From the NCBI GenBank assembly GCA_033763315.1, contig JANRKS010000031.1, positions 192,001 to 256,000 of the forward strand: 64,000 nucleotides of DNA, given 5' to 3'. Shown here one piece after another: positions 1-64,000 of the stretch; position 1 is the first letter of the stretch; each line of letters opens with the position of its first letter. The position numbers and the translations under genes are program-made. Below the pieces are notes generated by a model that was given only the letters and a program-made list of their open reading frames with translations, had not been told where the DNA came from and made no database searches. Source of the DNA: Deltaproteobacteria bacterium (GTDB lineage Bacteria > Myxococcota_A > Polyangia > Fen-1088).

Positions 1-2
1 TG

Positions 3-494
3 GTCGAACGTGCGGACGAATGGCTGCAGATCGAGGAGCGCGAAATTCGTTACGGTGCCATTGGTGCCGCCATCGAGGTGTTGGGCGATGCAAATGTTTT
101 GTCAGGCTGCACCGATCACCCTGCGCTGTTTGCGTTTTTATCCCGTGTGCTTGACGAAATGGCAGATGCGCCTCGGTCTGCAAGCCGTTCCACGTTGCGA
201 AGGCGTGTGATGACGGCTTTGCCGCGCACGCTTGCAGGTGTGATCACAACCTTTGACGGCGGCGACGAAGCGCCCATCTGGTTTCGCGGCGAATGTGCGC
301 GGGCCCAAGACGAAGACATGCGCCAGGTGCTGTCTGACACGATCGTGCGTTTGCGGCAAAGCCCCACGGGCCAGCGGGGCAGCGTGGCTGATGGGTTGCG
401 CGCTGAACTTGAAGCCAGTGCCAAACCCTTGCGCCACGCCGCGCGTGTGCGGCCCGGCACAAACCGCGGCAAACACACGCGCAAGATTCGCTAA
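3..494 (+). CDS. Hypothetical protein, 3' part (begins before the window)
   Basis: Frame of ORF 78..494 stays open back to position 3; converges on atpC. Confidence 0.6.
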   Translation, partial: VERADEWLQIEEREIRYGAIGAAIEVLGDANVLSGCTDHPALFAFLSRVLDEMADAPRSASRSTLRRRVMTALPRTLAGVITTFDGGDEAPIWFRGECARAQDEDMRQVLSDTIVRLRQSPTGQRGSVADGLRAELEASAKPLRHAARVRPGTNRGKHTRKIR

Positions 495-504
495 AACCCT
501 CGCG

Positions 505-936
505 CTAGTGGGCAGGACCGTTGTGGCCGCTCTTGGCCACAGCGTTGAGCCGGGCTTCCGCCCATGCGCGGCGAGCGACCAACGCTTGGTACTCGGCGCC
601 GAGATCGCCCTTCCAGTCGGTGAGCTTCTTGTCGGCGTCGAGCACTTCGGCCGCCGCGGCGTCGCGATCGATTGTGGTGGCGGCTTTGGCTTCTGCCACC
701 AACACCAACACCTTTTCGCCAGCGCTCGTCTGTGCCACTTCCAGCACGCCGTCGGACACCGCGATCACGCGCTCGCCCTCCTTCGTGCGGTAAGCCAACA
801 CACCCGGGCGCAGCGCCGAGAGAAACGGAATGTGGCCCGGCAAGATGCCGAACTCACCCAGCGATCCGGGCGCGCTCACTTCTTCAACGTCAGTGTCGAT
901 GAGTGAGCCGCGGGGTGTGGTGACCGATAAGCGCAT
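505..936 (-). CDS. atpC: ATP synthase F1 epsilon subunit
   Basis: 'GEFGILPGHIPFLSAL' motif; last gene after atpD. Confidence 0.95.
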   Translation of the reverse strand: MRLSVTTPRGSLIDTDVEEVSAPGSLGEFGILPGHIPFLSALRPGVLAYRTKEGERVIAVSDGVLEVAQTSAGEKVLVLVAEAKAATTIDRDAAAAEVLDADKKLTDWKGDLGAEYQALVARRAWAEARLNAVAKSGHNGPAH

Positions 937-963
937 AAGCGATGTCCTTGCCGCTGGCGAGGC

Positions 964-2442
<1,479 letters not shown>

Positions 2443-3315
2443 TTATCCCTTTAAAGCTTCAGCACCACCCACGATTTCCATCAGCTCTTTGGTGATGGCC
2501 GCTTGGCGTGCACGGTTGTATTGCAGGGTCAGCTGCGCGATGGCCGATTTCGCGTTCTTGGTGGCGCTTTCCATGGCGGTCATGCGCGCACCGAACTCTG
2601 AGGCCACCGATTCCAGCAGCGCGCGCAAGATGCGCGACTGCACGTAAAGAGGCAACATCGTGGCCAGCAGCTCTTCTTTCGAAGGCTCGTACACGAAGTC
2701 AGTGAGCGTTTCCTCCGAAGCCGCGGCGCCAATCTCGATTGGCAGCAATGGTTCGATGGCCACACGTTGCGAAGCGGCTGAGCGGAACTCGTTGTAGATG
2801 ATCCGCACGCCGTCGATGCGGCCGTTCAGAAAATCGTCCGACACAGCCAAGCCCAATTCTTGCGCGCGGCCCGGGGCTGTTTCGCCCGTAACGGAAGGGT
2901 ACGTGCCTGCCAACTCGAAGCCGCGGCGGCGGAAGAAATCGCGGCCTTTGCGGCCCACCACGTAAAGCTTGAATTCATCTGCCGTGCCAGCCGCTTTCTG
3001 CTCAGCCATGAAGCGGACGGTGGCGCGCGCGATGGTGGCGTTGAAGCCACCGCACAACCCGCGATCTGACGTGAGGATCACCAACGCCAAACGACGTTGT
3101 TCGCGTCGTTGCAGCATGGGGTGGGCGTCCAACCCGGCACGCAACGCCACCTGGGCCACAGCCTCGGCCAACGCGATGGCGTAGGGGCGGGCGGCGATGA
3201 TGTCGTCCTGCGCGCGACGCAGTTTGGCCGCGGCGACCAACTTCATTGCGCGCGTGATCTTCTGCGTCGATTTAACCGACGCTATCCGACGGCGGACGGC
3301 TTTGAGTGAGGGCAT
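2443..3315 (-). CDS. atpG: ATP synthase F1 gamma subunit
   Basis: 'KITRAMKLVAAAK', 'SDRGLCGGFN', 'YNRARQAAITKEL'. Confidence 0.98.
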   Translation of the reverse strand: MPSLKAVRRRIASVKSTQKITRAMKLVAAAKLRRAQDDIIAARPYAIALAEAVAQVALRAGLDAHPMLQRREQRRLALVILTSDRGLCGGFNATIARATVRFMAEQKAAGTADEFKLYVVGRKGRDFFRRRGFELAGTYPSVTGETAPGRAQELGLAVSDDFLNGRIDGVRIIYNEFRSAASQRVAIEPLLPIEIGAAASEETLTDFVYEPSKEELLATMLPLYVQSRILRALLESVASEFGARMTAMESATKNAKSAIAQLTLQYNRARQAAITKELMEIVGGAEALKG

Positions 3316-3320
3316 GGGTG

Positions 3321-4850
3321 TTAGGCCTTCAGATCAGCGGCAAACTGCTTGGCGAACTCGCCCAACACCTTGCGCATTTCGGTCACGAGTTCGTCGTACT
3401 GCTTGCCCTTGTTGCCCTTTTCGCGCAACGCGGTCCACAGCTCGGGGTGCTTGGAGTCCACGAACGAATACAATTCGGATTCGTAGCGGCGCACGGCCGA
3501 TACAGGCACGTTGTCGACGAAGCCGTTGGTGGCGGCAAACAGGATGAACACCTGCTTCTCCACGCTCAGCGGTTCGTATTGACCTTGCTTCAGAAGCTCG
3601 GTCAAGCGTGCGCCGCGGGCCAGCTGGTTCTGCGTCGCTTTGTCGAGGTCGGAGCCGAACTGCGAGAACGCCGCGAGCTCGCGGTATTGCGCCAACTCCA
3701 AACGCAGCTTGCCAGCCACCTTCTTCATCGCCGCGATTTGCGCCGCACCACCCACGCGCGACACCGAGATGCCGACGTTCAAAGCGGGGCGTTGGCCCGA
3801 GAAGAACAGATCGCTTTCGAGGTAGATCTGGCCATCGGTGATCGAGATGACGTTCGTGGGAATGTAAGCCGACACGTCGCCGGCCTGCGTTTCGATGATC
3901 GGCAGCGCGGTCAATGAGCCGGCGCCCAATTCGTCAGAGACTTTGCATGCGCGCTCAAGCAAACGGCTGTGCAAATAGAACACGTCGCCAGGGTAAGCTT
4001 CGCGGCCGGGTGGGCGGCGCAACAGCAAGGAAAGCTGGCGGTAAGCCACGGCCTGCTTTGACAAATCGTCGTAAACAATCAGCGCGTGGCGGCCGCTGTC
4101 GCGGTAGTACTCGGCCATCGCGACGCCCGTGTAAGGCGCCAAGAATTGCAGCGGGGCTGATTCAGAAGCCGTGGCCGCGATGATGGTGGTGAACGCCATC
4201 GCGCCATGCTCGCGCAACTTCTCAACCACCGAGGCAACGGTCGACTGCTTCTGGCCGATCGCCACGTAGAAGCAGTGAACGCCCTGGCCTTTTTGGTTGA
4301 TGATGGTGTCGATCGCCACCGCGGTCTTGCCGGTTTGGCGGTCGCCGATGATGAGCTCGCGTTGGCCACGGCCGATCGGGATCATCGCGTCGATGGCCTT
4401 GAGGCCCGTTTGCATTGGTTCATGCACGGGCTTACGCGCGATAACGCCTGGTGCCTTAAGTTCGATCTTACGGAACTCTTTGGTGTCGAGCGGTCCCTTG
4501 CCGTCGATCGGCTCGCCGAGCGCGTTCACCACGCGGCCCATAAGGGCGTCGCCCACGGGAACCTGCGCGATCTTGCCTGTGCGCTTGACCGTGGCGCCTT
4601 CTTTGATCTTTTGGAACTCGCCCAAAAGCGCGCAACCGACGTTGTCTTCTTCGAGGTTCAGCACCAAGCCGACCACGTCGTGGCCGAAGTCGAGCAATTC
4701 GCCCGCCATCGCGTTTTCCAAGCCGTAAACGCGTGCGATACCGTCGCCGGTCTCAAGCACCGTGCCTGTTTCCGTGACCTCCACTTTTTGATCGAAGTTT
4801 TCGATCTCTTTGCGGATGATTTGGCTGATTTCTTCGGCGCGAATCTGCAT
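3321..4850 (-). CDS. atpA: ATP synthase F1 alpha subunit
   Basis: GDRQTGKT; '[23 protein letters not shown]'. Confidence 0.99.
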
Positions 4851-4860
4851 CGGAGCGTTC

Positions 4861-5406
4861 CTAGTTCAAGAGTTTGCGAGATAGGTTTTGCAGGCGGCTG
4901 CGCAAGCTGCCATCCAGGACCAGGTCACCTACTTGGGCAACGATGCCGCCCAGAAGTTCGGGATCCACTTTGGCTTCAAGAATCACTTGTTTGCCTGTGC
5001 GTTTAGCAAGCGCCTGGCGAATGTCTTCAAAAGCTGCGCCATCAAGCGGTGTGGCTGAAGTGACCGTGCCGCGCACGCGGCCCAGCCGTTCGTCGGTGAG
5101 ACGCTGATAATCGCCGGCGATGCGCGTGAGCTCCGTGAGGCGACCGCGATCGAGCAACAGCAGCACAAACCGCTGCACCTCGGCGCTGGCGCCCACGCGC
5201 GGCAACAACGACTCTAAGATGGAACGCTTCTGCGATTCTTTGACCACCGGGTTGGTGAGCGCCTGGCGCAGCTCGGACGAACTGTTGACCAGCTTGGCGA
5301 TTTCACCCAGCTCGTTGCCGTAGGCCTCAAAGCGGCCGTTGTCGCTGCCCATTTGAAACAGCGCGCGAGCGTAGCGACGCGAAACCGATCCTGAAAGCGA
5401 GGCCAT
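4861..5406 (-). CDS. atpH: ATP synthase F1 delta subunit
   Basis: 'RRYARALF', 'VDPELLGG...DGSLRSRL'; position upstream of atpA. Confidence 0.95.
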
Positions 5407-6041
5407 TATGCGTTCCTTTGCGCGGGGGCCGCGATGTCAGTGACAAAGCTCGACACCAATCGTTGTTGGTCGGACGTGTTGACCGAGCGCCGAACGATTT
5501 CTTCGGCGATGCGAGCGGCCGCGTTGGCGACTTCGGCTTTGAAGTTTTGCTCGGCCTGTTTGACTTGCTGATCCAGCAAGAAGCGCGTCTCCTCTTCGAT
5601 GCGCTGGGCCCGGGCTTCGGCCACCTCGATCAACCGGCGCTTTTCGGCTTCCGCGGAATCCTTCATGGATTGGCGAAGATCGGTAAGTTCTTGTTGCAGG
5701 TTCGCGAGGCGTGCCTCTTGCGTTTTAAGCCGCGTCTCGGCCTCGGCGCGCAGACGTTGCGCCTCATCGAGATCCGCCTTCATTTTGTCGTGGCGGCTCC
5801 GCAGCGACTTATTGATGGCGCTGCCTCCGAACTTGATCAAGATAAACAGAAGCACCCCGAAATTGAACAGCTGCAAGGCCAGCGCTTTGCCATCGATGCT
5901 GGGGGTGCCATGGCCGCCATGTTCACCGTGAGTGGCGTGCTCTTGCGCCCAAGCCAAAGCGGGCAGCGCGGCCACACAAGCGATGGTCACGGCGCCAGCG
6001 ATTCGGGCAGCCCAGTTTGTTGGCGTGGTGTTCTTCGTCAT
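5406..6041 (-). CDS. atpF: ATP synthase F0 subunit b
   Basis: N-terminal extension, TM segment 'QLFNFGVLLFIL', long coiled coil; 1-nt overlap with atpH. Confidence 0.9.
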   Translation of the reverse strand: MTKNTTPTNWAARIAGAVTIACVAALPALAWAQEHATHGEHGGHGTPSIDGKALALQLFNFGVLLFILIKFGGSAINKSLRSRHDKMKADLDEAQRLRAEAETRLKTQEARLANLQQELTDLRQSMKDSAEAEKRRLIEVAEARAQRIEEETRFLLDQQVKQAEQNFKAEVANAAARIAEEIVRRSVNTSDQQRLVSSFVTDIAAPAQRNA

Positions 6042-6589
6042 TAAGATACGCTCCGTCCCAGAACCTTGCTTGCGGCTTCGCGGCCCAAGCTTTCGGCACG
6101 CTGGTTGAGGTTGGCTTTCTGAGCCGCCAACGCCGCATCCAATTTCGCCTTGGCTTCCGTCAGGACGGCCCTGGCTTTGGCGTGCGCTTCGGCCAACACC
6201 GTTTGCTCGCGCGCTTGCGCTTCACTGCGCGCCACCGCCAACGAGCCCGCGCCTTCGCGACGAGCGGCGGCCAACTCTTTTTCAACTTTGTCGAATTGCG
6301 CTTGAGCGTTCAAAGCCATCTTTTCAGCTTCGGCGCGGTAACCATCCACGCGGGTGCTGCGTTCGGCTTTGATCTTTAGGTAAGGCTTCCACAGCAGCGG
6401 CGTGAGTACGGCCAACATCACGAGGAATAGGCCCAACATCACGAACACAGTGCCGTCGACGTCAAGCAGTTGTGACTCAGCCGCTTGTGGCGCCGCAACA
6501 CCAAGGGCCACCGTTTGCGTGGCATCGAGCAGGGATGTGAGAAATGCTGGTGTCATGGCTTGAGGGGCCTCGCGTACCAAATCCGCCAT
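6041..6589 (-). CDS. ATP synthase F0 subunit b' (start uncertain)
   Basis: 'DVDGTVFVMLGLF...LLWKPYL' TM segment plus coiled coil, tandem with atpF. Confidence 0.85.
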   Translation of the reverse strand: MADLVREAPQAMTPAFLTSLLDATQTVALGVAAPQAAESQLLDVDGTVFVMLGLFLVMLAVLTPLLWKPYLKIKAERSTRVDGYRAEAEKMALNAQAQFDKVEKELAAARREGAGSLAVARSEAQAREQTVLAEAHAKARAVLTEAKAKLDAALAAQKANLNQRAESLGREAASKVLGRSVS

Positions 6590-6811
6590 GCGGCGTCAAG
6601 GATGCCCGCAGGGACCGGGGGAGGGGGAGGCGGGCGTAAAGTCGCACATGCAGGCGGCCTCCGCCAGCCGTTTTCACGACCCCGTTCACATTCGTCGCGC
6701 GCGTGGTTTCACATGCCCGAAATCGGGCCTTTGCGATCGCGTCATTTGTGCGCATCCTCTAGGCAGCGGGCCGCTGTGGCCGTATGGTCGCCTCACGGGA
6801 TCCGAAGAAAA

Positions 6812-7762
6812 ATGCGAAACAACAACGACTTGTTTGCGTGGGCCGCACGTTCGGTTGGGGCATGCACGTTTGTGGCGGCCTTGATCATGGGGCCCGCCGT
6901 CGCCTCGGCACGCGACGACATCAACAGCTATTCGATTGAGAAGGCGATATCCACCTGGGGCGCCCGCGCAGGCCTGCCGCCCATGCCGATGTACTTCGGC
7001 GACACGGCGGGCCCCACGGGTGCCGTAGACCTTGGGGAGCTGCGCACCAGCAACAAGACGAGCGCGATCGGCAAGTCAGATGAAGAGGCATGCCAATGGG
7101 TGTTCTTAACGTCGCTTAAGTCTCTTCAGAACGCCGCACGCAAGCGCGGGGCCACCGCGTTGGTGAACATCCGCTCGAACTACAAGAACAATGAGTTCAA
7201 GAGCGCGACGGAATTTCAATGTGGTGCAGGGAACATTATTGCGGGAGTCGCGCTGAAGGCGCAGGCCGTAAGAGTGGATGCCGCAGGTGCTGCGTTGGCG
7301 GCAACGCCCGCCGCTGCCCCTGTGCCTGCACCCGCACCTGCCGTTGCTCCAGCACCGGTCGCTGCCACCGCACCCACGCCCCCGCCACCCGCCGGAACAG
7401 AGAAGCCCGACGGCATCGGCACCCTCGCGTCTCCGGCCGCCGGTTCGGAGACTGACGATTTGGCCAAAGCGCGGCGGCGTTTCGAGAAAGGCCAACGCCT
7501 TTACGATTTGCGTCGCTACATGGAGTCGATCCCCGAATTTGAAGCCGCCTACGAACTGTCAGGCGATCCCGTGTTGCTTTACAACTTGGCCCAGTCATAC
7601 CGCATGGCCGAAAAATATCCCGACGCGCTTCATTACTACCGCGCGTATTTGAAGAAGGTGCCGAAGTCCCCGCGTACGGATGTGGTGAAGCGGCGCATCG
7701 CTGAGCTTGAGGCCACGCGCGAGCCACCCAACAATGTCGACGATCCCCACCCGCGCAAATAA
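6812..7762 (+). CDS. Exported protein: small Cys-containing YbjQ/RcsF-like domain, Pro/Ala linker, TPR domain
   Basis: ATG at 6812 followed by a signal peptide; 'KSDEEACQW...NIRSNYK...FQCGAG'; C-terminal TPR-like helices ('LLYNLAQSYR...ALHYYRAYL'). Confidence 0.7.
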   Translation: MRNNNDLFAWAARSVGACTFVAALIMGPAVASARDDINSYSIEKAISTWGARAGLPPMPMYFGDTAGPTGAVDLGELRTSNKTSAIGKSDEEACQWVFLTSLKSLQNAARKRGATALVNIRSNYKNNEFKSATEFQCGAGNIIAGVALKAQAVRVDAAGAALAATPAAAPVPAPAPAVAPAPVAATAPTPPPPAGTEKPDGIGTLASPAAGSETDDLAKARRRFEKGQRLYDLRRYMESIPEFEAAYELSGDPVLLYNLAQSYRMAEKYPDALHYYRAYLKKVPKSPRTDVVKRRIAELEATREPPNNVDDPHPRK

Positions 7763-7777
7763 GCTGCGCCCAAGTTC

Positions 7778-9325
7778 TTAAGCGCCCTTCATCCGTTCGA
7801 TCAGATTGCGCGTGATTTGCTGAACCCGTTTGTCGGGACCAAAGCGCGTCTCGTATTCTTTGGGACGCGTGTGACCGGGTGGTTCAGCCAAACCGTCGGA
7901 CCACCAACACGTGGCAGCGTTGAACACGATGTTGCCATGCGGGCCCGGATAAACGGTGGCGGCGTATTCGCTGGGACCCGCGGGACCTTGCGTAGGCCCA
8001 CCTGCCACCACTTCAAGACCGGGAATGTCGGTGGCCGGATCGCCATGAAACTCCCACCCGACGAGGCCAGGCACGCCATCGCCTTCTTTCATGCCGGTGC
8101 CAGCAAACAACCAGTGGTTCGGTTTGCGACACGTCCAAGCGGCGCCCCCCATGATTGGCCCCGTGCTACGTGCGCCCACCAGTGACGCTTCATTGGGCGC
8201 CGTGCGCGGCAGCGTGCTCATCTTTACGAACACTGAATCGCCTTTGTCATCACGCGGCCCATAGCGATCAATGCGGCTGAATGTGCGGTTGGGGCGCCCA
8301 TCGCTGGCGGGCCCCACATCTATCAAACCACAACACGTGTTGCCCGAAAGGAAGGCCACGGACAGGCCCTGCGCAATTGCGGACTTGAGCCCATAGAACA
8401 TAGGCAACGAGTAATACTCGTCGTGCCCCATCGATATAAGGCCCTTGCCACGCAACAACGAGGGGGCGTTTTCATGCACGTCCAGGTTGCTGATGTAGCT
8501 AACGTCGAAGCCCTGCGATTCAAGCCAAAACACGGTGGGAAACTCCCACAACAAGAATTCACCCGAACCCTGTGATTGTGGGGGCAACCCGAATTGGCAA
8601 TACCGTCCATAAGGACGATCGAAAGTCACGCGCGAACCAGCACCCCAAAACCATGGATCGTGGCCGTCGTCATACAGCGAGTGTTGCTGTGGCCAACGGT
8701 TATAGGCCTGCCACGTGGTGTCCGATACCTGCACCAAACAATCCACTTTGCGTTGGTCGCGGACCACAAACGTAATGAAGCTGTCGCAGCCGGATGAAGC
8801 GCGGAGCTTCGCCAAGTAGACGCCGCTGCACCAATCCTTGGGAATTGTGAACTTCGTGCTGCTCTCCCAACGGCATTCGCGCACACGGCCTGGGCCCTCG
8901 CTTGGATCCTCCTGCACACGCCCGGTGAAGGGCCCAAGTTTTTGCACCAACCGCGCGCCGGCGCCGCCGTAGTAACCCATGCGAAAGATGTCGATCTCAA
9001 ATGTGGCGACCGGATTCGTGCTCACGAACAGCTGCACTTCATCACCCGCCGCGGCGGACGTTACTGAAGCATAGCCTTCAATGCCGGGGCTGCGGTACTT
9101 GGTGGCCGCGTCCAAAGCGGGGTTGGTGAGCAGCCAGTCGCGTGTGCCCGGTCGCGTGTTTTCGTGAGCAACGACGCCCGACTGTGCGGCGGCGAAACCA
9201 GCTGGACGCTGCGGCGACGCACAAGCGGGAAGCACACCCGGCAACAGCGCCGCGGCACCCAGCTTGAACATCGCAGCCATCGCGTCTCGACGATCGGGTT
9301 GCATCTCGTCTGTGGGTGAAGCCAT
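7778..9325 (-). CDS. N,N-dimethylformamidase beta-subunit-like (DUF6605-type) protein with probable Tat signal
   Basis: 'ENTRPGT', 'IFRMGYYGG', 'TWQAYN', 'VTFDRPY', 'GHDEYYS'; N-terminal DRRD plus hydrophobic stretch and Cys. Confidence 0.75.
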   Translation of the reverse strand: MASPTDEMQPDRRDAMAAMFKLGAAALLPGVLPACASPQRPAGFAAAQSGVVAHENTRPGTRDWLLTNPALDAATKYRSPGIEGYASVTSAAAGDEVQLFVSTNPVATFEIDIFRMGYYGGAGARLVQKLGPFTGRVQEDPSEGPGRVRECRWESSTKFTIPKDWCSGVYLAKLRASSGCDSFITFVVRDQRKVDCLVQVSDTTWQAYNRWPQQHSLYDDGHDPWFWGAGSRVTFDRPYGRYCQFGLPPQSQGSGEFLLWEFPTVFWLESQGFDVSYISNLDVHENAPSLLRGKGLISMGHDEYYSLPMFYGLKSAIAQGLSVAFLSGNTCCGLIDVGPASDGRPNRTFSRIDRYGPRDDKGDSVFVKMSTLPRTAPNEASLVGARSTGPIMGGAAWTCRKPNHWLFAGTGMKEGDGVPGLVGWEFHGDPATDIPGLEVVAGGPTQGPAGPSEYAATVYPGPHGNIVFNAATCWWSDGLAEPPGHTRPKEYETRFGPDKRVQQITRNLIERMKGA

Positions 9326-9414
9326 GCCGGCAGTATCCGACAAACGCTGCGGCAAAAGCGAGCGTCGCCCCAGTGAACGCCGCGCCTCACGTGCGCTGGA
9401 TCGCTTTGCAACGG

Positions 9415-10257
9415 TCAAAAGGAACCATGCACGCCAACGACGGCGCCGTCACGATCGGCAGGCATGAGCGTTGGTTGCCATGTGATCGCTGCTTGCCGCT
9501 CGGAGGGCCTGGCGGTGGTGCGTGGGTGCAACCAGTGTGGCAGCGCGCTGCCTAGGCCTGCCCCGACCGCGCCGCCCACCAGCACATCGGTGGTGTAATG
9601 GGCGTCGGCGCCAACGCGCGCGTAGGCCGTAAGAGCAGCGATCGCCAAGCCACCGGCCCACACCCATTTCGCGTGCCGGTAGCCACGCAGCGAAGCCACG
9701 CTGCCGGCGGCGCTTGCAAAGGCAAACGTGAACGCGCTGTGGCCCGAGAAAAACGAGAGGTTCTGTTCGGATGACGAAACGTGGCTGGCAAAATCGCTTT
9801 CGTAATGAATGGCAGGTCGTTGCCGCGCCACCAGCACTTTCACAACGTTCGCGAACGTCATCGTGACGCTCACGCTTTGCAAAACATAAAGGCTGTTGTG
9901 CAGATAATCGGCGCCTTCATGATCCACAGCCGCGGCCAACGCCAACGCCCCAAAGCCATTGACGGTGGCCATCAACAATCCCACGTCGCTTAGCTTGGCC
10001 GCTGTGGTTGAGTGATCCCATTTAAGTCCACCACGAACCCACGCGTCGAATCCGTTGGCGCTACACCAACGACAGTCCTCGGGCGACAAAGGCTTTTTGA
10101 ATGCCGTTTCAGCCAACACCCACGCGGTGGTGAATCCTGCCGTTGTGACGATGTCGCGCGTGTCGTTGCCAGCCAGGCCGTAGGTGGCGGCGCCCTGCGC
10201 GTGCGCTGCCGTTGCCATCAGCACGCAGGCAAAAACGGTGGTGGACTTAACCCACAT
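9415..10257 (-). CDS. PAP2-family phosphatase
   Basis: KxxxxRxRP, SFFSGHS and RxxxxxHYxxDV motifs; signal peptide. Confidence 0.9.
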   Translation of the reverse strand: MWVKSTTVFACVLMATAAHAQGAATYGLAGNDTRDIVTTAGFTTAWVLAETAFKKPLSPEDCRWCSANGFDAWVRGGLKWDHSTTAAKLSDVGLLMATVNGFGALALAAAVDHEGADYLHNSLYVLQSVSVTMTFANVVKVLVARQRPAIHYESDFASHVSSSEQNLSFFSGHSAFTFAFASAAGSVASLRGYRHAKWVWAGGLAIAALTAYARVGADAHYTTDVLVGGAVGAGLGSALPHWLHPRTTARPSERQAAITWQPTLMPADRDGAVVGVHGSF

Positions 10258-10483
10258 AATTTATGGCCAACGCAGCGATCAGAAGCGCGGCAGCGATGGC
10301 CAACCTCCGGGCCCAAGGATCAGAGGCCATCGCTTGGCGCAACCGCTGGGCATCGGCTTCGAGCTCATGCGAAGGCTCTGCGGGCATCGACGCAACCGCC
10401 TTTGCGATCTCTCGTTTCGCGGCGGCGAAGTTACCGGCTTGGAAATACATCAATGCCGCTTGCAGTGCAGGGTGGTCCGTCAT
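10247..10483 (-). CDS. Small hypothetical membrane protein
   Basis: 78 aa, C-terminal TM helix, tightly packed between biotin carboxylase and PAP2 genes. Confidence 0.55.
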   Translation of the reverse strand: MTDHPALQAALMYFQAGNFAAAKREIAKAVASMPAEPSHELEADAQRLRQAMASDPWARRLAIAAALLIAALAINYVG

Positions 10484-10490
10484 GATTCAC

Positions 10491-12011
10491 CTAGCTTTTA
10501 AGTTTTTCTTGGCGCCAAGGTGATATGCCTTCCGTCGTGGCCGCGGCGGCCGTCGGCTCCACGGCTGCGCTCGCGGCGTGGGCGGCCGCGGCGATCGCCG
10601 CTTGTTGCACCTGCGCGTCGGTGGGCGGCGGCGGTGTCAGCTCAGCTTTGTGTTTATCAATGAAGCCCGTGTCGTAGTGGCCATTGATGAAGGCTGCGTT
10701 CTGCATCACCAGCCGGTGAAAGGCGAGGTTCGTTTTGATGCCCCCCACATGGTACTCATCCAAGGCGCGGCGCATGCGCTCGATGGCTTCCGTGCGGGTG
10801 CTGCCCCATGTACACAGCTTTGAGATCATGGGATCGTAATACACGCTGATCACGCTGCCGGCTATTACGCCCGAATCATCTCGCACACCCGGTCCTGACG
10901 GCACCGTGAGGCTTGTGATGGTGCCAGGCGAAGGCAGAAACTTCACCGCGTCTTCCGCATAAACGCGGCATTCAATAGCGGCGCCGTGGCGTGGGATTTG
11001 CTCTTGCGACAGCGGCAAGGGCAGCCCGCGGGCCACATCAATTTGCCAACGCACCAGATCTTGCCCCGTCACCAATTCGGTGACCGGATGCTCAACCTGC
11101 AGACGCGTGTTCATCTCCAAAAAATAGAAGTGACCGCTGTCAGCATCGAACAACATCTCGATCGTACCGGCGCCCACATAGTTCACCGATTTAGCCGCGG
11201 CCACAGCCACCGCGCCCATCTTCTGTCGGATGTCTTCGGTCACGGCAGGCGAGGGCGATTCTTCGATGACTTTTTGATTGCGCCGCTGCACGGAACAATC
11301 GCGTTCGTAAAGATGAACCACGTTGCCATGCTGATCGCCGAAGACTTGAATCTCGATGTGGCGGGCACGCACGATCGCTTTTTCCAGATAGACCGCGTCG
11401 TCACCGAAGGCAGCCTTGGCCTCGCGTTGGGCGGCGGCCAACGCGGCTTCAAGCTTTTCTTCGTCAAACACCAAGCGCATGCCACGCCCGCCACCACCCG
11501 CGGCCGCCTTCAACATCACGGGGTACCCAATGCGTGCCGCGGCCTCCTTTGCCTGCGCCGGGGTTTCGAAGCCGCGGCCGTGCGGTCCGTTGTCGCCGGG
11601 CACCACAGGCACGCCTGCCGCTTGCATCACCATGCGCGCCGACGTTTTGCCGCCCATCGCGCGAATCGCATGCGGCGAGGGCCCGATGAATGTGATGCCC
11701 GCGGCCGCGCACGCTTCGGCGAAATCTGCGTTCTCAGATAAAAAGCCGTAGCCAGGATGGATGGCGTCGGCGCCCGTTTGTTTGGCGGCGTCGATGATCT
11801 TATCCGCGCGCAGATAGCTGTCTCGCGCAGGCGCCGGGCCAATCGGCACGGCCTCATCGGCCTGCGAAACGAACACCGCCTTCGCGTCGGCTTCGGAATA
11901 AACCGCCACCGTGGCGATGCCCATGTCGCGGCAAGCGCGCATCACCCGGCAGGCGATCTCCCCACGGTTGGCAATGAGTATCTTTTTGATCGAGGGCGTG
12001 GCTATTGGCAA
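10491..12011 (-). CDS. accC: Acyl-CoA carboxylase biotin carboxylase subunit (no biotinyl domain)
   Basis: 'ILIANRGEIA', 'HPGYGFLSEN', 'EMNTRLQVEHPVTE'; probable TTG start at 12011. Confidence 0.92.
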   Translation of the reverse strand: MPIATPSIKKILIANRGEIACRVMRACRDMGIATVAVYSEADAKAVFVSQADEAVPIGPAPARDSYLRADKIIDAAKQTGADAIHPGYGFLSENADFAEACAAAGITFIGPSPHAIRAMGGKTSARMVMQAAGVPVVPGDNGPHGRGFETPAQAKEAAARIGYPVMLKAAAGGGGRGMRLVFDEEKLEAALAAAQREAKAAFGDDAVYLEKAIVRARHIEIQVFGDQHGNVVHLYERDCSVQRRNQKVIEESPSPAVTEDIRQKMGAVAVAAAKSVNYVGAGTIEMLFDADSGHFYFLEMNTRLQVEHPVTELVTGQDLVRWQIDVARGLPLPLSQEQIPRHGAAIECRVYAEDAVKFLPSPGTITSLTVPSGPGVRDDSGVIAGSVISVYYDPMISKLCTWGSTRTEAIERMRRALDEYHVGGIKTNLAFHRLVMQNAAFINGHYDTGFIDKHKAELTPPPPTDAQVQQAAIAAAAHAASAAVEPTAAAATTEGISPWRQEKLKS

Positions 12012-12068
12012 AGCCCCTATAGTTTCGTGCAAACCGCGCCACAAAACAACGTCGTCTTCACGACGACG

Positions 12069-13841
12069 TCACAAGCCTGCGGGCAAGCCGTCGCCACGCA
12101 CTTCGGCCGCGGCCTCGAAGCCCTTATCGGTGCGCACCACCACGTTCACCTTCGTCAGTTGATCGCGCGGCTGCGTTTTGTGCCCGCGCTTTTCAAGCGC
12201 CTTGATGACGTCCACGGGCAGTTCCGGTTCGTACATCAACAGCTCAGGCATCCACTGGTGGTGGATGCGCGGCGCCGACGACGCCGCTTGGGCGTCCATG
12301 CCAAAGTCCACGATGTTGAGCAACACCTGCAACGTGCCGCTGATGATCGTGGGGCCGCCCGCGCCGCCCACGGCTATCTTTACTCCCTTGTCATCGAACA
12401 CCAACGTGGGCGTCATCGATGATAACGGGCGCTTGTGTGGCGCCACGGCGTTCTTCTCGGTGCCCAACAAACGAAAGGCATTTTCCACGCCCGGCTTCAT
12501 TGCAAAATCATCCATCTGGTTGTTGAGCACGATGCCGTACCGTTCGCTGACCAGGTGCGCGCCAAACCAAAGGTTCACCGTGGTGGTCAACGCCACGGCG
12601 TTGCCTTCTTCGTCGATCACGGAAAGGTGTGCGGTGCCGCCATCATTGGGCACGGTGGGGCTTTCACCCGGCCTGCCATACTGGGCGCTGGGCAACACGG
12701 AATCGGGTTTGAAGCGCGCCGCAAGCTCCGCCTGATAGGCGGGCGCCAACAACTTATCGAGCGGCACTTTTACGAAATCGCTGTCGCCCAAGTGGCGCGC
12801 GCGATCGGCGAATCCGTGCTTGAGCGCTTCGGCCAAAGCGTGCAGATAGGCAGAGGAGTTGTGCCCGAGCTCCCTGGGCTTGGCAGCTATGCGTTCCAGG
12901 ATCGCCAACGCCGTGGCCACCACGGTGCCACCCGACGACGAGGGCGGCATTGTAACGATCCGTAAACCACGATAGGTCGTGGTGACGGGCTCACGGTCGC
13001 TGACGGTGTAGTTGCGCAAGTCTTCGGCGGTCATCACACCACCGGCGGCGCGCACGGTGGCAGCGATGTCTTCGCCGATCGCGCCCTGGTAAAACACTTT
13101 CGGGCCCTTTTGGCGCAGCAACGCCAGCGTGCGCCCCAACACCGGCCGGCGCAATCGATCGCCAGGCTTTACCGGCCCTTTGAACGTGAACACTTGGTTG
13201 ATGAACGGATCCTTCGACATCACGTCGTTGATCATCCAAGCCACCCGCGGCGTGGCCGCCACGCCTTGCGTAAGCTTTTCAGCCGGCGCGACACAACGGG
13301 AAAACGGCAGCTTGCCCCAACGTTTCACCATTTCCGAAAGCCCCAACACCTCGCCCGGCACCCCCACCGCCAACCCGCCCTGGCGGGATAGCTTCGGGTC
13401 AGGCTTGCCGTCCTTGAAGAACATCGCGGGCGTGATGGCCGCAGGCGCACGTTCGCGAAAATCGAGCACGTGAACCTGCTTTTCCTTGGCCAGGTAGATC
13501 ACCGCAAAACCTCCACCGCCGATACCGGAGCCATGGGGGTTCACCACCCCCAAGGCCAGCGCCGTGGCACACGCGGCGTCGATCGCGTTGCCTCCTGCTT
13601 TCAACATCACCACGCCGGCTTTTGAGGCCTCGGGATGATCGGAGGCCACGGCGCCGTGGGCCGCCACCAATGGATCGGGCGTGGCCGCGTGCCCCGCAGC
13701 CGATAGGCCCGGGCACCCCAGGAGCGACAGCGTCGACGCCACCAGGCACGCGAAACGATGGCGCCGGGGTGATCTTCGTTGCTGAATCGTTCGGGTAATC
13801 CTCACAGCCGCGCCAAGTGCGTAGTATTGTTGAAGCGCCAT
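12069..13841 (-). CDS. ggt: Gamma-glutamyltransferase (start uncertain)
   Basis: 'GGNAIDAA', 'SGIGGGGF', nucleophile 'GTAHLSVID', 'NNQMDDF', 'KRPLSSMTP'. Confidence 0.95.
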   Translation of the reverse strand: MALQQYYALGAAVRITRTIQQRRSPRRHRFACLVASTLSLLGCPGLSAAGHAATPDPLVAAHGAVASDHPEASKAGVVMLKAGGNAIDAACATALALGVVNPHGSGIGGGGFAVIYLAKEKQVHVLDFRERAPAAITPAMFFKDGKPDPKLSRQGGLAVGVPGEVLGLSEMVKRWGKLPFSRCVAPAEKLTQGVAATPRVAWMINDVMSKDPFINQVFTFKGPVKPGDRLRRPVLGRTLALLRQKGPKVFYQGAIGEDIAATVRAAGGVMTAEDLRNYTVSDREPVTTTYRGLRIVTMPPSSSGGTVVATALAILERIAAKPRELGHNSSAYLHALAEALKHGFADRARHLGDSDFVKVPLDKLLAPAYQAELAARFKPDSVLPSAQYGRPGESPTVPNDGGTAHLSVIDEEGNAVALTTTVNLWFGAHLVSERYGIVLNNQMDDFAMKPGVENAFRLLGTEKNAVAPHKRPLSSMTPTLVFDDKGVKIAVGGAGGPTIISGTLQVLLNIVDFGMDAQAASSAPRIHHQWMPELLMYEPELPVDVIKALEKRGHKTQPRDQLTKVNVVVRTDKGFEAAAEVRGDGLPAGL

Positions 13842-13885
13842 CCCCGTGGGCGTATACCAGGGGCCTGGCGATCGGGCGACCGCTG

Positions 13886-16222
13886 ATGGTTCAATCAGGA
13901 AATAGCGACGGGGCAAAGCTTCAATTGCGAATCAAGTTTCGCAGTGAAGATCTGGAAGGTTTTGTTGAACGTTACGGCACGGATGTAAGTCCTGGCGGGA
14001 TCTTCATTCGTTCTCGCCAGCCGTTGGCGGTGGGCACGCGTGTGGTGTTTGCGTTTTCGTTGATGAATGGCGTCCCCGTTCTCAACGGCGAAGGAACCAT
14101 CGTTTGGGTGCGGCAGCCTGAAGGGGAAACGGGCGGCAACCCCGGCATGGGCATCCGCTTCGATGTCCTTAATGACGAAAGCCGCATGAAGTTGTCGCGC
14201 ATTTTGGAGGCGAAAGCCGCGCGCGAAAAATCCGGCAAGCCACCGATGCGGGGCCCCACGCCCATCCCTGACGGGCCGTTTGGTGGCGCCTCTTTGGCAA
14301 GCGCGCCCTCGGACGCCACGGCAAAGGTGCGGCTGACGCCCGACGGCCAAATCGTGCAGGATATGCCTGTGCCTCGACCTTCGTCGGTGCAGCCATCGGT
14401 GCCTGGCTATACGGCGCCCATTCCCAGCCCTTCGGGCCCGGCGCCTTCGAAGCCCTACGCCTCCAGCCTTTCGAACCCGCAAATGTCGTTGCCGCGGCCG
14501 CCCCAGCCAACGCCCACGCTGCCCGACCGCGACCGCACCCGCCTGACCCCGCCTCCAGCAGAGGCCTTGCGCCGATCAACGCCGGCGCTGGGCACAGAAA
14601 CCAGCCCCCAACCTTTTGCTCCCTCGAAGACGTTGGGCAACGCCGCGGCGCCTGTCTTGGGGCCGGGGGGCAGCGTTGTGCGAACCCCGCAAAGTCTTCC
14701 CAATCGATCGCCCACGCCGGCCTTCGGCACGGACGTCACACGGGGGGCCGGTGGCGCGGCTTTCTCGTCCACGATGGCGTTTGGGCAAGAGCCAACCCGC
14801 TCGGCGGAAGCCGGCTTGCGGGCCGAGCCCACCCGTGGTGTGACGCCCGCCCCCGATTTACTTCGTCGGGCCACGCCGCCTCCGGTGCCAGTGACGCCGC
14901 CACCGTCTGTGTTTTCACGTCCCACGCCGGTTCCTGGTGTGCCGCTGGCGGATTTGCGTTCAGGCGCCCGCAGCGGTCCGGTGGTCAATCGACCCACGGG
15001 CAGCCGCCCCGCCGTTGTCGATCCTCCTCCGCAGCCCTCCCCGGCGGCCAGCGCTTGGTCCAGCGAGAAAACAGAAATCGTCGAAGATCTTCCGCGTTTC
15101 GACGAGATGGACGAGAAGACCACGACCGTGCGTGGCCAAACTTTGGCGGCACAAGAAGGTTTCGGTGACGGGTTTGGTGAAGGCGTTGGCGCCAACCGTG
15201 AAGCCATCGTTCATCAGCAGCCCACGCGTCCCGAGCTGGCCACGCAACCGGCGGCCTCGCCACCTGAAGTGGCGACCAAGAGCTTCCCCTCAATGCCTGT
15301 GTTGCTGGACCTGTTTGAGGGTGAGCAATTGCCGGAGCCAGGGGAATCATCACCCCTCATGCCCGCTGCGGACGAGTTTGGCCGCGTTGAATCTACCGGT
15401 CGGGGTCCACGCGTGACCCCGGTGCCGGGCGCGAGCATGATCGCGCGGAAGGTGGAAACCACCGAATTTCGAGTTCAAAAGCGCCGGCCGGTGTTGTGGC
15501 TTGTGTTTGGTGGCGTGGCTGTTGCCGCGGGTGTTTTCGCCGTAACCAACTACGTGGACAGCCAGCGGCCAAACCCACCCGTTGCCAACCTGGCCCCACC
15601 GGCTCCCGAACCGCCTGCCCCCGCCGCAGAGGTCCCCAAAGCCGCTCCACCACCGGTTGCGGAACCCGCGGCCCCGGAACCCGCGGCCGCCGCCGAGGCA
15701 CCCGCTGCCGCGCCCGAGCCCGCTCCCGCACCGCCTGACCCTAAGCCAATGGCCGCGAAGGTGGCCCCTGTGGCACCGGAAGCGCCCAAGCCCGCCAAGC
15801 CCATTGCGGCCAAACCTGTGGTGGCCGTGCGTCCCGCCCCGCGGCCTGTGGCCCCTGCGCCCAAGCCAGCGGCGGCCGCGCCTGTGCCCGCCGAGCCTGA
15901 CGCCGATGCCGTGTATTGGCTGCGCGTGCGGTCCACGCCGCCTGGCGCTGATGTTTACCTTGACGGCGAGTTGGAAGGCCAAACGCCGTTCCAACGGCGC
16001 ATCTTCGATTCCACCCGCCCTTATGCGATCTCCGTGCGCAAAGAGGGATTTGAATCCGCTGAGCGCATGATCAGCGCTTCGGATCCGTGGACCAAGGTGA
16101 GAAACGAATACCTGCTCACCTTGACATTGAAGCTGCGCAAAACAGCGGCGGAGCCCGCGGCACCCGCAGAGCCCGCAGGTGTAGAAGCTCCGGCGGCCCC
16201 TGAAAGCGCGCCAGCCCCTTAA
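13886..16222 (+). CDS. TIGR02266/PilZ-like domain, Pro-rich linker, TM helix and PEGA domain
   Basis: 'DVSPGGIFIRS...GMGIRF'; TM 'VLWLVFGGVAVAAGVFAV'; PEGA 'VRSTPPGADVYLDG...GQTP'. Confidence 0.8.
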   Translation: MVQSGNSDGAKLQLRIKFRSEDLEGFVERYGTDVSPGGIFIRSRQPLAVGTRVVFAFSLMNGVPVLNGEGTIVWVRQPEGETGGNPGMGIRFDVLNDESRMKLSRILEAKAAREKSGKPPMRGPTPIPDGPFGGASLASAPSDATAKVRLTPDGQIVQDMPVPRPSSVQPSVPGYTAPIPSPSGPAPSKPYASSLSNPQMSLPRPPQPTPTLPDRDRTRLTPPPAEALRRSTPALGTETSPQPFAPSKTLGNAAAPVLGPGGSVVRTPQSLPNRSPTPAFGTDVTRGAGGAAFSSTMAFGQEPTRSAEAGLRAEPTRGVTPAPDLLRRATPPPVPVTPPPSVFSRPTPVPGVPLADLRSGARSGPVVNRPTGSRPAVVDPPPQPSPAASAWSSEKTEIVEDLPRFDEMDEKTTTVRGQTLAAQEGFGDGFGEGVGANREAIVHQQPTRPELATQPAASPPEVATKSFPSMPVLLDLFEGEQLPEPGESSPLMPAADEFGRVESTGRGPRVTPVPGASMIARKVETTEFRVQKRRPVLWLVFGGVAVAAGVFAVTNYVDSQRPNPPVANLAPPAPEPPAPAAEVPKAAPPPVAEPAAPEPAAAAEAPAAAPEPAPAPPDPKPMAAKVAPVAPEAPKPAKPIAAKPVVAVRPAPRPVAPAPKPAAAAPVPAEPDADAVYWLRVRSTPPGADVYLDGELEGQTPFQRRIFDSTRPYAISVRKEGFESAERMISASDPWTKVRNEYLLTLTLKLRKTAAEPAAPAEPAGVEAPAAPESAPAP

Positions 16223-16229
16223 TTCGAGG

Positions 16230-17408
16230 GTGTGCACAATGCAGCGGCGCGGGCGATGCAAGGCAATCTCGGCTGGCGCCCTCGGCGTGCTGCTTGCGCT
16301 TGGCGCGGGGTGCACCAAAACGCAGCCGCGGTTTCCAAAAGCGGTGCATGGGTTCGCCCGCATCGACACGCACATGCACCTGGATCCACGCGCTGTGGAC
16401 CGCACGCTGGCTCTGATGGATCGCTGGGGCATTGATGGCGCCATCAATCTTTCGGGCATGCACCCAGGCCCGCCTCGGCACGCGCTTGAGATGCAACTGG
16501 AGGCGGCGGCCAAGACAAACGGCCGCGTGGCGGTGTTCATGACCCCGTCGTTTGTGGCCGCCGTGAAGAACTTCCCCAACAGCTATGGCGCCGCGATGGC
16601 CGAGCAACTGGCAGAGGGCAAACGGCTGGGCGCCATCGGCTTGAAGATCACGAAGGGCCTGGGCCTGGGTTACCCGGCGCCCGACATGCAAACGCTGTTG
16701 GCCGTCGACGACCCAGGCTTGGATCCTTTGTTCGAGAAGGCGGGCGAGCTGGGCATGCCGGTGGCCATTCACACGGGAGATCCAAAGGCGTTCTGGGAAA
16801 AGCCCGACGAATCCAATGAACGCCTCGATGAGTTGAAGGCCCATCCCGGTTGGTCGCTGCACGGCGAGCCGGTGCCTTCGTGGCAGGAGTTGCTGCTGCA
16901 GTTCGAGCACCGCGTGGCCCGCCACCCCAAAACCACCTTCATCGGCGTTCACTTTGGGAACGCTCCTGAAGAGCCCCAGCGGGTGGCCGCGATGCTCGAC
17001 AAATACCCCAACCTTTTCATCGACACCGCCGCGCGGGTGCCGGCCATTGGCCGCCACAGCGCCGAGCAGATGCGCGCCTTCTTCATCAAGTACCAGGACC
17101 GCATCCTGTTCGCCACAGACACGGCCGTGGGCCCCACGCAGGACGAAATGATGTACGGGTCAAATGGCGCCGAACCGCCCACTTTGGCCGACGAATCCCG
17201 TTTCTTTGAGCAGACCTACAGGTATTTCGAGACCAACGAAAAGAACTTTGAGCACCCGACCGCCATCCAGGGCCGCTGGAGGATCGACGGTTTGGGCCTG
17301 CCAGACGCCGTTCTTAAGAAGCTGTACTTCGAGAATGCCGCCCGCGTCCTTCACTGGCGCCCTGGCCCCCAAAAAAATCCACCCACGCCAAGCTTGACTG
17401 ATCGCTGA
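16230..17408 (+). CDS. Amidohydrolase-family lipoprotein
   Basis: 'IDTHMH', 'PVAIHTGD', 'DRILFATD'; lipobox-like 'LGAGC'. Confidence 0.85.
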   Translation: MCTMQRRGRCKAISAGALGVLLALGAGCTKTQPRFPKAVHGFARIDTHMHLDPRAVDRTLALMDRWGIDGAINLSGMHPGPPRHALEMQLEAAAKTNGRVAVFMTPSFVAAVKNFPNSYGAAMAEQLAEGKRLGAIGLKITKGLGLGYPAPDMQTLLAVDDPGLDPLFEKAGELGMPVAIHTGDPKAFWEKPDESNERLDELKAHPGWSLHGEPVPSWQELLLQFEHRVARHPKTTFIGVHFGNAPEEPQRVAAMLDKYPNLFIDTAARVPAIGRHSAEQMRAFFIKYQDRILFATDTAVGPTQDEMMYGSNGAEPPTLADESRFFEQTYRYFETNEKNFEHPTAIQGRWRIDGLGLPDAVLKKLYFENAARVLHWRPGPQKNPPTPSLTDR

Positions 17409-17433
17409 AAAGAAACATAATCACGCTCCCTAT

Positions 17434-17508
17434 TCCGGAGTAGCTCAGTGGCAGAGCAGTCGGCTGTTAACCGACTGGTCGTAGGTTCGAACCCTACCTC
17501 CGGAGCCA
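17434..17508 (+). tRNA. tRNA-Asn (GTT)
   Basis: Acceptor stem TCCGGAG/CTCCGGA; anticodon stem GTCGG/CCGAC with loop CTGTTAA; GGTTCGAA T-arm; encoded CCA. Confidence 0.98.
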
Positions 17509-17885
17509 TCTGTTCCCGAAAACCGAAACGCCGACCTTGCGGTTAACGCGAGGGGCGCTGTGAGAGAATGATGATTCGTAGTTTTCCGCGGAGTTTTGGA
17601 GAGATTCGATTGCGGCGCTTTTGGGCCCGCGCTCTCCACGGAGAATGAGCCGTGCTTTCGCGGGTGTTGGGGGCGGGGTGGGGCGGTGAATCTCTCTCCG
17701 TTTGCGCATTTCTCGCGCGGAGAAAAATGGAGAGAGTTAACACAGCCGCGCGTTGATCTGGATGTTCTCTGTTGTGGCGCGGATCCGTGGGTGGGCAAGC
17801 GGGACGGGCGTGTCCCGCCTGCAAGTACAGCAGCGACGGTTTTCGAATCGACCTTTCTCGGTTAACGGCCCGAGCGGTTAACAGG
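17509..17885 (+). repeat. Conserved island-end sequence, copy 1 (candidate structured ncRNA or attachment arm)
   Basis: Colinear homology to 32619-32994, including a 40-nt identical block (17519-17558 = 32629-32668) and a 33-nt identical block; several hairpins. Confidence 0.9.
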
Positions 17886-18104
17886 TCGCCGGATTCCCGA
17901 CAGAGGTGCGTTGATCGCTATTCGCGGCGTTGCGAGTGCGCGCGTAAAGGACGTAGAAACCCAGCATCCCTCACAGTGCGGAGTTTTCCCTGTTCGAATG
18001 GCGCCAGCCCTCGGGGGCGCACCTTGTCGCCTAGCGCCGCGCGCACTAGCGGGCTAGCTCGCAAGTAAAACTCATTAGCTACACTCTCGGCAAGAGCCTT
18101 TGAC

Positions 18105-18815
18105 ATGGACGAACCTCACGATGCCCCCGACGCTTTCCCCGCGCTCAATGAAGCTGTGTTCCGAGTTCCTTCCTTATCGCAGCTTCAACCCGAACAAAGG
18201 TTCGCCCACGCTCCCAGATTTTTGCTGCTTTATGGCTCTCTTCGGGAGAGATCATTCAGCCGACTTCTCGTGGAAGAAGCTGCCCGGTTATTGAGGCGGA
18301 TGGGAGGCGAGACGCGTATTTATGATCCGCGCGGTTTACCTCAACCAGATGGCGCACCGAAAGACCACCCCAAGGTGGTTGAGTTGCTGGAGGCTTCATT
18401 GTGGTCCGAAGGCCAGGTTTGGTGCAGCCCTGAACGGCACGGCTCGCCCACCGGAATATTCAAAAGCCAGATCGATTGGCTGCCGCTTGAATCTGGTGGC
18501 GTACGTCCTACGCAAGGGCGCACCTTGGCCGTGATGCAAGTCAATGCTGGCTCGCAATCGTTCAACACTGTAAACGCGCTGCGTGTTCTAGGACGGTGGA
18601 TGCGCATGATCACAATCCCGAATCAATCGTCAGTGCCAAAAGCGTTCGAAGAGTTTGACGCTGCTGGACGGATGAAACCGTCACCCTATTACGATCGCCT
18701 CGTGGATGTGATGGAGGAACTCTATAGGTTCACTGTCCTCACCCGTGAGGTGGCTCCCGCGCTTGTGGACCGATACAGTGAGCGGAAGACGCCCACGACG
18801 CCTGTGAAACTCTGA
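18105..18815 (+). CDS. arsH: Arsenical resistance protein ArsH
   Basis: '[11 protein letters not shown]', '[14 protein letters not shown]', 'GSQSFNTVN', 'IPNQSSV'. Confidence 0.95.
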
Positions 18816-18843
18816 ATTAGCCTTCGTGCGCACGAGTTGCTAA

Positions 18844-18859
18844 ATCGTATTATTCCGAT
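18844..18859. promoter_or_regulatory. Putative ArsR operator upstream of arsC
   Basis: ATCGTATTATTCCGAT, resembles the palindrome at 19313; lies between TTGCTA and TAGGCT promoter-like hexamers. Confidence 0.55.
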
Positions 18860-18871
18860 AGGCTCGCCCGC

Positions 18872-19288
18872 ATGAAGAGCATCCTTTTTCTGTGTGTTGC
18901 CAACTCGGCACGAAGCCAAATGGCCGAGGGTCTGGCGCGGTGGTTGTTCAGCAGCGACGTTTCTGTGCAGAGCGCAGGCAGTGAACCAACCAAAGTGAAT
19001 CCCTATGCCATCGAAGTGATGCGTGAGCTTGGCGTCAATCTAGAAACTCAGCACTCTAAATCGGTTCAGTCGATCGATCCATCTACGGTAGGAACAGTCA
19101 TTACCCTGTGCACCGAAGAGGTCTGCCCCGTCTTCCTGGGCCAGGCGCGCCGCCTGCATTGGCCCATTCCTGACCCGGCCAGCAAAGATGCTTCCCTTCC
19201 GCGTGACGAAATGTTGGCCCGCTTCCGCACCGCCCGGGACACGATTCGCGAAATGCTTACGCGGTTTAAGCGGGAAGAGGGTCTTTAG
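18872..19288 (+). CDS. arsC: Arsenate reductase (LMW-PTP/thioredoxin type)
   Basis: P-loop '[12 protein letters not shown]', 'LCTEEVCP', 'HWPIPDP'. Confidence 0.92.
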
Positions 19289-19312
19289 TTGACGATGAGG
19301 GGTAGTTTGCTA

Positions 19313-19328
19313 ATCGTACTTCTACGAT
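19313..19328. promoter_or_regulatory. Putative ArsR operator overlapping the arsR start
   Basis: Perfect inverted repeat ATCGTA-CTTC-TACGAT. Confidence 0.6.
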
Positions 19329-19668
19329 GACTGAGACCTCGCCTGGAGTTTGTTGTCCCGCCCCCAGTTCGCAACCCGACCTTCGCCCGGTGGAGGGTCC
19401 AGAAGCTGACGAAGAGCTGGCGACCTTGGCTAAGGCCATTGGCCACCCGGCGCGCGTTCAGATCCTGCGGCTTTTGACCACGAAAACTTCGTGCGTATGC
19501 GGTGACATTGTGGACGAGTTGCCTCTGGCCCAGTCAACGGTTTCGCAACACTTAAAGGTGCTTAAGGAGGCCGGGCTTATTCGCGGTGACGTGGACGGTC
19601 CGCGTGTTTGTTACTGCATAGAGCCTCGTGCCATGCGGCGTCTCAAAGTATTGATCGCTGGAATGTGA
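19327..19668 (+). CDS. arsR: ArsR/SmtB transcriptional repressor
   Basis: '[12 protein letters not shown]', 'CVCGDIV', '[12 protein letters not shown]'; N-terminal CC. Confidence 0.93.
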
Positions 19669-19675
19669 ATGAATC

Positions 19676-20764
19676 ATGACTTCTGATGCTGGTTTGCTTC
19701 GAAAACTGTCCTTCCTTGATCGCTATCTGACGCTCTGGATCTTCCTGGCGATGGGTTTCGGTGTGGGGCTGGGTCTTGTTGCGCCGGGCTTCACCCAGGC
19801 GTTGAACAACATGAGTGTGGGAACAACATCGATTCCGATCGCCATTGGCCTCGTTCTGATGATGTACCCACCCCTCGCCAAGGTCCGTTACGAAGAACTA
19901 GGGGAAGTGTTTCGCAACAAGCGGGTGTTGGCGCTTTCTTTGGTTCAAAACTGGGTTATCGGTCCAGTTCTGATGTTCGGCCTTGCGGTGATCTTCCTGC
20001 ACGACAAGCCCGAGTACATGCTTGGCCTGATTTTGATCGGTCTTGCCCGCTGCATTGCCATGGTCATCGTCTGGAACGATTTGGCCAAAGGCGATACTGA
20101 ATATTGCGCAGGTCTGGTTGCCCTTAATTCGATCTTCCAGGTTCTGTTTTTCTCGGTGTACGCGTATTTCTTTGCGACCTTGCTGCCCACGTGGTTGGGC
20201 CTGAAAAGCGCGATCGTGCATATCAGCATCGCAGAGATAGCGAAAAGCGTAGCCATCTACCTTGGCTTGCCCTTCTCGTTGGGGTTCCTGACGCGTAAGG
20301 TGCTCGTCCGGGCGAAGGGGCGACCATGGTACGAAAAGACTTTCGTACCGCGCATCAGCCCTATTACCCTCGCGTCGTTGCTGTTCACGATCGTCGTCAT
20401 GTTTTCGCTCAAGGGCGAAACGATCGTGCAGCTTCCGCTCGACGTACTGCGCATCGCAGTGCCGCTATTCATCTACTTCGTTGTGATGTTTGCGGTGTCG
20501 TTCTTCATGAGTCGACGCGTGGGCGCCGATTACAAGCAAACGGTCACACTTTCTTTCACTGCTGCGTCCAACAACTTCGAGCTGGCCATCGCGGTTGCAA
20601 TTGCCAGCTTTGGCATTCACAGCGGCGCAGCACTCGCGGCCGTCATTGGTCCCCTGGTGGAGGTGCCGGTGCTCATCGGGTTGGTAAACGTCGCCTTGTG
20701 GGCGCAAAAACGCTACTTCCCAAGAGCGGCTGTGGTAGCGCCTGCGTGCGCGGTCCCCCAATAG
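19676..20764 (+). CDS. acr3: ACR3-family arsenite efflux transporter
   Basis: '[13 protein letters not shown]', 'MMYPPLAKV', 'ARCIAMV', '[11 protein letters not shown]', 'GPLVEVPVL'. Confidence 0.96.
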
Positions 20765-20856
20765 TCAATGTCAAACAATCAACATCGGATGCAGGTTTGA
20801 AGAAGAGAGTTGATGTAAAAGCAGCGTGCCTATTTATGTGACGGTATGCTCTGTAC

Positions 20857-21480
20857 ATGGACGAGTGCTGCGGTGGGAAAGCAGATGAACTTGCTGCGCT
20901 AGATCGTGGGGCTCGTCGGCGCGTGTTGCAGATTGTGTTGGCCATCAATGTGTTGATGTTCGTGGTGGAGTTTGTCGCCGGACTGTCTGCTCGCTCCTCA
21001 GCGCTAATGGCTGACAGCGTTGACATGCTGGGCGATGCTTTCGTCTATGTGCTGAGCCTTTATGCCCTCAACCGGTCGGCAGCTTGGAAAGGGGGTGCCG
21101 CGATCGCGAAGGGCGGTGCCATGCTGTTTCTGGGACTGGGGATCGCCGTCGAAGTCGTTGACAAAATTCGTCACGGAGTGGTGCCGACGTCCAGCCTCAT
21201 GGCGGGCTTTGGCGCGCTGGCCCTGTTTGCAAACCTAACTTGTCTTGCTCTGCTGTGGGGGCACCGGCGCGCAGATGTCAACATGAGCAGCACATTCGAG
21301 TGCTCACGGAACGACGTTCTTGCGAATTTAGGAGTCTTGATCGCCGCCGCAGGCGTCTCACTGACGGGGCGAGCCTGGCCAGATATTCTAGCGGGGGCAG
21401 TGGTAGCAGCGCTCTTTCTGCGATCGGCTGCACGCGTGATCGCACGAGCTTGGCCGGTGTTTCGCAATCGCCTAGCGTAG
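20857..21480 (+). CDS. CDF-like cation transporter lacking the C-terminal domain
   Basis: 'SSALMADSVDMLGD', 'CSRND', 'WPD'; N-terminal CC. Confidence 0.85.
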   Translation: MDECCGGKADELAALDRGARRRVLQIVLAINVLMFVVEFVAGLSARSSALMADSVDMLGDAFVYVLSLYALNRSAAWKGGAAIAKGGAMLFLGLGIAVEVVDKIRHGVVPTSSLMAGFGALALFANLTCLALLWGHRRADVNMSSTFECSRNDVLANLGVLIAAAGVSLTGRAWPDILAGAVVAALFLRSAARVIARAWPVFRNRLA

Positions 21481-21497
21481 TGCTCGTGTGGCCGATG

Positions 21498-22589
21498 CTA
21501 GAGCGATGGTTGTTGTTGGGATAGGCAGTGAAGGGTGCCGAGGCCGAGCACGAGATCCGTAGCGTGAATCCCCACGACTGGGCGATCAGAGATCAGTTCT
21601 GCGATGATACCCAGGGCGGCTCTGTCCGCGGGGTCGTTAAACGTTGGCACAAGAACCGCAGCGTTACAGATGTAGAAATTGGCATAGCTGGCCGGCAGCC
21701 GTTGACCGCGAAAGAAAAGCGGCGCGGGCATTGGAAGGCGAACGACTTGCGGGCGACTACCGTCTTGAAGCCGAGCTTGTTCAAGCCGCTCACGGTTCTC
21801 TTCAAGCGGCCGGTGATTCGCATCTGAGCCGTCAGCCTCTTGGCACAGAACTATCGTGGTCGGACTTACAAAGCGGGCAAGGTCATCAACGTGGCCGTGG
21901 GTGTCATCCCCTGCGATGCCGTTGCCCAACCAAATCGTGTTTGGCGCGCCTAAGCATTCGCGGAAAGTAAGCTCCCAATCCGACTTGCTAAATCCTGGGT
22001 TCCGGACTTGAACATTAGGATCAAGCAGGCATTCCTCAGTGGCCAAGATTGAACCCTTCCCGTTCACATCAATACTGCCGCCCTCAAGAACCACATCGCC
22101 CGCAGACGACGGGAACAGGTCTTGAGATCGAAAGGAGCGCAGCTCAAGCGCCTGCGCCGCCAACCGGGGAATGGTGTAATCTTTATGAAACTCAGGATAT
22201 TTTGCCCAACCGTTGAAGCCGAAGTGCGCCACTGCTAAATCCGGAGCGGTTCCGTCCTTCTGCACAAAGATGGGACCAAAATCTCGAATCCAACTGCGGT
22301 CCGTAGGCCAACGCATCCAATCGATTGCGGATTCATTGACTCCAACCGATGCAATCACGCTTTTAGCGTGGGCCTCCGTTTTGTCGTCGTTCACTAACAG
22401 TGCAACACGTTCGGCAACCGCCACCCGTTTAATGATCTCCCCGTAAACCCAGCGAATCGAGCTGATTTTACCTGGCCAATCGCTTCGTCGATGAGGGAAC
22501 GCCAGCCAAGTGGCATCGTGTGCATTCCACTCCGCGGGGATCGCAAACCCTGAGCGACTGGCGGTTTTCGGTGTAGCAAAGGGGGGCAT
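21498..22589 (-). CDS. Agmatine/peptidylarginine deiminase family protein
   Basis: 'PAEW', 'WIRDFGP', 'LEGGSIDVNG', 'DDTHGHVD', 'SYANF', 'LHCLSQQQP'; TGATG overlap with the ATPase gene. Confidence 0.92.
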   Translation of the reverse strand: MPPFATPKTASRSGFAIPAEWNAHDATWLAFPHRRSDWPGKISSIRWVYGEIIKRVAVAERVALLVNDDKTEAHAKSVIASVGVNESAIDWMRWPTDRSWIRDFGPIFVQKDGTAPDLAVAHFGFNGWAKYPEFHKDYTIPRLAAQALELRSFRSQDLFPSSAGDVVLEGGSIDVNGKGSILATEECLLDPNVQVRNPGFSKSDWELTFRECLGAPNTIWLGNGIAGDDTHGHVDDLARFVSPTTIVLCQEADGSDANHRPLEENRERLEQARLQDGSRPQVVRLPMPAPLFFRGQRLPASYANFYICNAAVLVPTFNDPADRAALGIIAELISDRPVVGIHATDLVLGLGTLHCLSQQQPSL

Positions 22590-25090
22590 CAACTGCGCAC
22601 GCCCGGGTTGGCCGCTCTTTGATCTTTATAAGCTAAAAGCCGCAACGCGTTTACGACCACAAGCAGCGTCGAGCCTTCGTGAAGCGCCACCGCAACGCCA
22701 ATGCCGGCAAATCCGAAAATTGTTGCGGGGATCAAGATCGCCACCATGCCAAGGCTGGCCCAAAGGTTCTGGCGAATGATGCTACGGGAAGCGCGGCTTA
22801 AGCCCACGGCGAAAGGCAGAGCGCGTAAATCGTCGGCCATTAGAGCGATGTCTGCCGTCTCCAAGGCGACATCCGATCCGCCAGCACCCATCGCAATCCC
22901 CACGGTGGCATTGGCCATCGCAGGCGCATCGTTGACGCCATCACCCACCATCGCTACACCCGTTGACGAACCCGCCAGCTGCACTATCACGGCAACCTTC
23001 TGCTCTGGCAGTAAGTCGCCGCGCGCCACGCGAATGCCCACTTGTCCTGCAACAGCATCGGCCACGCTTTGGTTGTCGCCCGTCAGCATGATGGATTGCT
23101 TGATACCCAGCCGGTGCAATTCCGATATCACCTCTCGTGCGGTATCGCGAGGGGTGTCCATAAGGCCCAGCACGCCCAAGAAACGGTTGGCGGATTTAAC
23201 TACCATGACCGTTCGGCCGTTTGACTGCAGCTTTCCGATGGCCTCTGTAACTTCGTCAGGCAGAGCTCCGTCGTTAGTGAAAAGGCCTGGCTTGCCCAGC
23301 AAGACGGTCGCGCCGTCAATTTCGGCTTTAACACCAAAGCCCACAAGCGCCTTAACGTTAAGCGCGCGCAGGCGGCCAATTTCTGCTGGCAGTCGGCTTG
23401 CCGCTCCATTCACAATGGCCGCAGCTAAGGGGTGATCGGACTGGCTTTCAACCGCGACCGCGGTTTGCATCAGTTCGGTTTCGGTCGTGCCTTGAGTAGG
23501 CAACACGTCGGTAAGCTGAGGCTTGCCTTCGGTAAGTGTTCCCGTTTTGTCAAAAGCAATCGCAGTGATCGCCCCCAACGTTTCGAGGTGTGCACCGCCC
23601 TTGATGAGAACGCCACCGCGCGCCGCACGCGCGACGCCCGAAAGCACCGCGCTAGGCGTGGCGATCGCTAAAGCGCAAGGACTGGCCGAGACCAGCACAG
23701 CCATCGCGCGGTAGAAACTGTGTGCGAATGTCTCGTCGATGACAAACGGGGCAAACAGCAACAAGACGACCACGCCAAGAATGACGGGAACAAAAACACG
23801 TTCAAATCGATCGGTGAACCGCTGCGTTGCAGACTTTTGCGTTTCGGCCTCGGCAACCATCTTTACGACGCGTGCCAAGGTGCTGTCGGCGGCGGCTTTT
23901 GTAACCAGAATCGTTAGCGCCGCAGCACCGTTTATCGTACCTGCGAAAACACGGTTCTCAGGAGCCAACGCAGACGCGTTTGCCGCCGCTACCTTTGCAT
24001 CGGGCACGGGAATCTTATCGACGGGAACACTTTCGCCTGTGATGGGTGCTTGATTGACGCTACTTGAGCCCGCGACTACAAAGCCATCGGCGGCAATACG
24101 TGTGTTGGGCTTGACCATGATTGTATCGCCAACGACCAGTTCCGATACCGGAACTTCCTTTATGCCGTGCGAAGGTCCGAGCCGCAGGGCTGTCTGGGGT
24201 ACTAGTTGCGAAAGCGCTTCAATTGCTTTTCGTGCCCGCCCCATGGCGTAGCCTTCAAGCGCGTGGCCAAGAGTAAACAAGAATAGCAACAGAGCGCCTT
24301 CGAACCATTGCCCTAGCACCGCGGCGCCCACAGCGGCAAACAACATTAGAAAGTCAATTTCAAAGCGCTTGGCTCGAAGGGCCACCGCGACTTCTTGCAC
24401 TGTGAACCACGCGCCCAGGACATAGGCCACCGCGAACAGCGCTGTGGGAACAATCGCCGGTACACTCCCTCTTCCCAGGCCCCACCCGACAGCCGTCAGG
24501 GCGCCGCAGCCGAGGCTAAACACCAATTCTGAACGCTCACCGAACGGACCGCCGTGTTCGTGCTCATGCGCATGTGCGTTTTCCTTGCTGTGGTCGTGGT
24601 CGTGATCATGGTCATGACCAGATGCTCGTGGGGGAGCCGCGGGGGTTTTCGCCGCCGAAATCCCTTCCGCGCCAGCAACCGCCATCAAGGATTCGCGGGA
24701 CGTCTGCTTCGGATCGAACTCGATGTAAAGCCGACGCGCACCGAACGCAATGCCTGCATGCAACACACCAACTTGTCTGGCGAAAACCCCTTCGACAAGG
24801 TTGGCCTGACGCTCGTGGCGTAGACCAACAACAGGGATGGAAAGATGCTCGAATCTTTCGGAAAGTTCGGCGCCTGCTCGGTGCACAACGGCCTGCACAT
24901 CCTGCAGGCGGACGATGGCAGGGTCGTAGTGAAGGCAAAGCTTGGTTTTCGCCGTGTCTGCGGAATCGATGTGGGCATCCACAATTCCAGACCGACCGCG
25001 AACCGTGTCAAGCAGGCGCTTGACGCACGCGTCGCAATCTGCCGCGTCCTGTGGAAGGATGATTTGCAGATCGAGTTTGTGTTTATTCAT
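22589..25090 (-). CDS. Heavy-metal P1B-type ATPase (SPC type, P1B-4-like)
   Basis: TGES, SPC, DKTGT, GDGVNDAPA, HEGST; CxxC and His-rich N-terminus. Confidence 0.95.
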   Translation of the reverse strand: MNKHKLDLQIILPQDAADCDACVKRLLDTVRGRSGIVDAHIDSADTAKTKLCLHYDPAIVRLQDVQAVVHRAGAELSERFEHLSIPVVGLRHERQANLVEGVFARQVGVLHAGIAFGARRLYIEFDPKQTSRESLMAVAGAEGISAAKTPAAPPRASGHDHDHDHDHSKENAHAHEHEHGGPFGERSELVFSLGCGALTAVGWGLGRGSVPAIVPTALFAVAYVLGAWFTVQEVAVALRAKRFEIDFLMLFAAVGAAVLGQWFEGALLLFLFTLGHALEGYAMGRARKAIEALSQLVPQTALRLGPSHGIKEVPVSELVVGDTIMVKPNTRIAADGFVVAGSSSVNQAPITGESVPVDKIPVPDAKVAAANASALAPENRVFAGTINGAAALTILVTKAAADSTLARVVKMVAEAETQKSATQRFTDRFERVFVPVILGVVVLLLFAPFVIDETFAHSFYRAMAVLVSASPCALAIATPSAVLSGVARAARGGVLIKGGAHLETLGAITAIAFDKTGTLTEGKPQLTDVLPTQGTTETELMQTAVAVESQSDHPLAAAIVNGAASRLPAEIGRLRALNVKALVGFGVKAEIDGATVLLGKPGLFTNDGALPDEVTEAIGKLQSNGRTVMVVKSANRFLGVLGLMDTPRDTAREVISELHRLGIKQSIMLTGDNQSVADAVAGQVGIRVARGDLLPEQKVAVIVQLAGSSTGVAMVGDGVNDAPAMANATVGIAMGAGGSDVALETADIALMADDLRALPFAVGLSRASRSIIRQNLWASLGMVAILIPATIFGFAGIGVAVALHEGSTLLVVVNALRLLAYKDQRAANPGVRS

Positions 25091-25100
25091 TGTGGTTCGC

Positions 25101-25817
25101 TTATGTGCTCATCTCGATAACGGTCAAACAAAGAAAGCCCGCGAAGAAGGAAGCGCTACTCCACGCGGTTTCCTTCACTTCGTGAGCTTCAACCAAAAGC
25201 TCTTCGACGACCAAGAACAGCAAGGCAGCCAGGCCAAACGACAGTGCGATGACAAGGCCTGAATGAGGTAAAAGACCGAGTAGTCCTGCGCCAACTCCGG
25301 TTCCCATCAAAAGCAGCACGCAGAGGGCGGCTAAGTTAAGCATCACGCGACCTTTCGAGACGCCATTGCGCAGCAGGGTGGTTGACGTTGAAAGTCCTAA
25401 AAACATGAGTTCCAAAGTTAGCGCAACGGTCAACAGCAAACCCGTTTTCTGACCGGCGGCGAACCCCAGACCAATCAGGGCGCCGTCGAGAAAGATGTCG
25501 ATAGCAACCGTGATCAGGAGCGACGTGGGCGACTTTTTGCCTTCACTCTCATTGCCCCTTTCGCTCAGTGCACGGATGACAAGCATTGCGAAAACTCCTC
25601 CAGCGAATCCTACGATCAGCTCAAACGCAGAATGCGATGCTTTGATCTCGGGAAGAATTTCGCCCGCCGCTGCCGACAGAACGACACCCGCTGCGAAATG
25701 CTGAATGAAACCTTGGGCTTTTTCACCAGGCGTTTTACGCAGGGCAACCAAGCCTGCAATCAGCGTTGCGATACAGGGAAAGGCCGCATGGCCGAGCGCT
25801 TGGAAGAGTACATTCAT
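25101..25817 (-). CDS. ZIP-family-like metal transporter
   Basis: 'QHFAAGVV', 'DIFLDG', 'EELLVEAHE'; multiple TM helices. Confidence 0.8.
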   Translation of the reverse strand: MNVLFQALGHAAFPCIATLIAGLVALRKTPGEKAQGFIQHFAAGVVLSAAAGEILPEIKASHSAFELIVGFAGGVFAMLVIRALSERGNESEGKKSPTSLLITVAIDIFLDGALIGLGFAAGQKTGLLLTVALTLELMFLGLSTSTTLLRNGVSKGRVMLNLAALCVLLLMGTGVGAGLLGLLPHSGLVIALSFGLAALLFLVVEELLVEAHEVKETAWSSASFFAGFLCLTVIEMST

Positions 25818-28800
25818 GTTGGCTTCCTTTTCGAACCTCGTTGAAAATTGTGTGCCACCTCGTAGGCCGTTGGAAAGAACAGCAACGTCAAAGCGGTTGC
25901 GGTGATAAGTCCGCCTATCACCACCGTTGCCAAGGGCCGTTGAACTTCACTTCCAGCCGAGTGCGATAAAGCCATGGGAACAAACCCTAATGCCGCCACG
26001 AACGCCGTCATCAGAACAGGCCGCAAGCGCATGCGAGCGGCCGACGCGATGGCCTCGGCCGGCGGCGTGCCCTTAGCCTCGAGTTGCAGGCAGAACGAGA
26101 CGAGTACAAGGCCATTGAGCACGGCGACACCGAATAGAGCGATAAAACCGACGCCAGCTGAGATGCTAAACGGCATATCGCGGAGCCATAGGAAAAGAAC
26201 TCCTCCGATAGCCGCGAAGGGTATGTTGATAAACACCAGCAAGCTGGGTTTAACCCGATCGAACGCCAACCACAGCAAAAACAGAATCAACGCCAACGCC
26301 AAGGGAACAACAATCATCAGTCGAGCGCGTGCGGAGGCGTAGTTTTGAAACTGCCCGCCCCATTCGATGCGGTAACCAGTAGGCAAATGGACCTTGGCAT
26401 TTAAAGCCATACGGGCGTCCTCAACCGCCGAAACCACATCCCGGCCGCGCACGTTGAATTCAACGATCGTTCGCCGCGATTGTTTGTCGCGGTTCACCAG
26501 CACGGGCCCACTTTCGATCGCCACCTCCGCCACGTCACCGAGCGGCACCATCTGGCCCGAGCTTGATTTAAGCGGAAGCGAGCGAAACACATCGAGATTG
26601 CCTTTAAACTCGGCGTTGCTCCGAACCACCATGCCAAATCGCCGATCGCCTTCGAACACAGTGCCAACGTTGCGACCAACAGCGATGGTTTCTGTCACCA
26701 TATTGACGTCCTGCACGGTCAAGCCGTAGCGTGCAAGCCGGGCGCGGTCCGGGCGCACCCGCAAATATGCGAGGCCCGCCGTTTGTTCCGCGCGCACATC
26801 GACGACGCCGTCAATACCCTGAAACGCCGTTTGCACCTGTGTGCCCAGCTCCTGCAGTGTTGCTAAGTCGGGGCCGTAGATCAGTGCAGCCGCATCTGAG
26901 CGCACACCAGCCACAAGTTCGTTGGTACGCATCTGAATTGGCTGCGACACCGCGAATGATACTTCCGGTACGTCCTTTTCCACGGCTGCAGAAATCTCCT
27001 CACCTAACGCCAGCTTGGTCAATCCGTCGCGCCACTTGCTGGTGGGTTTTAAAGTGATGTAGACATCGGACTGTTCGATGCCCATCGGATCTGTTGCCAC
27101 TTCTGGTGCTCCGTTGCGTGCCACGACATGCTCGATCTCTGGGATGTGAGCCAATGAGCGCTCGATGCGCACGTCCATGGCCACTGACTCTGTCAGCGCC
27201 ACGCCGGGTAGCCGTCGGACCTCAAGTAGCAGATCGCCTTCGTCCAGTTGCGGAACAAATTCCGCACCTAGGCGGGTCGACAAACCTGCTCCCAAGGCCA
27301 GCAGTGCCAATCCGACGCCCAAGGTTCGCGAAGGCCTGGCGAGAGCCGTCTTGAGTAAGGGCAGGTAGCCTCGCCGCAACTGCCGCATGACCCACGTTTC
27401 GTGCTCGTTCCTTTCTGGTCGCAGAAAATAGCTGCATAAAACAGGCACTACAGTCAGCGACAAGATGAAAGCGCCGAGCAGCGCGAACAACACCGTTTGC
27501 GCCATAGGATGGAAAAGCTTTCCTTCGACACCCCGCAATGCCAAAATTGGTAGGTACACAATGCCGATGATCGCTTCGCCAAATACGCTGGCGCTGCGCA
27601 CCTCAATGGCTGCATCTTGGACGATCACCAATCGCTCGTCGGCGGTCGGGGCTTGGCCGCGTGCCGCGCCCACTTCTGTTAAACGACGGACGGCATTTTC
27701 AACGATGATAACCGCCGCGTCCACAATCAGGCCGAAGTCAACGGCACCCAGACTCATAAGGTTTCCAGAGGCGCCGGTCATTCGCATGATCATCACTGCG
27801 AACAGCATCGATAGCGGGATGGTCACCGCCACTATCAAACCAGCGCGTAGGTTTCCCAACAACACGAGCAACACGACAACAACCAAGGCGGCGCCTTCGG
27901 CAAGATTCCGTGCCACTGTGCGAATCGTGCGATCGACCAGTGCCGCGCGATCGTAGAAGGGTTCAACGGTTATGCCCTTTGGAAGCGTGGGGCGAAGCTC
28001 ATCAAGGCGCGCCTTCACAAGGTCAGTAACCACGCGGGAGTTTTCACCTATCAGCATTAGCGCCACACCAACAACCACTTCCCCTTGGCCATCCATTGAG
28101 GCGGCCCCTCGGCGTAAGCGCGCACCGAAGCGTACGTCTCCCACATTGGCAATAGTGATAGGAACGCCTTGGGGCGTTGCACCTACCACTACAGATTTTA
28201 GATCCTCAAGGCTCTTTACAAGCCCCAAAGTCCCGATCACCAGCTGTTCGCGGTTGTGTTCAATGTAACCCCCGCCGGCATTTGCGTTGGTTCGTTCAAG
28301 AGCGCTGACGACTTCTTGTAGAGATAATCCGGCGGCCTGCAAACGCTTGGGATCAACGACGACTTGGTACTGGCGCTCTTCGCCGCCAAAACTGTTGACC
28401 TCGACGATCCCGGGAACCGTTCGAAGCTGCGGCCCAATGTACCAGTCGAGCGTCTCTTCGAGCTCCATCAAGGAATGGCCCTTGCCGCGCACAACGAATT
28501 GATAGATCTCGCCTAAGCCGCTTGCGATGGGGCCGATCTGGGGGCGCCCATAAGCCTCGGGAATGTCGGCTTCGGCTTCGCGTACGCGCTCGCTGACCAT
28601 TTGCCGTGCGAAGTAAATGTCCGTTCCTTCGTCAAACACGATGGTCACCACGGACAGTCCGTACTTGGTTAGCGAACGCACTTCCGTCACCTTTGGAATG
28701 CCGGCCATCGCGCGTTCGACCGGCACGGTCACGTATTGCTCCATCTCGACCGGCGACAGCGCGGGCGCCGAGGTGATCACCTGTACTTGGACATTGGTGA

Positions 28801-28930
28801 TGTCAGGCACGGCATCAATCGGAAGGCCCACGGCGGAAGCCAGCCCCGCGATCACGAAAAGAATCGTTGCCATCAAAACCACCACGCGGTTGTGCAGCGA
28901 CCACGAGACCATCTTGCTGAGCAGAAACAT
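25814..28930 (-). CDS. czcA: CzcA/CusA-family heavy-metal RND permease
   Basis: 'LPIDAVPDITNVQVQV', 'DFGLIVDAAVIIVEN', 'RLRPVLMT'; 1038 aa. Confidence 0.93.
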   Translation of the reverse strand: MFLLSKMVSWSLHNRVVVLMATILFVIAGLASAVGLPIDAVPDITNVQVQVITSAPALSPVEMEQYVTVPVERAMAGIPKVTEVRSLTKYGLSVVTIVFDEGTDIYFARQMVSERVREAEADIPEAYGRPQIGPIASGLGEIYQFVVRGKGHSLMELEETLDWYIGPQLRTVPGIVEVNSFGGEERQYQVVVDPKRLQAAGLSLQEVVSALERTNANAGGGYIEHNREQLVIGTLGLVKSLEDLKSVVVGATPQGVPITIANVGDVRFGARLRRGAASMDGQGEVVVGVALMLIGENSRVVTDLVKARLDELRPTLPKGITVEPFYDRAALVDRTIRTVARNLAEGAALVVVVLLVLLGNLRAGLIVAVTIPLSMLFAVMIMRMTGASGNLMSLGAVDFGLIVDAAVIIVENAVRRLTEVGAARGQAPTADERLVIVQDAAIEVRSASVFGEAIIGIVYLPILALRGVEGKLFHPMAQTVLFALLGAFILSLTVVPVLCSYFLRPERNEHETWVMRQLRRGYLPLLKTALARPSRTLGVGLALLALGAGLSTRLGAEFVPQLDEGDLLLEVRRLPGVALTESVAMDVRIERSLAHIPEIEHVVARNGAPEVATDPMGIEQSDVYITLKPTSKWRDGLTKLALGEEISAAVEKDVPEVSFAVSQPIQMRTNELVAGVRSDAAALIYGPDLATLQELGTQVQTAFQGIDGVVDVRAEQTAGLAYLRVRPDRARLARYGLTVQDVNMVTETIAVGRNVGTVFEGDRRFGMVVRSNAEFKGNLDVFRSLPLKSSSGQMVPLGDVAEVAIESGPVLVNRDKQSRRTIVEFNVRGRDVVSAVEDARMALNAKVHLPTGYRIEWGGQFQNYASARARLMIVVPLALALILFLLWLAFDRVKPSLLVFINIPFAAIGGVLFLWLRDMPFSISAGVGFIALFGVAVLNGLVLVSFCLQLEAKGTPPAEAIASAARMRLRPVLMTAFVAALGFVPMALSHSAGSEVQRPLATVVIGGLITATALTLLFFPTAYEVAHNFQRGSKRKPT

Positions 28931-30120
28931 CAGTCTTCCTCACCGAACGTGCTCTTTAATACGGTGCTCTTAATGCTGAAAACACCGGCAACGACCACCC
29001 TTTCACCTTCGCGCAGGCCATTAAGGATCTCGACACGGTTGCCTCCCATCACGCCAAGGGTGACGGGGTGCATCTCATAGTCACCGTCTTCGTGCAAAAC
29101 GAACACCACGTCCTTTTCCGCCACACGAGTTACTGCGGACAACGGTACAACAACCCGTTTCGTGGCTTCATTTGCGCTGCCCGTAACTATGCGGGCTGTG
29201 CCGAAAAGACCGATCTTCAGGAGATCGTCGTGGTTGCGCACCACGATGCGCGCGGTGACGGTTCGAGCAACTGTATCGAGTCGCTTGCCGACGGATTCAA
29301 CAACACCTGAAAACTGCTCCTCAGGGTACCCGTTGAGACGTATGTCAACGGTGGCGCCTTGCTTGACCAACGCAAGATCCTTCTCGAATATCCGCCCCAA
29401 GAAATAGGCGCGATCGAGATCGCCTATGACCGCCAGCACGTGGTCGGCGGGGATGAATTGGCCCGGCACCGCGTCTCGCGACAAAACGAAGCCCGATATT
29501 GGCGTGCGCACAATCAGTCGCACGCTTGCGCCGGCCGTTGCAAAGTCTTGCGTCCCGAAGGAAAGCAGCGTTTGGCGGGCCGCAGCCGTCTGTGCTTCCA
29601 AAGCTGCAGCTTCGGCTTCTGCTGCCGAGGCTTCCTGTCCAGACGCTAAGGCGTTTGATGCAAGGCTTTTTAGGCGCTGCGCATTGAGCCGCGCCGAACT
29701 TGCGCGCCCGCCTGCCGAAGCAACTTCGGCGCGGGCTCGCGCCAGTTCAGGAGATTCGAGCACGGCAACGATTTGTCCCGCCTTGACGCGTTCGCCTTCT
29801 TTGACCTTCACATCGACGACCCGACCTGCGACCCGCGCTGATAACTGAGCTGACTTATCGGGATCCGTTGCGATCTCGCCCGTGAGGTCAACGGTTGACG
29901 GAATGGTATCGAGGGTCACCGGCTGCGTGACGATTCCTGCGGCGCGCACGACGTCCGCCGTCAGCCGCACCTTCGATGGTAGCGGTTCATGTTCCTTTTC
30001 ATCCTCGTGCGCTGCAGCCGGTTGTGCGGCTTCCGTGGGCACCGGTTCGGGCGGGCGCTTGCCACTACACGCGCCATAGAACAGCATCGAGATCACGATT
30101 GGCAACACGGTCACTCTCAT
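28930..30120 (-). CDS. czcB: RND periplasmic adaptor (CzcB-like)
   Basis: Lipoprotein-like N-terminus, lipoyl and hairpin segments, 'GLREGERVV'; adjacent to czcA. Confidence 0.85.
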   Translation of the reverse strand: MRVTVLPIVISMLFYGACSGKRPPEPVPTEAAQPAAAHEDEKEHEPLPSKVRLTADVVRAAGIVTQPVTLDTIPSTVDLTGEIATDPDKSAQLSARVAGRVVDVKVKEGERVKAGQIVAVLESPELARARAEVASAGGRASSARLNAQRLKSLASNALASGQEASAAEAEAAALEAQTAAARQTLLSFGTQDFATAGASVRLIVRTPISGFVLSRDAVPGQFIPADHVLAVIGDLDRAYFLGRIFEKDLALVKQGATVDIRLNGYPEEQFSGVVESVGKRLDTVARTVTARIVVRNHDDLLKIGLFGTARIVTGSANEATKRVVVPLSAVTRVAEKDVVFVLHEDGDYEMHPVTLGVMGGNRVEILNGLREGERVVVAGVFSIKSTVLKSTFGEED

Positions 30121-31430
30121 TGGCCTTCTCCCAAAACAGCGGTCACGAGCGTTCCTGTAACGCGATGAAGTTCAACCCACGCAAGCGCTTGTTCACGCCG
30201 CACTTGTATTTCCGATTGCAATAACTCGATGAGTCCGCGTTGCCACACCAGCGCTTCATTCAGTGGAAGTTGGTTCATTGAGATGCCGGCTTTGATTGCT
30301 GCAAGGTCGGCTCGGGCCCGCGCAATCAAAGCGGGGTCAAAGAGTGCGAGCGCCGCGGTCTTGGCTCGCTGCAGTGCCAGCGCGTTTGCTACTTCCCGCT
30401 GCACACGGCGGCGCACAAGCTCCACCGAACTTTCACTGGCGCGAATCTGCCCTTGCAGTTCACTGATGTCACCCGCGCGAGACCGGCCAATAGGGGCCGG
30501 CAAGGGCAGGGGGAATGACAACCCTAAGCCAAGGATGCGATCGTTGATCTCCCCCCGCTCCGCAAACACAGAAACCGTCGGGTTGGGCATGCGTTCACGG
30601 CGCACAAGGGCGAGCCGCGATTCCAACACCACCCGTTCCATGTCTGCGGCTGCAAGTTCGCCGCGCAGCCGTAGGGCATCGTTAAGCGCCTTCGCTTCGT
30701 CCATGTCACCGACTGCAGGAGGCGTCAGAACCTGCGGGACGATAAGTGAGCCTGCGGTGTCACTGAGCGATACACGCAAATCCGTCAGTGCTTGCGACAG
30801 GTTTCGTTCGGCCTCAAAGCGAATCAAGGCAAGCCGAATGGCCTCGGCCCTCGCCACGTCAGCTTCAACCCCAGACATAACTGATTCGGCAGCCCGCCCT
30901 TCAACCAGCCTGCTTAGCGCTTCAGCGATACCAAAGAGCTCTTCCGCTAAGCCCAACGACTCGCGTGCCGCGACGGCGTTGAAGAACACGCTGAGCACGT
31001 TCGAAGCCACATCTTGTTCGGCAACCCCAACGCGCCTGATTTGGGCGCTTACCTCGGCGTCAGCGGCCCGCAATCTCAGGCCGCGCTGGCCAGCGATCTC
31101 GAATTGTTGCGCCAGCGACAGGCTCCAGTTGAGCGCCTGGACATTCTCGGGAGCCGGCCGTTGGCGTTGGGATAAGGAGGCAGACACGACGGGGTTGCTA
31201 GGCAACCACGTGTTCGCGGAAAGCCTTCGACCGGACCCCGCCGCCAACTGCGCGCGCGCCGACGCTACATCTGGGCTTGTGGACAGGGCACACTCAACGA
31301 CCGTCTTGGTCGTGAGTAGTTTGGGGCAACTTGCTGGAGTTTTTGATGTGTCAATCACTGCATGCGCACCAACGGTTCGTGCGCATGCCAAGGCGACAGC
31401 AAAGGCTGCCGCAGGCAAAACCCGTTTCAT
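30117..31430 (-). CDS. czcC: TolC-family outer membrane factor (CzcC-like)
   Basis: Signal peptide; 'QQFEIAGQRGLR'; GTGA overlap with czcB. Confidence 0.82.
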   Translation of the reverse strand: MKRVLPAAAFAVALACARTVGAHAVIDTSKTPASCPKLLTTKTVVECALSTSPDVASARAQLAAGSGRRLSANTWLPSNPVVSASLSQRQRPAPENVQALNWSLSLAQQFEIAGQRGLRLRAADAEVSAQIRRVGVAEQDVASNVLSVFFNAVAARESLGLAEELFGIAEALSRLVEGRAAESVMSGVEADVARAEAIRLALIRFEAERNLSQALTDLRVSLSDTAGSLIVPQVLTPPAVGDMDEAKALNDALRLRGELAAADMERVVLESRLALVRRERMPNPTVSVFAERGEINDRILGLGLSFPLPLPAPIGRSRAGDISELQGQIRASESSVELVRRRVQREVANALALQRAKTAALALFDPALIARARADLAAIKAGISMNQLPLNEALVWQRGLIELLQSEIQVRREQALAWVELHRVTGTLVTAVLGEGQ

Positions 31431-31501
31431 GATTTCCTCGCGTCGAGATTGGGGAGACTGGGCGCAATGGTGGCCCTGTCATCCGTTCCGGTGTTTGTGA
31501 G

Positions 31502-31804
31502 CTACGCGAGAATCAGCTTGGGAACGTCTAGAATGTCACCGGGTTCGGGCTCAGTAGGAACCTCGAACCGGAGCGTGAATTGAAGTCGGTGCCCATCGGG
31601 GGGGATTAGTGCCGGTGTGTCCTGGGGCTTGAGGGCTCGCGGGAGCGTACAGCAAGCGCAAAATGCGCAATTCGGCGCACACTCGCCACCTGAGGCGTCA
31701 GCCGGACACTCGTCGCTGCAGGCGGGATCGCCCAAGAAAGACGCAAGTCCGCTCATCTCAAAAGAGACGCAAAGGATTGCGGCAATCAGAAGGGTCCGGA
31801 ACAT
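31502..31804 (-). CDS. Small Cys-rich exported protein upstream of czcCBA (CzcI-like position)
   Basis: Signal peptide; 'CAPNCAFCACC'; C-terminal 'ILDVPK'. Confidence 0.6.
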   Translation of the reverse strand: MFRTLLIAAILCVSFEMSGLASFLGDPACSDECPADASGGECAPNCAFCACCTLPRALKPQDTPALIPPDGHRLQFTLRFEVPTEPEPGDILDVPKLILA

Positions 31805-31989
31805 TTAAGCGGCTAGGGTATCATACGTCGGTTGGAGGCAGGCGTCATTCGGGGCGGGGATACGGCGGGAAATCGGGGACCGCAACGGCTCCCACTGTTG
31901 CCAAAGGGGGTAACAGAAGGCGTTTTTCCTGCATTCTCACGCCTCGACTGGATGTTTGCGCCCCGTTTCACTTCTGTTACCTTTTCGGC

Positions 31990-32373
31990 ATGTCGGGAGC
32001 CGATAGGAAAGCGAGCATCCTGGTGGTGGACGATCACGAAGACACCGTCGAGATGGTGGCGCTGTTGCTTCAGGAAGAAGGCTTCGAAGTGCTGACTGCC
32101 CGGACTGGCCGTGAAGCCGTAACTAAGGCATTAGAAGCCAGACCGTTCCTGATTTTGATGGACCTTGGTCTGCCTGACCGCTCGGGGATAGAGATATGCG
32201 AGGCACTTCGTGCGGCGGTGCCCGCCAGCCGCATAGTTGCGGTTACGGGGTACCCCTTGCCCAGCATTAGGGAAGCCTTGACCCGTTCCGGCTTTCACGA
32301 TGCCGTTCAGAAACCCGTCACGGTGGCGTCTTTCAGGAAGTTGGTGCTCGATGCGGGAGCCAGAGGCACATAA
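31990..32373 (+). CDS. Single-domain response regulator
   Basis: 'ILVVDD', 'MDLGLP', 'VTG', 'KP' receiver motifs. Confidence 0.85.
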   Translation: MSGADRKASILVVDDHEDTVEMVALLLQEEGFEVLTARTGREAVTKALEARPFLILMDLGLPDRSGIEICEALRAAVPASRIVAVTGYPLPSIREALTRSGFHDAVQKPVTVASFRKLVLDAGARGT

Positions 32374-32577
32374 GGGAGGTGATTCCGTACACGGTTTTTT
32401 TCGTCAACCCGTTGCGAGGGTAAGCAGTCTTGGGCGCCCAGAAGTTCAACCGTATCTACGGCGTGATGAGTTGAACCCGTCCATTGCGGCCACCAGTGCC
32501 GTTTGAAACGGCGAGGCGGCCGACGCCCATGGACTCACTCGACTGCCCCGCCGGTTAACACTTTTTCATTGGCACGC

Positions 32578-32618
32578 TAACCAGCAGGTCTTGGGTTCGA
32601 ACACCGTCCCTCGAGCCA
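32578..32618 (+). pseudogene. Decayed 3' half of tRNA-Asn (att-site remnant)
   Basis: Ungapped match to 17468-17508 at 29/41 positions; keeps TAACC, GGTTCGAAC and GAGCCA. Confidence 0.75.
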
Positions 32619-32994
32619 TCTGTTTCTCAAAACCGAAACGCCGACCTTGCGGTTAACGCGAGGGGCGCGGGAGAGAAGATAAGTTTACGCGTTTTTCGCG
32701 GCGTTTTGGAGAGGTTTGGTTGCGGCGCTTTTGTGGCCGCGCTCTCTACGGAGAATGAGCCGTGCTTTCGCGGGTGTTGGCGACGCTATTGGGGGGCAAA
32801 TCTCTCTCTGTTTGCGCGTTCCATGCCGGAGAAAGAACGGAGAAACTTAACAGGCGAGGCCACCAGCAGCGCGTTCTCTGTTTTGAATGGAACACACGGG
32901 GTGGCAAGCGGGACGGGCCTGTCCCGCCTGTAAGCACAACAGGGACGGTTTTCGAATCGGCTCCTCTCGCTTGACTGCCCGTGCGCTTAACGGC
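32619..32994 (+). repeat. Conserved island-end sequence, copy 2
   Basis: Homologous to 17509-17885 and at the same position relative to the tRNA CCA. Confidence 0.9.
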
Positions 32995-33112
32995 GCTCGG
33001 AGAGCTCGAAGTCAGTGTGTCCGTGGCCGTATTGTATGCAGACGAGTTCATTTTCAGAAGGCCATCAGGCGGGCGTTGCCGGCCGGCCTCTGTTGCGTCT
33101 ATCGTCTCGCGC

Positions 33113-33664
33113 GTGCGGCTTCTTCGCGTCCTTACGCCTTGTCTGACGGTCCTTTCCGTCCTTTCCACTCCCGTCATGACTTTTGCGAAAGCGAGTCATG
33201 ATGCTGTCAACGCAACCGATGGCCCCGACATTGTGAAGTTTATCCAGTGCAAAGCCACGGCGCAGGAATACAACGCATTCGCCTTCGAATTTGCCGACAA
33301 CGAAAAGAAGGCGAAGCAATGGGGGTGGAAGAAGGCGAAGGCTGGAAAAGGCATGCTGTCGGTGTACACGCTTGCAAAACCTATAAACGTCTACGGTGAA
33401 CGAACGGCTCGCATTGCGTTTTCAGGTAGCGGGATTGTGGCCTTTCTGGCGGCGGGACGCGCACCTGCGTTGGTTCAAGAATTGGGTCTGGCACCCATTC
33501 ACCAGGGATCTCAGGCAAAGGTGTATGGCAAGACAATCTCATTCAGCAAAGAGAAGGTTGGCGACCAACTCATCACATCGTTGACGCAGGTCAGTGTTTC
33601 AACTTCGGCTGCGTATCAAAATGCAACGCTTGTTGGCTGTTCGTATTCCGTTAACTTCGAGTAG
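33113..33664 (+). CDS. Exported hypothetical protein
   Basis: GTG start followed by a signal-peptide-like segment; paired Cys ('FIQCK' ... 'GCSY'); start uncertain. Confidence 0.6.
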   Translation: MRLLRVLTPCLTVLSVLSTPVMTFAKASHDAVNATDGPDIVKFIQCKATAQEYNAFAFEFADNEKKAKQWGWKKAKAGKGMLSVYTLAKPINVYGERTARIAFSGSGIVAFLAAGRAPALVQELGLAPIHQGSQAKVYGKTISFSKEKVGDQLITSLTQVSVSTSAAYQNATLVGCSYSVNFE

Positions 33665-33712
33665 AGGCGAAGCGGTTATCCGCGTTCGGTTAGGGTTAGG
33701 GTGCAAGCGCGC

Positions 33713-35650
33713 CTAGGGCAGCCCGTTGTCGGGGACAGAAAGCTCGAAAGACACGAATTGAAAAGTTTTCCCGACACCCAGTAGTACGTCCAAAACATTA
33801 GTGCCGCGGTTAAACCCCGGGGCCACAAACGTGGCGCTATTCTCCAACGACGCCCAGTCGACCTGCTGGCTATTCCAACGAAGCGTCATCTGCTCCTTCG
33901 CTGGTGGCGCATTTAAGTTCAACCGCACTGACAAGGGACCGTGCTTGCGATTGATTGGAATTAGGATGCGCAATCGATCACCGATTGGCACCACCGGATG
34001 AGCACCGGGCTCCAGCCCTACGAGAAATTTCTGGCTTGGATGTAGCGAAACGAGTTGTTTTCGGTCCGGGGGATTACTGTTAAGCCCGGGATAGAGTTCG
34101 CCGAGAAAATGCTTGCCGACCACCCAGTCGTAAGCGAAGCGATCGCCGCCATATGTTCGCGCGAACCAAAGCCGCGAAGGTTGTGTAACAAACCGAGAAA
34201 GTCCTGCAGTAACTTGATTCCACGGCGAAGGGATTCGCTTCTGCAGATCCTTGTAGATCGGCGTACCTCCATCAGAAAGCAGAGTCGGTGCCGATGTATT
34301 CGCGGTCATGAAAGTATTGCCGACACCCAAGGTAACCACATACGCTGCCAGCGCCATCGTTGCGGCGACGGTTAGTACCCGTCCAGGCAGTGGGCGATAT
34401 GCCAGGCAAAATTTTGCACTAACCCACTCGATGAAAAGCCGAAGGCGGTTCGGAAAAGCGAATAACGAGGCCAATCCAAAAGCAAACGCTACGTAACAAG
34501 AATCAAAGCGACGGCCGCCAAACGCACCGCCCGCCCACCAATCCCAGACCGCAGCGTTGACAATGGTTTGAACGACGGAAGCCATCAACAGCCACGCAGC
34601 GATAGAAAGGCGTTTGCGACTGGGCACAACCAGTCCGAGTAGGCATAGGGCAACCAGCGGCGTGAACGCGAGCAAACCGTTTCTGGACGAAAAAAGTACA
34701 GCTCCTATGCGAGGGGCGTCCCACCTCATAAACTCGGCTCCCTGGGGGATTGCAAACCAGCCGCCGTAGAGAACCTTCCAGGCATACAGTTGAGGGAAGA
34801 AGGCAGCGGCGAACGCCAGCAACGCCGACAATACGTTTAGGCAAAGTTTCCTTTTCGATTGGCTGACGTGAAATGCTCGCCATGCTGGACGGATGAGCAA
34901 CAGGCCCCACGTCAAGCACTGGGGGCGTGCCAGGGCAGCGGCACCAAGTAATGCTCCCGCACCGATCCACCACCATCGACGCTCAATGTGGCCTGCGTGT
35001 TCGGTGGCTCCTTTGTCGCAATGGTTAACGAATGCCGCCACCCAGAACATGGCGAAGGGATGTGAGTAGCCCGGCTGACGAACGGCGTAATATGCGGCGC
35101 TGGTCCCGGCCAGCGTTGCGACGGCGATGAACCAGGGACGAACACTGCCGCCAAAGTGCCGTCGGACAAGAAGAGCCGTTGGCCAAGTAGCGAGGGCCGT
35201 GAAGAACGCGGAGGCGAACATGGCCGCGCGAATTTCGTAAACGCCAAAGCCGGTTGGCGGCACTCCTTGCAGTTTCGAAAGCAGTAGACCAACCAGAAAG
35301 AACGGCAGCGTGAACACGGAAGGCCCGATCCCAAAGACATTGCCTGGCAACCCGGTCGGTGTTGGCGGCAGAAGGTACCAGTTGCCCGTGATCCGATATT
35401 CGTTCGTAAAATCGAGATCGTGGTCTAGGACAAGCGAAGGCAGATAGGCGTAGTAGTAGTTCGCATCGCCCACGTAGATTGCAGTGGATCCGAACTGGTC
35501 TTTCGATAAGAAAAAGAACGTTGTCAACACAGCCAAGACCAGTAGCGCGCACCACAAGTCAAAACTGCGAAAGAGTTTAAGAGTGGCGCGCAGCGATAGC
35601 TGCCTCCAGATCCCGCGAGGTGACTGGTCGGATTCGACGGCTAGATTCAC
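33713..35650 (-). CDS. GT-C-type multi-pass membrane glycosyltransferase-like protein
   Basis: 'GDANYYYAYLPSLVLDHDLDFTNEY', 'LFSSRNGL', 'WWAGGAFGGRRF'; many TM helices. Confidence 0.7.
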   Translation of the reverse strand: MNLAVESDQSPRGIWRQLSLRATLKLFRSFDLWCALLVLAVLTTFFFLSKDQFGSTAIYVGDANYYYAYLPSLVLDHDLDFTNEYRITGNWYLLPPTPTGLPGNVFGIGPSVFTLPFFLVGLLLSKLQGVPPTGFGVYEIRAAMFASAFFTALATWPTALLVRRHFGGSVRPWFIAVATLAGTSAAYYAVRQPGYSHPFAMFWVAAFVNHCDKGATEHAGHIERRWWWIGAGALLGAAALARPQCLTWGLLLIRPAWRAFHVSQSKRKLCLNVLSALLAFAAAFFPQLYAWKVLYGGWFAIPQGAEFMRWDAPRIGAVLFSSRNGLLAFTPLVALCLLGLVVPSRKRLSIAAWLLMASVVQTIVNAAVWDWWAGGAFGGRRFDSCYVAFAFGLASLFAFPNRLRLFIEWVSAKFCLAYRPLPGRVLTVAATMALAAYVVTLGVGNTFMTANTSAPTLLSDGGTPIYKDLQKRIPSPWNQVTAGLSRFVTQPSRLWFARTYGGDRFAYDWVVGKHFLGELYPGLNSNPPDRKQLVSLHPSQKFLVGLEPGAHPVVPIGDRLRILIPINRKHGPLSVRLNLNAPPAKEQMTLRWNSQQVDWASLENSATFVAPGFNRGTNVLDVLLGVGKTFQFVSFELSVPDNGLP

Positions 35651-37509
35651 GGAGCGATCGCTAGATCGAACTGGTTCTGAGCATCAGTCATGTATCTGTC
35701 GAGAAAGGGAGAATACGTCCGCACGCGCACAGTTCTCTTGTCGTTCAAGAACTCAAATATCCGCAAGTAGCCACCACCACCGAGAGGGTAATCTTGGTAG
35801 TTGAAAGCGAGCTGATGAACGACTTGGCCGGCGTTGTTGAGGCTCGCCATACGGCCGATGCCGTCTTTTCCCACGTGGCCGCTAAGTACGAGCCTTATGT
35901 TCGGTGTCACCGATACTAATTTTTCCCAGATCTCTTGTCCGTCGTTGACAGTCGCACCCTCGGGATTTGCACCAAAGTACCAATGCGGATTCCAAGGTTG
36001 AGAAGCGCTTCTCGATTTGTAATCGTACCGTGTCTCGTCGTTGAACATGTACGCGTGAGTGGCAATAATCGCCCTTAGGTTCGAGTGACTGTTCAAGACG
36101 CCCTTAGCCCATTCAAGTGTGCTGTTACGGGGGGCCCACTCAAGACCTAAAACAATCCAGGTCTCGCCGTTGATGTCGACGAGATGATAACTGTTTTCAG
36201 CAGTTTCGAGCGCCCCTCCGAAAGTACTCATGGCTCTGAAACGTTGAGTAGGGAAGTACTGGTCGAATGGCGTGCTGCGTATCCCGCCCGAACCGTTAGG
36301 TCCGTGATCATGGTTTCCAGTTGAAAGCAGAAGCGGCTGCTGAGCTGGCAAAATGCCGTACGCACTCACGGCGAGGTTCCATTCGGATGCAACGTTGTGC
36401 TCGACAATGTCGCCGAGGTTTAGCATGAACGCCGTGTTCAGCTGCTTTAGGTTCACGTTCGCCCAGGTCGTCTGACTGCGGAAGACGGCAGCGCTGTCAA
36501 AGCCGGCCATGGGGAACGAATAGTTCTGCGTGTCGGGAAACACGACTATGCTGGTGCTTCCCGGTTGCGGAGTTGCTGGCGCCGGTGCGACGTACGTTGG
36601 GGTAACGGTAGGCAGAGGAAGTTGAGCGCCCTTCAGGAGCTTCACGTATCTGGTCAGGTTATTGAAGAATTTTGCCGACGACGAGACGACCTGAGCCTCA
36701 ACGACTACGCCTCCAGCCGCATTGCGAACCTTGTCAAGATGCAGGGAAGATATGAGAATCCTGCCTAGGCCATTCGATGAGGCAGCCTCCAACAAAGCCG
36801 GAAACTCTCCATCACGCCTTCCAGCGGCGATGACCTTGAAACCAACTTGATCGTGAAAGCAATCCCAACATCCCGGCCGTGCCGCGATCCCAGATGGCGG
36901 GGTGGGGCTAGGGAGGTCGATGAGGTTGTCGTCACGCCCGGCTGCTCCAAGCCCCTCCATCAACGGATGGTTGGGGTCTACGGCGAAGACTTCGGCGATA
37001 TCGGTGTCCGTCCGCGCTGCCGATAGGCCGGACAACAAAAACGGCGGTTGGGGTTCCGCACCGCGTGCCTGAGTAAACTGAAGTATCGTTCCCCCCGAAT
37101 CGACGAACCTTCGCAGCGAGGGCGTTTGCTCCGCCATGTAAGGCGCATATCGGGGATCTTCTGTGACGAAGCTTCCGAAGACAATGACGTCGACGCCGAT
37201 GCTTTCTGGTGGTTTGTCCAGAGGTAGTGCTTGGCTACGCCACCCAGCCGCATCCAGACTTGCGCCTAGACCTAGGAGGGACGTTTGCCTGTCTGCAATC
37301 TCCCAATACGCAATATTCAAGCCATTGGGTGGCAGCGGAACCATTGTGTCCGTTACCGTGTCGCTGTCGGGGCGCGAGTCATCGGCAAAGCAGGTCGATG
37401 CATCCGCTTCGCACGAGGGTGAAGCGTCTGAGGATTGGATCGCGTCGTCGTCGCATGATGCGAAAATACTCGCGCATGAAATGACAACCGCTATCCGAAG
37501 TGTGTTCAC
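35647..37509 (-). CDS. Lipoprotein with calcineurin-like metallophosphoesterase domain
   Basis: GTG start overlapping upstream TGA; lipobox-like 'IFASC'; 'PDTQ', 'GDIV', 'GNHD', 'THAY', 'SGH'. Confidence 0.8.
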   Translation of the reverse strand: MNTLRIAVVISCASIFASCDDDAIQSSDASPSCEADASTCFADDSRPDSDTVTDTMVPLPPNGLNIAYWEIADRQTSLLGLGASLDAAGWRSQALPLDKPPESIGVDVIVFGSFVTEDPRYAPYMAEQTPSLRRFVDSGGTILQFTQARGAEPQPPFLLSGLSAARTDTDIAEVFAVDPNHPLMEGLGAAGRDDNLIDLPSPTPPSGIAARPGCWDCFHDQVGFKVIAAGRRDGEFPALLEAASSNGLGRILISSLHLDKVRNAAGGVVVEAQVVSSSAKFFNNLTRYVKLLKGAQLPLPTVTPTYVAPAPATPQPGSTSIVVFPDTQNYSFPMAGFDSAAVFRSQTTWANVNLKQLNTAFMLNLGDIVEHNVASEWNLAVSAYGILPAQQPLLLSTGNHDHGPNGSGGIRSTPFDQYFPTQRFRAMSTFGGALETAENSYHLVDINGETWIVLGLEWAPRNSTLEWAKGVLNSHSNLRAIIATHAYMFNDETRYDYKSRSASQPWNPHWYFGANPEGATVNDGQEIWEKLVSVTPNIRLVLSGHVGKDGIGRMASLNNAGQVVHQLAFNYQDYPLGGGGYLRIFEFLNDKRTVRVRTYSPFLDRYMTDAQNQFDLAIAP

Positions 37510-38471
37510 GGAAGCGTCGCGTTCCCTAGGGTCATGCACAGAACATTCGCTTGCATCCCGCAGGTAGCGCCTGTTAGGCAAGTGAAGCGGCAGAGCATGG
37601 TGTTGAGGTCATTTCCGTTGGGGACGAAGGCTACGACATTAGGGTCGGACGGCTGCGTGGTGTCACGGCCACAGTAGCCAGAAATCATCCTTGTTCCGAC
37701 AGGGCAGCTGTTCATGACTGTAATGGCTGCCGCACCAGTCGTATATCCGAAAGTACCTTCCTTGTACTGAATGCCAAGGGCGTGGCCGTGTGTAAGGCTT
37801 CCAGGTGAGAGCTTCGCTGGGGTTATGGCGCCATTGGCGACTGAGGCAGTATCGACGCATCCCGCGCACGGGACCCCTGCCGGTCCTGCAGGCCCTGTGG
37901 CTCCAGTCGATCCCGCTGGGCCTTGTGGCCCTGCTGGACCACCTGGCCCTGCCGCCCCAGGATCACCCTTTGGGCCAACTAGACCTGCCGAATCGCCAAC
38001 CCATTTTCCTGAAGTGTCAATCACGGTCTTGCCGCCAACCGCCACCGACTTCGGTGTTATGGCGCCGTTTACATTTGCGCTGACCAGAGCGTACGGGACG
38101 GCAGCAATTTCTTCTCGCGGCTCCATTTCCGCGTCTTCGTTAACAGTCATCCCGATATAACGAATAGAGCCATCCCATAAGGTTGCTGGGAATTGGACGG
38201 TCGAGCCCAATTGCACGGAAAAGTACCCGCTATCGAGCGTCACTTGGAATGTTTCGGTCCACAATGCTGTTCCTCCCGTCGGTTCAGCGTAGACCGAAAA
38301 CTTGAGCTTTGCGGTACCCTCCGTAGGAACGCCGTCAGGGGAGGAGAGTCGACCCTGTTGCGTTAGGCGCCCAGGAACAGCGAAAGCGTTCGAAGCGTTA
38401 AGGCCGGCGATCAAAACGACTAAGCACCCGATCAACCGCCGAACCGAATTCACATTGCCAATCGTCTTCAT
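37506..38471 (-). CDS. Exported collagen-like/fibre protein
   Basis: Signal peptide; N-domain 'VPGRLTQQGRL...LWTE...GYFSVQLG...VPYA'; 13 Gly-X-Y triplets; Cys-rich C-terminal tip. Confidence 0.8.
   Translation of the reverse strand: MKTIGNVNSVRRLIGCLVVLIAGLNASNAFAVPGRLTQQGRLSSPDGVPTEGTAKLKFSVYAEPTGGTALWTETFQVTLDSGYFSVQLGSTVQFPATLWDGSIRYIGMTVNEDAEMEPREEIAAVPYALVSANVNGAITPKSVAVGGKTVIDTSGKWVGDSAGLVGPKGDPGAAGPGGPAGPQGPAGSTGATGPAGPAGVPCAGCVDTASVANGAITPAKLSPGSLTHGHALGIQYKEGTFGYTTGAAAITVMNSCPVGTRMISGYCGRDTTQPSDPNVVAFVPNGNDLNTMLCRFTCLTGATCGMQANVLCMTLGNATLP
37869..37985 (-). repeat. Collagen-like (Gly-X-Y)13 coding repeat
   Basis: GLV GPK GDP GAA GPG GPA GPQ GPA GST GAT GPA GPA GVP. Confidence 0.85.
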
Positions 38472-38935
38472 TTTTTCTTCTCCTGGGCAGTGCTGGTCGA
38501 TCCCACCAGACCGCCGACAAATCTGTAGTTAGCGCTTTTCATGACCCGATTTCCACCGGGTGGTTGTCCAGCTGTTACAACCGCTCGATAACTTGCTGAC
38601 TTCATCCTTGAGCCACCCGCGACCACCGCCCTACCGGACGGGGCTGGTAAGGCCTTGTGTGGTTCAAAGGCATCAACGGGCGGCTCGGCATCTTTTGGCT
38701 GCTCAGGTGACATCGTGTCATTCATCGGAGCTACGGAGGCATCGGTGTCAGAGGGACCAGTGCCATCCCGCCAGCAGTGGCCATCCGTGGCGCAATAAAA
38801 GCCGGAAGCGCATGGGTTAGACACCGACTCTGCGCAAAGCTGCTTGCCGTTCTCCGGCGCCGTCTCTAACGAGCACGAAGGCAGTGCGGCCCAGATCACG
38901 GACGTGGCCAAAAATTTAAATGTTCTATTCACCAT
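38468..38935 (-). CDS. Small lipoprotein with Cys-rich domain and duplicated C-terminal 'MKSAxYR' motif
   Basis: 'LPSC' lipobox-like; 'C...CASGFYC...C'; 'AGGSRMKSASYR...GQP...MKSANYRFVGG'. Confidence 0.7.
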   Translation of the reverse strand: MVNRTFKFLATSVIWAALPSCSLETAPENGKQLCAESVSNPCASGFYCATDGHCWRDGTGPSDTDASVAPMNDTMSPEQPKDAEPPVDAFEPHKALPAPSGRAVVAGGSRMKSASYRAVVTAGQPPGGNRVMKSANYRFVGGLVGSTSTAQEKKK

Positions 38936-39885
38936 CTGCCCTGCCAATTGACGGTTGTTCCGCCGGCTAACAAGGAAGGCGCTACTGCGACCTCTGTCTC
39001 ACCCGGCAATCTGAAGTACAAGAATGTGCCGGCAGCGATTGCAGCCACCCCAGCCCCTAGACAAACCCATTGAAGGGTTTGCGCAGTGCTAGCGGCATCT
39101 TCTGAGCTCTTCGAATATCTCTCGGCCGTCCGCGCATCGTCGGCGTGCGACGCCGCCTTGACGCCGAAGAAAACGCCGGCGCCGAGCAAGGCAGCGCCGG
39201 CACCCCATCCGATCCAATGGCCGACCATTGAGCGGCGGCTCTCCTGAATTGGCGGCTGTGTTGGGCTCGCTGATACATCGGCTGCTGCCACGGGTTGCGA
39301 CTCGTTCTCTGCCGGAGCCGCATCAACGTGAGCCAGCTGGATGTTGACCACAGACGTCTCGCCGGCAGCGAAGGTTCGTGTTTCCTTGAACGGCACGTAA
39401 CCGTTTGCCGTTGCTGTAAGCTGAGTGGGTCCAGGGGCCACTTGAACGACCGGCGAGTCGCCGAGTCGGCCCAAGACGTCGCCACCAACGTTCACCATGG
39501 CATCTGCCGGCGTTCCCTTGACTTCGACGCGGGCTAGATGGCTTGCGACGTCGGCGAGGGACTTGCTCAACGTTTCGCGGTGTTGGGACACCCACGAATC
39601 AGACTCTGATGCCAAGGCCACCGAAAGGTGGAGGTGAGCCGAGAGCCATTTCTCCAGAGCTTGCTCGCACAGTCCGAGTTGGGCTGCGGCGCGGGGCGTG
39701 TGGGCAACCTCAAACGCCTTCTCGAACTCTGCTAGCGCCTCGGCGTTCTTCCCCTTCTTGCGAAGCTCGACGCCCTTGCGAATGAAGATTTCCTCGTGTC
39801 CACTTGCGCCCCAGGACGGCGGAACAGAAACGGCCGTCATGCACAATTGTGCAACCACAATAAGCGCTATGGTCTGTGTCTTCAC
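38929..39885 (-). CDS. TPR + PEGA domain protein with C-terminal hydrophobic hairpin
   Basis: Signal peptide; TPR 'ALAEFEKAFE...AQLGLCEQAL'; PEGA-like segment; two hydrophobic helices; terminal 'WQGRW'. Confidence 0.78.
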   Translation of the reverse strand: MKTQTIALIVVAQLCMTAVSVPPSWGASGHEEIFIRKGVELRKKGKNAEALAEFEKAFEVAHTPRAAAQLGLCEQALEKWLSAHLHLSVALASESDSWVSQHRETLSKSLADVASHLARVEVKGTPADAMVNVGGDVLGRLGDSPVVQVAPGPTQLTATANGYVPFKETRTFAAGETSVVNIQLAHVDAAPAENESQPVAAADVSASPTQPPIQESRRSMVGHWIGWGAGAALLGAGVFFGVKAASHADDARTAERYSKSSEDAASTAQTLQWVCLGAGVAAIAAGTFLYFRLPGETEVAVAPSLLAGGTTVNWQGRW

Positions 39886-39977
39886 CGCGAGCGACGTTTA
39901 GCACAGGCCGTTGCCAATGACCAGAAGGGGTCGCAAATCGGTTAAACTGCGTCCCTATTCGGCGCCGGATTCACGTC

Positions 39978-41036
39978 ATGGACCTAACTAACACCACGCC
40001 ATTCGCGGTCGCGACCATGTTCTCGAGGAACCTTGCAGGGCAAGAGTGTGTGCTTGTCTGTATCAGCGGCCGCTTTGAATGGGGCGAAGGTCTTAAACTT
40101 AATCCGGTAGAGAATCAGGAAGTACCCACGTCCGTAGACCATTTCACGGACGACGACAGCTCAAAAAGCATGTGGAAAGGCGCTGAAGTTTCACCGCCCA
40201 AGCCGAATGTCGACATCTACGTCTGTGGCTCCATTCGCCTTGCGGAACCGAAGCCGTCAGTCGACTGCTCCCTCGTTGTCGGCGGTTTGCTCCACAAAGT
40301 TGTGCGGGTGTGGGGGCCCCGAGTCTGGCGCAAGTCTGGCGATAAGATGCTTCAGTCAGCCCCGGAGGCATTTCTAACCATGCCGGTTCAATGGGAGCGC
40401 GCTTTCGGGGGCGTGTATTCGGCGGATGTCACACGACACGACAAGAATAATCCTGTGGGTATTGGATGGTACGAGCCAAAGGATGCTGACAACAGGCCGC
40501 TACCCAACTTCGAGTCGCCGACCGCACCCCCCGTCTTGGGAGTGCCGTCCATACCCACATGCTTTGGCGCGATTGCGCCACACTGGGGGATGAGGGCCCA
40601 GTATGCAGGCACATACGATGAGTCTTGGCAGCGGCAGCGCGCTCCTTTGCTGCCCGCTGATTTTGATGATCGCTTCTACAACATCGCGCCCATTGATCAG
40701 CAGCTTGACCGTTATCCAGTGGGCGAAACGATCACGTTGGTCAATATGACACCGCGTGGCCACGAATCATTTCTGCTTCCTGAGTTTACGTTTCCAGTAG
40801 CCTTCGTGGATGCTGGACAACTGGTTGAGCGCGAAGCGCATCCCGATACCGTTTTCTTCGACCTGGACACGAGGCAAGTAACAATCCGCGCGGCAGTTGA
40901 GTACCTCCCGAAGGACTCGGTTTTGGATCTGGCAGCCGCGTTCGTTGGCGAAATGGGCGGGGGGAGAAGAAAGGCACTACTGCAGGGGAAGACTTACCTC
41001 GACTGGCATGAAGCACGGAAGGGAGTGAGACCTTGA
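39978..41036 (+). CDS. DUF2169-family T6SS adaptor/chaperone
   Basis: 'NTTPFA', 'PPKPNVD', 'WERAFGG', 'NPVGIG', 'YAGTYDESW...PLLPADFD'. Confidence 0.9.
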   Translation: MDLTNTTPFAVATMFSRNLAGQECVLVCISGRFEWGEGLKLNPVENQEVPTSVDHFTDDDSSKSMWKGAEVSPPKPNVDIYVCGSIRLAEPKPSVDCSLVVGGLLHKVVRVWGPRVWRKSGDKMLQSAPEAFLTMPVQWERAFGGVYSADVTRHDKNNPVGIGWYEPKDADNRPLPNFESPTAPPVLGVPSIPTCFGAIAPHWGMRAQYAGTYDESWQRQRAPLLPADFDDRFYNIAPIDQQLDRYPVGETITLVNMTPRGHESFLLPEFTFPVAFVDAGQLVEREAHPDTVFFDLDTRQVTIRAAVEYLPKDSVLDLAAAFVGEMGGGRRKALLQGKTYLDWHEARKGVRP

Positions 41037-42265
41037 CGCCCGAGGAGAAGAAGGCCCAGCGCGAGGCGAAGGCTGAGTTCGCGAAATTCAAACAGCTTGG
41101 ACCTGGCCCCATCAATCGCCTCCGACGCAAATACCGCGCGATGAAGGAGCAATGGCGGGTCGCGGATCACCAAGGCCGCCGCAAGTTGGCGAAGCATTGG
41201 GCGGTATGTTTCGGCGTCGTGTTCTGGAGTTTCGCCACCATAATCGTGGGCGTTATAGGGAGGCAGTCTCCCTACCAAGCCGGCTCGTTCGTGAATGTCT
41301 GGGTGGAACGCGGCTTTATGGTCTTCGTATTCTGGAAGTCGTTCATGTACCACGCTGCGGACTTTTACCCGCAGGAAGCAGGCAAGAAGCCTTCCGACGA
41401 TCTGCCCGGTACGGAACTGGTCTGGAGCATCGGGGGAGGGGCCGCCGTGGTCGCACTGGCGATCTCCTTCATTCTGCCTGGAGGTTTGTTCTTGACCTCC
41501 TTGTCAGGCTTGCTCGACCCATGGCCACATAAAGAAATGCGCCTTCGCTTGCATAGGGAATTCTTCATTGAGGAGCAAGTCAAGAGCACGCTGATAAAGC
41601 AGTACTATTTTGAGGTATCACGTGAAGGTTCGTCTTTAACCTGGGACATCCCGTACGACGATCGGAAGCTGCCAGGTGCAGTACCGATTGCGGTACAGGG
41701 TGGAGTGTATTTTGCCAGCGCCGAATGGCACTTTGGTCTGTTTGGTCTGCCTTGGGTTCGCCGAAAGACGGTGCAGCCGATCTTTGAACACCTCATTGAT
41801 GCTTCGCCCGTCCACTTGCCAGGAGGCTCGCCGCGCCGGAAGCCTGGAAAGGACAACCGGACCATACCTATCTCCCGACTTTACGATCGTCCGTTTCTCG
41901 TAATGGGTTCTTGCGCTTCGTTCCGCGCGCCAGATTATAGAGAAGAAGCGGTTTTCGACTTTCTCGACAGCATCAAGACCGCCGTCAGCTTCGTGTTCCG
42001 ACATTCAGAGAACAAAAAGATCAATGCATTGCCTCACTATGAGCCCGGACCGGACTACTATTTCGACGAGCTGATAGGCATAGAGGCAACGAGAACTTAT
42101 TGCAGGGGCACTTTGTTCTGCGCAAAACGAGATTTGGGACCGACCTATGAACTGCGAAACGTGCACGACCGAGCTCACCTTGTGAAACACCTCAAGGAAC
42201 GTTGTGGCGTTGCGATAGAAGGCGTCCGGTCCGCGGAACCTGCACGCGATTTAATGAACCATTGA
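41033..42265 (+). CDS. Membrane protein, candidate immunity protein
   Basis: TTGA overlap with DUF2169; about three N-terminal TM segments; converges on and overlaps the effector gene. Confidence 0.55.
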   Translation: MTPEEKKAQREAKAEFAKFKQLGPGPINRLRRKYRAMKEQWRVADHQGRRKLAKHWAVCFGVVFWSFATIIVGVIGRQSPYQAGSFVNVWVERGFMVFVFWKSFMYHAADFYPQEAGKKPSDDLPGTELVWSIGGGAAVVALAISFILPGGLFLTSLSGLLDPWPHKEMRLRLHREFFIEEQVKSTLIKQYYFEVSREGSSLTWDIPYDDRKLPGAVPIAVQGGVYFASAEWHFGLFGLPWVRRKTVQPIFEHLIDASPVHLPGGSPRRKPGKDNRTIPISRLYDRPFLVMGSCASFRAPDYREEAVFDFLDSIKTAVSFVFRHSENKKINALPHYEPGPDYYFDELIGIEATRTYCRGTLFCAKRDLGPTYELRNVHDRAHLVKHLKERCGVAIEGVRSAEPARDLMNH

Positions 42266-44606
42266 TAGGCTTTGGGTCGTTCACAGGGATGGATATGACG
42301 TCCTGCTTGTTGGTCGATAGGCCCTTGTGCAACCTCACCCGGTATTGAAGGGGGCCAGATAGTAGTGACCGAGGGTCCTCGGGTGCGAATGCGATTGACA
42401 TAGCCATGGAAGTGCCCAAGTGCCTTCTAACTACAACGACCGGTGTATAGGCGGGATTGATTGTCCAGTCTTCGATCCATTCGCTTAAAGGAGGCACCCA
42501 TGGATGCTCAGAGAGTATTTGGATCGCGCCAAGTTTGGCGTCGCCACGACGAACCTCCACGTCAAGCCTGTCGTCCCAGTCTACGCTGGGGAAATCTACG
42601 GCGATCCCACCTTGTCCATCGCTCTTGGCTGTGAATGCGCAAAGCAAACCATAGAGCGTGCGCAACTGCTTTTCTAGCCCCTTGGATCCCTCAGCCCATT
42701 CGCTAAAGGTTCCCAGTGCCCATTCGGGGTGAACATCGTTCCAGAAGCTTTTGCCGTATTCTTTGCCAAAGATGCAGTGCTCAACGAAGTTTTCCAGATC
42801 CGAATTTTTGAGCATGACCGTCAGAGCCGATGTCAACAACATCACTCCCGCGGCAGCCATCGCCACCGGTGGGTTGACCCAGCCCACAGCAGCGAGCCCG
42901 TGCACTGCGCTCGCGATGCCCGAGGCCAGCGCCGATGCCCCTGCGCCGTATTCACCCGTTTCACTCGCCAACTGCCATCCTTCGAACACGCCGGCAGCGG
43001 CGTCCAAGAATGCTCCCGCAAAGGGTGCGGCCTTTTTTCCTCCAACGCCCAGCAAGGCTGGCCCTAGCGATTGACTCTTGGCCATCCTCTCCCAGGCGTA
43101 CATTTTGAGCATGCTGTTCACCGCGCTAAGAGCCTTGAGCTGCTCGTAGGTTTTCAGCTTTGGCTTCTCCGAATACTCGTGCAACGTCCAAACGTAGTAG
43201 AGCGTGTCGACGGATTTCTTAAACACGTCCAGCGCCTTCACCTTTAAGTCGGCTTTGTAGGCTGCTTCAAACTTCTTAACGGCGCGGGAATTTATTCTTA
43301 AGAGGTTTCGTTCGGTGGCGTAGTGGTCCACAGCCGCATAGAACCGTTCATTGCTTGCGAGCGCCTCCGCGGGTGAAGCATTTTTCGCAACGAGGAAGAC
43401 ACCGGCGTCTAGATCCTCATTAATCTTCGCAAAAATCTTCTGGATGCCATCCACCGACAATTGTGCCCCCTGGCGCGTGGCACTGGACAGCAGCAAGGGC
43501 GCCAGGGCCGTGACGTAGTAGGCCAGCCCGGTGACAGAACGCCTCGCAACGTTGAAAGACTCGCGCGAGGTGAAGGCGTTGGCAATGGGCGTCGTATAGG
43601 CCTTGATGAAGTCCGCGAGATAATTGGGTGGTTCTGTTCCCAATTCCTGACCTGGCAGAGATTCCAGCACCTGGTGAAGCGACGGCCCGGTTTGCACCAT
43701 CCAGTCACCAACGCCGTCGGTCTTGTCGAGCTTGTACAAGGCGTAAAGCAGCTCCATCGGCTTGGAGCGCAGCAGTGCGCATAGGCGCAATGCGGTGCGA
43801 TCTCGCTGAACTTTTCGCTTGTTGACCTCGGTGTTGAAATCGAACCTTACATCAAACGGTTCCTTTGCGCTTCGCAGCTTGTTGAGGAGCTTAGGAGAAC
43901 TGCGTGAAAGGTCGATAATCGCATTGGCCAAAACGTACTTTGTAATTCGGTCCGCGACCACCTCCCTATTTTTGTCGTCACCGCTGTTCGGTGGAACCAA
44001 GAAGTCATCGTAGTGCTGAAGTGCCGCTCGAAACTCAAGCGACAGATGCTCAGCTACCGAGATCAGGTCCATGACGGGAAGCCCTAGGTCGCCGTCCTTC
44101 GACTTAACGAAGATGTTTGGGTCGCGCAGATCTCGAAGGAGGAACGTGGTGCCTTGCCATCCCACACACTCGGCATAGTTGGCTGTGCCAATCCATTCGA
44201 AACGGCAAAGCAACCGCAAGGCTGCGCAGGTTAGCCGCGTTCGTGAACAGAAGAACCACCACCAATAACGCTCACCGTTTATGAAGACCGGGAATCGTTC
44301 CACCATGCCGATGTTTTTCCCAGGCGGGCACTTGGCAGGTTCCGTCACAAGCCGTTTGGCACCGTCGACCTTGAACAGGTTTCCTTCTGCATCGGCAAAA
44401 TACTCTGCGTGAAGAGAAGGTCGCTTCGCGTGACCAAAACGGAAGGCATAGATATACTTTTCGCCTCGAATCGAATGACGTTCGTGCTCTTCGGCGAATA
44501 GCGGCGCTTTCTGCCACGCTGGATCCGACGATCCCACCTTCGGAAGGGATCGGTACGAACGAGGCTCAACGAAATGGATCCCCGCCTTTTCTTCCGTGCC
44601 CTTCAT
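42192..44606 (-). CDS. Candidate T6SS effector (MIX/VasX-like N-terminus, hydrophobic C-terminal region)
   Basis: ATGA-coupled to DUF4150; 'RGEKYIYAF...HAEYF'; Ala/Gly-rich hydrophobic helices then 'LENFVEHCIFG'. Confidence 0.6.
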   Translation of the reverse strand: MKGTEEKAGIHFVEPRSYRSLPKVGSSDPAWQKAPLFAEEHERHSIRGEKYIYAFRFGHAKRPSLHAEYFADAEGNLFKVDGAKRLVTEPAKCPPGKNIGMVERFPVFINGERYWWWFFCSRTRLTCAALRLLCRFEWIGTANYAECVGWQGTTFLLRDLRDPNIFVKSKDGDLGLPVMDLISVAEHLSLEFRAALQHYDDFLVPPNSGDDKNREVVADRITKYVLANAIIDLSRSSPKLLNKLRSAKEPFDVRFDFNTEVNKRKVQRDRTALRLCALLRSKPMELLYALYKLDKTDGVGDWMVQTGPSLHQVLESLPGQELGTEPPNYLADFIKAYTTPIANAFTSRESFNVARRSVTGLAYYVTALAPLLLSSATRQGAQLSVDGIQKIFAKINEDLDAGVFLVAKNASPAEALASNERFYAAVDHYATERNLLRINSRAVKKFEAAYKADLKVKALDVFKKSVDTLYYVWTLHEYSEKPKLKTYEQLKALSAVNSMLKMYAWERMAKSQSLGPALLGVGGKKAAPFAGAFLDAAAGVFEGWQLASETGEYGAGASALASGIASAVHGLAAVGWVNPPVAMAAAGVMLLTSALTVMLKNSDLENFVEHCIFGKEYGKSFWNDVHPEWALGTFSEWAEGSKGLEKQLRTLYGLLCAFTAKSDGQGGIAVDFPSVDWDDRLDVEVRRGDAKLGAIQILSEHPWVPPLSEWIEDWTINPAYTPVVVVRRHLGTSMAMSIAFAPEDPRSLLSGPLQYRVRLHKGLSTNKQDVISIPVNDPKPINGSLNRVQVPRTGRLLSQRHNVP

Positions 44607-45448
44607 TCAGCCTCGTCCGTAGACTCAGGGGATTCAACGTCTGGTTCCAATTCAACCCTGGCAACCGATGAAACCTCACTGCCCGCCAATTGTGACGGGA
44701 AGTCACCGAATTTCTGATGCTCCGCAAGAAGGGAGGAGGGCACGTTAGCAAATAGCACCGAATCCACCTCGCTTTGGACCATGACCTTGAGAGAGTACGT
44801 TTTTGCAGGAAGCACCTTGGTGAACTTCAAAACGGTCAGGCCACCTTCGGTGCCACTTTGTTTTCCGTTCTCCCTGTATTCGCCGTCACTGCTGAGCAGC
44901 TGGTATGTCGGTGCTTGCGCTTGCTTGCCGCTGAGATCTACGAAGATTTTGTAGTCAAAGGGCTTGCCATCTTCCTTTCGCTCTTTGGGCTCAGGGATCA
45001 ACGGTCCCTTCGGCATTGCCATCTTCATTGAGCCCATGTACGTGCCTACGGCTTCGCCCGGCGAGGGAGCCGCGTGGTTGTGGGTCATCATGTCGAGGTG
45101 ACGGGGCACTGGCTCGCCCTCGATCTTCACGTTCATGGAGAAGCTCGCGAAATAGGCCTTGCCTTCAACGACGTGGGTCACGATACCGCCGCCCGTGCTA
45201 CGGGCCATGGCGTTGCCGGTGGACTTTGCAAAATAGGACGACTTCTTGGCCACAGGATTACCGTGAATCTTCACGCTGGTGGCTCCGCCAGCCAGATCCT
45301 TGGCTGCGGCAATGTTGGGAAGGGGCGTCGGCACCGGGCCCGCAGGTGGCGATGGCGGGCATAGGTTCACGTCTGGGAACGCCATGGACTTCCCCGGGCT
45401 GCCTTTGTGAATGGCGGAAAGCTTATTGATGAACACATCGTCGGCCAT
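44603..45448 (-). CDS. DUF4150 PAAR-like spike tip protein with C-terminal extension
   Basis: 'HKGS...AFPDV...PVPTPLPN...SMNVKIEG...RHLDMMTHNH'; AGGAG RBS. Confidence 0.9.
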   Translation of the reverse strand: MADDVFINKLSAIHKGSPGKSMAFPDVNLCPPSPPAGPVPTPLPNIAAAKDLAGGATSVKIHGNPVAKKSSYFAKSTGNAMARSTGGGIVTHVVEGKAYFASFSMNVKIEGEPVPRHLDMMTHNHAAPSPGEAVGTYMGSMKMAMPKGPLIPEPKERKEDGKPFDYKIFVDLSGKQAQAPTYQLLSSDGEYRENGKQSGTEGGLTVLKFTKVLPAKTYSLKVMVQSEVDSVLFANVPSSLLAEHQKFGDFPSQLAGSEVSSVARVELEPDVESPESTDEAE

Positions 45449-45458
45449 GGCACTTCTC

Positions 45459-45938
45459 CTAATTGATCTCAACCGTGCCGCCGCGGATGCGGTTGGCACC
45501 CTTGGCACGGGTTTCCACCTGCACTCCGCGCACGATGACCCGGCCGTTCTTCATCAAGGAGATACAAGCATCACCACATCGCAGGGTCAGCTCCTCGTTT
45601 GCCACGAGTTCGACGCGTCGACCGTCGACGTGCACGTCCAAGCTTTCGTTTGAGGCCTCTGCCAGCTTAGGCGCCAACAGAGCGGTGATGATAGGGACGC
45701 CATCACGGGTAGTTACCACAAGTGCTTCGGCATGGTCCGCGCAAGCCTTTTCCAAAGCACTGCGCCCGATGGCGTTCGACCACCGTGCGAGCTTTGGGTC
45801 GCCTTCATGATTCGGGGCTATCAAAGGGCCTTCTTCGGTCCATTTGTGCAGCGTCACGATTTCGGGTCCTGGCGCCGCGTCTCCTTCAAGAGGTACCGCC
45901 GCAGAGTCCATGAGTTTTAGTTTTGGCTTCATGTGCAT
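45459..45938 (-). CDS. DUF6484-like protein
   Basis: 'VDGRRVELVANEELTLRCGDACISL...G...NRIRGGTVEIN'. Confidence 0.82.
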   Translation of the reverse strand: MHMKPKLKLMDSAAVPLEGDAAPGPEIVTLHKWTEEGPLIAPNHEGDPKLARWSNAIGRSALEKACADHAEALVVTTRDGVPIITALLAPKLAEASNESLDVHVDGRRVELVANEELTLRCGDACISLMKNGRVIVRGVQVETRAKGANRIRGGTVEIN

Positions 45939-45943
45939 TTCCC

Positions 45944-48355
45944 TCAATTTTCCGTTCGTAGATAGATGCCCCACGACCCGGGCGCTTTCATAACTATGGC
46001 GCGCGCATGTTCGTTCGCTGCTTCCAACTGTTCTCGCTGTTGTGCAACAGTCGCGTCAGGTTCAACGAAAGGCCGGACGCCAAACACGCAGCCGAGTTCG
46101 TTAGCTAACGCCACTCTTAGCCGCGGCAACACCCACGGCAATGTAAGCGCTTCGACGGCAACGCGTGCATCGAGCGGACGCCCCAGTCTGTATCTTACGC
46201 CCGGCTGTAAGGGTGCGTTTTCGGCCAAGCGTTCCGCCCAAACGGCTGCGGTTTGACACAGGCGCACCTCTTCAGTTCGCGTGACACCGACGGTTTCATC
46301 GCCCGCTTTGCGTCGTTCAAGCTCGTCGGCGAAAAGTTCAACATCCGGCGCGCGTCTTACCTTTTCGATGGTCTCCCAGAGCTCGACACCCGTCAACAAT
46401 GCAAGGGCGGACGACGCTTCCCTGACCGTGCTTTCATGTTCGAGACCGAGCAGCAAATGCGGAAGCGCTGCAGGGTCGCCCAAGATGCCCAAGGCAAGAT
46501 AGAACGACGGCCGCAGCTTGTTCGCTTCTGCGTCGGCCAGCAGTATGGACACGGCGCGTGCGTCAGCCGTGTTCGCAAGCAGCAAGGGCACACTGCGCGC
46601 ATTCTCAAATACGAAGGGGTTGGCGGCCGAAGGGTCTAGGTACTGCCACGCGAAAACAGCGGCGTTCAAGACGGACGCATCGTCGGTGGCCAACCAAGGC
46701 TTGAGCCATTGTACGTCTCCTTGGTTGCATACACGCGACATCGCGAACGGCACCTTCCAGTCAAGTGCCTTAGGATTCTGTGCCGCTTTGACAACCAATC
46801 CTCGAAAGGTCGGATCTCCCGAATAGCCTGCAAGCGCCGCGGCGACCTGGGTCCAATTCGGATGGGCGGCAAACCGCTCCACCAGCTCTACGTATTTCGC
46901 TCCGGTGAACGTGTGCCGACACGCCTCCATCAAGCTCTCGAGGTGTTTGCTCGTGGATAGCGCCGTATTCGACGGCACAGGCTCCGATGAGCCTTCTGTC
47001 CGTTGCAGGGCCACCCGTGCACCCCAGTACGTGCCCAGGCTGGTGCCTGCTTTCAACGCTGCCTCGGCTCCTGCTTGGCCGAGCTCTCGGCACACCACCA
47101 ATGCCTGGACAAAACGGTCGATGCGCCGCTCAAGGGACGCCACGCTTGTCCAGTCCGGCAGCCCCTCTTGGGCCTGTCCCACCACGGCCGCGCGCTTGCG
47201 TTCAATCAACACGCCGAGCTCGGAAATCATGTCTTTCACGATCGCTTCGTCGTGCCGAGCGAGCACTGATTTAACCCGTGAACGACGAAACCAGTTTTTC
47301 TGTGCTTGGGATATGGGCGAAAGCCAAGCGGCGCCTCGCTGCTTGCCGTCCCCCGTGGTAGCGACCAAGCCGTCACCTGTGTGCCACCCCGCGGCCAGAT
47401 GAGCCGCCGCCAACGCCATCAAAGCCAACGGTGTGGCGACGCCCAAATCTCCTTGATTGGTGGCGGGGGTCACCACTTCAACATCCGACTGCAGCTTTGC
47501 TGTCATCCGCGGCGCTGAGAAGGCCCAATCATCGCTGCGTAGCCGTTCGCCGTTGAGATCCGAGAGAACCGCCGCAATCATGGGCGTGCCTTCTTTGGTT
47601 GCAAGCCCGATGGCCCGCGTGAGGTCTGCGCCCGCGACGCTTGAAGGTTTATCGCCGCCACCCGCTATGCCTGCCCCCATCACTGCCGCCAAGGGCGGGC
47701 ATTGTTTGGCGAGAGGATTTTGGGGATGTATCAGCACCAGGCAAGCAGCGCCTTCACCCGGCACGAGGCCCCAGGGGCGTGCCTCGGTGGCCAAGCGCCT
47801 CGCCTCTACCAAGTGATCCATGGCATCATCACTCACCAACGTGTCGCAAGCCGCGACGATGGCCACGCCGTGTTGAGGGTTAGCTGAAAGAAACGCTTGT
47901 GCTTCCACAAGCATGCCAAGGGCGTTGCTGACGGCATCGTCAACTAGCCTCACGTTCGTCGCGGCCACACCAGGCGCAGCTTCCAACAATATCCCTGTTA
48001 AATCAGTGCCCAATGTTTCATCGAAGGGAGGCCTGTTGGCAGGAATCCTGAGCCACGCCTTACAGACCTGCGATTCTGAACGAAGAGTGGCGGATCGCTC
48101 CACGGCCTCGGTCACCGCGGCCCACAAAAACGCACGCAGGCGGCTGTCGTCAGAGCCGTCGTCGGGGAAATACGTGGCGCGGGAAACGCGTGTGCTTGAT
48201 GGCGTGGGCTCACCGGTGTCGGGATGAAGGAAGATGCGACTAAGACCCGCACGAACCGCAGCGACCTGCACAGCCAGGGTGCCGCCCACGGCCGAGAGGC
48301 TTCCGGCGCCTATGATCACGGCCGGTGGCTGATTCGCAGGTGACACGAGGGACAT
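45944..48355 (-). CDS. Fusion of thiolase/ketosynthase-like T6SS accessory domain and TIGR02270-like helical-repeat domain
   Basis: N-half 'PGEGAA', 'DLNGERLR', 'GDLG'; C-half 'LERRID', 'LGILGDP', 'LTGVEL', 'RYRLGRP'. Confidence 0.75.
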   Translation of the reverse strand: MSLVSPANQPPAVIIGAGSLSAVGGTLAVQVAAVRAGLSRIFLHPDTGEPTPSSTRVSRATYFPDDGSDDSRLRAFLWAAVTEAVERSATLRSESQVCKAWLRIPANRPPFDETLGTDLTGILLEAAPGVAATNVRLVDDAVSNALGMLVEAQAFLSANPQHGVAIVAACDTLVSDDAMDHLVEARRLATEARPWGLVPGEGAACLVLIHPQNPLAKQCPPLAAVMGAGIAGGGDKPSSVAGADLTRAIGLATKEGTPMIAAVLSDLNGERLRSDDWAFSAPRMTAKLQSDVEVVTPATNQGDLGVATPLALMALAAAHLAAGWHTGDGLVATTGDGKQRGAAWLSPISQAQKNWFRRSRVKSVLARHDEAIVKDMISELGVLIERKRAAVVGQAQEGLPDWTSVASLERRIDRFVQALVVCRELGQAGAEAALKAGTSLGTYWGARVALQRTEGSSEPVPSNTALSTSKHLESLMEACRHTFTGAKYVELVERFAAHPNWTQVAAALAGYSGDPTFRGLVVKAAQNPKALDWKVPFAMSRVCNQGDVQWLKPWLATDDASVLNAAVFAWQYLDPSAANPFVFENARSVPLLLANTADARAVSILLADAEANKLRPSFYLALGILGDPAALPHLLLGLEHESTVREASSALALLTGVELWETIEKVRRAPDVELFADELERRKAGDETVGVTRTEEVRLCQTAAVWAERLAENAPLQPGVRYRLGRPLDARVAVEALTLPWVLPRLRVALANELGCVFGVRPFVEPDATVAQQREQLEAANEHARAIVMKAPGSWGIYLRTEN

Positions 48356-48358
48356 CCG

Positions 48359-50470
48359 CTAGTTCTTGAGAACATTCGGACCTGAAAGAATCAGATCCCC
48401 ATCCGCTCTCGCCGTGAGCCCACCCTTAGACTTGATCACGACGTTTTTTCCCTCGATGACGACGTCGCCATCCTTGCTGAGCATGATGCTCGACGAGCCG
48501 CACTTGAACAGGATGTTTTCCTTGACGACCACTTCAAGCGTCTTGCCGACATTCAAGACCTCTTTGCCCGATACCTTCGACTCGTGATCGCCCGTGAGTT
48601 TGAGAACCAAGGGTCCCGTGACATCACTGTGGTCACCTCCTTCGGTGATGGTGAGCGTGCGTCCCTTGCCGATGGTTTCATCTTGTTTACCGACAACTTC
48701 GATCTTTTCGTTCTTGCCCACCGTGTGATGGTTTTGGCCGTCGATTGTCATCACCGCGTCACCATGAATTTGCACGGTGCGATTGAGGTCAACGGTGAGT
48801 ACATCATTGCCACCGTCGCCGTTTTCGCCTTTGAGCACGTGCTCGGTCCGGTCCCCGTAGATCGTTGACTGCTCGTTGCCATCCACGGTTTTGCTACGGT
48901 TGTGGCCAACGTTGAGGGTCTGGTCATGTTTGACGAGAGTCTTATGGTCACGCTCGGCCTGAACGTAGAGCTCTTCGTGGCCCTTGCGGTCCTCGAAACG
49001 AATCTCGTTGAAGTTATCCGCGTGGCCCTTGGGCGAGCTATGCGTCTTGACGCCAGATTGCGTGGCGTTGTCGGGCAGCTTGTAGGGGGGCCGGTTCTTG
49101 CCGTTGTAGAGCCGGCCGACAATGACCGGTCGATCAGGATCGCCATCGAGAAAATCGACGAGCACCTCTTCGCCCACGCGTGGGATCTGAACGGCACCAA
49201 AGCCAGCACCGGCCCATGGTTGCGAAACGCGCACCCAGCAAGACGTGTTGTTCTTCGTCGAATCAGCGTACCGATCCCAATGAAATTGAACCAGCACGCG
49301 GCCGAGGCCATCGGGGTCGGTGTAGATCTCAACACCGGTAGGCCCCGTCACCACGGCACTGTGGGGTCCTTGCATGAGCGGCTTCTTGGCGCGACGTTGC
49401 GGCCGGTATTCACGGTTGGCCGTCATCGCGATGAAGCTTGCGCTAAACAACATCGTGCCGGCCTTTGGGCCGCCGCTTTCGAGGCCGTTTGACTGGATCA
49501 CATAGTCGGCCCGAACTGCGAGAAAGTTTTCGCTTTCCGATACGTCATCGAGCCCACGAACACGAAACGTAGCACCCGGATAAAGACCTCGGGCGTTCGT
49601 CTTGAAGTGGATGAATTCCCGATCTGCCTGCAGCCGTTCAAGGCTTACGGCAATGGCTTGCCGTCCGTGGGTCTCGTCGGTGTAGCCTCCGGGGTAGTCG
49701 AACATCTCAAAGTGGTCGTTCGCGTGACCCTGCGGATCGTTTGCTCGCGTTGCCAAGGCCACCTGCTGGTACTGGTAGTCGTAATCATTAAGCGCAGCGT
49801 TGCCCGGGACCATGTTGCGGTTGACGTCCCATGAGCTGATGTGTTCTTCGTCCCGACGGCCTCCCGTTGGGGGATAGTACGGAATGGAAGGGTAGTCGGG
49901 CGCGGGCTCGAGCTTCGCCACAGCGTCAGTCAACATGATGCTGTGGTGGCCGCCGCTATGGAGGAAGTGATAGTAGATGCCCTCCTCTTCGAGCAGACGC
50001 GACACGAAATTGAAGTCGGTCTCGCGGTACTGCACCGTGTAAGGCCTGGTTGGGAAACCTCCCAACTTCATCTCGATCGAAACGGGGATGCCCAGGTTTT
50101 GCGACACGAGGCCGAAGATGTCCGGGACGGCTTGGTCCGCGAAGATGCGGCAATCGGAGCGGTACTTCATCAGGCCGAGCCAAGGAACCAAAACCGCACG
50201 ATAGGAGAAGTATCGCCCCTGACGCCCCAGACGCTCGAAACGGGTAACGAAGCCGGTGAACTCCCTGTTCTTCAGTGCGGATAGTTCAAGGTTGAGCACC
50301 ATCTCGGTGCCGAGAAGCTGCTCGGCCTGGATGTGGCCTTGTTCGCTAAGAAGCTCCAGGGTGTAACGGTAAGGCTGGCTTAGCTCTTCGCGGCCAGAGA
50401 AGGCCTGTAAGTGGAACCTGACGTCCTCGAGCGCGGATTTCACACTGACTTGTCGTTCGTCCAGAAGCAT
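48359..50470 (-). CDS. vgrG: T6SS spike protein VgrG
   Basis: 'GREELSQPY', 'VQYRETDFNFVSRLLEEEGIYY', 'SCWVRVSQPWAG', 'IPRVGEEV', 'NEIRFED'; Gp5-type C-terminal repeats; ATG at 50470. Confidence 0.96.
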   Translation of the reverse strand: MLLDERQVSVKSALEDVRFHLQAFSGREELSQPYRYTLELLSEQGHIQAEQLLGTEMVLNLELSALKNREFTGFVTRFERLGRQGRYFSYRAVLVPWLGLMKYRSDCRIFADQAVPDIFGLVSQNLGIPVSIEMKLGGFPTRPYTVQYRETDFNFVSRLLEEEGIYYHFLHSGGHHSIMLTDAVAKLEPAPDYPSIPYYPPTGGRRDEEHISSWDVNRNMVPGNAALNDYDYQYQQVALATRANDPQGHANDHFEMFDYPGGYTDETHGRQAIAVSLERLQADREFIHFKTNARGLYPGATFRVRGLDDVSESENFLAVRADYVIQSNGLESGGPKAGTMLFSASFIAMTANREYRPQRRAKKPLMQGPHSAVVTGPTGVEIYTDPDGLGRVLVQFHWDRYADSTKNNTSCWVRVSQPWAGAGFGAVQIPRVGEEVLVDFLDGDPDRPVIVGRLYNGKNRPPYKLPDNATQSGVKTHSSPKGHADNFNEIRFEDRKGHEELYVQAERDHKTLVKHDQTLNVGHNRSKTVDGNEQSTIYGDRTEHVLKGENGDGGNDVLTVDLNRTVQIHGDAVMTIDGQNHHTVGKNEKIEVVGKQDETIGKGRTLTITEGGDHSDVTGPLVLKLTGDHESKVSGKEVLNVGKTLEVVVKENILFKCGSSSIMLSKDGDVVIEGKNVVIKSKGGLTARADGDLILSGPNVLKN

Positions 50471-50667
50471 CAGAGCCCCAATCTCCTTCAAAAACCACCG
50501 AGAATCCACGGGCAATCGCCCCGCCTTGACCGTTATCGGCTTTGGGGCGGGAGATGTTGCTAGAAAATTGAGAAAGTCACGTCCCACGTTAGGTTTTGCG
50601 CAACAATTGGCGGGCCTGGGCCGATAAAACCACCTGGTATCTTCTCCGTCAGCACACCCCCTCTGCA

Positions 50668-51663
50668 ATGTCCGTCCCCCCATTGATTCTTGAAACCGTC
50701 TTCGGCCCGGTGCAGCTGGTGCGCGGCAGTGCGCCATCAGCGCAGAATATGGTTCCGCTCGCCACCGGCGCCGATGGCATTCAAAGGGCGCTGGAAGACG
50801 CGCTGGCTTATGGCGATTCAATGATCGTCATGGCCCTTGCGCTGGAAGCCGGCATCCTCGACAGCGCCTTCGGTGTCGACGATGCCGAAGTGGTACAGAC
50901 GTTGATGGTTGCCCTCGAGGGAGGCCACGTGGTGGCTGTGGCTCCGGGGGGGAACGCGGGCGGGCAAGATCAAGAGGGCGCCGCTGCGTGGTCTGCCTAC
51001 GACGCATTTGCCGCGCGCGTGGGAAAGGAGTTTATGGTTGCCCTACGTAAGCACCGTGTGGTGCCGAGCGGCCAGGTTCAAGAGATTCGGCAAGCGGAAG
51101 ATTACGATGTCGTCGCAGTGAAAGAGGCTGCCACCATCCTCGTTCGTCAGGCGAAGTCATCAGGAGGAAAGCCTTCACAGGCTGCGGCAGAGGCGTTGGT
51201 CAAGCACCTGGTTGATATGCACAGCGCCCCGAGCAAACGCGCGAGCTTCATGCTCTTGCGCGCGCCTCCCTCGGTTGCCGAACGTCTCGCTTCGCCTGAA
51301 GAGGTGGTGACGCCGGCAAAGCTCAAGAAGCTCAAAGAGCAAAAAGAAGCCGTTCATGAGATCAAGCTCGAACAGCGCTATCACGACGATTCGCCAGTTG
51401 TGGGCGCTGCCTTCACGATCGAATTTGAAGACGGCGTCAAGGTAGACGGCGCGCTCGATGCAAAGGGAAAGGCCGTTGTCAAAGGAGTGCCCGATAAGCC
51501 AGGGGTCGTAACATTTGCCCCGGACACGCGCGCTTACGTACCATCGCCGGTGAAACAAGCGGCGCACTATAAGGGCCGTGTTCCAAGCGACTCGGATTTG
51601 GATGAGCAGTTAGCGGCCGCCTTGCGAGAGGGAGCGCACGAGGGGGAGGCCGCCAATGGCTGA
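50668..51663 (+). CDS. Hypothetical protein with C-terminal transthyretin-like adaptor-type domain
   Basis: C-terminus 'YHDDSPVVGAAFTIEFEDG...GALDAKGKA...GVP...VTF' resembles effector-binding extensions of VgrG/PAAR; overlaps the toxin start. Confidence 0.6.
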   Translation: MSVPPLILETVFGPVQLVRGSAPSAQNMVPLATGADGIQRALEDALAYGDSMIVMALALEAGILDSAFGVDDAEVVQTLMVALEGGHVVAVAPGGNAGGQDQEGAAAWSAYDAFAARVGKEFMVALRKHRVVPSGQVQEIRQAEDYDVVAVKEAATILVRQAKSSGGKPSQAAAEALVKHLVDMHSAPSKRASFMLLRAPPSVAERLASPEEVVTPAKLKKLKEQKEAVHEIKLEQRYHDDSPVVGAAFTIEFEDGVKVDGALDAKGKAVVKGVPDKPGVVTFAPDTRAYVPSPVKQAAHYKGRVPSDSDLDEQLAAALREGAHEGEAANG

Positions 51664-53176
51664 CTCTGAGGCGAAAGAATCCGATAGCGGGACGTGGGCA
51701 CTCATCAAGAGCGTGGCGCACGATAGCGGGCAGTGGATCTGGGGAACCGTTGAAGGCCAATTCAACGAGAAGGCCTCCACGAGTCAAATCATCGTCGATG
51801 CTGTCATCAGCCTTATTCCGTTGGTGGGAGACGTAACCGCTGCCCGCGACCTCATCGCGGTTTCTATCGGTCTGATTGACGACCCCAAAAAGCGTGAAGA
51901 CAAGATGCAGTGGGTGATGTTGGTCTTGCTGACCTTCGCACTCATCCCTGTCATAGGCGGTGCGATCAAAGGGGTGGGACGCCTGGCTCTCAAAGCTGTG
52001 GAAGAGGCTGCGCATTTGGCAAGCGCAAGCGCCCGAACTGCAAAGTTCATGGAGGTGGCCAAGGATATGGTTGCGTTCCTGAACCACGTAGGCAAAGGCT
52101 CGGCTGAAAAGTGGCTATTGAGCTTACGTGTTGCCGAGCATCAAGCGCGAGTAGTGCAAGAGCTGAACAAGTTCTTCGATACGTTTCTAAGTGCCTTGGC
52201 GGCGGTCGAAAGACGCCTCCACCTTGTAATTCCAGACTCCGTGCTCGCGCGCATTAAGTGGTTGCGGGATGGACTAAAGAAGCTCAAGGAGTTGGTCTCT
52301 AAGTACGTGCCCGATGCCATCCAGGAGTTAGACCAAAAGCTTCGCGAGATCCAACAATTCGTTCACGAAGGCGGGCAGATCACGAGCCGCGCCGCCAGTC
52401 ACACTGTTGCTGTCGGTGCCGAAAACATGTCGCGCGTGGAGCAGGCCCGGCTGGTTCAATCCGTGATGAGCGAAGAGGTATCGTTCACGGGCCACGTGTC
52501 GCAGAACTCATCAAAGGTTGGCGAATTCGATTCTGTATATAAACACGAGGCGGGCTTTCCGGATGTGGCTGGTTACAAAGAGAAGGGGCACGCTCCAAAC
52601 ATCCAAACTTACGGTGGCAAGATCGTAAACAAGGCGCTCGAACCCGGGGAACAAATCTTTCGTGTTTTTGGCCCTGAGGGTGTCACGCGAGGAAAGCTTG
52701 TCCGCGGAAGTATGCCTGCTGGTAACCGTAGTGTCGCGTTTTGGGGTTATGGGGCGCCTCCTGCAAACGCCAAGGCTTGGCGGTACGGGTCTGCGGTGTT
52801 AGACGAGTGGAATCGAGATGGCTATATCCTGGTCGGCCGCATTGAATCGCCTAATGCGGTGAAAGCGGCCATCGGGAAAATCTCGAAGCAACGAGGCAGG
52901 GATCTAAAGAGTCAGATTCTCACCGGCGGCGACATGCAAGCGATGATTGAATTTTCACCGGATGTGACAGTGGCGCTCAACGACTTAGGCGCTCGTGCCG
53001 TGGCATCAGGCAAAGCCGAAACCTTGTCGATTGGTGGCGTCGTTTGGGAAGTGAAGCCGACAGGTTGGAATGATGTCAACGGTATCCACGGCTATGTTCG
53101 GTCGCACCAAGCGGAAAGCCTCGCTGTTAGCGTTTGCCGACTGAGCGACGACGAACCCACCATGTCTGAGGAGTAG
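51656..53176 (+). CDS. Polymorphic toxin / T6SS effector candidate
   Basis: N-terminal 'WIWGTVEGQFNE...SLIPLVGDVTAARDL' pre-toxin-like helices; C-domain 'IFRVFG...WRYGSAVLDEWNRDG'; followed directly by an Imm71/72-like gene. Confidence 0.7.
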   Translation: MADSEAKESDSGTWALIKSVAHDSGQWIWGTVEGQFNEKASTSQIIVDAVISLIPLVGDVTAARDLIAVSIGLIDDPKKREDKMQWVMLVLLTFALIPVIGGAIKGVGRLALKAVEEAAHLASASARTAKFMEVAKDMVAFLNHVGKGSAEKWLLSLRVAEHQARVVQELNKFFDTFLSALAAVERRLHLVIPDSVLARIKWLRDGLKKLKELVSKYVPDAIQELDQKLREIQQFVHEGGQITSRAASHTVAVGAENMSRVEQARLVQSVMSEEVSFTGHVSQNSSKVGEFDSVYKHEAGFPDVAGYKEKGHAPNIQTYGGKIVNKALEPGEQIFRVFGPEGVTRGKLVRGSMPAGNRSVAFWGYGAPPANAKAWRYGSAVLDEWNRDGYILVGRIESPNAVKAAIGKISKQRGRDLKSQILTGGDMQAMIEFSPDVTVALNDLGARAVASGKAETLSIGGVVWEVKPTGWNDVNGIHGYVRSHQAESLAVSVCRLSDDEPTMSEE

Positions 53177-53179
53177 AAC

Positions 53180-54061
53180 TTGTCACCAACGATTCCAGAT
53201 GATGCCGAGAGATACCGCATCTTCGCGTACCTAAAACGCGCGAGCTCCTTGACTGCGTGGCGGTACGGCCTTCGTATGTGCACGCAATTCACCCAAGCCT
53301 ACGAGCGGGTTGCAAAGAAGGCCGAGGGCAAGACTGTCATGATTTTAGGCCAGCCTTCGGTTCTGCTTCATCCCCAGGAGTTGGGCTTCGCTTTGAGGGG
53401 GCAGGCCGCGTTTGTCGAGGCCGTAAAGAGGCTCGAGCGCGGAGATCGGTTTTGCTTTCGGTATGCAGAGGCTCTCGGCCACTTTTTCGAGGGGTTTCGG
53501 GGCTACGATTGTCATATGAGCATGGTGCAGGGCCACATGATGGGTCATGCCACGTTTCCCATCGTGGAATCTGAGTTGTATCCAGAATTGGACGAAGCGA
53601 GCCAGGGCATAGGATATTTTGCGAACGCCCACCGCGTTGTTCTAGAGCCGCAGTACTACGAGCCTGCAGCTGTGGAATCGGCTTCATCGTTGAAGGACGT
53701 ACCTGAATACATGAATCTGCCTGAAAGCGGTGACGTCCCAACGCCAAGCAAGGAGGTGCTGGTACACACGAAGTCTCGGGTGCCGTACCACGGTATCTAC
53801 GAGCCCGTGAAATTCGAGATGGTCCGCTCGATGTGGCGGTTGTTTGGCCAAGCGGCCACGAACGAGAACACCGTGTTCGAGAGGCAGGGCTGGTTGAACT
53901 ATCTTACGGCAGGCAGCAAAGCGCCTCCGCTAAGGGTGGACATGGGGGATGTTTACACGCACACCACCAACACCGTGTGGCGGCTCATTTGGAAGGACGA
54001 ACGCTATGTAAATGGCGTGGTGCCTGAGGAAGAATCCAGCTACGGCTATCCGATCGACTAG
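53180..54061 (+). CDS. Imm71/Imm72-like immunity protein
   Basis: 'IFAYLKRASSLTAW'; 'GIYEP...LNYL...WRLIWKDERY...VPEEE'. Confidence 0.75.
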   Translation: MSPTIPDDAERYRIFAYLKRASSLTAWRYGLRMCTQFTQAYERVAKKAEGKTVMILGQPSVLLHPQELGFALRGQAAFVEAVKRLERGDRFCFRYAEALGHFFEGFRGYDCHMSMVQGHMMGHATFPIVESELYPELDEASQGIGYFANAHRVVLEPQYYEPAAVESASSLKDVPEYMNLPESGDVPTPSKEVLVHTKSRVPYHGIYEPVKFEMVRSMWRLFGQAATNENTVFERQGWLNYLTAGSKAPPLRVDMGDVYTHTTNTVWRLIWKDERYVNGVVPEEESSYGYPID

Positions 54062-54067
54062 GGCGAA

Positions 54068-54964
54068 ATGAACGCGCCTGCATACCGACAGTACAAGACC
54101 TCAGGCAAGGTCTCGTGGCGAGCGCCCTTGCTGGTGCTCACAGTGGCGTTGCCTATAAGTGCACTGTGCGCGGGTATCTACGCGCTGGTGGTTCGCTACA
54201 ACCCCTTCATCTACTTCACCGTGCTTGCTTCCCTCGCGTTCGGCGCGTGCGTGGGTCTCGTCGCGCAAATGACCGCCGAGAAGGGCAATTCCCGAAACCG
54301 TAGGTTCGACGTGGCCGCCTCGCTCTGTGCGGCGATCTTTGCTTTGTGGGTTCACTGGCTGGTCTGGATCGCTCTCAGAAGAACGGAGGGCCTGGAAGTC
54401 GCCATGCGAATGGCCACTTCGGGCGTTCACTCGTGGCTAATGTTCTTCGACGATTTGTCCTCCCGCCGGTTGCTCAGCATCACAAGAGGCGGCGCCCGTG
54501 GCGCGCTATCGCCCACCACGATGGTGATTCTGTGGATCGTGGAAGCTCTCCTGGTATCACTCGCGGCCATGGGGGCCGCCTTCGTTTGCCATGGCAAACA
54601 GGCGTTCTCTGAACGCACCGGCAAGTGGTCGAAGACGGACGCGCAGGCGGCGCTTTATTTCAACCACGGCAACTTCTCCGATGTGCTTGCCTCAATCAAC
54701 GAACATGGGCTTGGGTGGCTTAACGGTCTCCCCCTGGATAGCGATCCCCATCCGCGCGCGGTTGATGGGTGGAATATCTTGAACGTAGAGTGCGTATCTG
54801 AGCCCAGCGATCCGGAGTTCCGATTCGTGACAATCACTGGCGCCACGACGAAGCCGCGGCCGAAAGGTCGGCCGGTGACGCAGCACAAAGCCGACATCTG
54901 CACGCTTCTTCACGCCGAGCCTTCAGCCTACGAATCTTTGGTGGTGCGGCTGACGCAGCAATGA
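54068..54964 (+). CDS. Hypothetical membrane protein
   Basis: About four TM helices; 6 nt after the immunity gene. Confidence 0.7.
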   Translation: MNAPAYRQYKTSGKVSWRAPLLVLTVALPISALCAGIYALVVRYNPFIYFTVLASLAFGACVGLVAQMTAEKGNSRNRRFDVAASLCAAIFALWVHWLVWIALRRTEGLEVAMRMATSGVHSWLMFFDDLSSRRLLSITRGGARGALSPTTMVILWIVEALLVSLAAMGAAFVCHGKQAFSERTGKWSKTDAQAALYFNHGNFSDVLASINEHGLGWLNGLPLDSDPHPRAVDGWNILNVECVSEPSDPEFRFVTITGATTKPRPKGRPVTQHKADICTLLHAEPSAYESLVVRLTQQ

Positions 54965-55120
54965 TGTCTTCGGACATCCATGGACGTCCCCGGGCAGCGA
55001 CGATGCTTGTCCCTATTTGGGCTCACTTCCCAAAAGAGACAGAGGAGTGGGGGGGGCGCCATCTGTGCTGATGGCATTGACGCTGCGCCAGCCGGTTCCT
55101 ATGGTGGCGCCGTTATTACG

Positions 55121-55540
55121 ATGCCGCCAAATGATTCACGGGATGAGCAGAGCGACGGTCTGATCACGATTGTCCCGGGAGTATCCATTGGTCCCATTCG
55201 CCTCGGAAGCCTTGACGCCGCTTTTCAAGGTCCTAGGGACGCGTGTGGGCATCTTATCGTGCCCGCTGGCCTGAGTGCTCTTGTGAGCCGCGAGGGTGTT
55301 CTGGACATTTGGATCGACAACCTGCGAACATTGCGAACGCCCGTTTTCATCGAAGGCAAGTTGCTGCCGCGCAATGCATCCTACGATGAACTTTTCGAGG
55401 TGTTGGGGCCGTGTGGAGAGGTCGGTCGCGATGAAAAGGGCACGACGTATAACTGCGTGTATGATCTGTCGTTTCGACTTGTGGTGGCAAGACCAGCGGG
55501 AGCTCTCACAATCTGGGTCAAACGACGTCAAGTGGGCTAA
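55121..55540 (+). CDS. Hypothetical protein (possible orphan immunity-type); start uncertain
   Basis: 'IVPGVSIGPIRLG' N-terminal motif; same strand as the toxin operon. Confidence 0.4.
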   Translation: MPPNDSRDEQSDGLITIVPGVSIGPIRLGSLDAAFQGPRDACGHLIVPAGLSALVSREGVLDIWIDNLRTLRTPVFIEGKLLPRNASYDELFEVLGPCGEVGRDEKGTTYNCVYDLSFRLVVARPAGALTIWVKRRQVG

Positions 55541-55553
55541 GCCGTCTTTGCGG

Positions 55554-56518
55554 CTACTGAGCCGTATGTACGCGGTTACCGCCGCCGGCCTTTGCTAATT
55601 CTAATGCAAATTCCGCGAAGGCTTTGAGGCCGCCCAAGGTCGACTGATGTCCCGGGATGGCGGCAACGCCTGCACTGAGGGTCATCTTCCATCTTGCGTT
55701 GCCAAGCCGAAACGGCTGATCCGCCACTTCGGCTCTTATTCTCTCCGCAAATTTTAGTGCGTCCTGTCGGGAGGTTTGCCGGTAGAGAACGGCGAAGCGG
55801 TTCTGTCCGAGATGGCACAGCAAATCTTGCTTCCGTACGGCGTTTCGAATGCGGCGGGCCAATTCTTTGGCCAACACGAGCGAGTCCTCGGCAGTGGGCG
55901 GCTTGTCGATGTCGGCTACGACGTATGCCAAAGGCAGATCGTATCTGGCATGGAAGGCAAGTTCGCACAGTGCCCGCACGTCAAAATCGCTCGGTGCCAT
56001 GGTGTTGGTCACCGGATCGCGCGGGCCGATCGTAGTCATACGCCCGCGATAAACATCGTCAGCCATCGGATCGTCGATGTAGCGAAACACGGCACCGTTG
56101 CCCAAGTTGATTAGATCGTCGTTACTCAACTTGACTGGCAGACCAATGAGGTGGTGATTGAGAAGCGTGCCGTTCTTCGATCCTAAATCCTCGATAAACC
56201 ATTCACCCCGTTGCCAGAAAATTTGGGCATGACGACGAGACACACCCCGATGGTTGATAGGCAATGTAGGTTGCTGGTCGCGGCCGAGGACGAATTGTGC
56301 TTCGTCGATTCGCACTAGATCCCCGTGACCTTCTCCCTCCAAGCGCAGAAGATGCGGAGCGGACGCCCTTCTCGAATCCGTTCCGTCCCCTGCAGCAGCC
56401 CTAGGTGCGAGCTCGACCACCTTCCGAGGCGCCGGTGTATCGCCGGGAGTCTCGCCATCGCCCTGCATTGCGGGCAGCGCGACATGAACCTCGGCTTTGA
56501 AGCTTAGCGCCTGAGACA
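55554..56518 (-). CDS. FHA domain + degenerate GGDEF domain protein
   Basis: FHA 'GR...SRRHA...DLGSKNGT'; GGDEF-like 'RKQDLLCHLGQNRF', 'TLSAGVA', 'AKAGGGNRV'. Confidence 0.85.
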
Positions 56519-56690
56519 TTGCTTCTTTCCCGTGAAACGCGCTTGCGCATCCCATGACACTTCTTCTTTATGCAGGTTCATGAAGCTATTATCGGCCTCG
56601 GTCTTCGAGAAGTTGTTGAGAAAATATTGAATGTGCGGGCTCAGCCCTGTGTTCGTGGAAAACCATGCACTTTTACCCCTTCAAGCCTGC

Positions 56691-57041
56691 TCAACAATGC
56701 TCAACCTCACGTGGGACACGCTGCCCGCGACACGCTGTCCGTTCTTGCTGTACAAGTGCCTCATGAGGGCATCGCGACAAAGCGCAGGTATTGCCCTCAT
56801 ACGCAAGGCAAGTCGCTACGGCATGGGTTAGGAGGTGCAACGGTACATCGATCATCAGGACGGTTCCCGTTTCCTCAACGCGAAGGCAAGGTAGACCGGA
56901 GTTCATCAATGCGCGAGCCGCACCGTTCAGTTTGTCGACCGGGAAGGCGAAGCTGAATCGAGCGATGGCTCGCTGTGCGGCTCGCTTTACGATGTCGTCG
57001 GCAAGACAGTCAGGGGCGCGCGAACGGTCGTCGATTTGCAT
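56691..57041 (-). CDS. Small Cys-rich hypothetical protein
   Basis: 116 aa; AGGTGG RBS-like sequence directly after the HDOD stop. Confidence 0.4.
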   Translation of the reverse strand: MQIDDRSRAPDCLADDIVKRAAQRAIARFSFAFPVDKLNGAARALMNSGLPCLRVEETGTVLMIDVPLHLLTHAVATCLAYEGNTCALSRCPHEALVQQERTACRGQRVPREVEHC

Positions 57042-57052
57042 TGGTCGCCACC

Positions 57053-57970
57053 TTATCCGTTCTCGATCAGCTGGCGCGCCTGTTCGGCCAACGAGTCCAT
57101 GTTCGGTGCCTCACACCCTTCGACATTAAACAGCCCAGCCGCTTCTGTGATGCCGATCTCGGCACGCGCGAGCGCTGCCTTTAGCGGATCTGCATTTCGG
57201 AACCCAGCACCGTGACCGTTGTTCTTCAACGTCTGTGCCGATCCACCTTCGATCCAGGCATCGGCGAGGACGCCGGCAATGGCCGAGAGGCGTCCCAAGC
57301 GAGCGATGGCGTCGTCGCCCCCGTCTGTTCGCCCGTGGCTCAACGCCACCGCACGGACTAAGTCGTCGGGAAAGTTCCACCGCTGCAGCAACCACGCGCC
57401 AATCTCGCAGTGGTCGACGCCCATGCGTTCCTGCTCCACGGTGGCAAGGGCCGCATGATTAGTACCGGTCTCGAGGACAAGGACTTCGTACACCTCGCCG
57501 AGCACCGTCATGAACGCCAGACTTCCAATGTCTTGCAGAAGCGCCGCTAAGGCCGCTTCCTCGCCAGGTAGCCCCGTCCATCGGTCGAGCGCGGTTAACT
57601 CTCGTGCGAAGACGCTGGCCAAAACGCTTCGGCGCCAGAACGAGCGGTAGGCCGTGCCCTTGCCTTTGGCGAAGGCCACAAGAGCAAAGGACAGCACGAC
57701 GTTTCGCACCTGCCGCGGGCCGAGCATGGTCACGGCCTGCGAGACCGTTCGCGCAGGCTGCCGTAGGGCGAATGCCGCCGAGTTCGCGTAGCGGAGGACC
57801 TTTGCCGCCATGGCCGGATCGTCGGCGACGACGCGGGCGACGTCGACGACTTCGGGCAACGCGCCGTCTTTCCAAAACGCGACAATCCTTTGAGCTACGG
57901 CTGGAAGGGTGGGCAGGGCCGGATCTTGTTCGAGCCGGAATCGTATGGCGTGCGGCAGTGTCGGCGTCAT
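57053..57970 (-). CDS. HDOD domain protein
   Basis: 'LPTLP', 'DPAMAAKVLRYANSA', 'LLQDIG', 'DHCEIGAWLLQRWNFP'. Confidence 0.88.
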   Translation of the reverse strand: MTPTLPHAIRFRLEQDPALPTLPAVAQRIVAFWKDGALPEVVDVARVVADDPAMAAKVLRYANSAAFALRQPARTVSQAVTMLGPRQVRNVVLSFALVAFAKGKGTAYRSFWRRSVLASVFARELTALDRWTGLPGEEAALAALLQDIGSLAFMTVLGEVYEVLVLETGTNHAALATVEQERMGVDHCEIGAWLLQRWNFPDDLVRAVALSHGRTDGGDDAIARLGRLSAIAGVLADAWIEGGSAQTLKNNGHGAGFRNADPLKAALARAEIGITEAAGLFNVEGCEAPNMDSLAEQARQLIENG

Positions 57971-58294
57971 CGGGCACGCCTTGGCGTCTTGCCGGTCTCC
58001 ATTTGGCCGCCCAGGGCGAGCGCCGCTCCCCAGGGGCCCGTAGCCCACGGCGCTCGCCCTTTGCTGCAAGAGAAGGCGCCACCAGTCGATGCGAGCCGCC
58101 CACCACGAAAGCTGCGCTTACGTGGCTCGGGTCGCGAACTGCCTCTTTGTGTATTGTGGAGCATGCCCGCTGTCATCTCCTGCGTATAGGTCAACGTATA
58201 TCACGCGTTGCTCAGAATAACAGCCAGTTTGTATGGTGCCTATACTACTACGTTCTCGTGGGGGAAGGCCGAACCGGAAAAGGTGCCTGGCTAC

Positions 58295-58663
58295 ATGCAC
58301 AGGCGCCGGGACAAAGACTTAGGACGCAAAATTGGGGATGCGATTGCCAAGGGGCGACGCGATCTGGGCTGGACGCAAGAGCGTCTGGCCGAGGCGCTGG
58401 ATATCTCTGTTGTGCATGCCGGTCTGCTCGAGCGCGGTCAACGGCTCCCATCAATCCCGACGCTCATTTCAATGGCCCAGGTGCTGGGGCTGTCCCTCGA
58501 TAGCTTGTTTTTGCAGAAGCGCCAAGGCGGGGCCAAGTCGGTGGACGAAGTAAGCCGATTGGTAAACGCTCTCAATACCGAGATGCGGCCGATGGTTATC
58601 GCGTTTTTACGCGCAGGCGCGGCGTCGGCGCGGCCAAAGGCTACCGGGCGCAGGCGCTCGTAG
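58295..58663 (+). CDS. XRE-family HTH regulator
   Basis: 'LGWTQERLAEALDIS...LERGQRLPS'; start uncertain. Confidence 0.85.
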   Translation: MHRRRDKDLGRKIGDAIAKGRRDLGWTQERLAEALDISVVHAGLLERGQRLPSIPTLISMAQVLGLSLDSLFLQKRQGGAKSVDEVSRLVNALNTEMRPMVIAFLRAGAASARPKATGRRRS

Positions 58664-59432
58664 CCGCAGTGGCGGAAGGTGCGTCCCCGCGGGAATTCCG
58701 TCGCTGCGCTGCCAAGTTGAGGACGAGGTGGTCGTGCCACAGGCAGTTTAGTGTTTTGGCAGCGGCAGCTTTGGTCGCAACGCCGCGAGTTTGCGGCGAA
58801 AACGTAAATCATGAGCCCCTAAAAAGTAGCCACAGGCACGTCGCCGTGGCACACGCAGCCGTGGCGGCACGGTCGAAAATCAAGACGTGCGCCCGCCTCG
58901 CAATATCGCGATCTTGCGCTGCAGGTGCGGGGTATGCCGGCTAACAGCAATCGATACCCTCCAACAACCGTGCCTGAGGCAGCACGGGTTTGCCGTGGCA
59001 TAAAAGCTTGCGTCGTAAGTCCGCGAACAGGCGCGAAACGAAGCATTCTCAAATCCCTGCCGCACTCGCTTTTACCAGCTCAGTCCTCGGTTTTGGTCGA
59101 GGCGTCGAGGCTTTTCGGTCTTTGCTACGCTCTTGCAGGGCCAAGGGACTGGTGCCACACAGAAACGCGCTACCACTTCTCACTCTGAGGTGGGCCGTAC
59201 ACGTCCTGTGGCGCAGCACCACCCGTGGGCGACGATGACAAGCGCCCCCTGGGGGCCGATAATCTGCCCCCTTTGCTCCCTTCAGAAACTCCGACACTTG
59301 ACTTGAGCGGCGCACGGTCGTTGACGCTAAATTCCAGTTGCGTTGACGACAATTCGTCGCGACTCGGGCGGCTACGCCTCTTCCCGGAACAAAAGTTTCT
59401 AAGGCAGTGGGGTCACGTTAAACTCGCGATTT

Positions 59433-60329
59433 GTGGACCAACCTACGCAAAATTTCGGATCACGCCTCAAGGACGCGCGCCGAGCCGCAGGGCTTACTCG
59501 AGCGGAGCTGGCCGAACGAGTGGGGCTATCACTCGACTACCTTCGTTATTTCGAGAACGGAGGTGCCATCAGTTGGCCCACCGCTGAAATTATCGGCCAA
59601 GCCCTGGGCATGCAATCAGGAGCGCTCATGGTCGAGTCCGTCGAACACATGCGCAAGAAGGCATTGCGGCCCGAGGAGTTACCACACCTTGCCTGGAACG
59701 AGTCCAAGCTTGTTGAAGAGTTTGCGGCCATGGGGCTCAACATCCATCCGGCGCACTGGACACTCAAGGTCAGGTTCCGGGGCGGCACGGTCGAATACTT
59801 GGACATATCGGCGGTGGACGTCGAGCGCTTTTGGCGTGCGTTCCGAGGCGACCATGATGACCAGATGTTTTTCGGTTTCGATTCTGTGGGCAGGACAAGA
59901 GCGATCAACTTGGCATCGATCGTCTATGCGCATGTGCTGTTCGATGGGCCCGGGGGCTCTCTGCTATCGGAGGATGACGCATGCCAAATCAAGGTGCTGT
60001 TTGTGGATTCGGCAGAGAAAGCTACCTTCGGGTCGGAGCCGGACGAGCCCACCGACTACGAAAACGATCCGGACGCTTCGCTGCCGAATCTCGCCTCGTT
60101 TTTGGACGACTTGGAAAACTGCCCACATGCTGGGATGATCAGTGGTTTCGACGATGAGGATGGAGAGCGTGTCGAATTCCAACTGGAACAAGTCTGCATG
60201 ATCGAAGTTTCCCAATACCTGCTGTGGGGGTACGACGATGACGATCACGACGAAGACATGGGCGAAGAAAGCCGCGAGATCGACGAGGCGCCTCGCAAGG
60301 AACGCCTAGGCCCGCGACTTGTGAAGTGA
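59433..60329 (+). CDS. XRE-family HTH protein with uncharacterised acidic C-terminal region
   Basis: 'FGSRLKDARRAAGLTRAELAERVGLS...FENG'. Confidence 0.78.
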   Translation: MDQPTQNFGSRLKDARRAAGLTRAELAERVGLSLDYLRYFENGGAISWPTAEIIGQALGMQSGALMVESVEHMRKKALRPEELPHLAWNESKLVEEFAAMGLNIHPAHWTLKVRFRGGTVEYLDISAVDVERFWRAFRGDHDDQMFFGFDSVGRTRAINLASIVYAHVLFDGPGGSLLSEDDACQIKVLFVDSAEKATFGSEPDEPTDYENDPDASLPNLASFLDDLENCPHAGMISGFDDEDGERVEFQLEQVCMIEVSQYLLWGYDDDDHDEDMGEESREIDEAPRKERLGPRLVK

Positions 60330-60788
60330 GCGCCGAGCGCTGAATTTTACGGCTCGGTCTCCGCGCACGTGGCAGAGGTGGGCGCCTTGAACGAGGCCAA
60401 TTCGATCACGCCTCACACACGGTCACGTTGGCCGTTTCGCAACGCACGTTTTGGCCACCCGCCCGACATTGCGACGAGATGAACAGGCGCAAACCTTCAC
60501 GCACCCTCAAACACTGAGTCTTTGGTGGCAAGCGTCTGAGCTCCCGACGTTCGGTGCCGCGACGATTTCGCGAGCTTGCGCGCCAAATGGGCGACCTCGC
60601 GGCTAACAGTAACCAACATCGCCCCATCACCTGCTGACGGCGGCGGAGGTGCTACCGCGGCCAAGCGGCTCGGTTCTGTGGGTGCGCGATATTCAGGCGT
60701 GTTGTTTTTCCGCTTCTGCATTTTTCGCCAGGTTGATGTCCCCAAAACGCTCCCAAAAAGGGCTTAACAGGAGGGGAGGACGTTGCGG

Positions 60789-61007
60789 ATGGTGGAGGAA
60801 GAATGGGAAGTCGATGCAAGCACCTCGTCGTCGGGCCTCGTCCCGGGCGTGGCGGAGGGCCGAAAGGCTGTAGCGGCCATCTTGGCGCGAGGCGTTTTGC
60901 GGGTTTTGGCGAAACGCCGTTTGGTCGCAGAGACGACTTGCTTGTCGCCGCCAAGCAAGCCTTGCTTGGACACGGTTAACACTGGAGAGGAGCCCACAAG
61001 TGTCTGA
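60789..61007 (+). CDS. Small protein of the recombinase module
   Basis: GGAGG RBS; helix 'VAAILARGVLR'; overlaps the DUF2924 start. Confidence 0.5.
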   Translation: MVEEEWEVDASTSSSGLVPGVAEGRKAVAAILARGVLRVLAKRRLVAETTCLSPPSKPCLDTVNTGEEPTSV

Positions 61008-61488
61008 GTCAATGCTTAACGAAATCAGGGTTTTGTCGAAGATGTCGGTCGCCGACCTGCGCCTTCGGCATGTCGAACTATTCGGCGAGGAATCACGCAG
61101 CCGCAACCGAGACTACCTCTGGAAACGCATTGCCTGGCGTATTCAAGAAGTCGCCGAAGGCGGCCTCGACGAGCGAGTGAAAGCAAAAGCCAGGGAACTG
61201 GCGCGCGACCCTGATTTGCGGGTCACGCAGCCTCGCCCATTGAGGGGAGTAACGGTGGTCGACACGACCAAGGGCACCAACCTCAAAGACGAGCGACTAC
61301 CGGAGCCTGGCACGACTTTGCAGCGAGAGTTTCGCGGCCGTACGTACTCGGTAGCTGTACTGCCGGACGGCTTCGAATACGAAGGCGAGCGCTTCAAGTC
61401 ATTATCTGCCGTTGCGCGCATGATTACCGGGACCCGCTGGAACGGCCTCGCGTTCTTCGGAATCGCCGGTGCCAAGGAGCCTGCCTAA
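61000..61488 (+). CDS. DUF2924-family protein
   Basis: 'LWKRIAWRIQE', 'PGTTLQREFRG', 'GFEYEG...SLSAVARMITGTRWNG...FFG'. Confidence 0.9.
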   Translation: MSESMLNEIRVLSKMSVADLRLRHVELFGEESRSRNRDYLWKRIAWRIQEVAEGGLDERVKAKARELARDPDLRVTQPRPLRGVTVVDTTKGTNLKDERLPEPGTTLQREFRGRTYSVAVLPDGFEYEGERFKSLSAVARMITGTRWNGLAFFGIAGAKEPA

Positions 61489-63089
61489 TGGCATCGAAGG
61501 CTTTAGTCACAACGCCCGCGCGGCGTGTGTGCGCCATTTACACGCGCAAGTCCACTGAGGAGGGACTCGACCAAGAATTCAATACGCTCGACGCCCAGCG
61601 CGAAGCGGGCGAGGCGTACGTACAAAGCCAAAGGACTGAAGGTTGGGAAGTCTCCCCGACTCGCTACGACGATGGCGGTTATACGGGCGCCAACACGGAC
61701 CGCCCAGCGCTACAAAGGCTACTAGCCGACATCCAGCGCGGAATGGTGGATGTAGTTGTGGTCTACAAGATCGACCGGCTTTCACGCAGCTTGCTCGATT
61801 TCGCGAAGCTCATAGAGGTGTTCGACAAGAACAAGGTCTCATTGGTGGCCGTCACGCAGCAGTTCAACACGTCGACCTCGCTTGGGCGCCTGGTGCTCAA
61901 CATCCTGCTGTCCTTCGCTCAATTCGAGCGTGAAATGATAGCTGAACGCACCCGCGATAAGATGCGTGCGGCCCGACGTAAGGGCAAGTGGATAGGCGGC
62001 ACGATGCCGTTCGGTTACGACGTCAAAGACAAGAAGCTCGTCATCAACGACGAAGAGACGCAGAAGGTTAAAGCGCTCTTCGACATGTATCTTGAGCATC
62101 ATTCGGTCCTGAAGCTCGTCGAGCACGCCAATGGCCTTGGTTGGCGCGCGAAGAGCTGGACGACGAAAAAAGGCATCGAGCATCACGGAGGGACCTGGAC
62201 AAAAAGCATGATGGGGCGGCTACTTCGTAACCCGCTTTATATGGGCAAGGTCTCGATCGACGGCGAACTCTTCGACGGCGAGCACGAGGCAATCGTCGAC
62301 GAAACGAAGTTCACGCGGGTGGCGGCGCAGCTCGACGCTGGCCGCAATGGCAGGGACGTGGTGGCCAGGAACCTGCACGGGTTTATGCTGCGGGGCTTGG
62401 TTCGCTGCGTAACCTGCAAAAGCGCCATGATTTCATCGACCGGGCGCTCGAAGGGCAAGGACTATCGCTATTACACGTGCCTCTCCGTCAGGCAAAAGGG
62501 CACGGGCGCTTGCTCGGTGAGAAGCGTGCCTGCCCAAGCGCTCGAGGATTTCGTTGTCGAACGCATACGCGATGTCGCCAAGGCTCCCTCGCTCATCACT
62601 GAGACGGTTGCTGCGGTCGCGGCTGAACGGATGGCCGCGCTGCCTGCGCTGTCTACGGAGCGCAAGCACCTTGAACATGAACGAGCCACCGTTCGGACAG
62701 AGGCGCGCAGCCTCGTCAGCCGACTCGCCAAGGCTGAAGTCAGCGCAGCGACATCGATTACGGAGCGGCTCGCGGAACTCGACCTAAGAACGGCGCAAAT
62801 CGATGCACGCATTGCCGAAGTCGTAAGCCAGATTGCAGCTGCCCACGAAGGTGAGATTGCGCCCGAGACCATCGAGCAAGCGTTGAGCGCCTTTGATGAG
62901 GTTTGGGATGCACTTACCGTAAACGAGCGCGGCCGAGTCATTCGCCTCGTTGCCGAACGCATCGACTTCGACGGAATGGCGGGCACCTTATCGATCGCAT
63001 ATTCGCCGACGGGGCTCGCGCTCTTGCACGAGGAATCGAACAAACCCACCCACACGGGCAAACGTGGCCGTAAGGAGAAAGCAGCATGA
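61488..63089 (+). CDS. Large serine recombinase
   Basis: 'CAIYTRKS' catalytic Ser, 'RPALQRL', 'KIDRLSRS', recombinase domain, Zn ribbon 'CVTC...YYTC...C', coiled coil. Confidence 0.96.
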   Translation: MASKALVTTPARRVCAIYTRKSTEEGLDQEFNTLDAQREAGEAYVQSQRTEGWEVSPTRYDDGGYTGANTDRPALQRLLADIQRGMVDVVVVYKIDRLSRSLLDFAKLIEVFDKNKVSLVAVTQQFNTSTSLGRLVLNILLSFAQFEREMIAERTRDKMRAARRKGKWIGGTMPFGYDVKDKKLVINDEETQKVKALFDMYLEHHSVLKLVEHANGLGWRAKSWTTKKGIEHHGGTWTKSMMGRLLRNPLYMGKVSIDGELFDGEHEAIVDETKFTRVAAQLDAGRNGRDVVARNLHGFMLRGLVRCVTCKSAMISSTGRSKGKDYRYYTCLSVRQKGTGACSVRSVPAQALEDFVVERIRDVAKAPSLITETVAAVAAERMAALPALSTERKHLEHERATVRTEARSLVSRLAKAEVSAATSITERLAELDLRTAQIDARIAEVVSQIAAAHEGEIAPETIEQALSAFDEVWDALTVNERGRVIRLVAERIDFDGMAGTLSIAYSPTGLALLHEESNKPTHTGKRGRKEKAA

Positions 63090-63586
63090 GCGCAATTCCC
63101 GCCAAGATTACCTACAACTTTCGCCGCAGCCGCGCGCTGAGCAACACAGGCATCGAACTCGTGAATGTCGACGGGGTCAATGAGGACGAAATACGGGAAG
63201 GCTCACTCAACACTTCGTCCATCGCACCCGCAGCACAACCTGCAGGCAAGGTGCCTCGGATAACGCGGATGCTTGCGCTCGCGCACAAGTTCGAGGCCAT
63301 GCTCAAGAGGGGGGAAGTAGAGTCTCTGGCTGACGTCGCGCGGGCCGGTCGCGTGACGCGAGCTCGGCTATCGCAGATCATGGATCTGGTTCTCCTCGCG
63401 CCCGACATTCAGGAGCAGATCATGGGTTTTGAGCGCGTGATGGCCGGCCGCGATCCAGTGACGATGCGTGACGTGCAAGCGCTGGTTCGGTTACCCTACT
63501 GGCCAGAGCAGCGTACCGCGTGGCGCAGGATCCTAGACTGGCGAAGCGCAAAGGCGCCGTTGTTGGCAAGAAAGGCCGGTGGTTGA
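63086..63586 (+). CDS. Recombinase-associated HTH-like protein
   Basis: 'LALAHKF...VTRARLSQIMDLVLLAPDIQE'; ATGA overlap with the recombinase. Confidence 0.7.
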   Translation: MSAIPAKITYNFRRSRALSNTGIELVNVDGVNEDEIREGSLNTSSIAPAAQPAGKVPRITRMLALAHKFEAMLKRGEVESLADVARAGRVTRARLSQIMDLVLLAPDIQEQIMGFERVMAGRDPVTMRDVQALVRLPYWPEQRTAWRRILDWRSAKAPLLARKAGG

Positions 63587-63718
63587 CCTCCGTCGGCCGT
63601 TCACGCCAAGGCGCGATACGCATCGCAGCGCATGCCCATAGCAGTGAAAGCGCTTTGGCCCTTGAAGGCAGCGATTCTAGAAGGCATCGTCCTTGCGGGT
63701 GCTCCCCCTAAGGATTTG

Positions 63719-63749
63719 CCTGGCCCCTCTTTAACTGAGAGGGGCCGGG
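63719..63749. other. Strong hairpin downstream of the recombinase module (terminator-like, no clear U-tract)
   Basis: CCTGGCCCCTCT-TTAACTG-AGAGGGGCCGGG; 12-bp stem with one G-T pair. Confidence 0.55.
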
Positions 63750-64000
63750 CCCCCAACTCGCCGCTCTTGCTGCTCCATCTGCACGTGTAATCACGAGTCA
63801 GAAAGAGTCTGGGGATCTTGATCGTCAGCGTCTAAATCAGGCACCGCAATGGCGGGTGGGCTTGTCCTCGGATCGCGTGGCGCGCCCTCCTTTTCGGCGG
63901 AACGCAGCGCTCGCTTTGCAATGGCAATCAAGATGGGAATGGACGCGGTCATAAGAGACGCCGTAGCGGGCTCACCCACAGAATCTCCCGCTAGGGCGGT

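Follow-up and report, generated by a model that had tools for sequence, protein, structure and literature searches.

A duplicated non-coding element marks the tRNA-side end of two islands that are stacked at a single tRNA-Asn gene. It forms the terminal module, on the tRNA side, of an island lineage that inserts at the extreme 3' end of tRNA-Asn and, judged from its sequence, resembles a shortened form of the leader standing before a serine-recombinase cassette in many planctomycete islands. We refer to the whole 64,000-nt stretch of DNA analyzed here as the window, and positions are given within it.

Two element copies at the sole tRNA-Asn gene

Element copy 1 (E1, 17509-17885) and element copy 2 (E2, 32619-32994) lie on the + strand as collinear duplicates of about 375 nt each. 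A first-pass annotation of this DNA had described two colinear copies at these positions, with shared identical blocks of 40 and 33 nt and with each copy starting at a tRNA end. Our analysis bore out all three statements: E2 matches E1 with 79% identity across positions 1-374 of 377 nt (E 2.8e-81), both blocks are present in both copies, E1 abuts the CCA of tRNA-Asn(GTT), and E2 abuts a diverged tRNA remnant ending at 32618. In the 7.6-Mb assembly, a sequence search returned E1 and E2 as the only matches to the element, and a profile search agreed. The features of the window are as follows.

17394-17421, + strand: sigma-70-like promoter of tRNA-Asn, TTGACT-16-CATAAT (10/12 consensus matches)
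17434-17508, + strand: tRNA-Asn(GTT); B side of attL
17509-17885, + strand: E1, tRNA-side end of island 1
17509-17534, unstranded: candidate P' half-site of the recombinase site, suggested by the same-genus divergence point and TTCG/CGAA words
17530-17558, + strand: hairpin 1, a 7-bp stem with a 4-bp extension; GTTAAC box 1 (17542-17547) in the loop
17598-17637, + strand: stem 2, GGAGAG/CTCTCC, around an inner GC hairpin
17695-17741, + strand: stem 3, TCTCC.../...GGAGA, with a variable loop that is always 21 nt; GTTAAC box 2 (17736-17741) immediately after
17799-17818, + strand: stem 4, a GC-rich 8-bp palindrome
17855-17885, + strand: paired GTTAAC boxes 3 and 4 (17861, 17877)
17886-32553, unstranded: island 1 cargo, with an arsH-like FMN reductase, LMW phosphatase (arsC type), ArsR, ACR3-type carrier, CDF, P-type ATPase, ZIP, RND efflux trio and response regulator
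32554-32559, unstranded: right-end GTTAAC box of island 1, lying some 60 nt to the left of the junction
32575-32618, + strand: diverged tRNA-Asn 3' remnant, P arm of island 1, retaining the T-loop word and GAGCCA
32619-32994, + strand: E2, tRNA-side end of island 2
32995-60329, unstranded: island 2 cargo, with unknown ORFs, a VgrG / PAAR-like / DUF2169 / Imm71-72 cluster, FHA-GGDEF, HDOD and XRE-type HTH
60330-60999, + strand: non-coding stretch 5' of DUF2924, weakly similar to leaders at other loci
61000-61488, + strand: DUF2924 protein (PF11149, E 1e-43)
61488-63089, + strand: large serine recombinase (LSR; Resolvase + Recombinase + Zn_ribbon_recom)
63086-63586, + strand: ORF166, the conserved third cassette gene; a ParB-type HTH is a lead only

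Two islands stand in tandem at the tRNA-Asn gene at 17434-17508, the only one in the assembly, and a recombinase is missing from island 1. Island 1 spans 15 kb and carries metal-resistance genes. Island 2 spans 28 kb or more and probably carries DUF2924, the LSR and the ParB-HTH-like ORF at 61000-63586; the assembly holds a single LSR and a single DUF2924, and the LSR lies 28 kb downstream of E2. The right end of island 2, or a third tRNA remnant, was not found by pattern, BLAST and regex searches reaching about 40 kb outward and genome-wide, and the assignment of E2 and the LSR cassette to one island is therefore tentative. ORFs downstream of the cassette gave no information on the island end. 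No tyrosine integrase was found among the scanned ORFs of the window.

The element had also been called island-borne, and same-genus relatives agree with this. Two of them (G001 and G002) have the upstream amidohydrolase-tRNA-Asn context in common with the window and part from it exactly at the tRNA 3' end, which argues for carriage by an island rather than by the chromosome; synteny with relatives 3' of the tRNA was not found. The element is thus located at the host-island junction, where the same-genus genomes diverge and where, both in the window and on one metagenome contig (L009), a second copy sits behind a tRNA remnant. Contigs of relatives from environmental DNA runs (four runs examined) span the amidohydrolase, the tRNA and the element.

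Copies of the element were found in none of 60 relatives and in none of 88 other genomes of the order. The 19-nt word of hairpin 1 (17535-17553) had no exact match in GTDB species-representative genomes or in IMG/VR, and six matches in metagenomes. Two of these six (L005 and L007) have only this 19-mer in common with the element and were dropped as chance or poor assembly. The same element stands on four metagenome contigs, each with other downstream genes: it follows tRNA-Asn in L006, L008 and L010 and a remnant in L009. It is split by an IS91-like insertion in L006, and in L009 and L010 cargo lies behind the element copy, as for E1 and E2.

Our structure alignment has six rows for five homologues of the element, one homologue being represented by two pieces. 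The first 45 nt of the element are identical across all six rows. Conservation is clustered above chance: in an alignment of the four full-length copies, the longest invariant run covers 33 columns, compared with at most 22 in 2000 shuffles. Invariant runs adjoin nearly randomized spacers, a patchy pattern that is common to five lineages with differing cargo, and similarity among all copies stops just past box 4. The four full-length copies have no open frame in common and no codon periodicity (61/46/52 variable columns per codon phase), which rules out a coding reading and agrees with the annotation of the element as non-coding.

Leaders of serine-recombinase cassettes in other genomes

Our comparison set comprised 80 LSR loci from other genomes, 65 of them with sufficient flank. 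DUF2924 is found upstream of the LSR in 79/80 loci, and 76/80 have an ORF166 homologue downstream of it. This cassette family is widespread in Planctomycetota and also occurs in MAGs labelled Acidobacteriota, Gemmatimonadales and others. At 14 of the 65 loci, a tRNA (Asn, Met or Arg) is followed by a non-coding leader of 0.5-1.3 kb and then by DUF2924-LSR, with the tRNA on the same strand and no more than 2.5 kb upstream, and with the LSR cassette 1.0-2.3 kb behind the tRNA; at a few other loci, 3-10 kb separate the leader start and the cassette. This class of tRNA-to-DUF2924 leaders is defined in the present analysis and corresponds to no published family. Direct repeats marking attR were not found inside the 10-kb flanks of 21 LSR loci. 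One genome (G005) has a leader-like start and no LSR in a 96%-complete assembly, which speaks against the reading that we favor below.

An unbiased count of 6-mers in 12 leaders versus 173 kb of flanks placed GTTAAC at the top, with 24-fold enrichment (18 observed versus 0.8 expected, 9/12 loci), followed by GTCTCT, a box-overlapping word and TCTCTG; TCTCTC was enriched about 7-fold. GTTAAC occurs at +33 to +36 behind 7 of 22 LSR-linked tRNAs and GTTNAC behind 13 of 22, compared with 0 and 2, respectively, among 46 other tRNAs of the source genome in a wider window of +25 to +45; there are close kin among the 22 and the 12 loci (L031/L042, L060/L072, L041/L044 and L096/L097), and these counts overstate independence. 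Further GTTAAC sites of related leaders are found in the middle of the leader and, in many cases, 25-60 nt ahead of DUF2924. The word was present within -120 to +15 of the DUF2924 start at 32/77 loci, mostly 25-60 nt upstream, and the window has a box at 60975, 25 nt upstream of the DUF2924 start codon. In the contexts that we inspected, the boxes are asymmetric, with G at the left and a purine at the right, and mostly in one orientation. GTCTCT words form direct repeats in some leaders and inverted repeats in others, and protein-binding words therefore fit better than RNA stems.

At the level of short words, the element is shown to carry what the leaders carry and in identical order: GTTAAC at about +34, TCTC/GAGA words and two modules. 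It has the leader layout, with GTTAAC at +34 after the tRNA end in both E1 and E2, and hairpin 1, which holds this box, is invariant among all five homologues. Four of the 12 GTTAAC words in the 64 kb of the window are inside E1, which holds them together with five TCTCTC/GAGAGA words in 382 nt and has a box module at its distal end. The modules that the leaders have in common are a mid-leader GGAGAG-GTTAACAGG and a terminal TCTC-GGTTAACGG-GAG; the stretch at 17855-17885 resembles the latter as it occurs 5' of DUF2924 at other loci. The element is also collinear with G005 and with one LSR locus (L025), including a common 15-mer around a box. These common, collinear words uphold the tie to a DUF2924/LSR island family that had been proposed earlier. 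Significant homology of the element to other leaders was not found (best nhmmer E 0.67, best BLAST E 0.03-0.35), and the link therefore rests on short words and their order. DUF2924 does not stand directly after E1 or E2, where cargo follows. A 9+5-nt likeness of 60335-60370 to the first hairpin of L025 was set aside as being at chance level.

The element could be a vestigial leader that remained once island 1 had lost the cassette and once cargo had displaced it in island 2. The copies would then be alike through recent common descent or gene conversion and not through a present function. Such decay would suit an island 1 without a recombinase, the leader-like start of G005 without an LSR, the insertion tolerated in L006 and the rarity of the sub-lineage (0/88 genomes of the order; no 19-nt word in GTDB species representatives). 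The patchy conservation described above argues against it, with its 33-column invariant run in the four full-length copies and a pattern common to five lineages with differing cargo, as do the invariant first 45 nt in six rows. We consider a vestigial origin quite unlikely.

Stems, folding and transcription of the element

The five stems proposed in the first-pass annotation all exist, with 95.7% of 184 cells paired in the six rows, versus 40-59% once the 3' partners are shifted by 1-3 columns. The further claim, that exceptions to Watson-Crick pairing in the four local stems are G-U on the + strand and that substitutions preserve pairing, stood only in part: the stems are kept, but with more copies A.C and other mismatches (8 unpaired cells) appear on the + strand too. 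The RNAalifold energy is far under that of column-shuffled alignments (0/100 shuffles as low), which is true of both strands. Fold z-scores versus column shuffles are -4.8 for the + strand and -4.5 for the - strand, and thus a strand-specific fold signal was not found for the element. Covariation of the named stems is no better than in shuffles, 418/500 of which reach the score (five homologues, low power). A double change occurs in 1/39 pairs and 26/39 pairs never vary in the six rows; the RNAalifold covariation term is +2.58, and compensatory pairs number 3/63. The annotation had deduced selection on a folded + strand molecule, which does not survive covariation at the level of shuffles and equal folding of the minus strand, and the folded-RNA reading of the element is unsupported.

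The annotation had recognized no described RNA family in the element, and neither did Rfam: a tRNA alone passes the gathering threshold in the whole window, and at E <= 1 the sole extra match in 17400-18000 is to a model of a plant miRNA and scores 19 bits versus a 90-bit cut-off. The loop of hairpin 1 had been thought to echo the tRNA-Asn anticodon loop. We discarded this idea because the same GTTAAC also sits behind tRNA-Met genes of related islands, at +35/+36.

Read-through transcripts of the element from the tRNA are likely, although a search for sequencing runs that contain the stretch listed no RNA run. No canonical terminator, that is, a stem followed by a T-run, was found in 17300-18200, and therefore transcription from the tRNA-Asn promoter would enter E1; E2 has one weak terminator match inside the element. 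Related leaders begin, behind the tRNA, with one or two hairpins whose GC-rich stems run into T-runs, similar to the intrinsic terminators known behind tRNAs, whereas E1 lacks a stem with a T-run. Sigma-70-like promoters were found in none of E1, E2, the stretch before DUF2924 and 11/12 leaders.

The element might be read as a + strand RNA made together with the tRNA from the tRNA-Asn promoter. Such an RNA could be a structured leader or an ncRNA or could act in processing or as an insulator, and its GGUUAACR words, of which some lie in hairpin loops, would be sites for an RNA-binding protein. The good promoter at 17394-17421 with the likely read-through, the lack of internal promoters in the leaders, the kept stems with 95.7% of cells paired, and loops of constant length and variable sequence would all suit such an RNA. 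So would the first hairpins of relatives, whose UUCG- or GNRA-like loops and T-runs resemble RNA-level terminators, and the excess of G.U (about 10 pair positions) over A.C (4) on the + strand, a biased count in that the stems were chosen on that strand. Set against this are the missing covariation (one double change in 39 pairs, a score equal to shuffles and an alifold term of +2.58), the folding of the minus strand (z -4.5 versus -4.8) and the absence of an Rfam match even at E <= 1. In addition, E2 and the L009 copy lie behind a dead remnant without a tRNA promoter, the L006 element is interrupted by the IS91-like insertion, and word arrays reach places that are unlikely to be part of a tRNA transcript, such as the box at 32554, left of the remnant. 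We regard an RNA function as unlikely.

The element, which is hairpin-rich and retained by an island without mobility genes of its own, could instead act as single-stranded DNA, for example as a transfer origin or as a single-strand origin that comes into play when a conjugative element mobilizes the excised island. A TAAG-containing stretch after stem 4 may loosely resemble MOBQ-type nick regions. However, no relaxase or coupling-protein gene was found among the scanned ORFs of the window, and the occurrence of the same words directly before the DUF2924 start codon (32/77 loci) fits regulation or recombination better than transfer. We judge a role as single-stranded DNA to be highly improbable.

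A candidate DNA end module and its known counterparts

The reading that we favor, at a little short of an even chance, is that the element is a cis-acting end module of double-stranded DNA, which combines an attL half-site with a box array for island proteins. The first ~25 bp would be the P' half of the recombinase site. TTCG and CGAA words are equidistant from the CC of CCA, in a symmetry that is weak (5/9) and could cover only the first ~25 nt. The remainder would act as double-stranded DNA, its oriented GGTTAACR boxes and TCTC/GAGA repeats being bound by an island protein, for which the ParB-HTH-like ORF166 and DUF2924 are candidates, and such binding may tie cassette control to the recombination site. 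With a retained array, islands that lack a recombinase, island 1 among them, could be handled in trans. The hairpins would then arise incidentally, from binding words that are palindromic or inverted and, in relatives, from tRNA terminators. The single box orientation and the many G.U pairs on the + strand run counter to the double-stranded reading in that they also fit an RNA.

Regarding the candidate binders, ORF166 resembles ParB HTH domains, which is a lead only. The DUF2924 model has a pLDDT of 82 and no PDB fold match below E 0.3 (best Foldseek E 0.31); a PDB sequence search with DUF2924 returned designed coiled coils only, and NCBIfam holds no model for DUF2924 or ORF166.

A bolder extension of the end-module reading, which we hold to be unlikely, is that the LSR works with a long accessory arm: oriented GGTTAACR boxes, which would extend from a crossover located at the 3' end of the tRNA as far as the DUF2924 start codon, would be assembled by a cassette protein into an intasome-like complex. 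Boxes would also occur on the other island end (at least one), the binder would be the ParB-HTH-like or the DUF2924 protein, and the complex would set the direction of recombination and autoregulate the cassette. Islands that have the arm only (island 1 and possibly G005) would be excised and integrated in trans, which, if true, would explain stacked arrays at one essential tRNA gene.

LSRs are prized in genome engineering and are thought to need two short sites and no accessory DNA; we know of no characterized LSR system that works with a long accessory arm. An LSR with DUF2924, a ParB-HTH-like gene and a long, word-rich leader on the tRNA side would be a different design and, if this is true, DUF2924 would gain its first testable role. 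The finding is ordinary if the element is no more than a relic or a simple regulatory leader. In the literature collection searched, the papers that mention DUF2924 all concern Wolbachia genomes. Among the papers listed on LSRs at tRNA-linked genomic islands and their attP sites, none dealt with the present system, and a search for integrative serine-recombinase elements at planctomycete tRNA genes gave no match.

Islands that integrate at tRNA genes, such as the P4-type islands with a tyrosine integrase, have attL/attP regions and are known to form tandem arrays. The islands described here are like them in their insertion at a tRNA 3' end, the decayed tRNA 3' copy at the inner junction, the tandem stacking and the conserved non-coding end that adjoins the junction. 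Unlike in P4-type islands, the sole recombinase is an LSR with DUF2924 and a ParB-HTH-like partner, and the conserved end is ~375 nt long and made of GTTAAC and TCTC words. Characterized LSRs (phiC31, Bxb1, A118) use att sites of ~50 bp and no accessory DNA, and a published abstract puts the Bxb1 site at <50 bp. The LSR of the window belongs to the same recombinase class (Resolvase + Recombinase + Zn ribbon), and the first ~25 bp of the element could, with the T-arm, make an imperfect inverted repeat around a central dinucleotide, as in LSR att sites. Unlike those minimal sites, the element has ~350 more conserved bases, and its boxes recur before the recombinase operon.

Two other systems offer partial parallels. 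SCC and recombinase-less pseudo-SCC cassettes, which are moved by Ccr serine recombinases, stack at rlmH, and the present islands are likewise stacked at one chromosomal site, some without a serine recombinase of their own. Here, the target is a tRNA gene instead of rlmH, and a long non-coding end takes the place of the short SCC boundary repeats, which lack a long leader. The LSR of the window is not a Ccr, because its matches to the CcrB, CcrA and CcrC models are far below the cut-offs (172 bits versus 900). The CIMEs beside ICESt1/ICESt3 of Streptococcus thermophilus are att-flanked, lack recombination genes and undergo tandem accretion; island 1 similarly lacks recombination genes and is joined in tandem to an element equipped with such genes. 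In contrast, the CIME system uses a tyrosine integrase, and trans-mobilization of island 1 is a proposal. The contents of the two islands illustrate that metal-resistance and VgrG/PAAR cargo can pile up at a genome's sole tRNA-Asn gene.

Two copies of the element and their islands

The window contains a single tRNA gene, tRNA-Asn(GTT), called by both ARAGORN and Rfam, which is the sole tRNA-Asn among the 47 tRNAs of the assembly (G000; 7.6 Mb in 40 contigs, with the window at G000:C31:192001-256000). The non-coding element occurs twice, as had been described from sequence: copy 2 (E2) aligns with copy 1 (E1) colinearly over 374/377 nt at 79% identity (E 2.8e-81), and the 40-nt and 33-nt identical blocks and all five stems named in the first-pass annotation are present. 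Sequence and profile searches of the assembly found no third copy. A decayed tRNA 3' half, which retains the T-loop word and GAGCCA, precedes E2.

Features of the tandem islands, in window coordinates
17434-17508, + strand: tRNA-Asn(GTT)
17509-17885, + strand: E1, directly 3' of the tRNA-Asn CCA
Between E1 and E2: island 1 cargo (arsH-like FMN reductase, arsC-type phosphatase, ArsR, ACR3-type carrier, CDF transporter)
Between E1 and E2: island 1 cargo, rest (P-type ATPase, ZIP protein, RND efflux trio, response regulator)
32619-32994: E2
After E2: island 2 cargo (unknown ORFs; VgrG / PAAR-like / DUF2169 / Imm71-72 cluster; signalling proteins; XRE-type HTH)
61000-61488, + strand: DUF2924 gene, cassette gene 1
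61488-63089, + strand: large serine recombinase (LSR) gene, cassette gene 2
63086-63586, + strand: ORF166, cassette gene 3

The layout is that of two tandem islands: the tRNA, E1 with cargo 1, the tRNA remnant, E2 with cargo 2 and, further on, the cassette. No recombinase gene is found among the genes between E1 and E2, and the LSR and DUF2924 genes of the window are the only ones in the assembly. In SCC or CIME-type arrays, elements that lack a recombinase are likewise stacked and use that of a neighbour; island 1 resembles them in its stacking and in having no recombinase gene. Because the right end of island 2 was not found by pattern and BLAST searches or among the downstream ORFs, we consider it only likely that a single island comprises both E2 and the cassette.

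G+C drops at the tRNA from ~0.61-0.65 to 0.56-0.59 and recovers only some kb beyond the window. Same-genus and same-family relatives retain the amidohydrolase-tRNA-Asn context and match the window upstream of the tRNA 3' end but not beyond, departing from it exactly at that point. The element was absent from all five relatives checked; in one of them, G002, the tRNA 3' end is followed by a plain terminator hairpin, and in another, G005, by a leader-like start. We conclude that the element belongs to the islands, as first proposed, and that the crossover is at or next to the CCA.

We note that island 1 (18105-32373) is a compact metal-resistance island that includes an LMW phosphatase, an RND/MFP/OMF trio and a PAD_porph-type deiminase, and no mobility gene. 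Island 2 encodes, within 39978-54061, VgrG (48359-50821), a PAAR-like toxin-domain protein (44603-45508), DUF2169 and an Imm71 + Imm72 immunity-domain protein, a type VI-style effector/immunity set borne by a mobile island.

Homologues in metagenomes

The 19-nt word of hairpin 1 had no exact match in GTDB species genomes or in IMG/VR, and six in metagenome contigs, four of which are true homologues (L006, L008, L009 and L010). The element directly follows tRNA-Asn in L008 and L010, the latter flanked by an amidohydrolase on the upstream side and by DinB and an IS on the downstream side. In L006 the element, again behind tRNA-Asn, is disrupted by genes for a tyrosine integrase and an IS91-like transposase, and in L009 a different decayed tRNA remnant and the element are followed by unrelated genes. 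Since the downstream genes differ in every homologue, the element is an end module that stays conserved while the cargo varies. The first 45 nt past the CCA are nearly invariant across all alignment rows, and conservation is patchy beyond chance. Two of the four environmental DNA runs compared (X1 and X2) yielded a contig that runs from the amidohydrolase through the tRNA into the first part of the element; a further run, X4, yielded short contigs matching the element.

The insertion in L006 (258-2318) adjoins GTTAAC box 2 and encodes the tyrosine integrase with an IS91-family (Y2_Tnp) transposase. The remaining 19-mer matches, L005 and L007, were dropped because they have nothing in common with the element beyond the 19-mer. 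In L005 (7100-7480), the 19-mer is followed by a TTTCCGC..GTTTTCGAGGG stretch loosely like the next block of the element; this contig has many homopolymer runs and no long ORFs, and may be a badly assembled homologue.

The DUF2924-LSR cassette and its leaders

We compared 80 loci with LSR relatives (42-49% identity to the window LSR), mostly from Planctomycetota. DUF2924 lies directly upstream of the LSR in 79/80 and an ORF166 homologue downstream in 76/80. An upstream flank of 2.5 kb or more was available for 65 loci, 14 of which have a same-strand tRNA (Asn, Met or Arg) 1.0-2.3 kb before the LSR; the tRNA is followed by a non-coding leader, 0.5-1.3 kb long except for a single locus with 1.8 kb, and then by DUF2924-LSR. 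Seven further loci have a like leader start behind a tRNA 3-10 kb upstream, with genes intervening.

An unbiased 6-mer count of 12 leaders against their flanks ranked GTTAAC, hereafter the box, first (18 seen versus 0.8 expected, 24-fold, 9/12 loci), followed by GTCTCT (15-fold), a word overlapping the box, and TCTCTG (13-fold); TCTCTC was also enriched (7-fold). These leader-enriched words are those that recur in the element, and four of the 12 GTTAAC sites in the window lie inside E1. At +33 to +36 after the tRNA, GTTAAC occurs behind 7/22 LSR-linked tRNAs and GTTNAC behind 13/22, versus 0 and 2, respectively, for the 46 other tRNAs of the window's genome over a wider span (+25..+45). E1 and E2 both have GTTAAC at +34. 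A box at this position is also found behind tRNA-Met genes, and hence the hairpin 1 loop is no echo of the Asn anticodon, as had been suggested. The GGAGAG-GTTAACAGG module lies at ~+203 to +241 in leaders and at +228 in E1, and paired boxes are spaced 16-31 nt apart. A box also occurs within -120..+15 of the DUF2924 start in 32/77 loci, mostly 25-60 nt upstream (25 nt in the window). Several of the LSR loci counted here are close kin, so that the counts overstate independence.

Profile and BLAST comparisons gave no significant homology between the element and the LSR-locus leaders. The best bridge is G005, a member of the same family, whose leader-like start behind tRNA-Asn is colinear with the element over ~270 nt and has in common with it a 15-mer around a box. 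The element lies at the island junction, as an attL half would, and has the words of the leader class as defined in the present analysis; it shows no Rfam match, no covariation above shuffles, no canonical terminator in E1 and no significant homology to other leaders. Leaders and element have the same words in the same layout, which ties the element to the DUF2924/LSR islands; it forms the tRNA-side end of islands in this family.

Several smaller features of the leaders were observed. The G005 region (L019, G005:C48, 208-620) contains two hairpins, one of them terminator-like, as well as GTTAAC at +36 and two GGTTAACAG boxes; its 96%-complete assembly contains no LSR homologue. A conserved GGCTCAGTGTGTC word, absent from the window's own cassette, lies just upstream of the pre-DUF2924 box in many loci among L020-L099, ~40-70 nt before the DUF2924 start. 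Leader pieces are repeated, inverted, upstream of tRNA-Met in L060 (1219-1350 and 2207-2252), and L088 (2470-2583) has a direct copy of one just before DUF2924; such repeats point to duplication of leader fragments or to an accumulation of old island ends. The related tRNA-Asn islands L021 and L086 have a common leader, before which L021 has ~70 extra bases next to the tRNA with a hairpin, a GTTAAC box and a terminator-like hairpin; this first module is therefore optional.

Folded RNA or double-stranded DNA

The first-pass annotation had argued for selection on a folded + strand molecule. In a six-row alignment, its stems are paired in 95.7% of cells, versus 40-59% when slid, but their covariation score is at shuffle level (reached by 418/500 shuffles), with 26/39 pairs invariant and a double change in one pair only, among five sequences of low power. 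RNAalifold gave a covariation term of +2.58, with compensatory pairs at 3/63, all in one rearranged L010 hairpin. Fold z against column-shuffled alignments was -4.8 on the + strand and -4.5 on the - strand; the lower absolute energy of the + strand recurs in its shuffles and is therefore a composition effect. The inverted repeats are real, and the fold signal has no strand specificity. Adding copies brings A.C and other mismatches onto the + strand (8 unpaired cells), beside the G-U pairs first described. The long-range pair is present in the window element but gains no support from L010 or L009. The Rfam scan returned no match, in keeping with the claim of no described RNA family, and the copies share no reading frame. 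The tRNA-Asn promoter is good and E1 has no canonical terminator, so read-through into E1 is likely.

The folded-RNA reading is thus unsupported by these five sequences, which have little power. An RNA leader would also fit the shared direction of the boxes, the absence of internal promoters in leaders and the G.U bias; we regard an RNA role as unlikely. That the element is a relic seems to us slightly less likely still, and a single-stranded DNA role very improbable.

We tentatively favour a DNA box array. The recombinase site would be made up of the first ~25 bp, the tRNA T-arm and the acceptor; the words TTCG and CGAA stand at equal distances from the CC of the CCA, but this symmetry is weak. 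The other ~350 bp would act as double-stranded DNA carrying oriented GGTTAACR boxes and TCTC/GAGA repeats, an array that a candidate island protein may bind. Such binding would link the island junction to cassette control, and the array would be what a cassette-less island has to retain in cis for movement in trans. In its favour, boxes recur at the junction, in the middle of the leader, immediately ahead of the DUF2924 ribosome-binding site and at the other island end (32554). The GTCTCT words are direct repeats in some leaders and inverted in others, a variability more in keeping with binding words than with RNA stems. Counting against the box array, characterised LSRs are not known to need accessory DNA, DUF2924 has no fold match, and the box orientation, promoter and G.U observations would equally fit an RNA leader.

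Minimal LSR sites are one close comparison for the element. Another is the att-proximal arms of tRNA-integrating islands, which are alike in forming an end next to a tRNA but use tyrosine integrases, whereas the window has an LSR. In a survey of abstracts we found no description of the cassette-plus-leader design; the element would be of greater interest if it were indeed an accessory arm.

A candidate box binder is ORF166, whose predicted similarity to ParB HTH domains is a lead only. The AlphaFold model of the window DUF2924 (61000-61488, pLDDT 82) has no significant PDB neighbour, and comprises four helices on the N-terminal side and, beyond a disordered linker, a C-terminal part with four strands and a helix.
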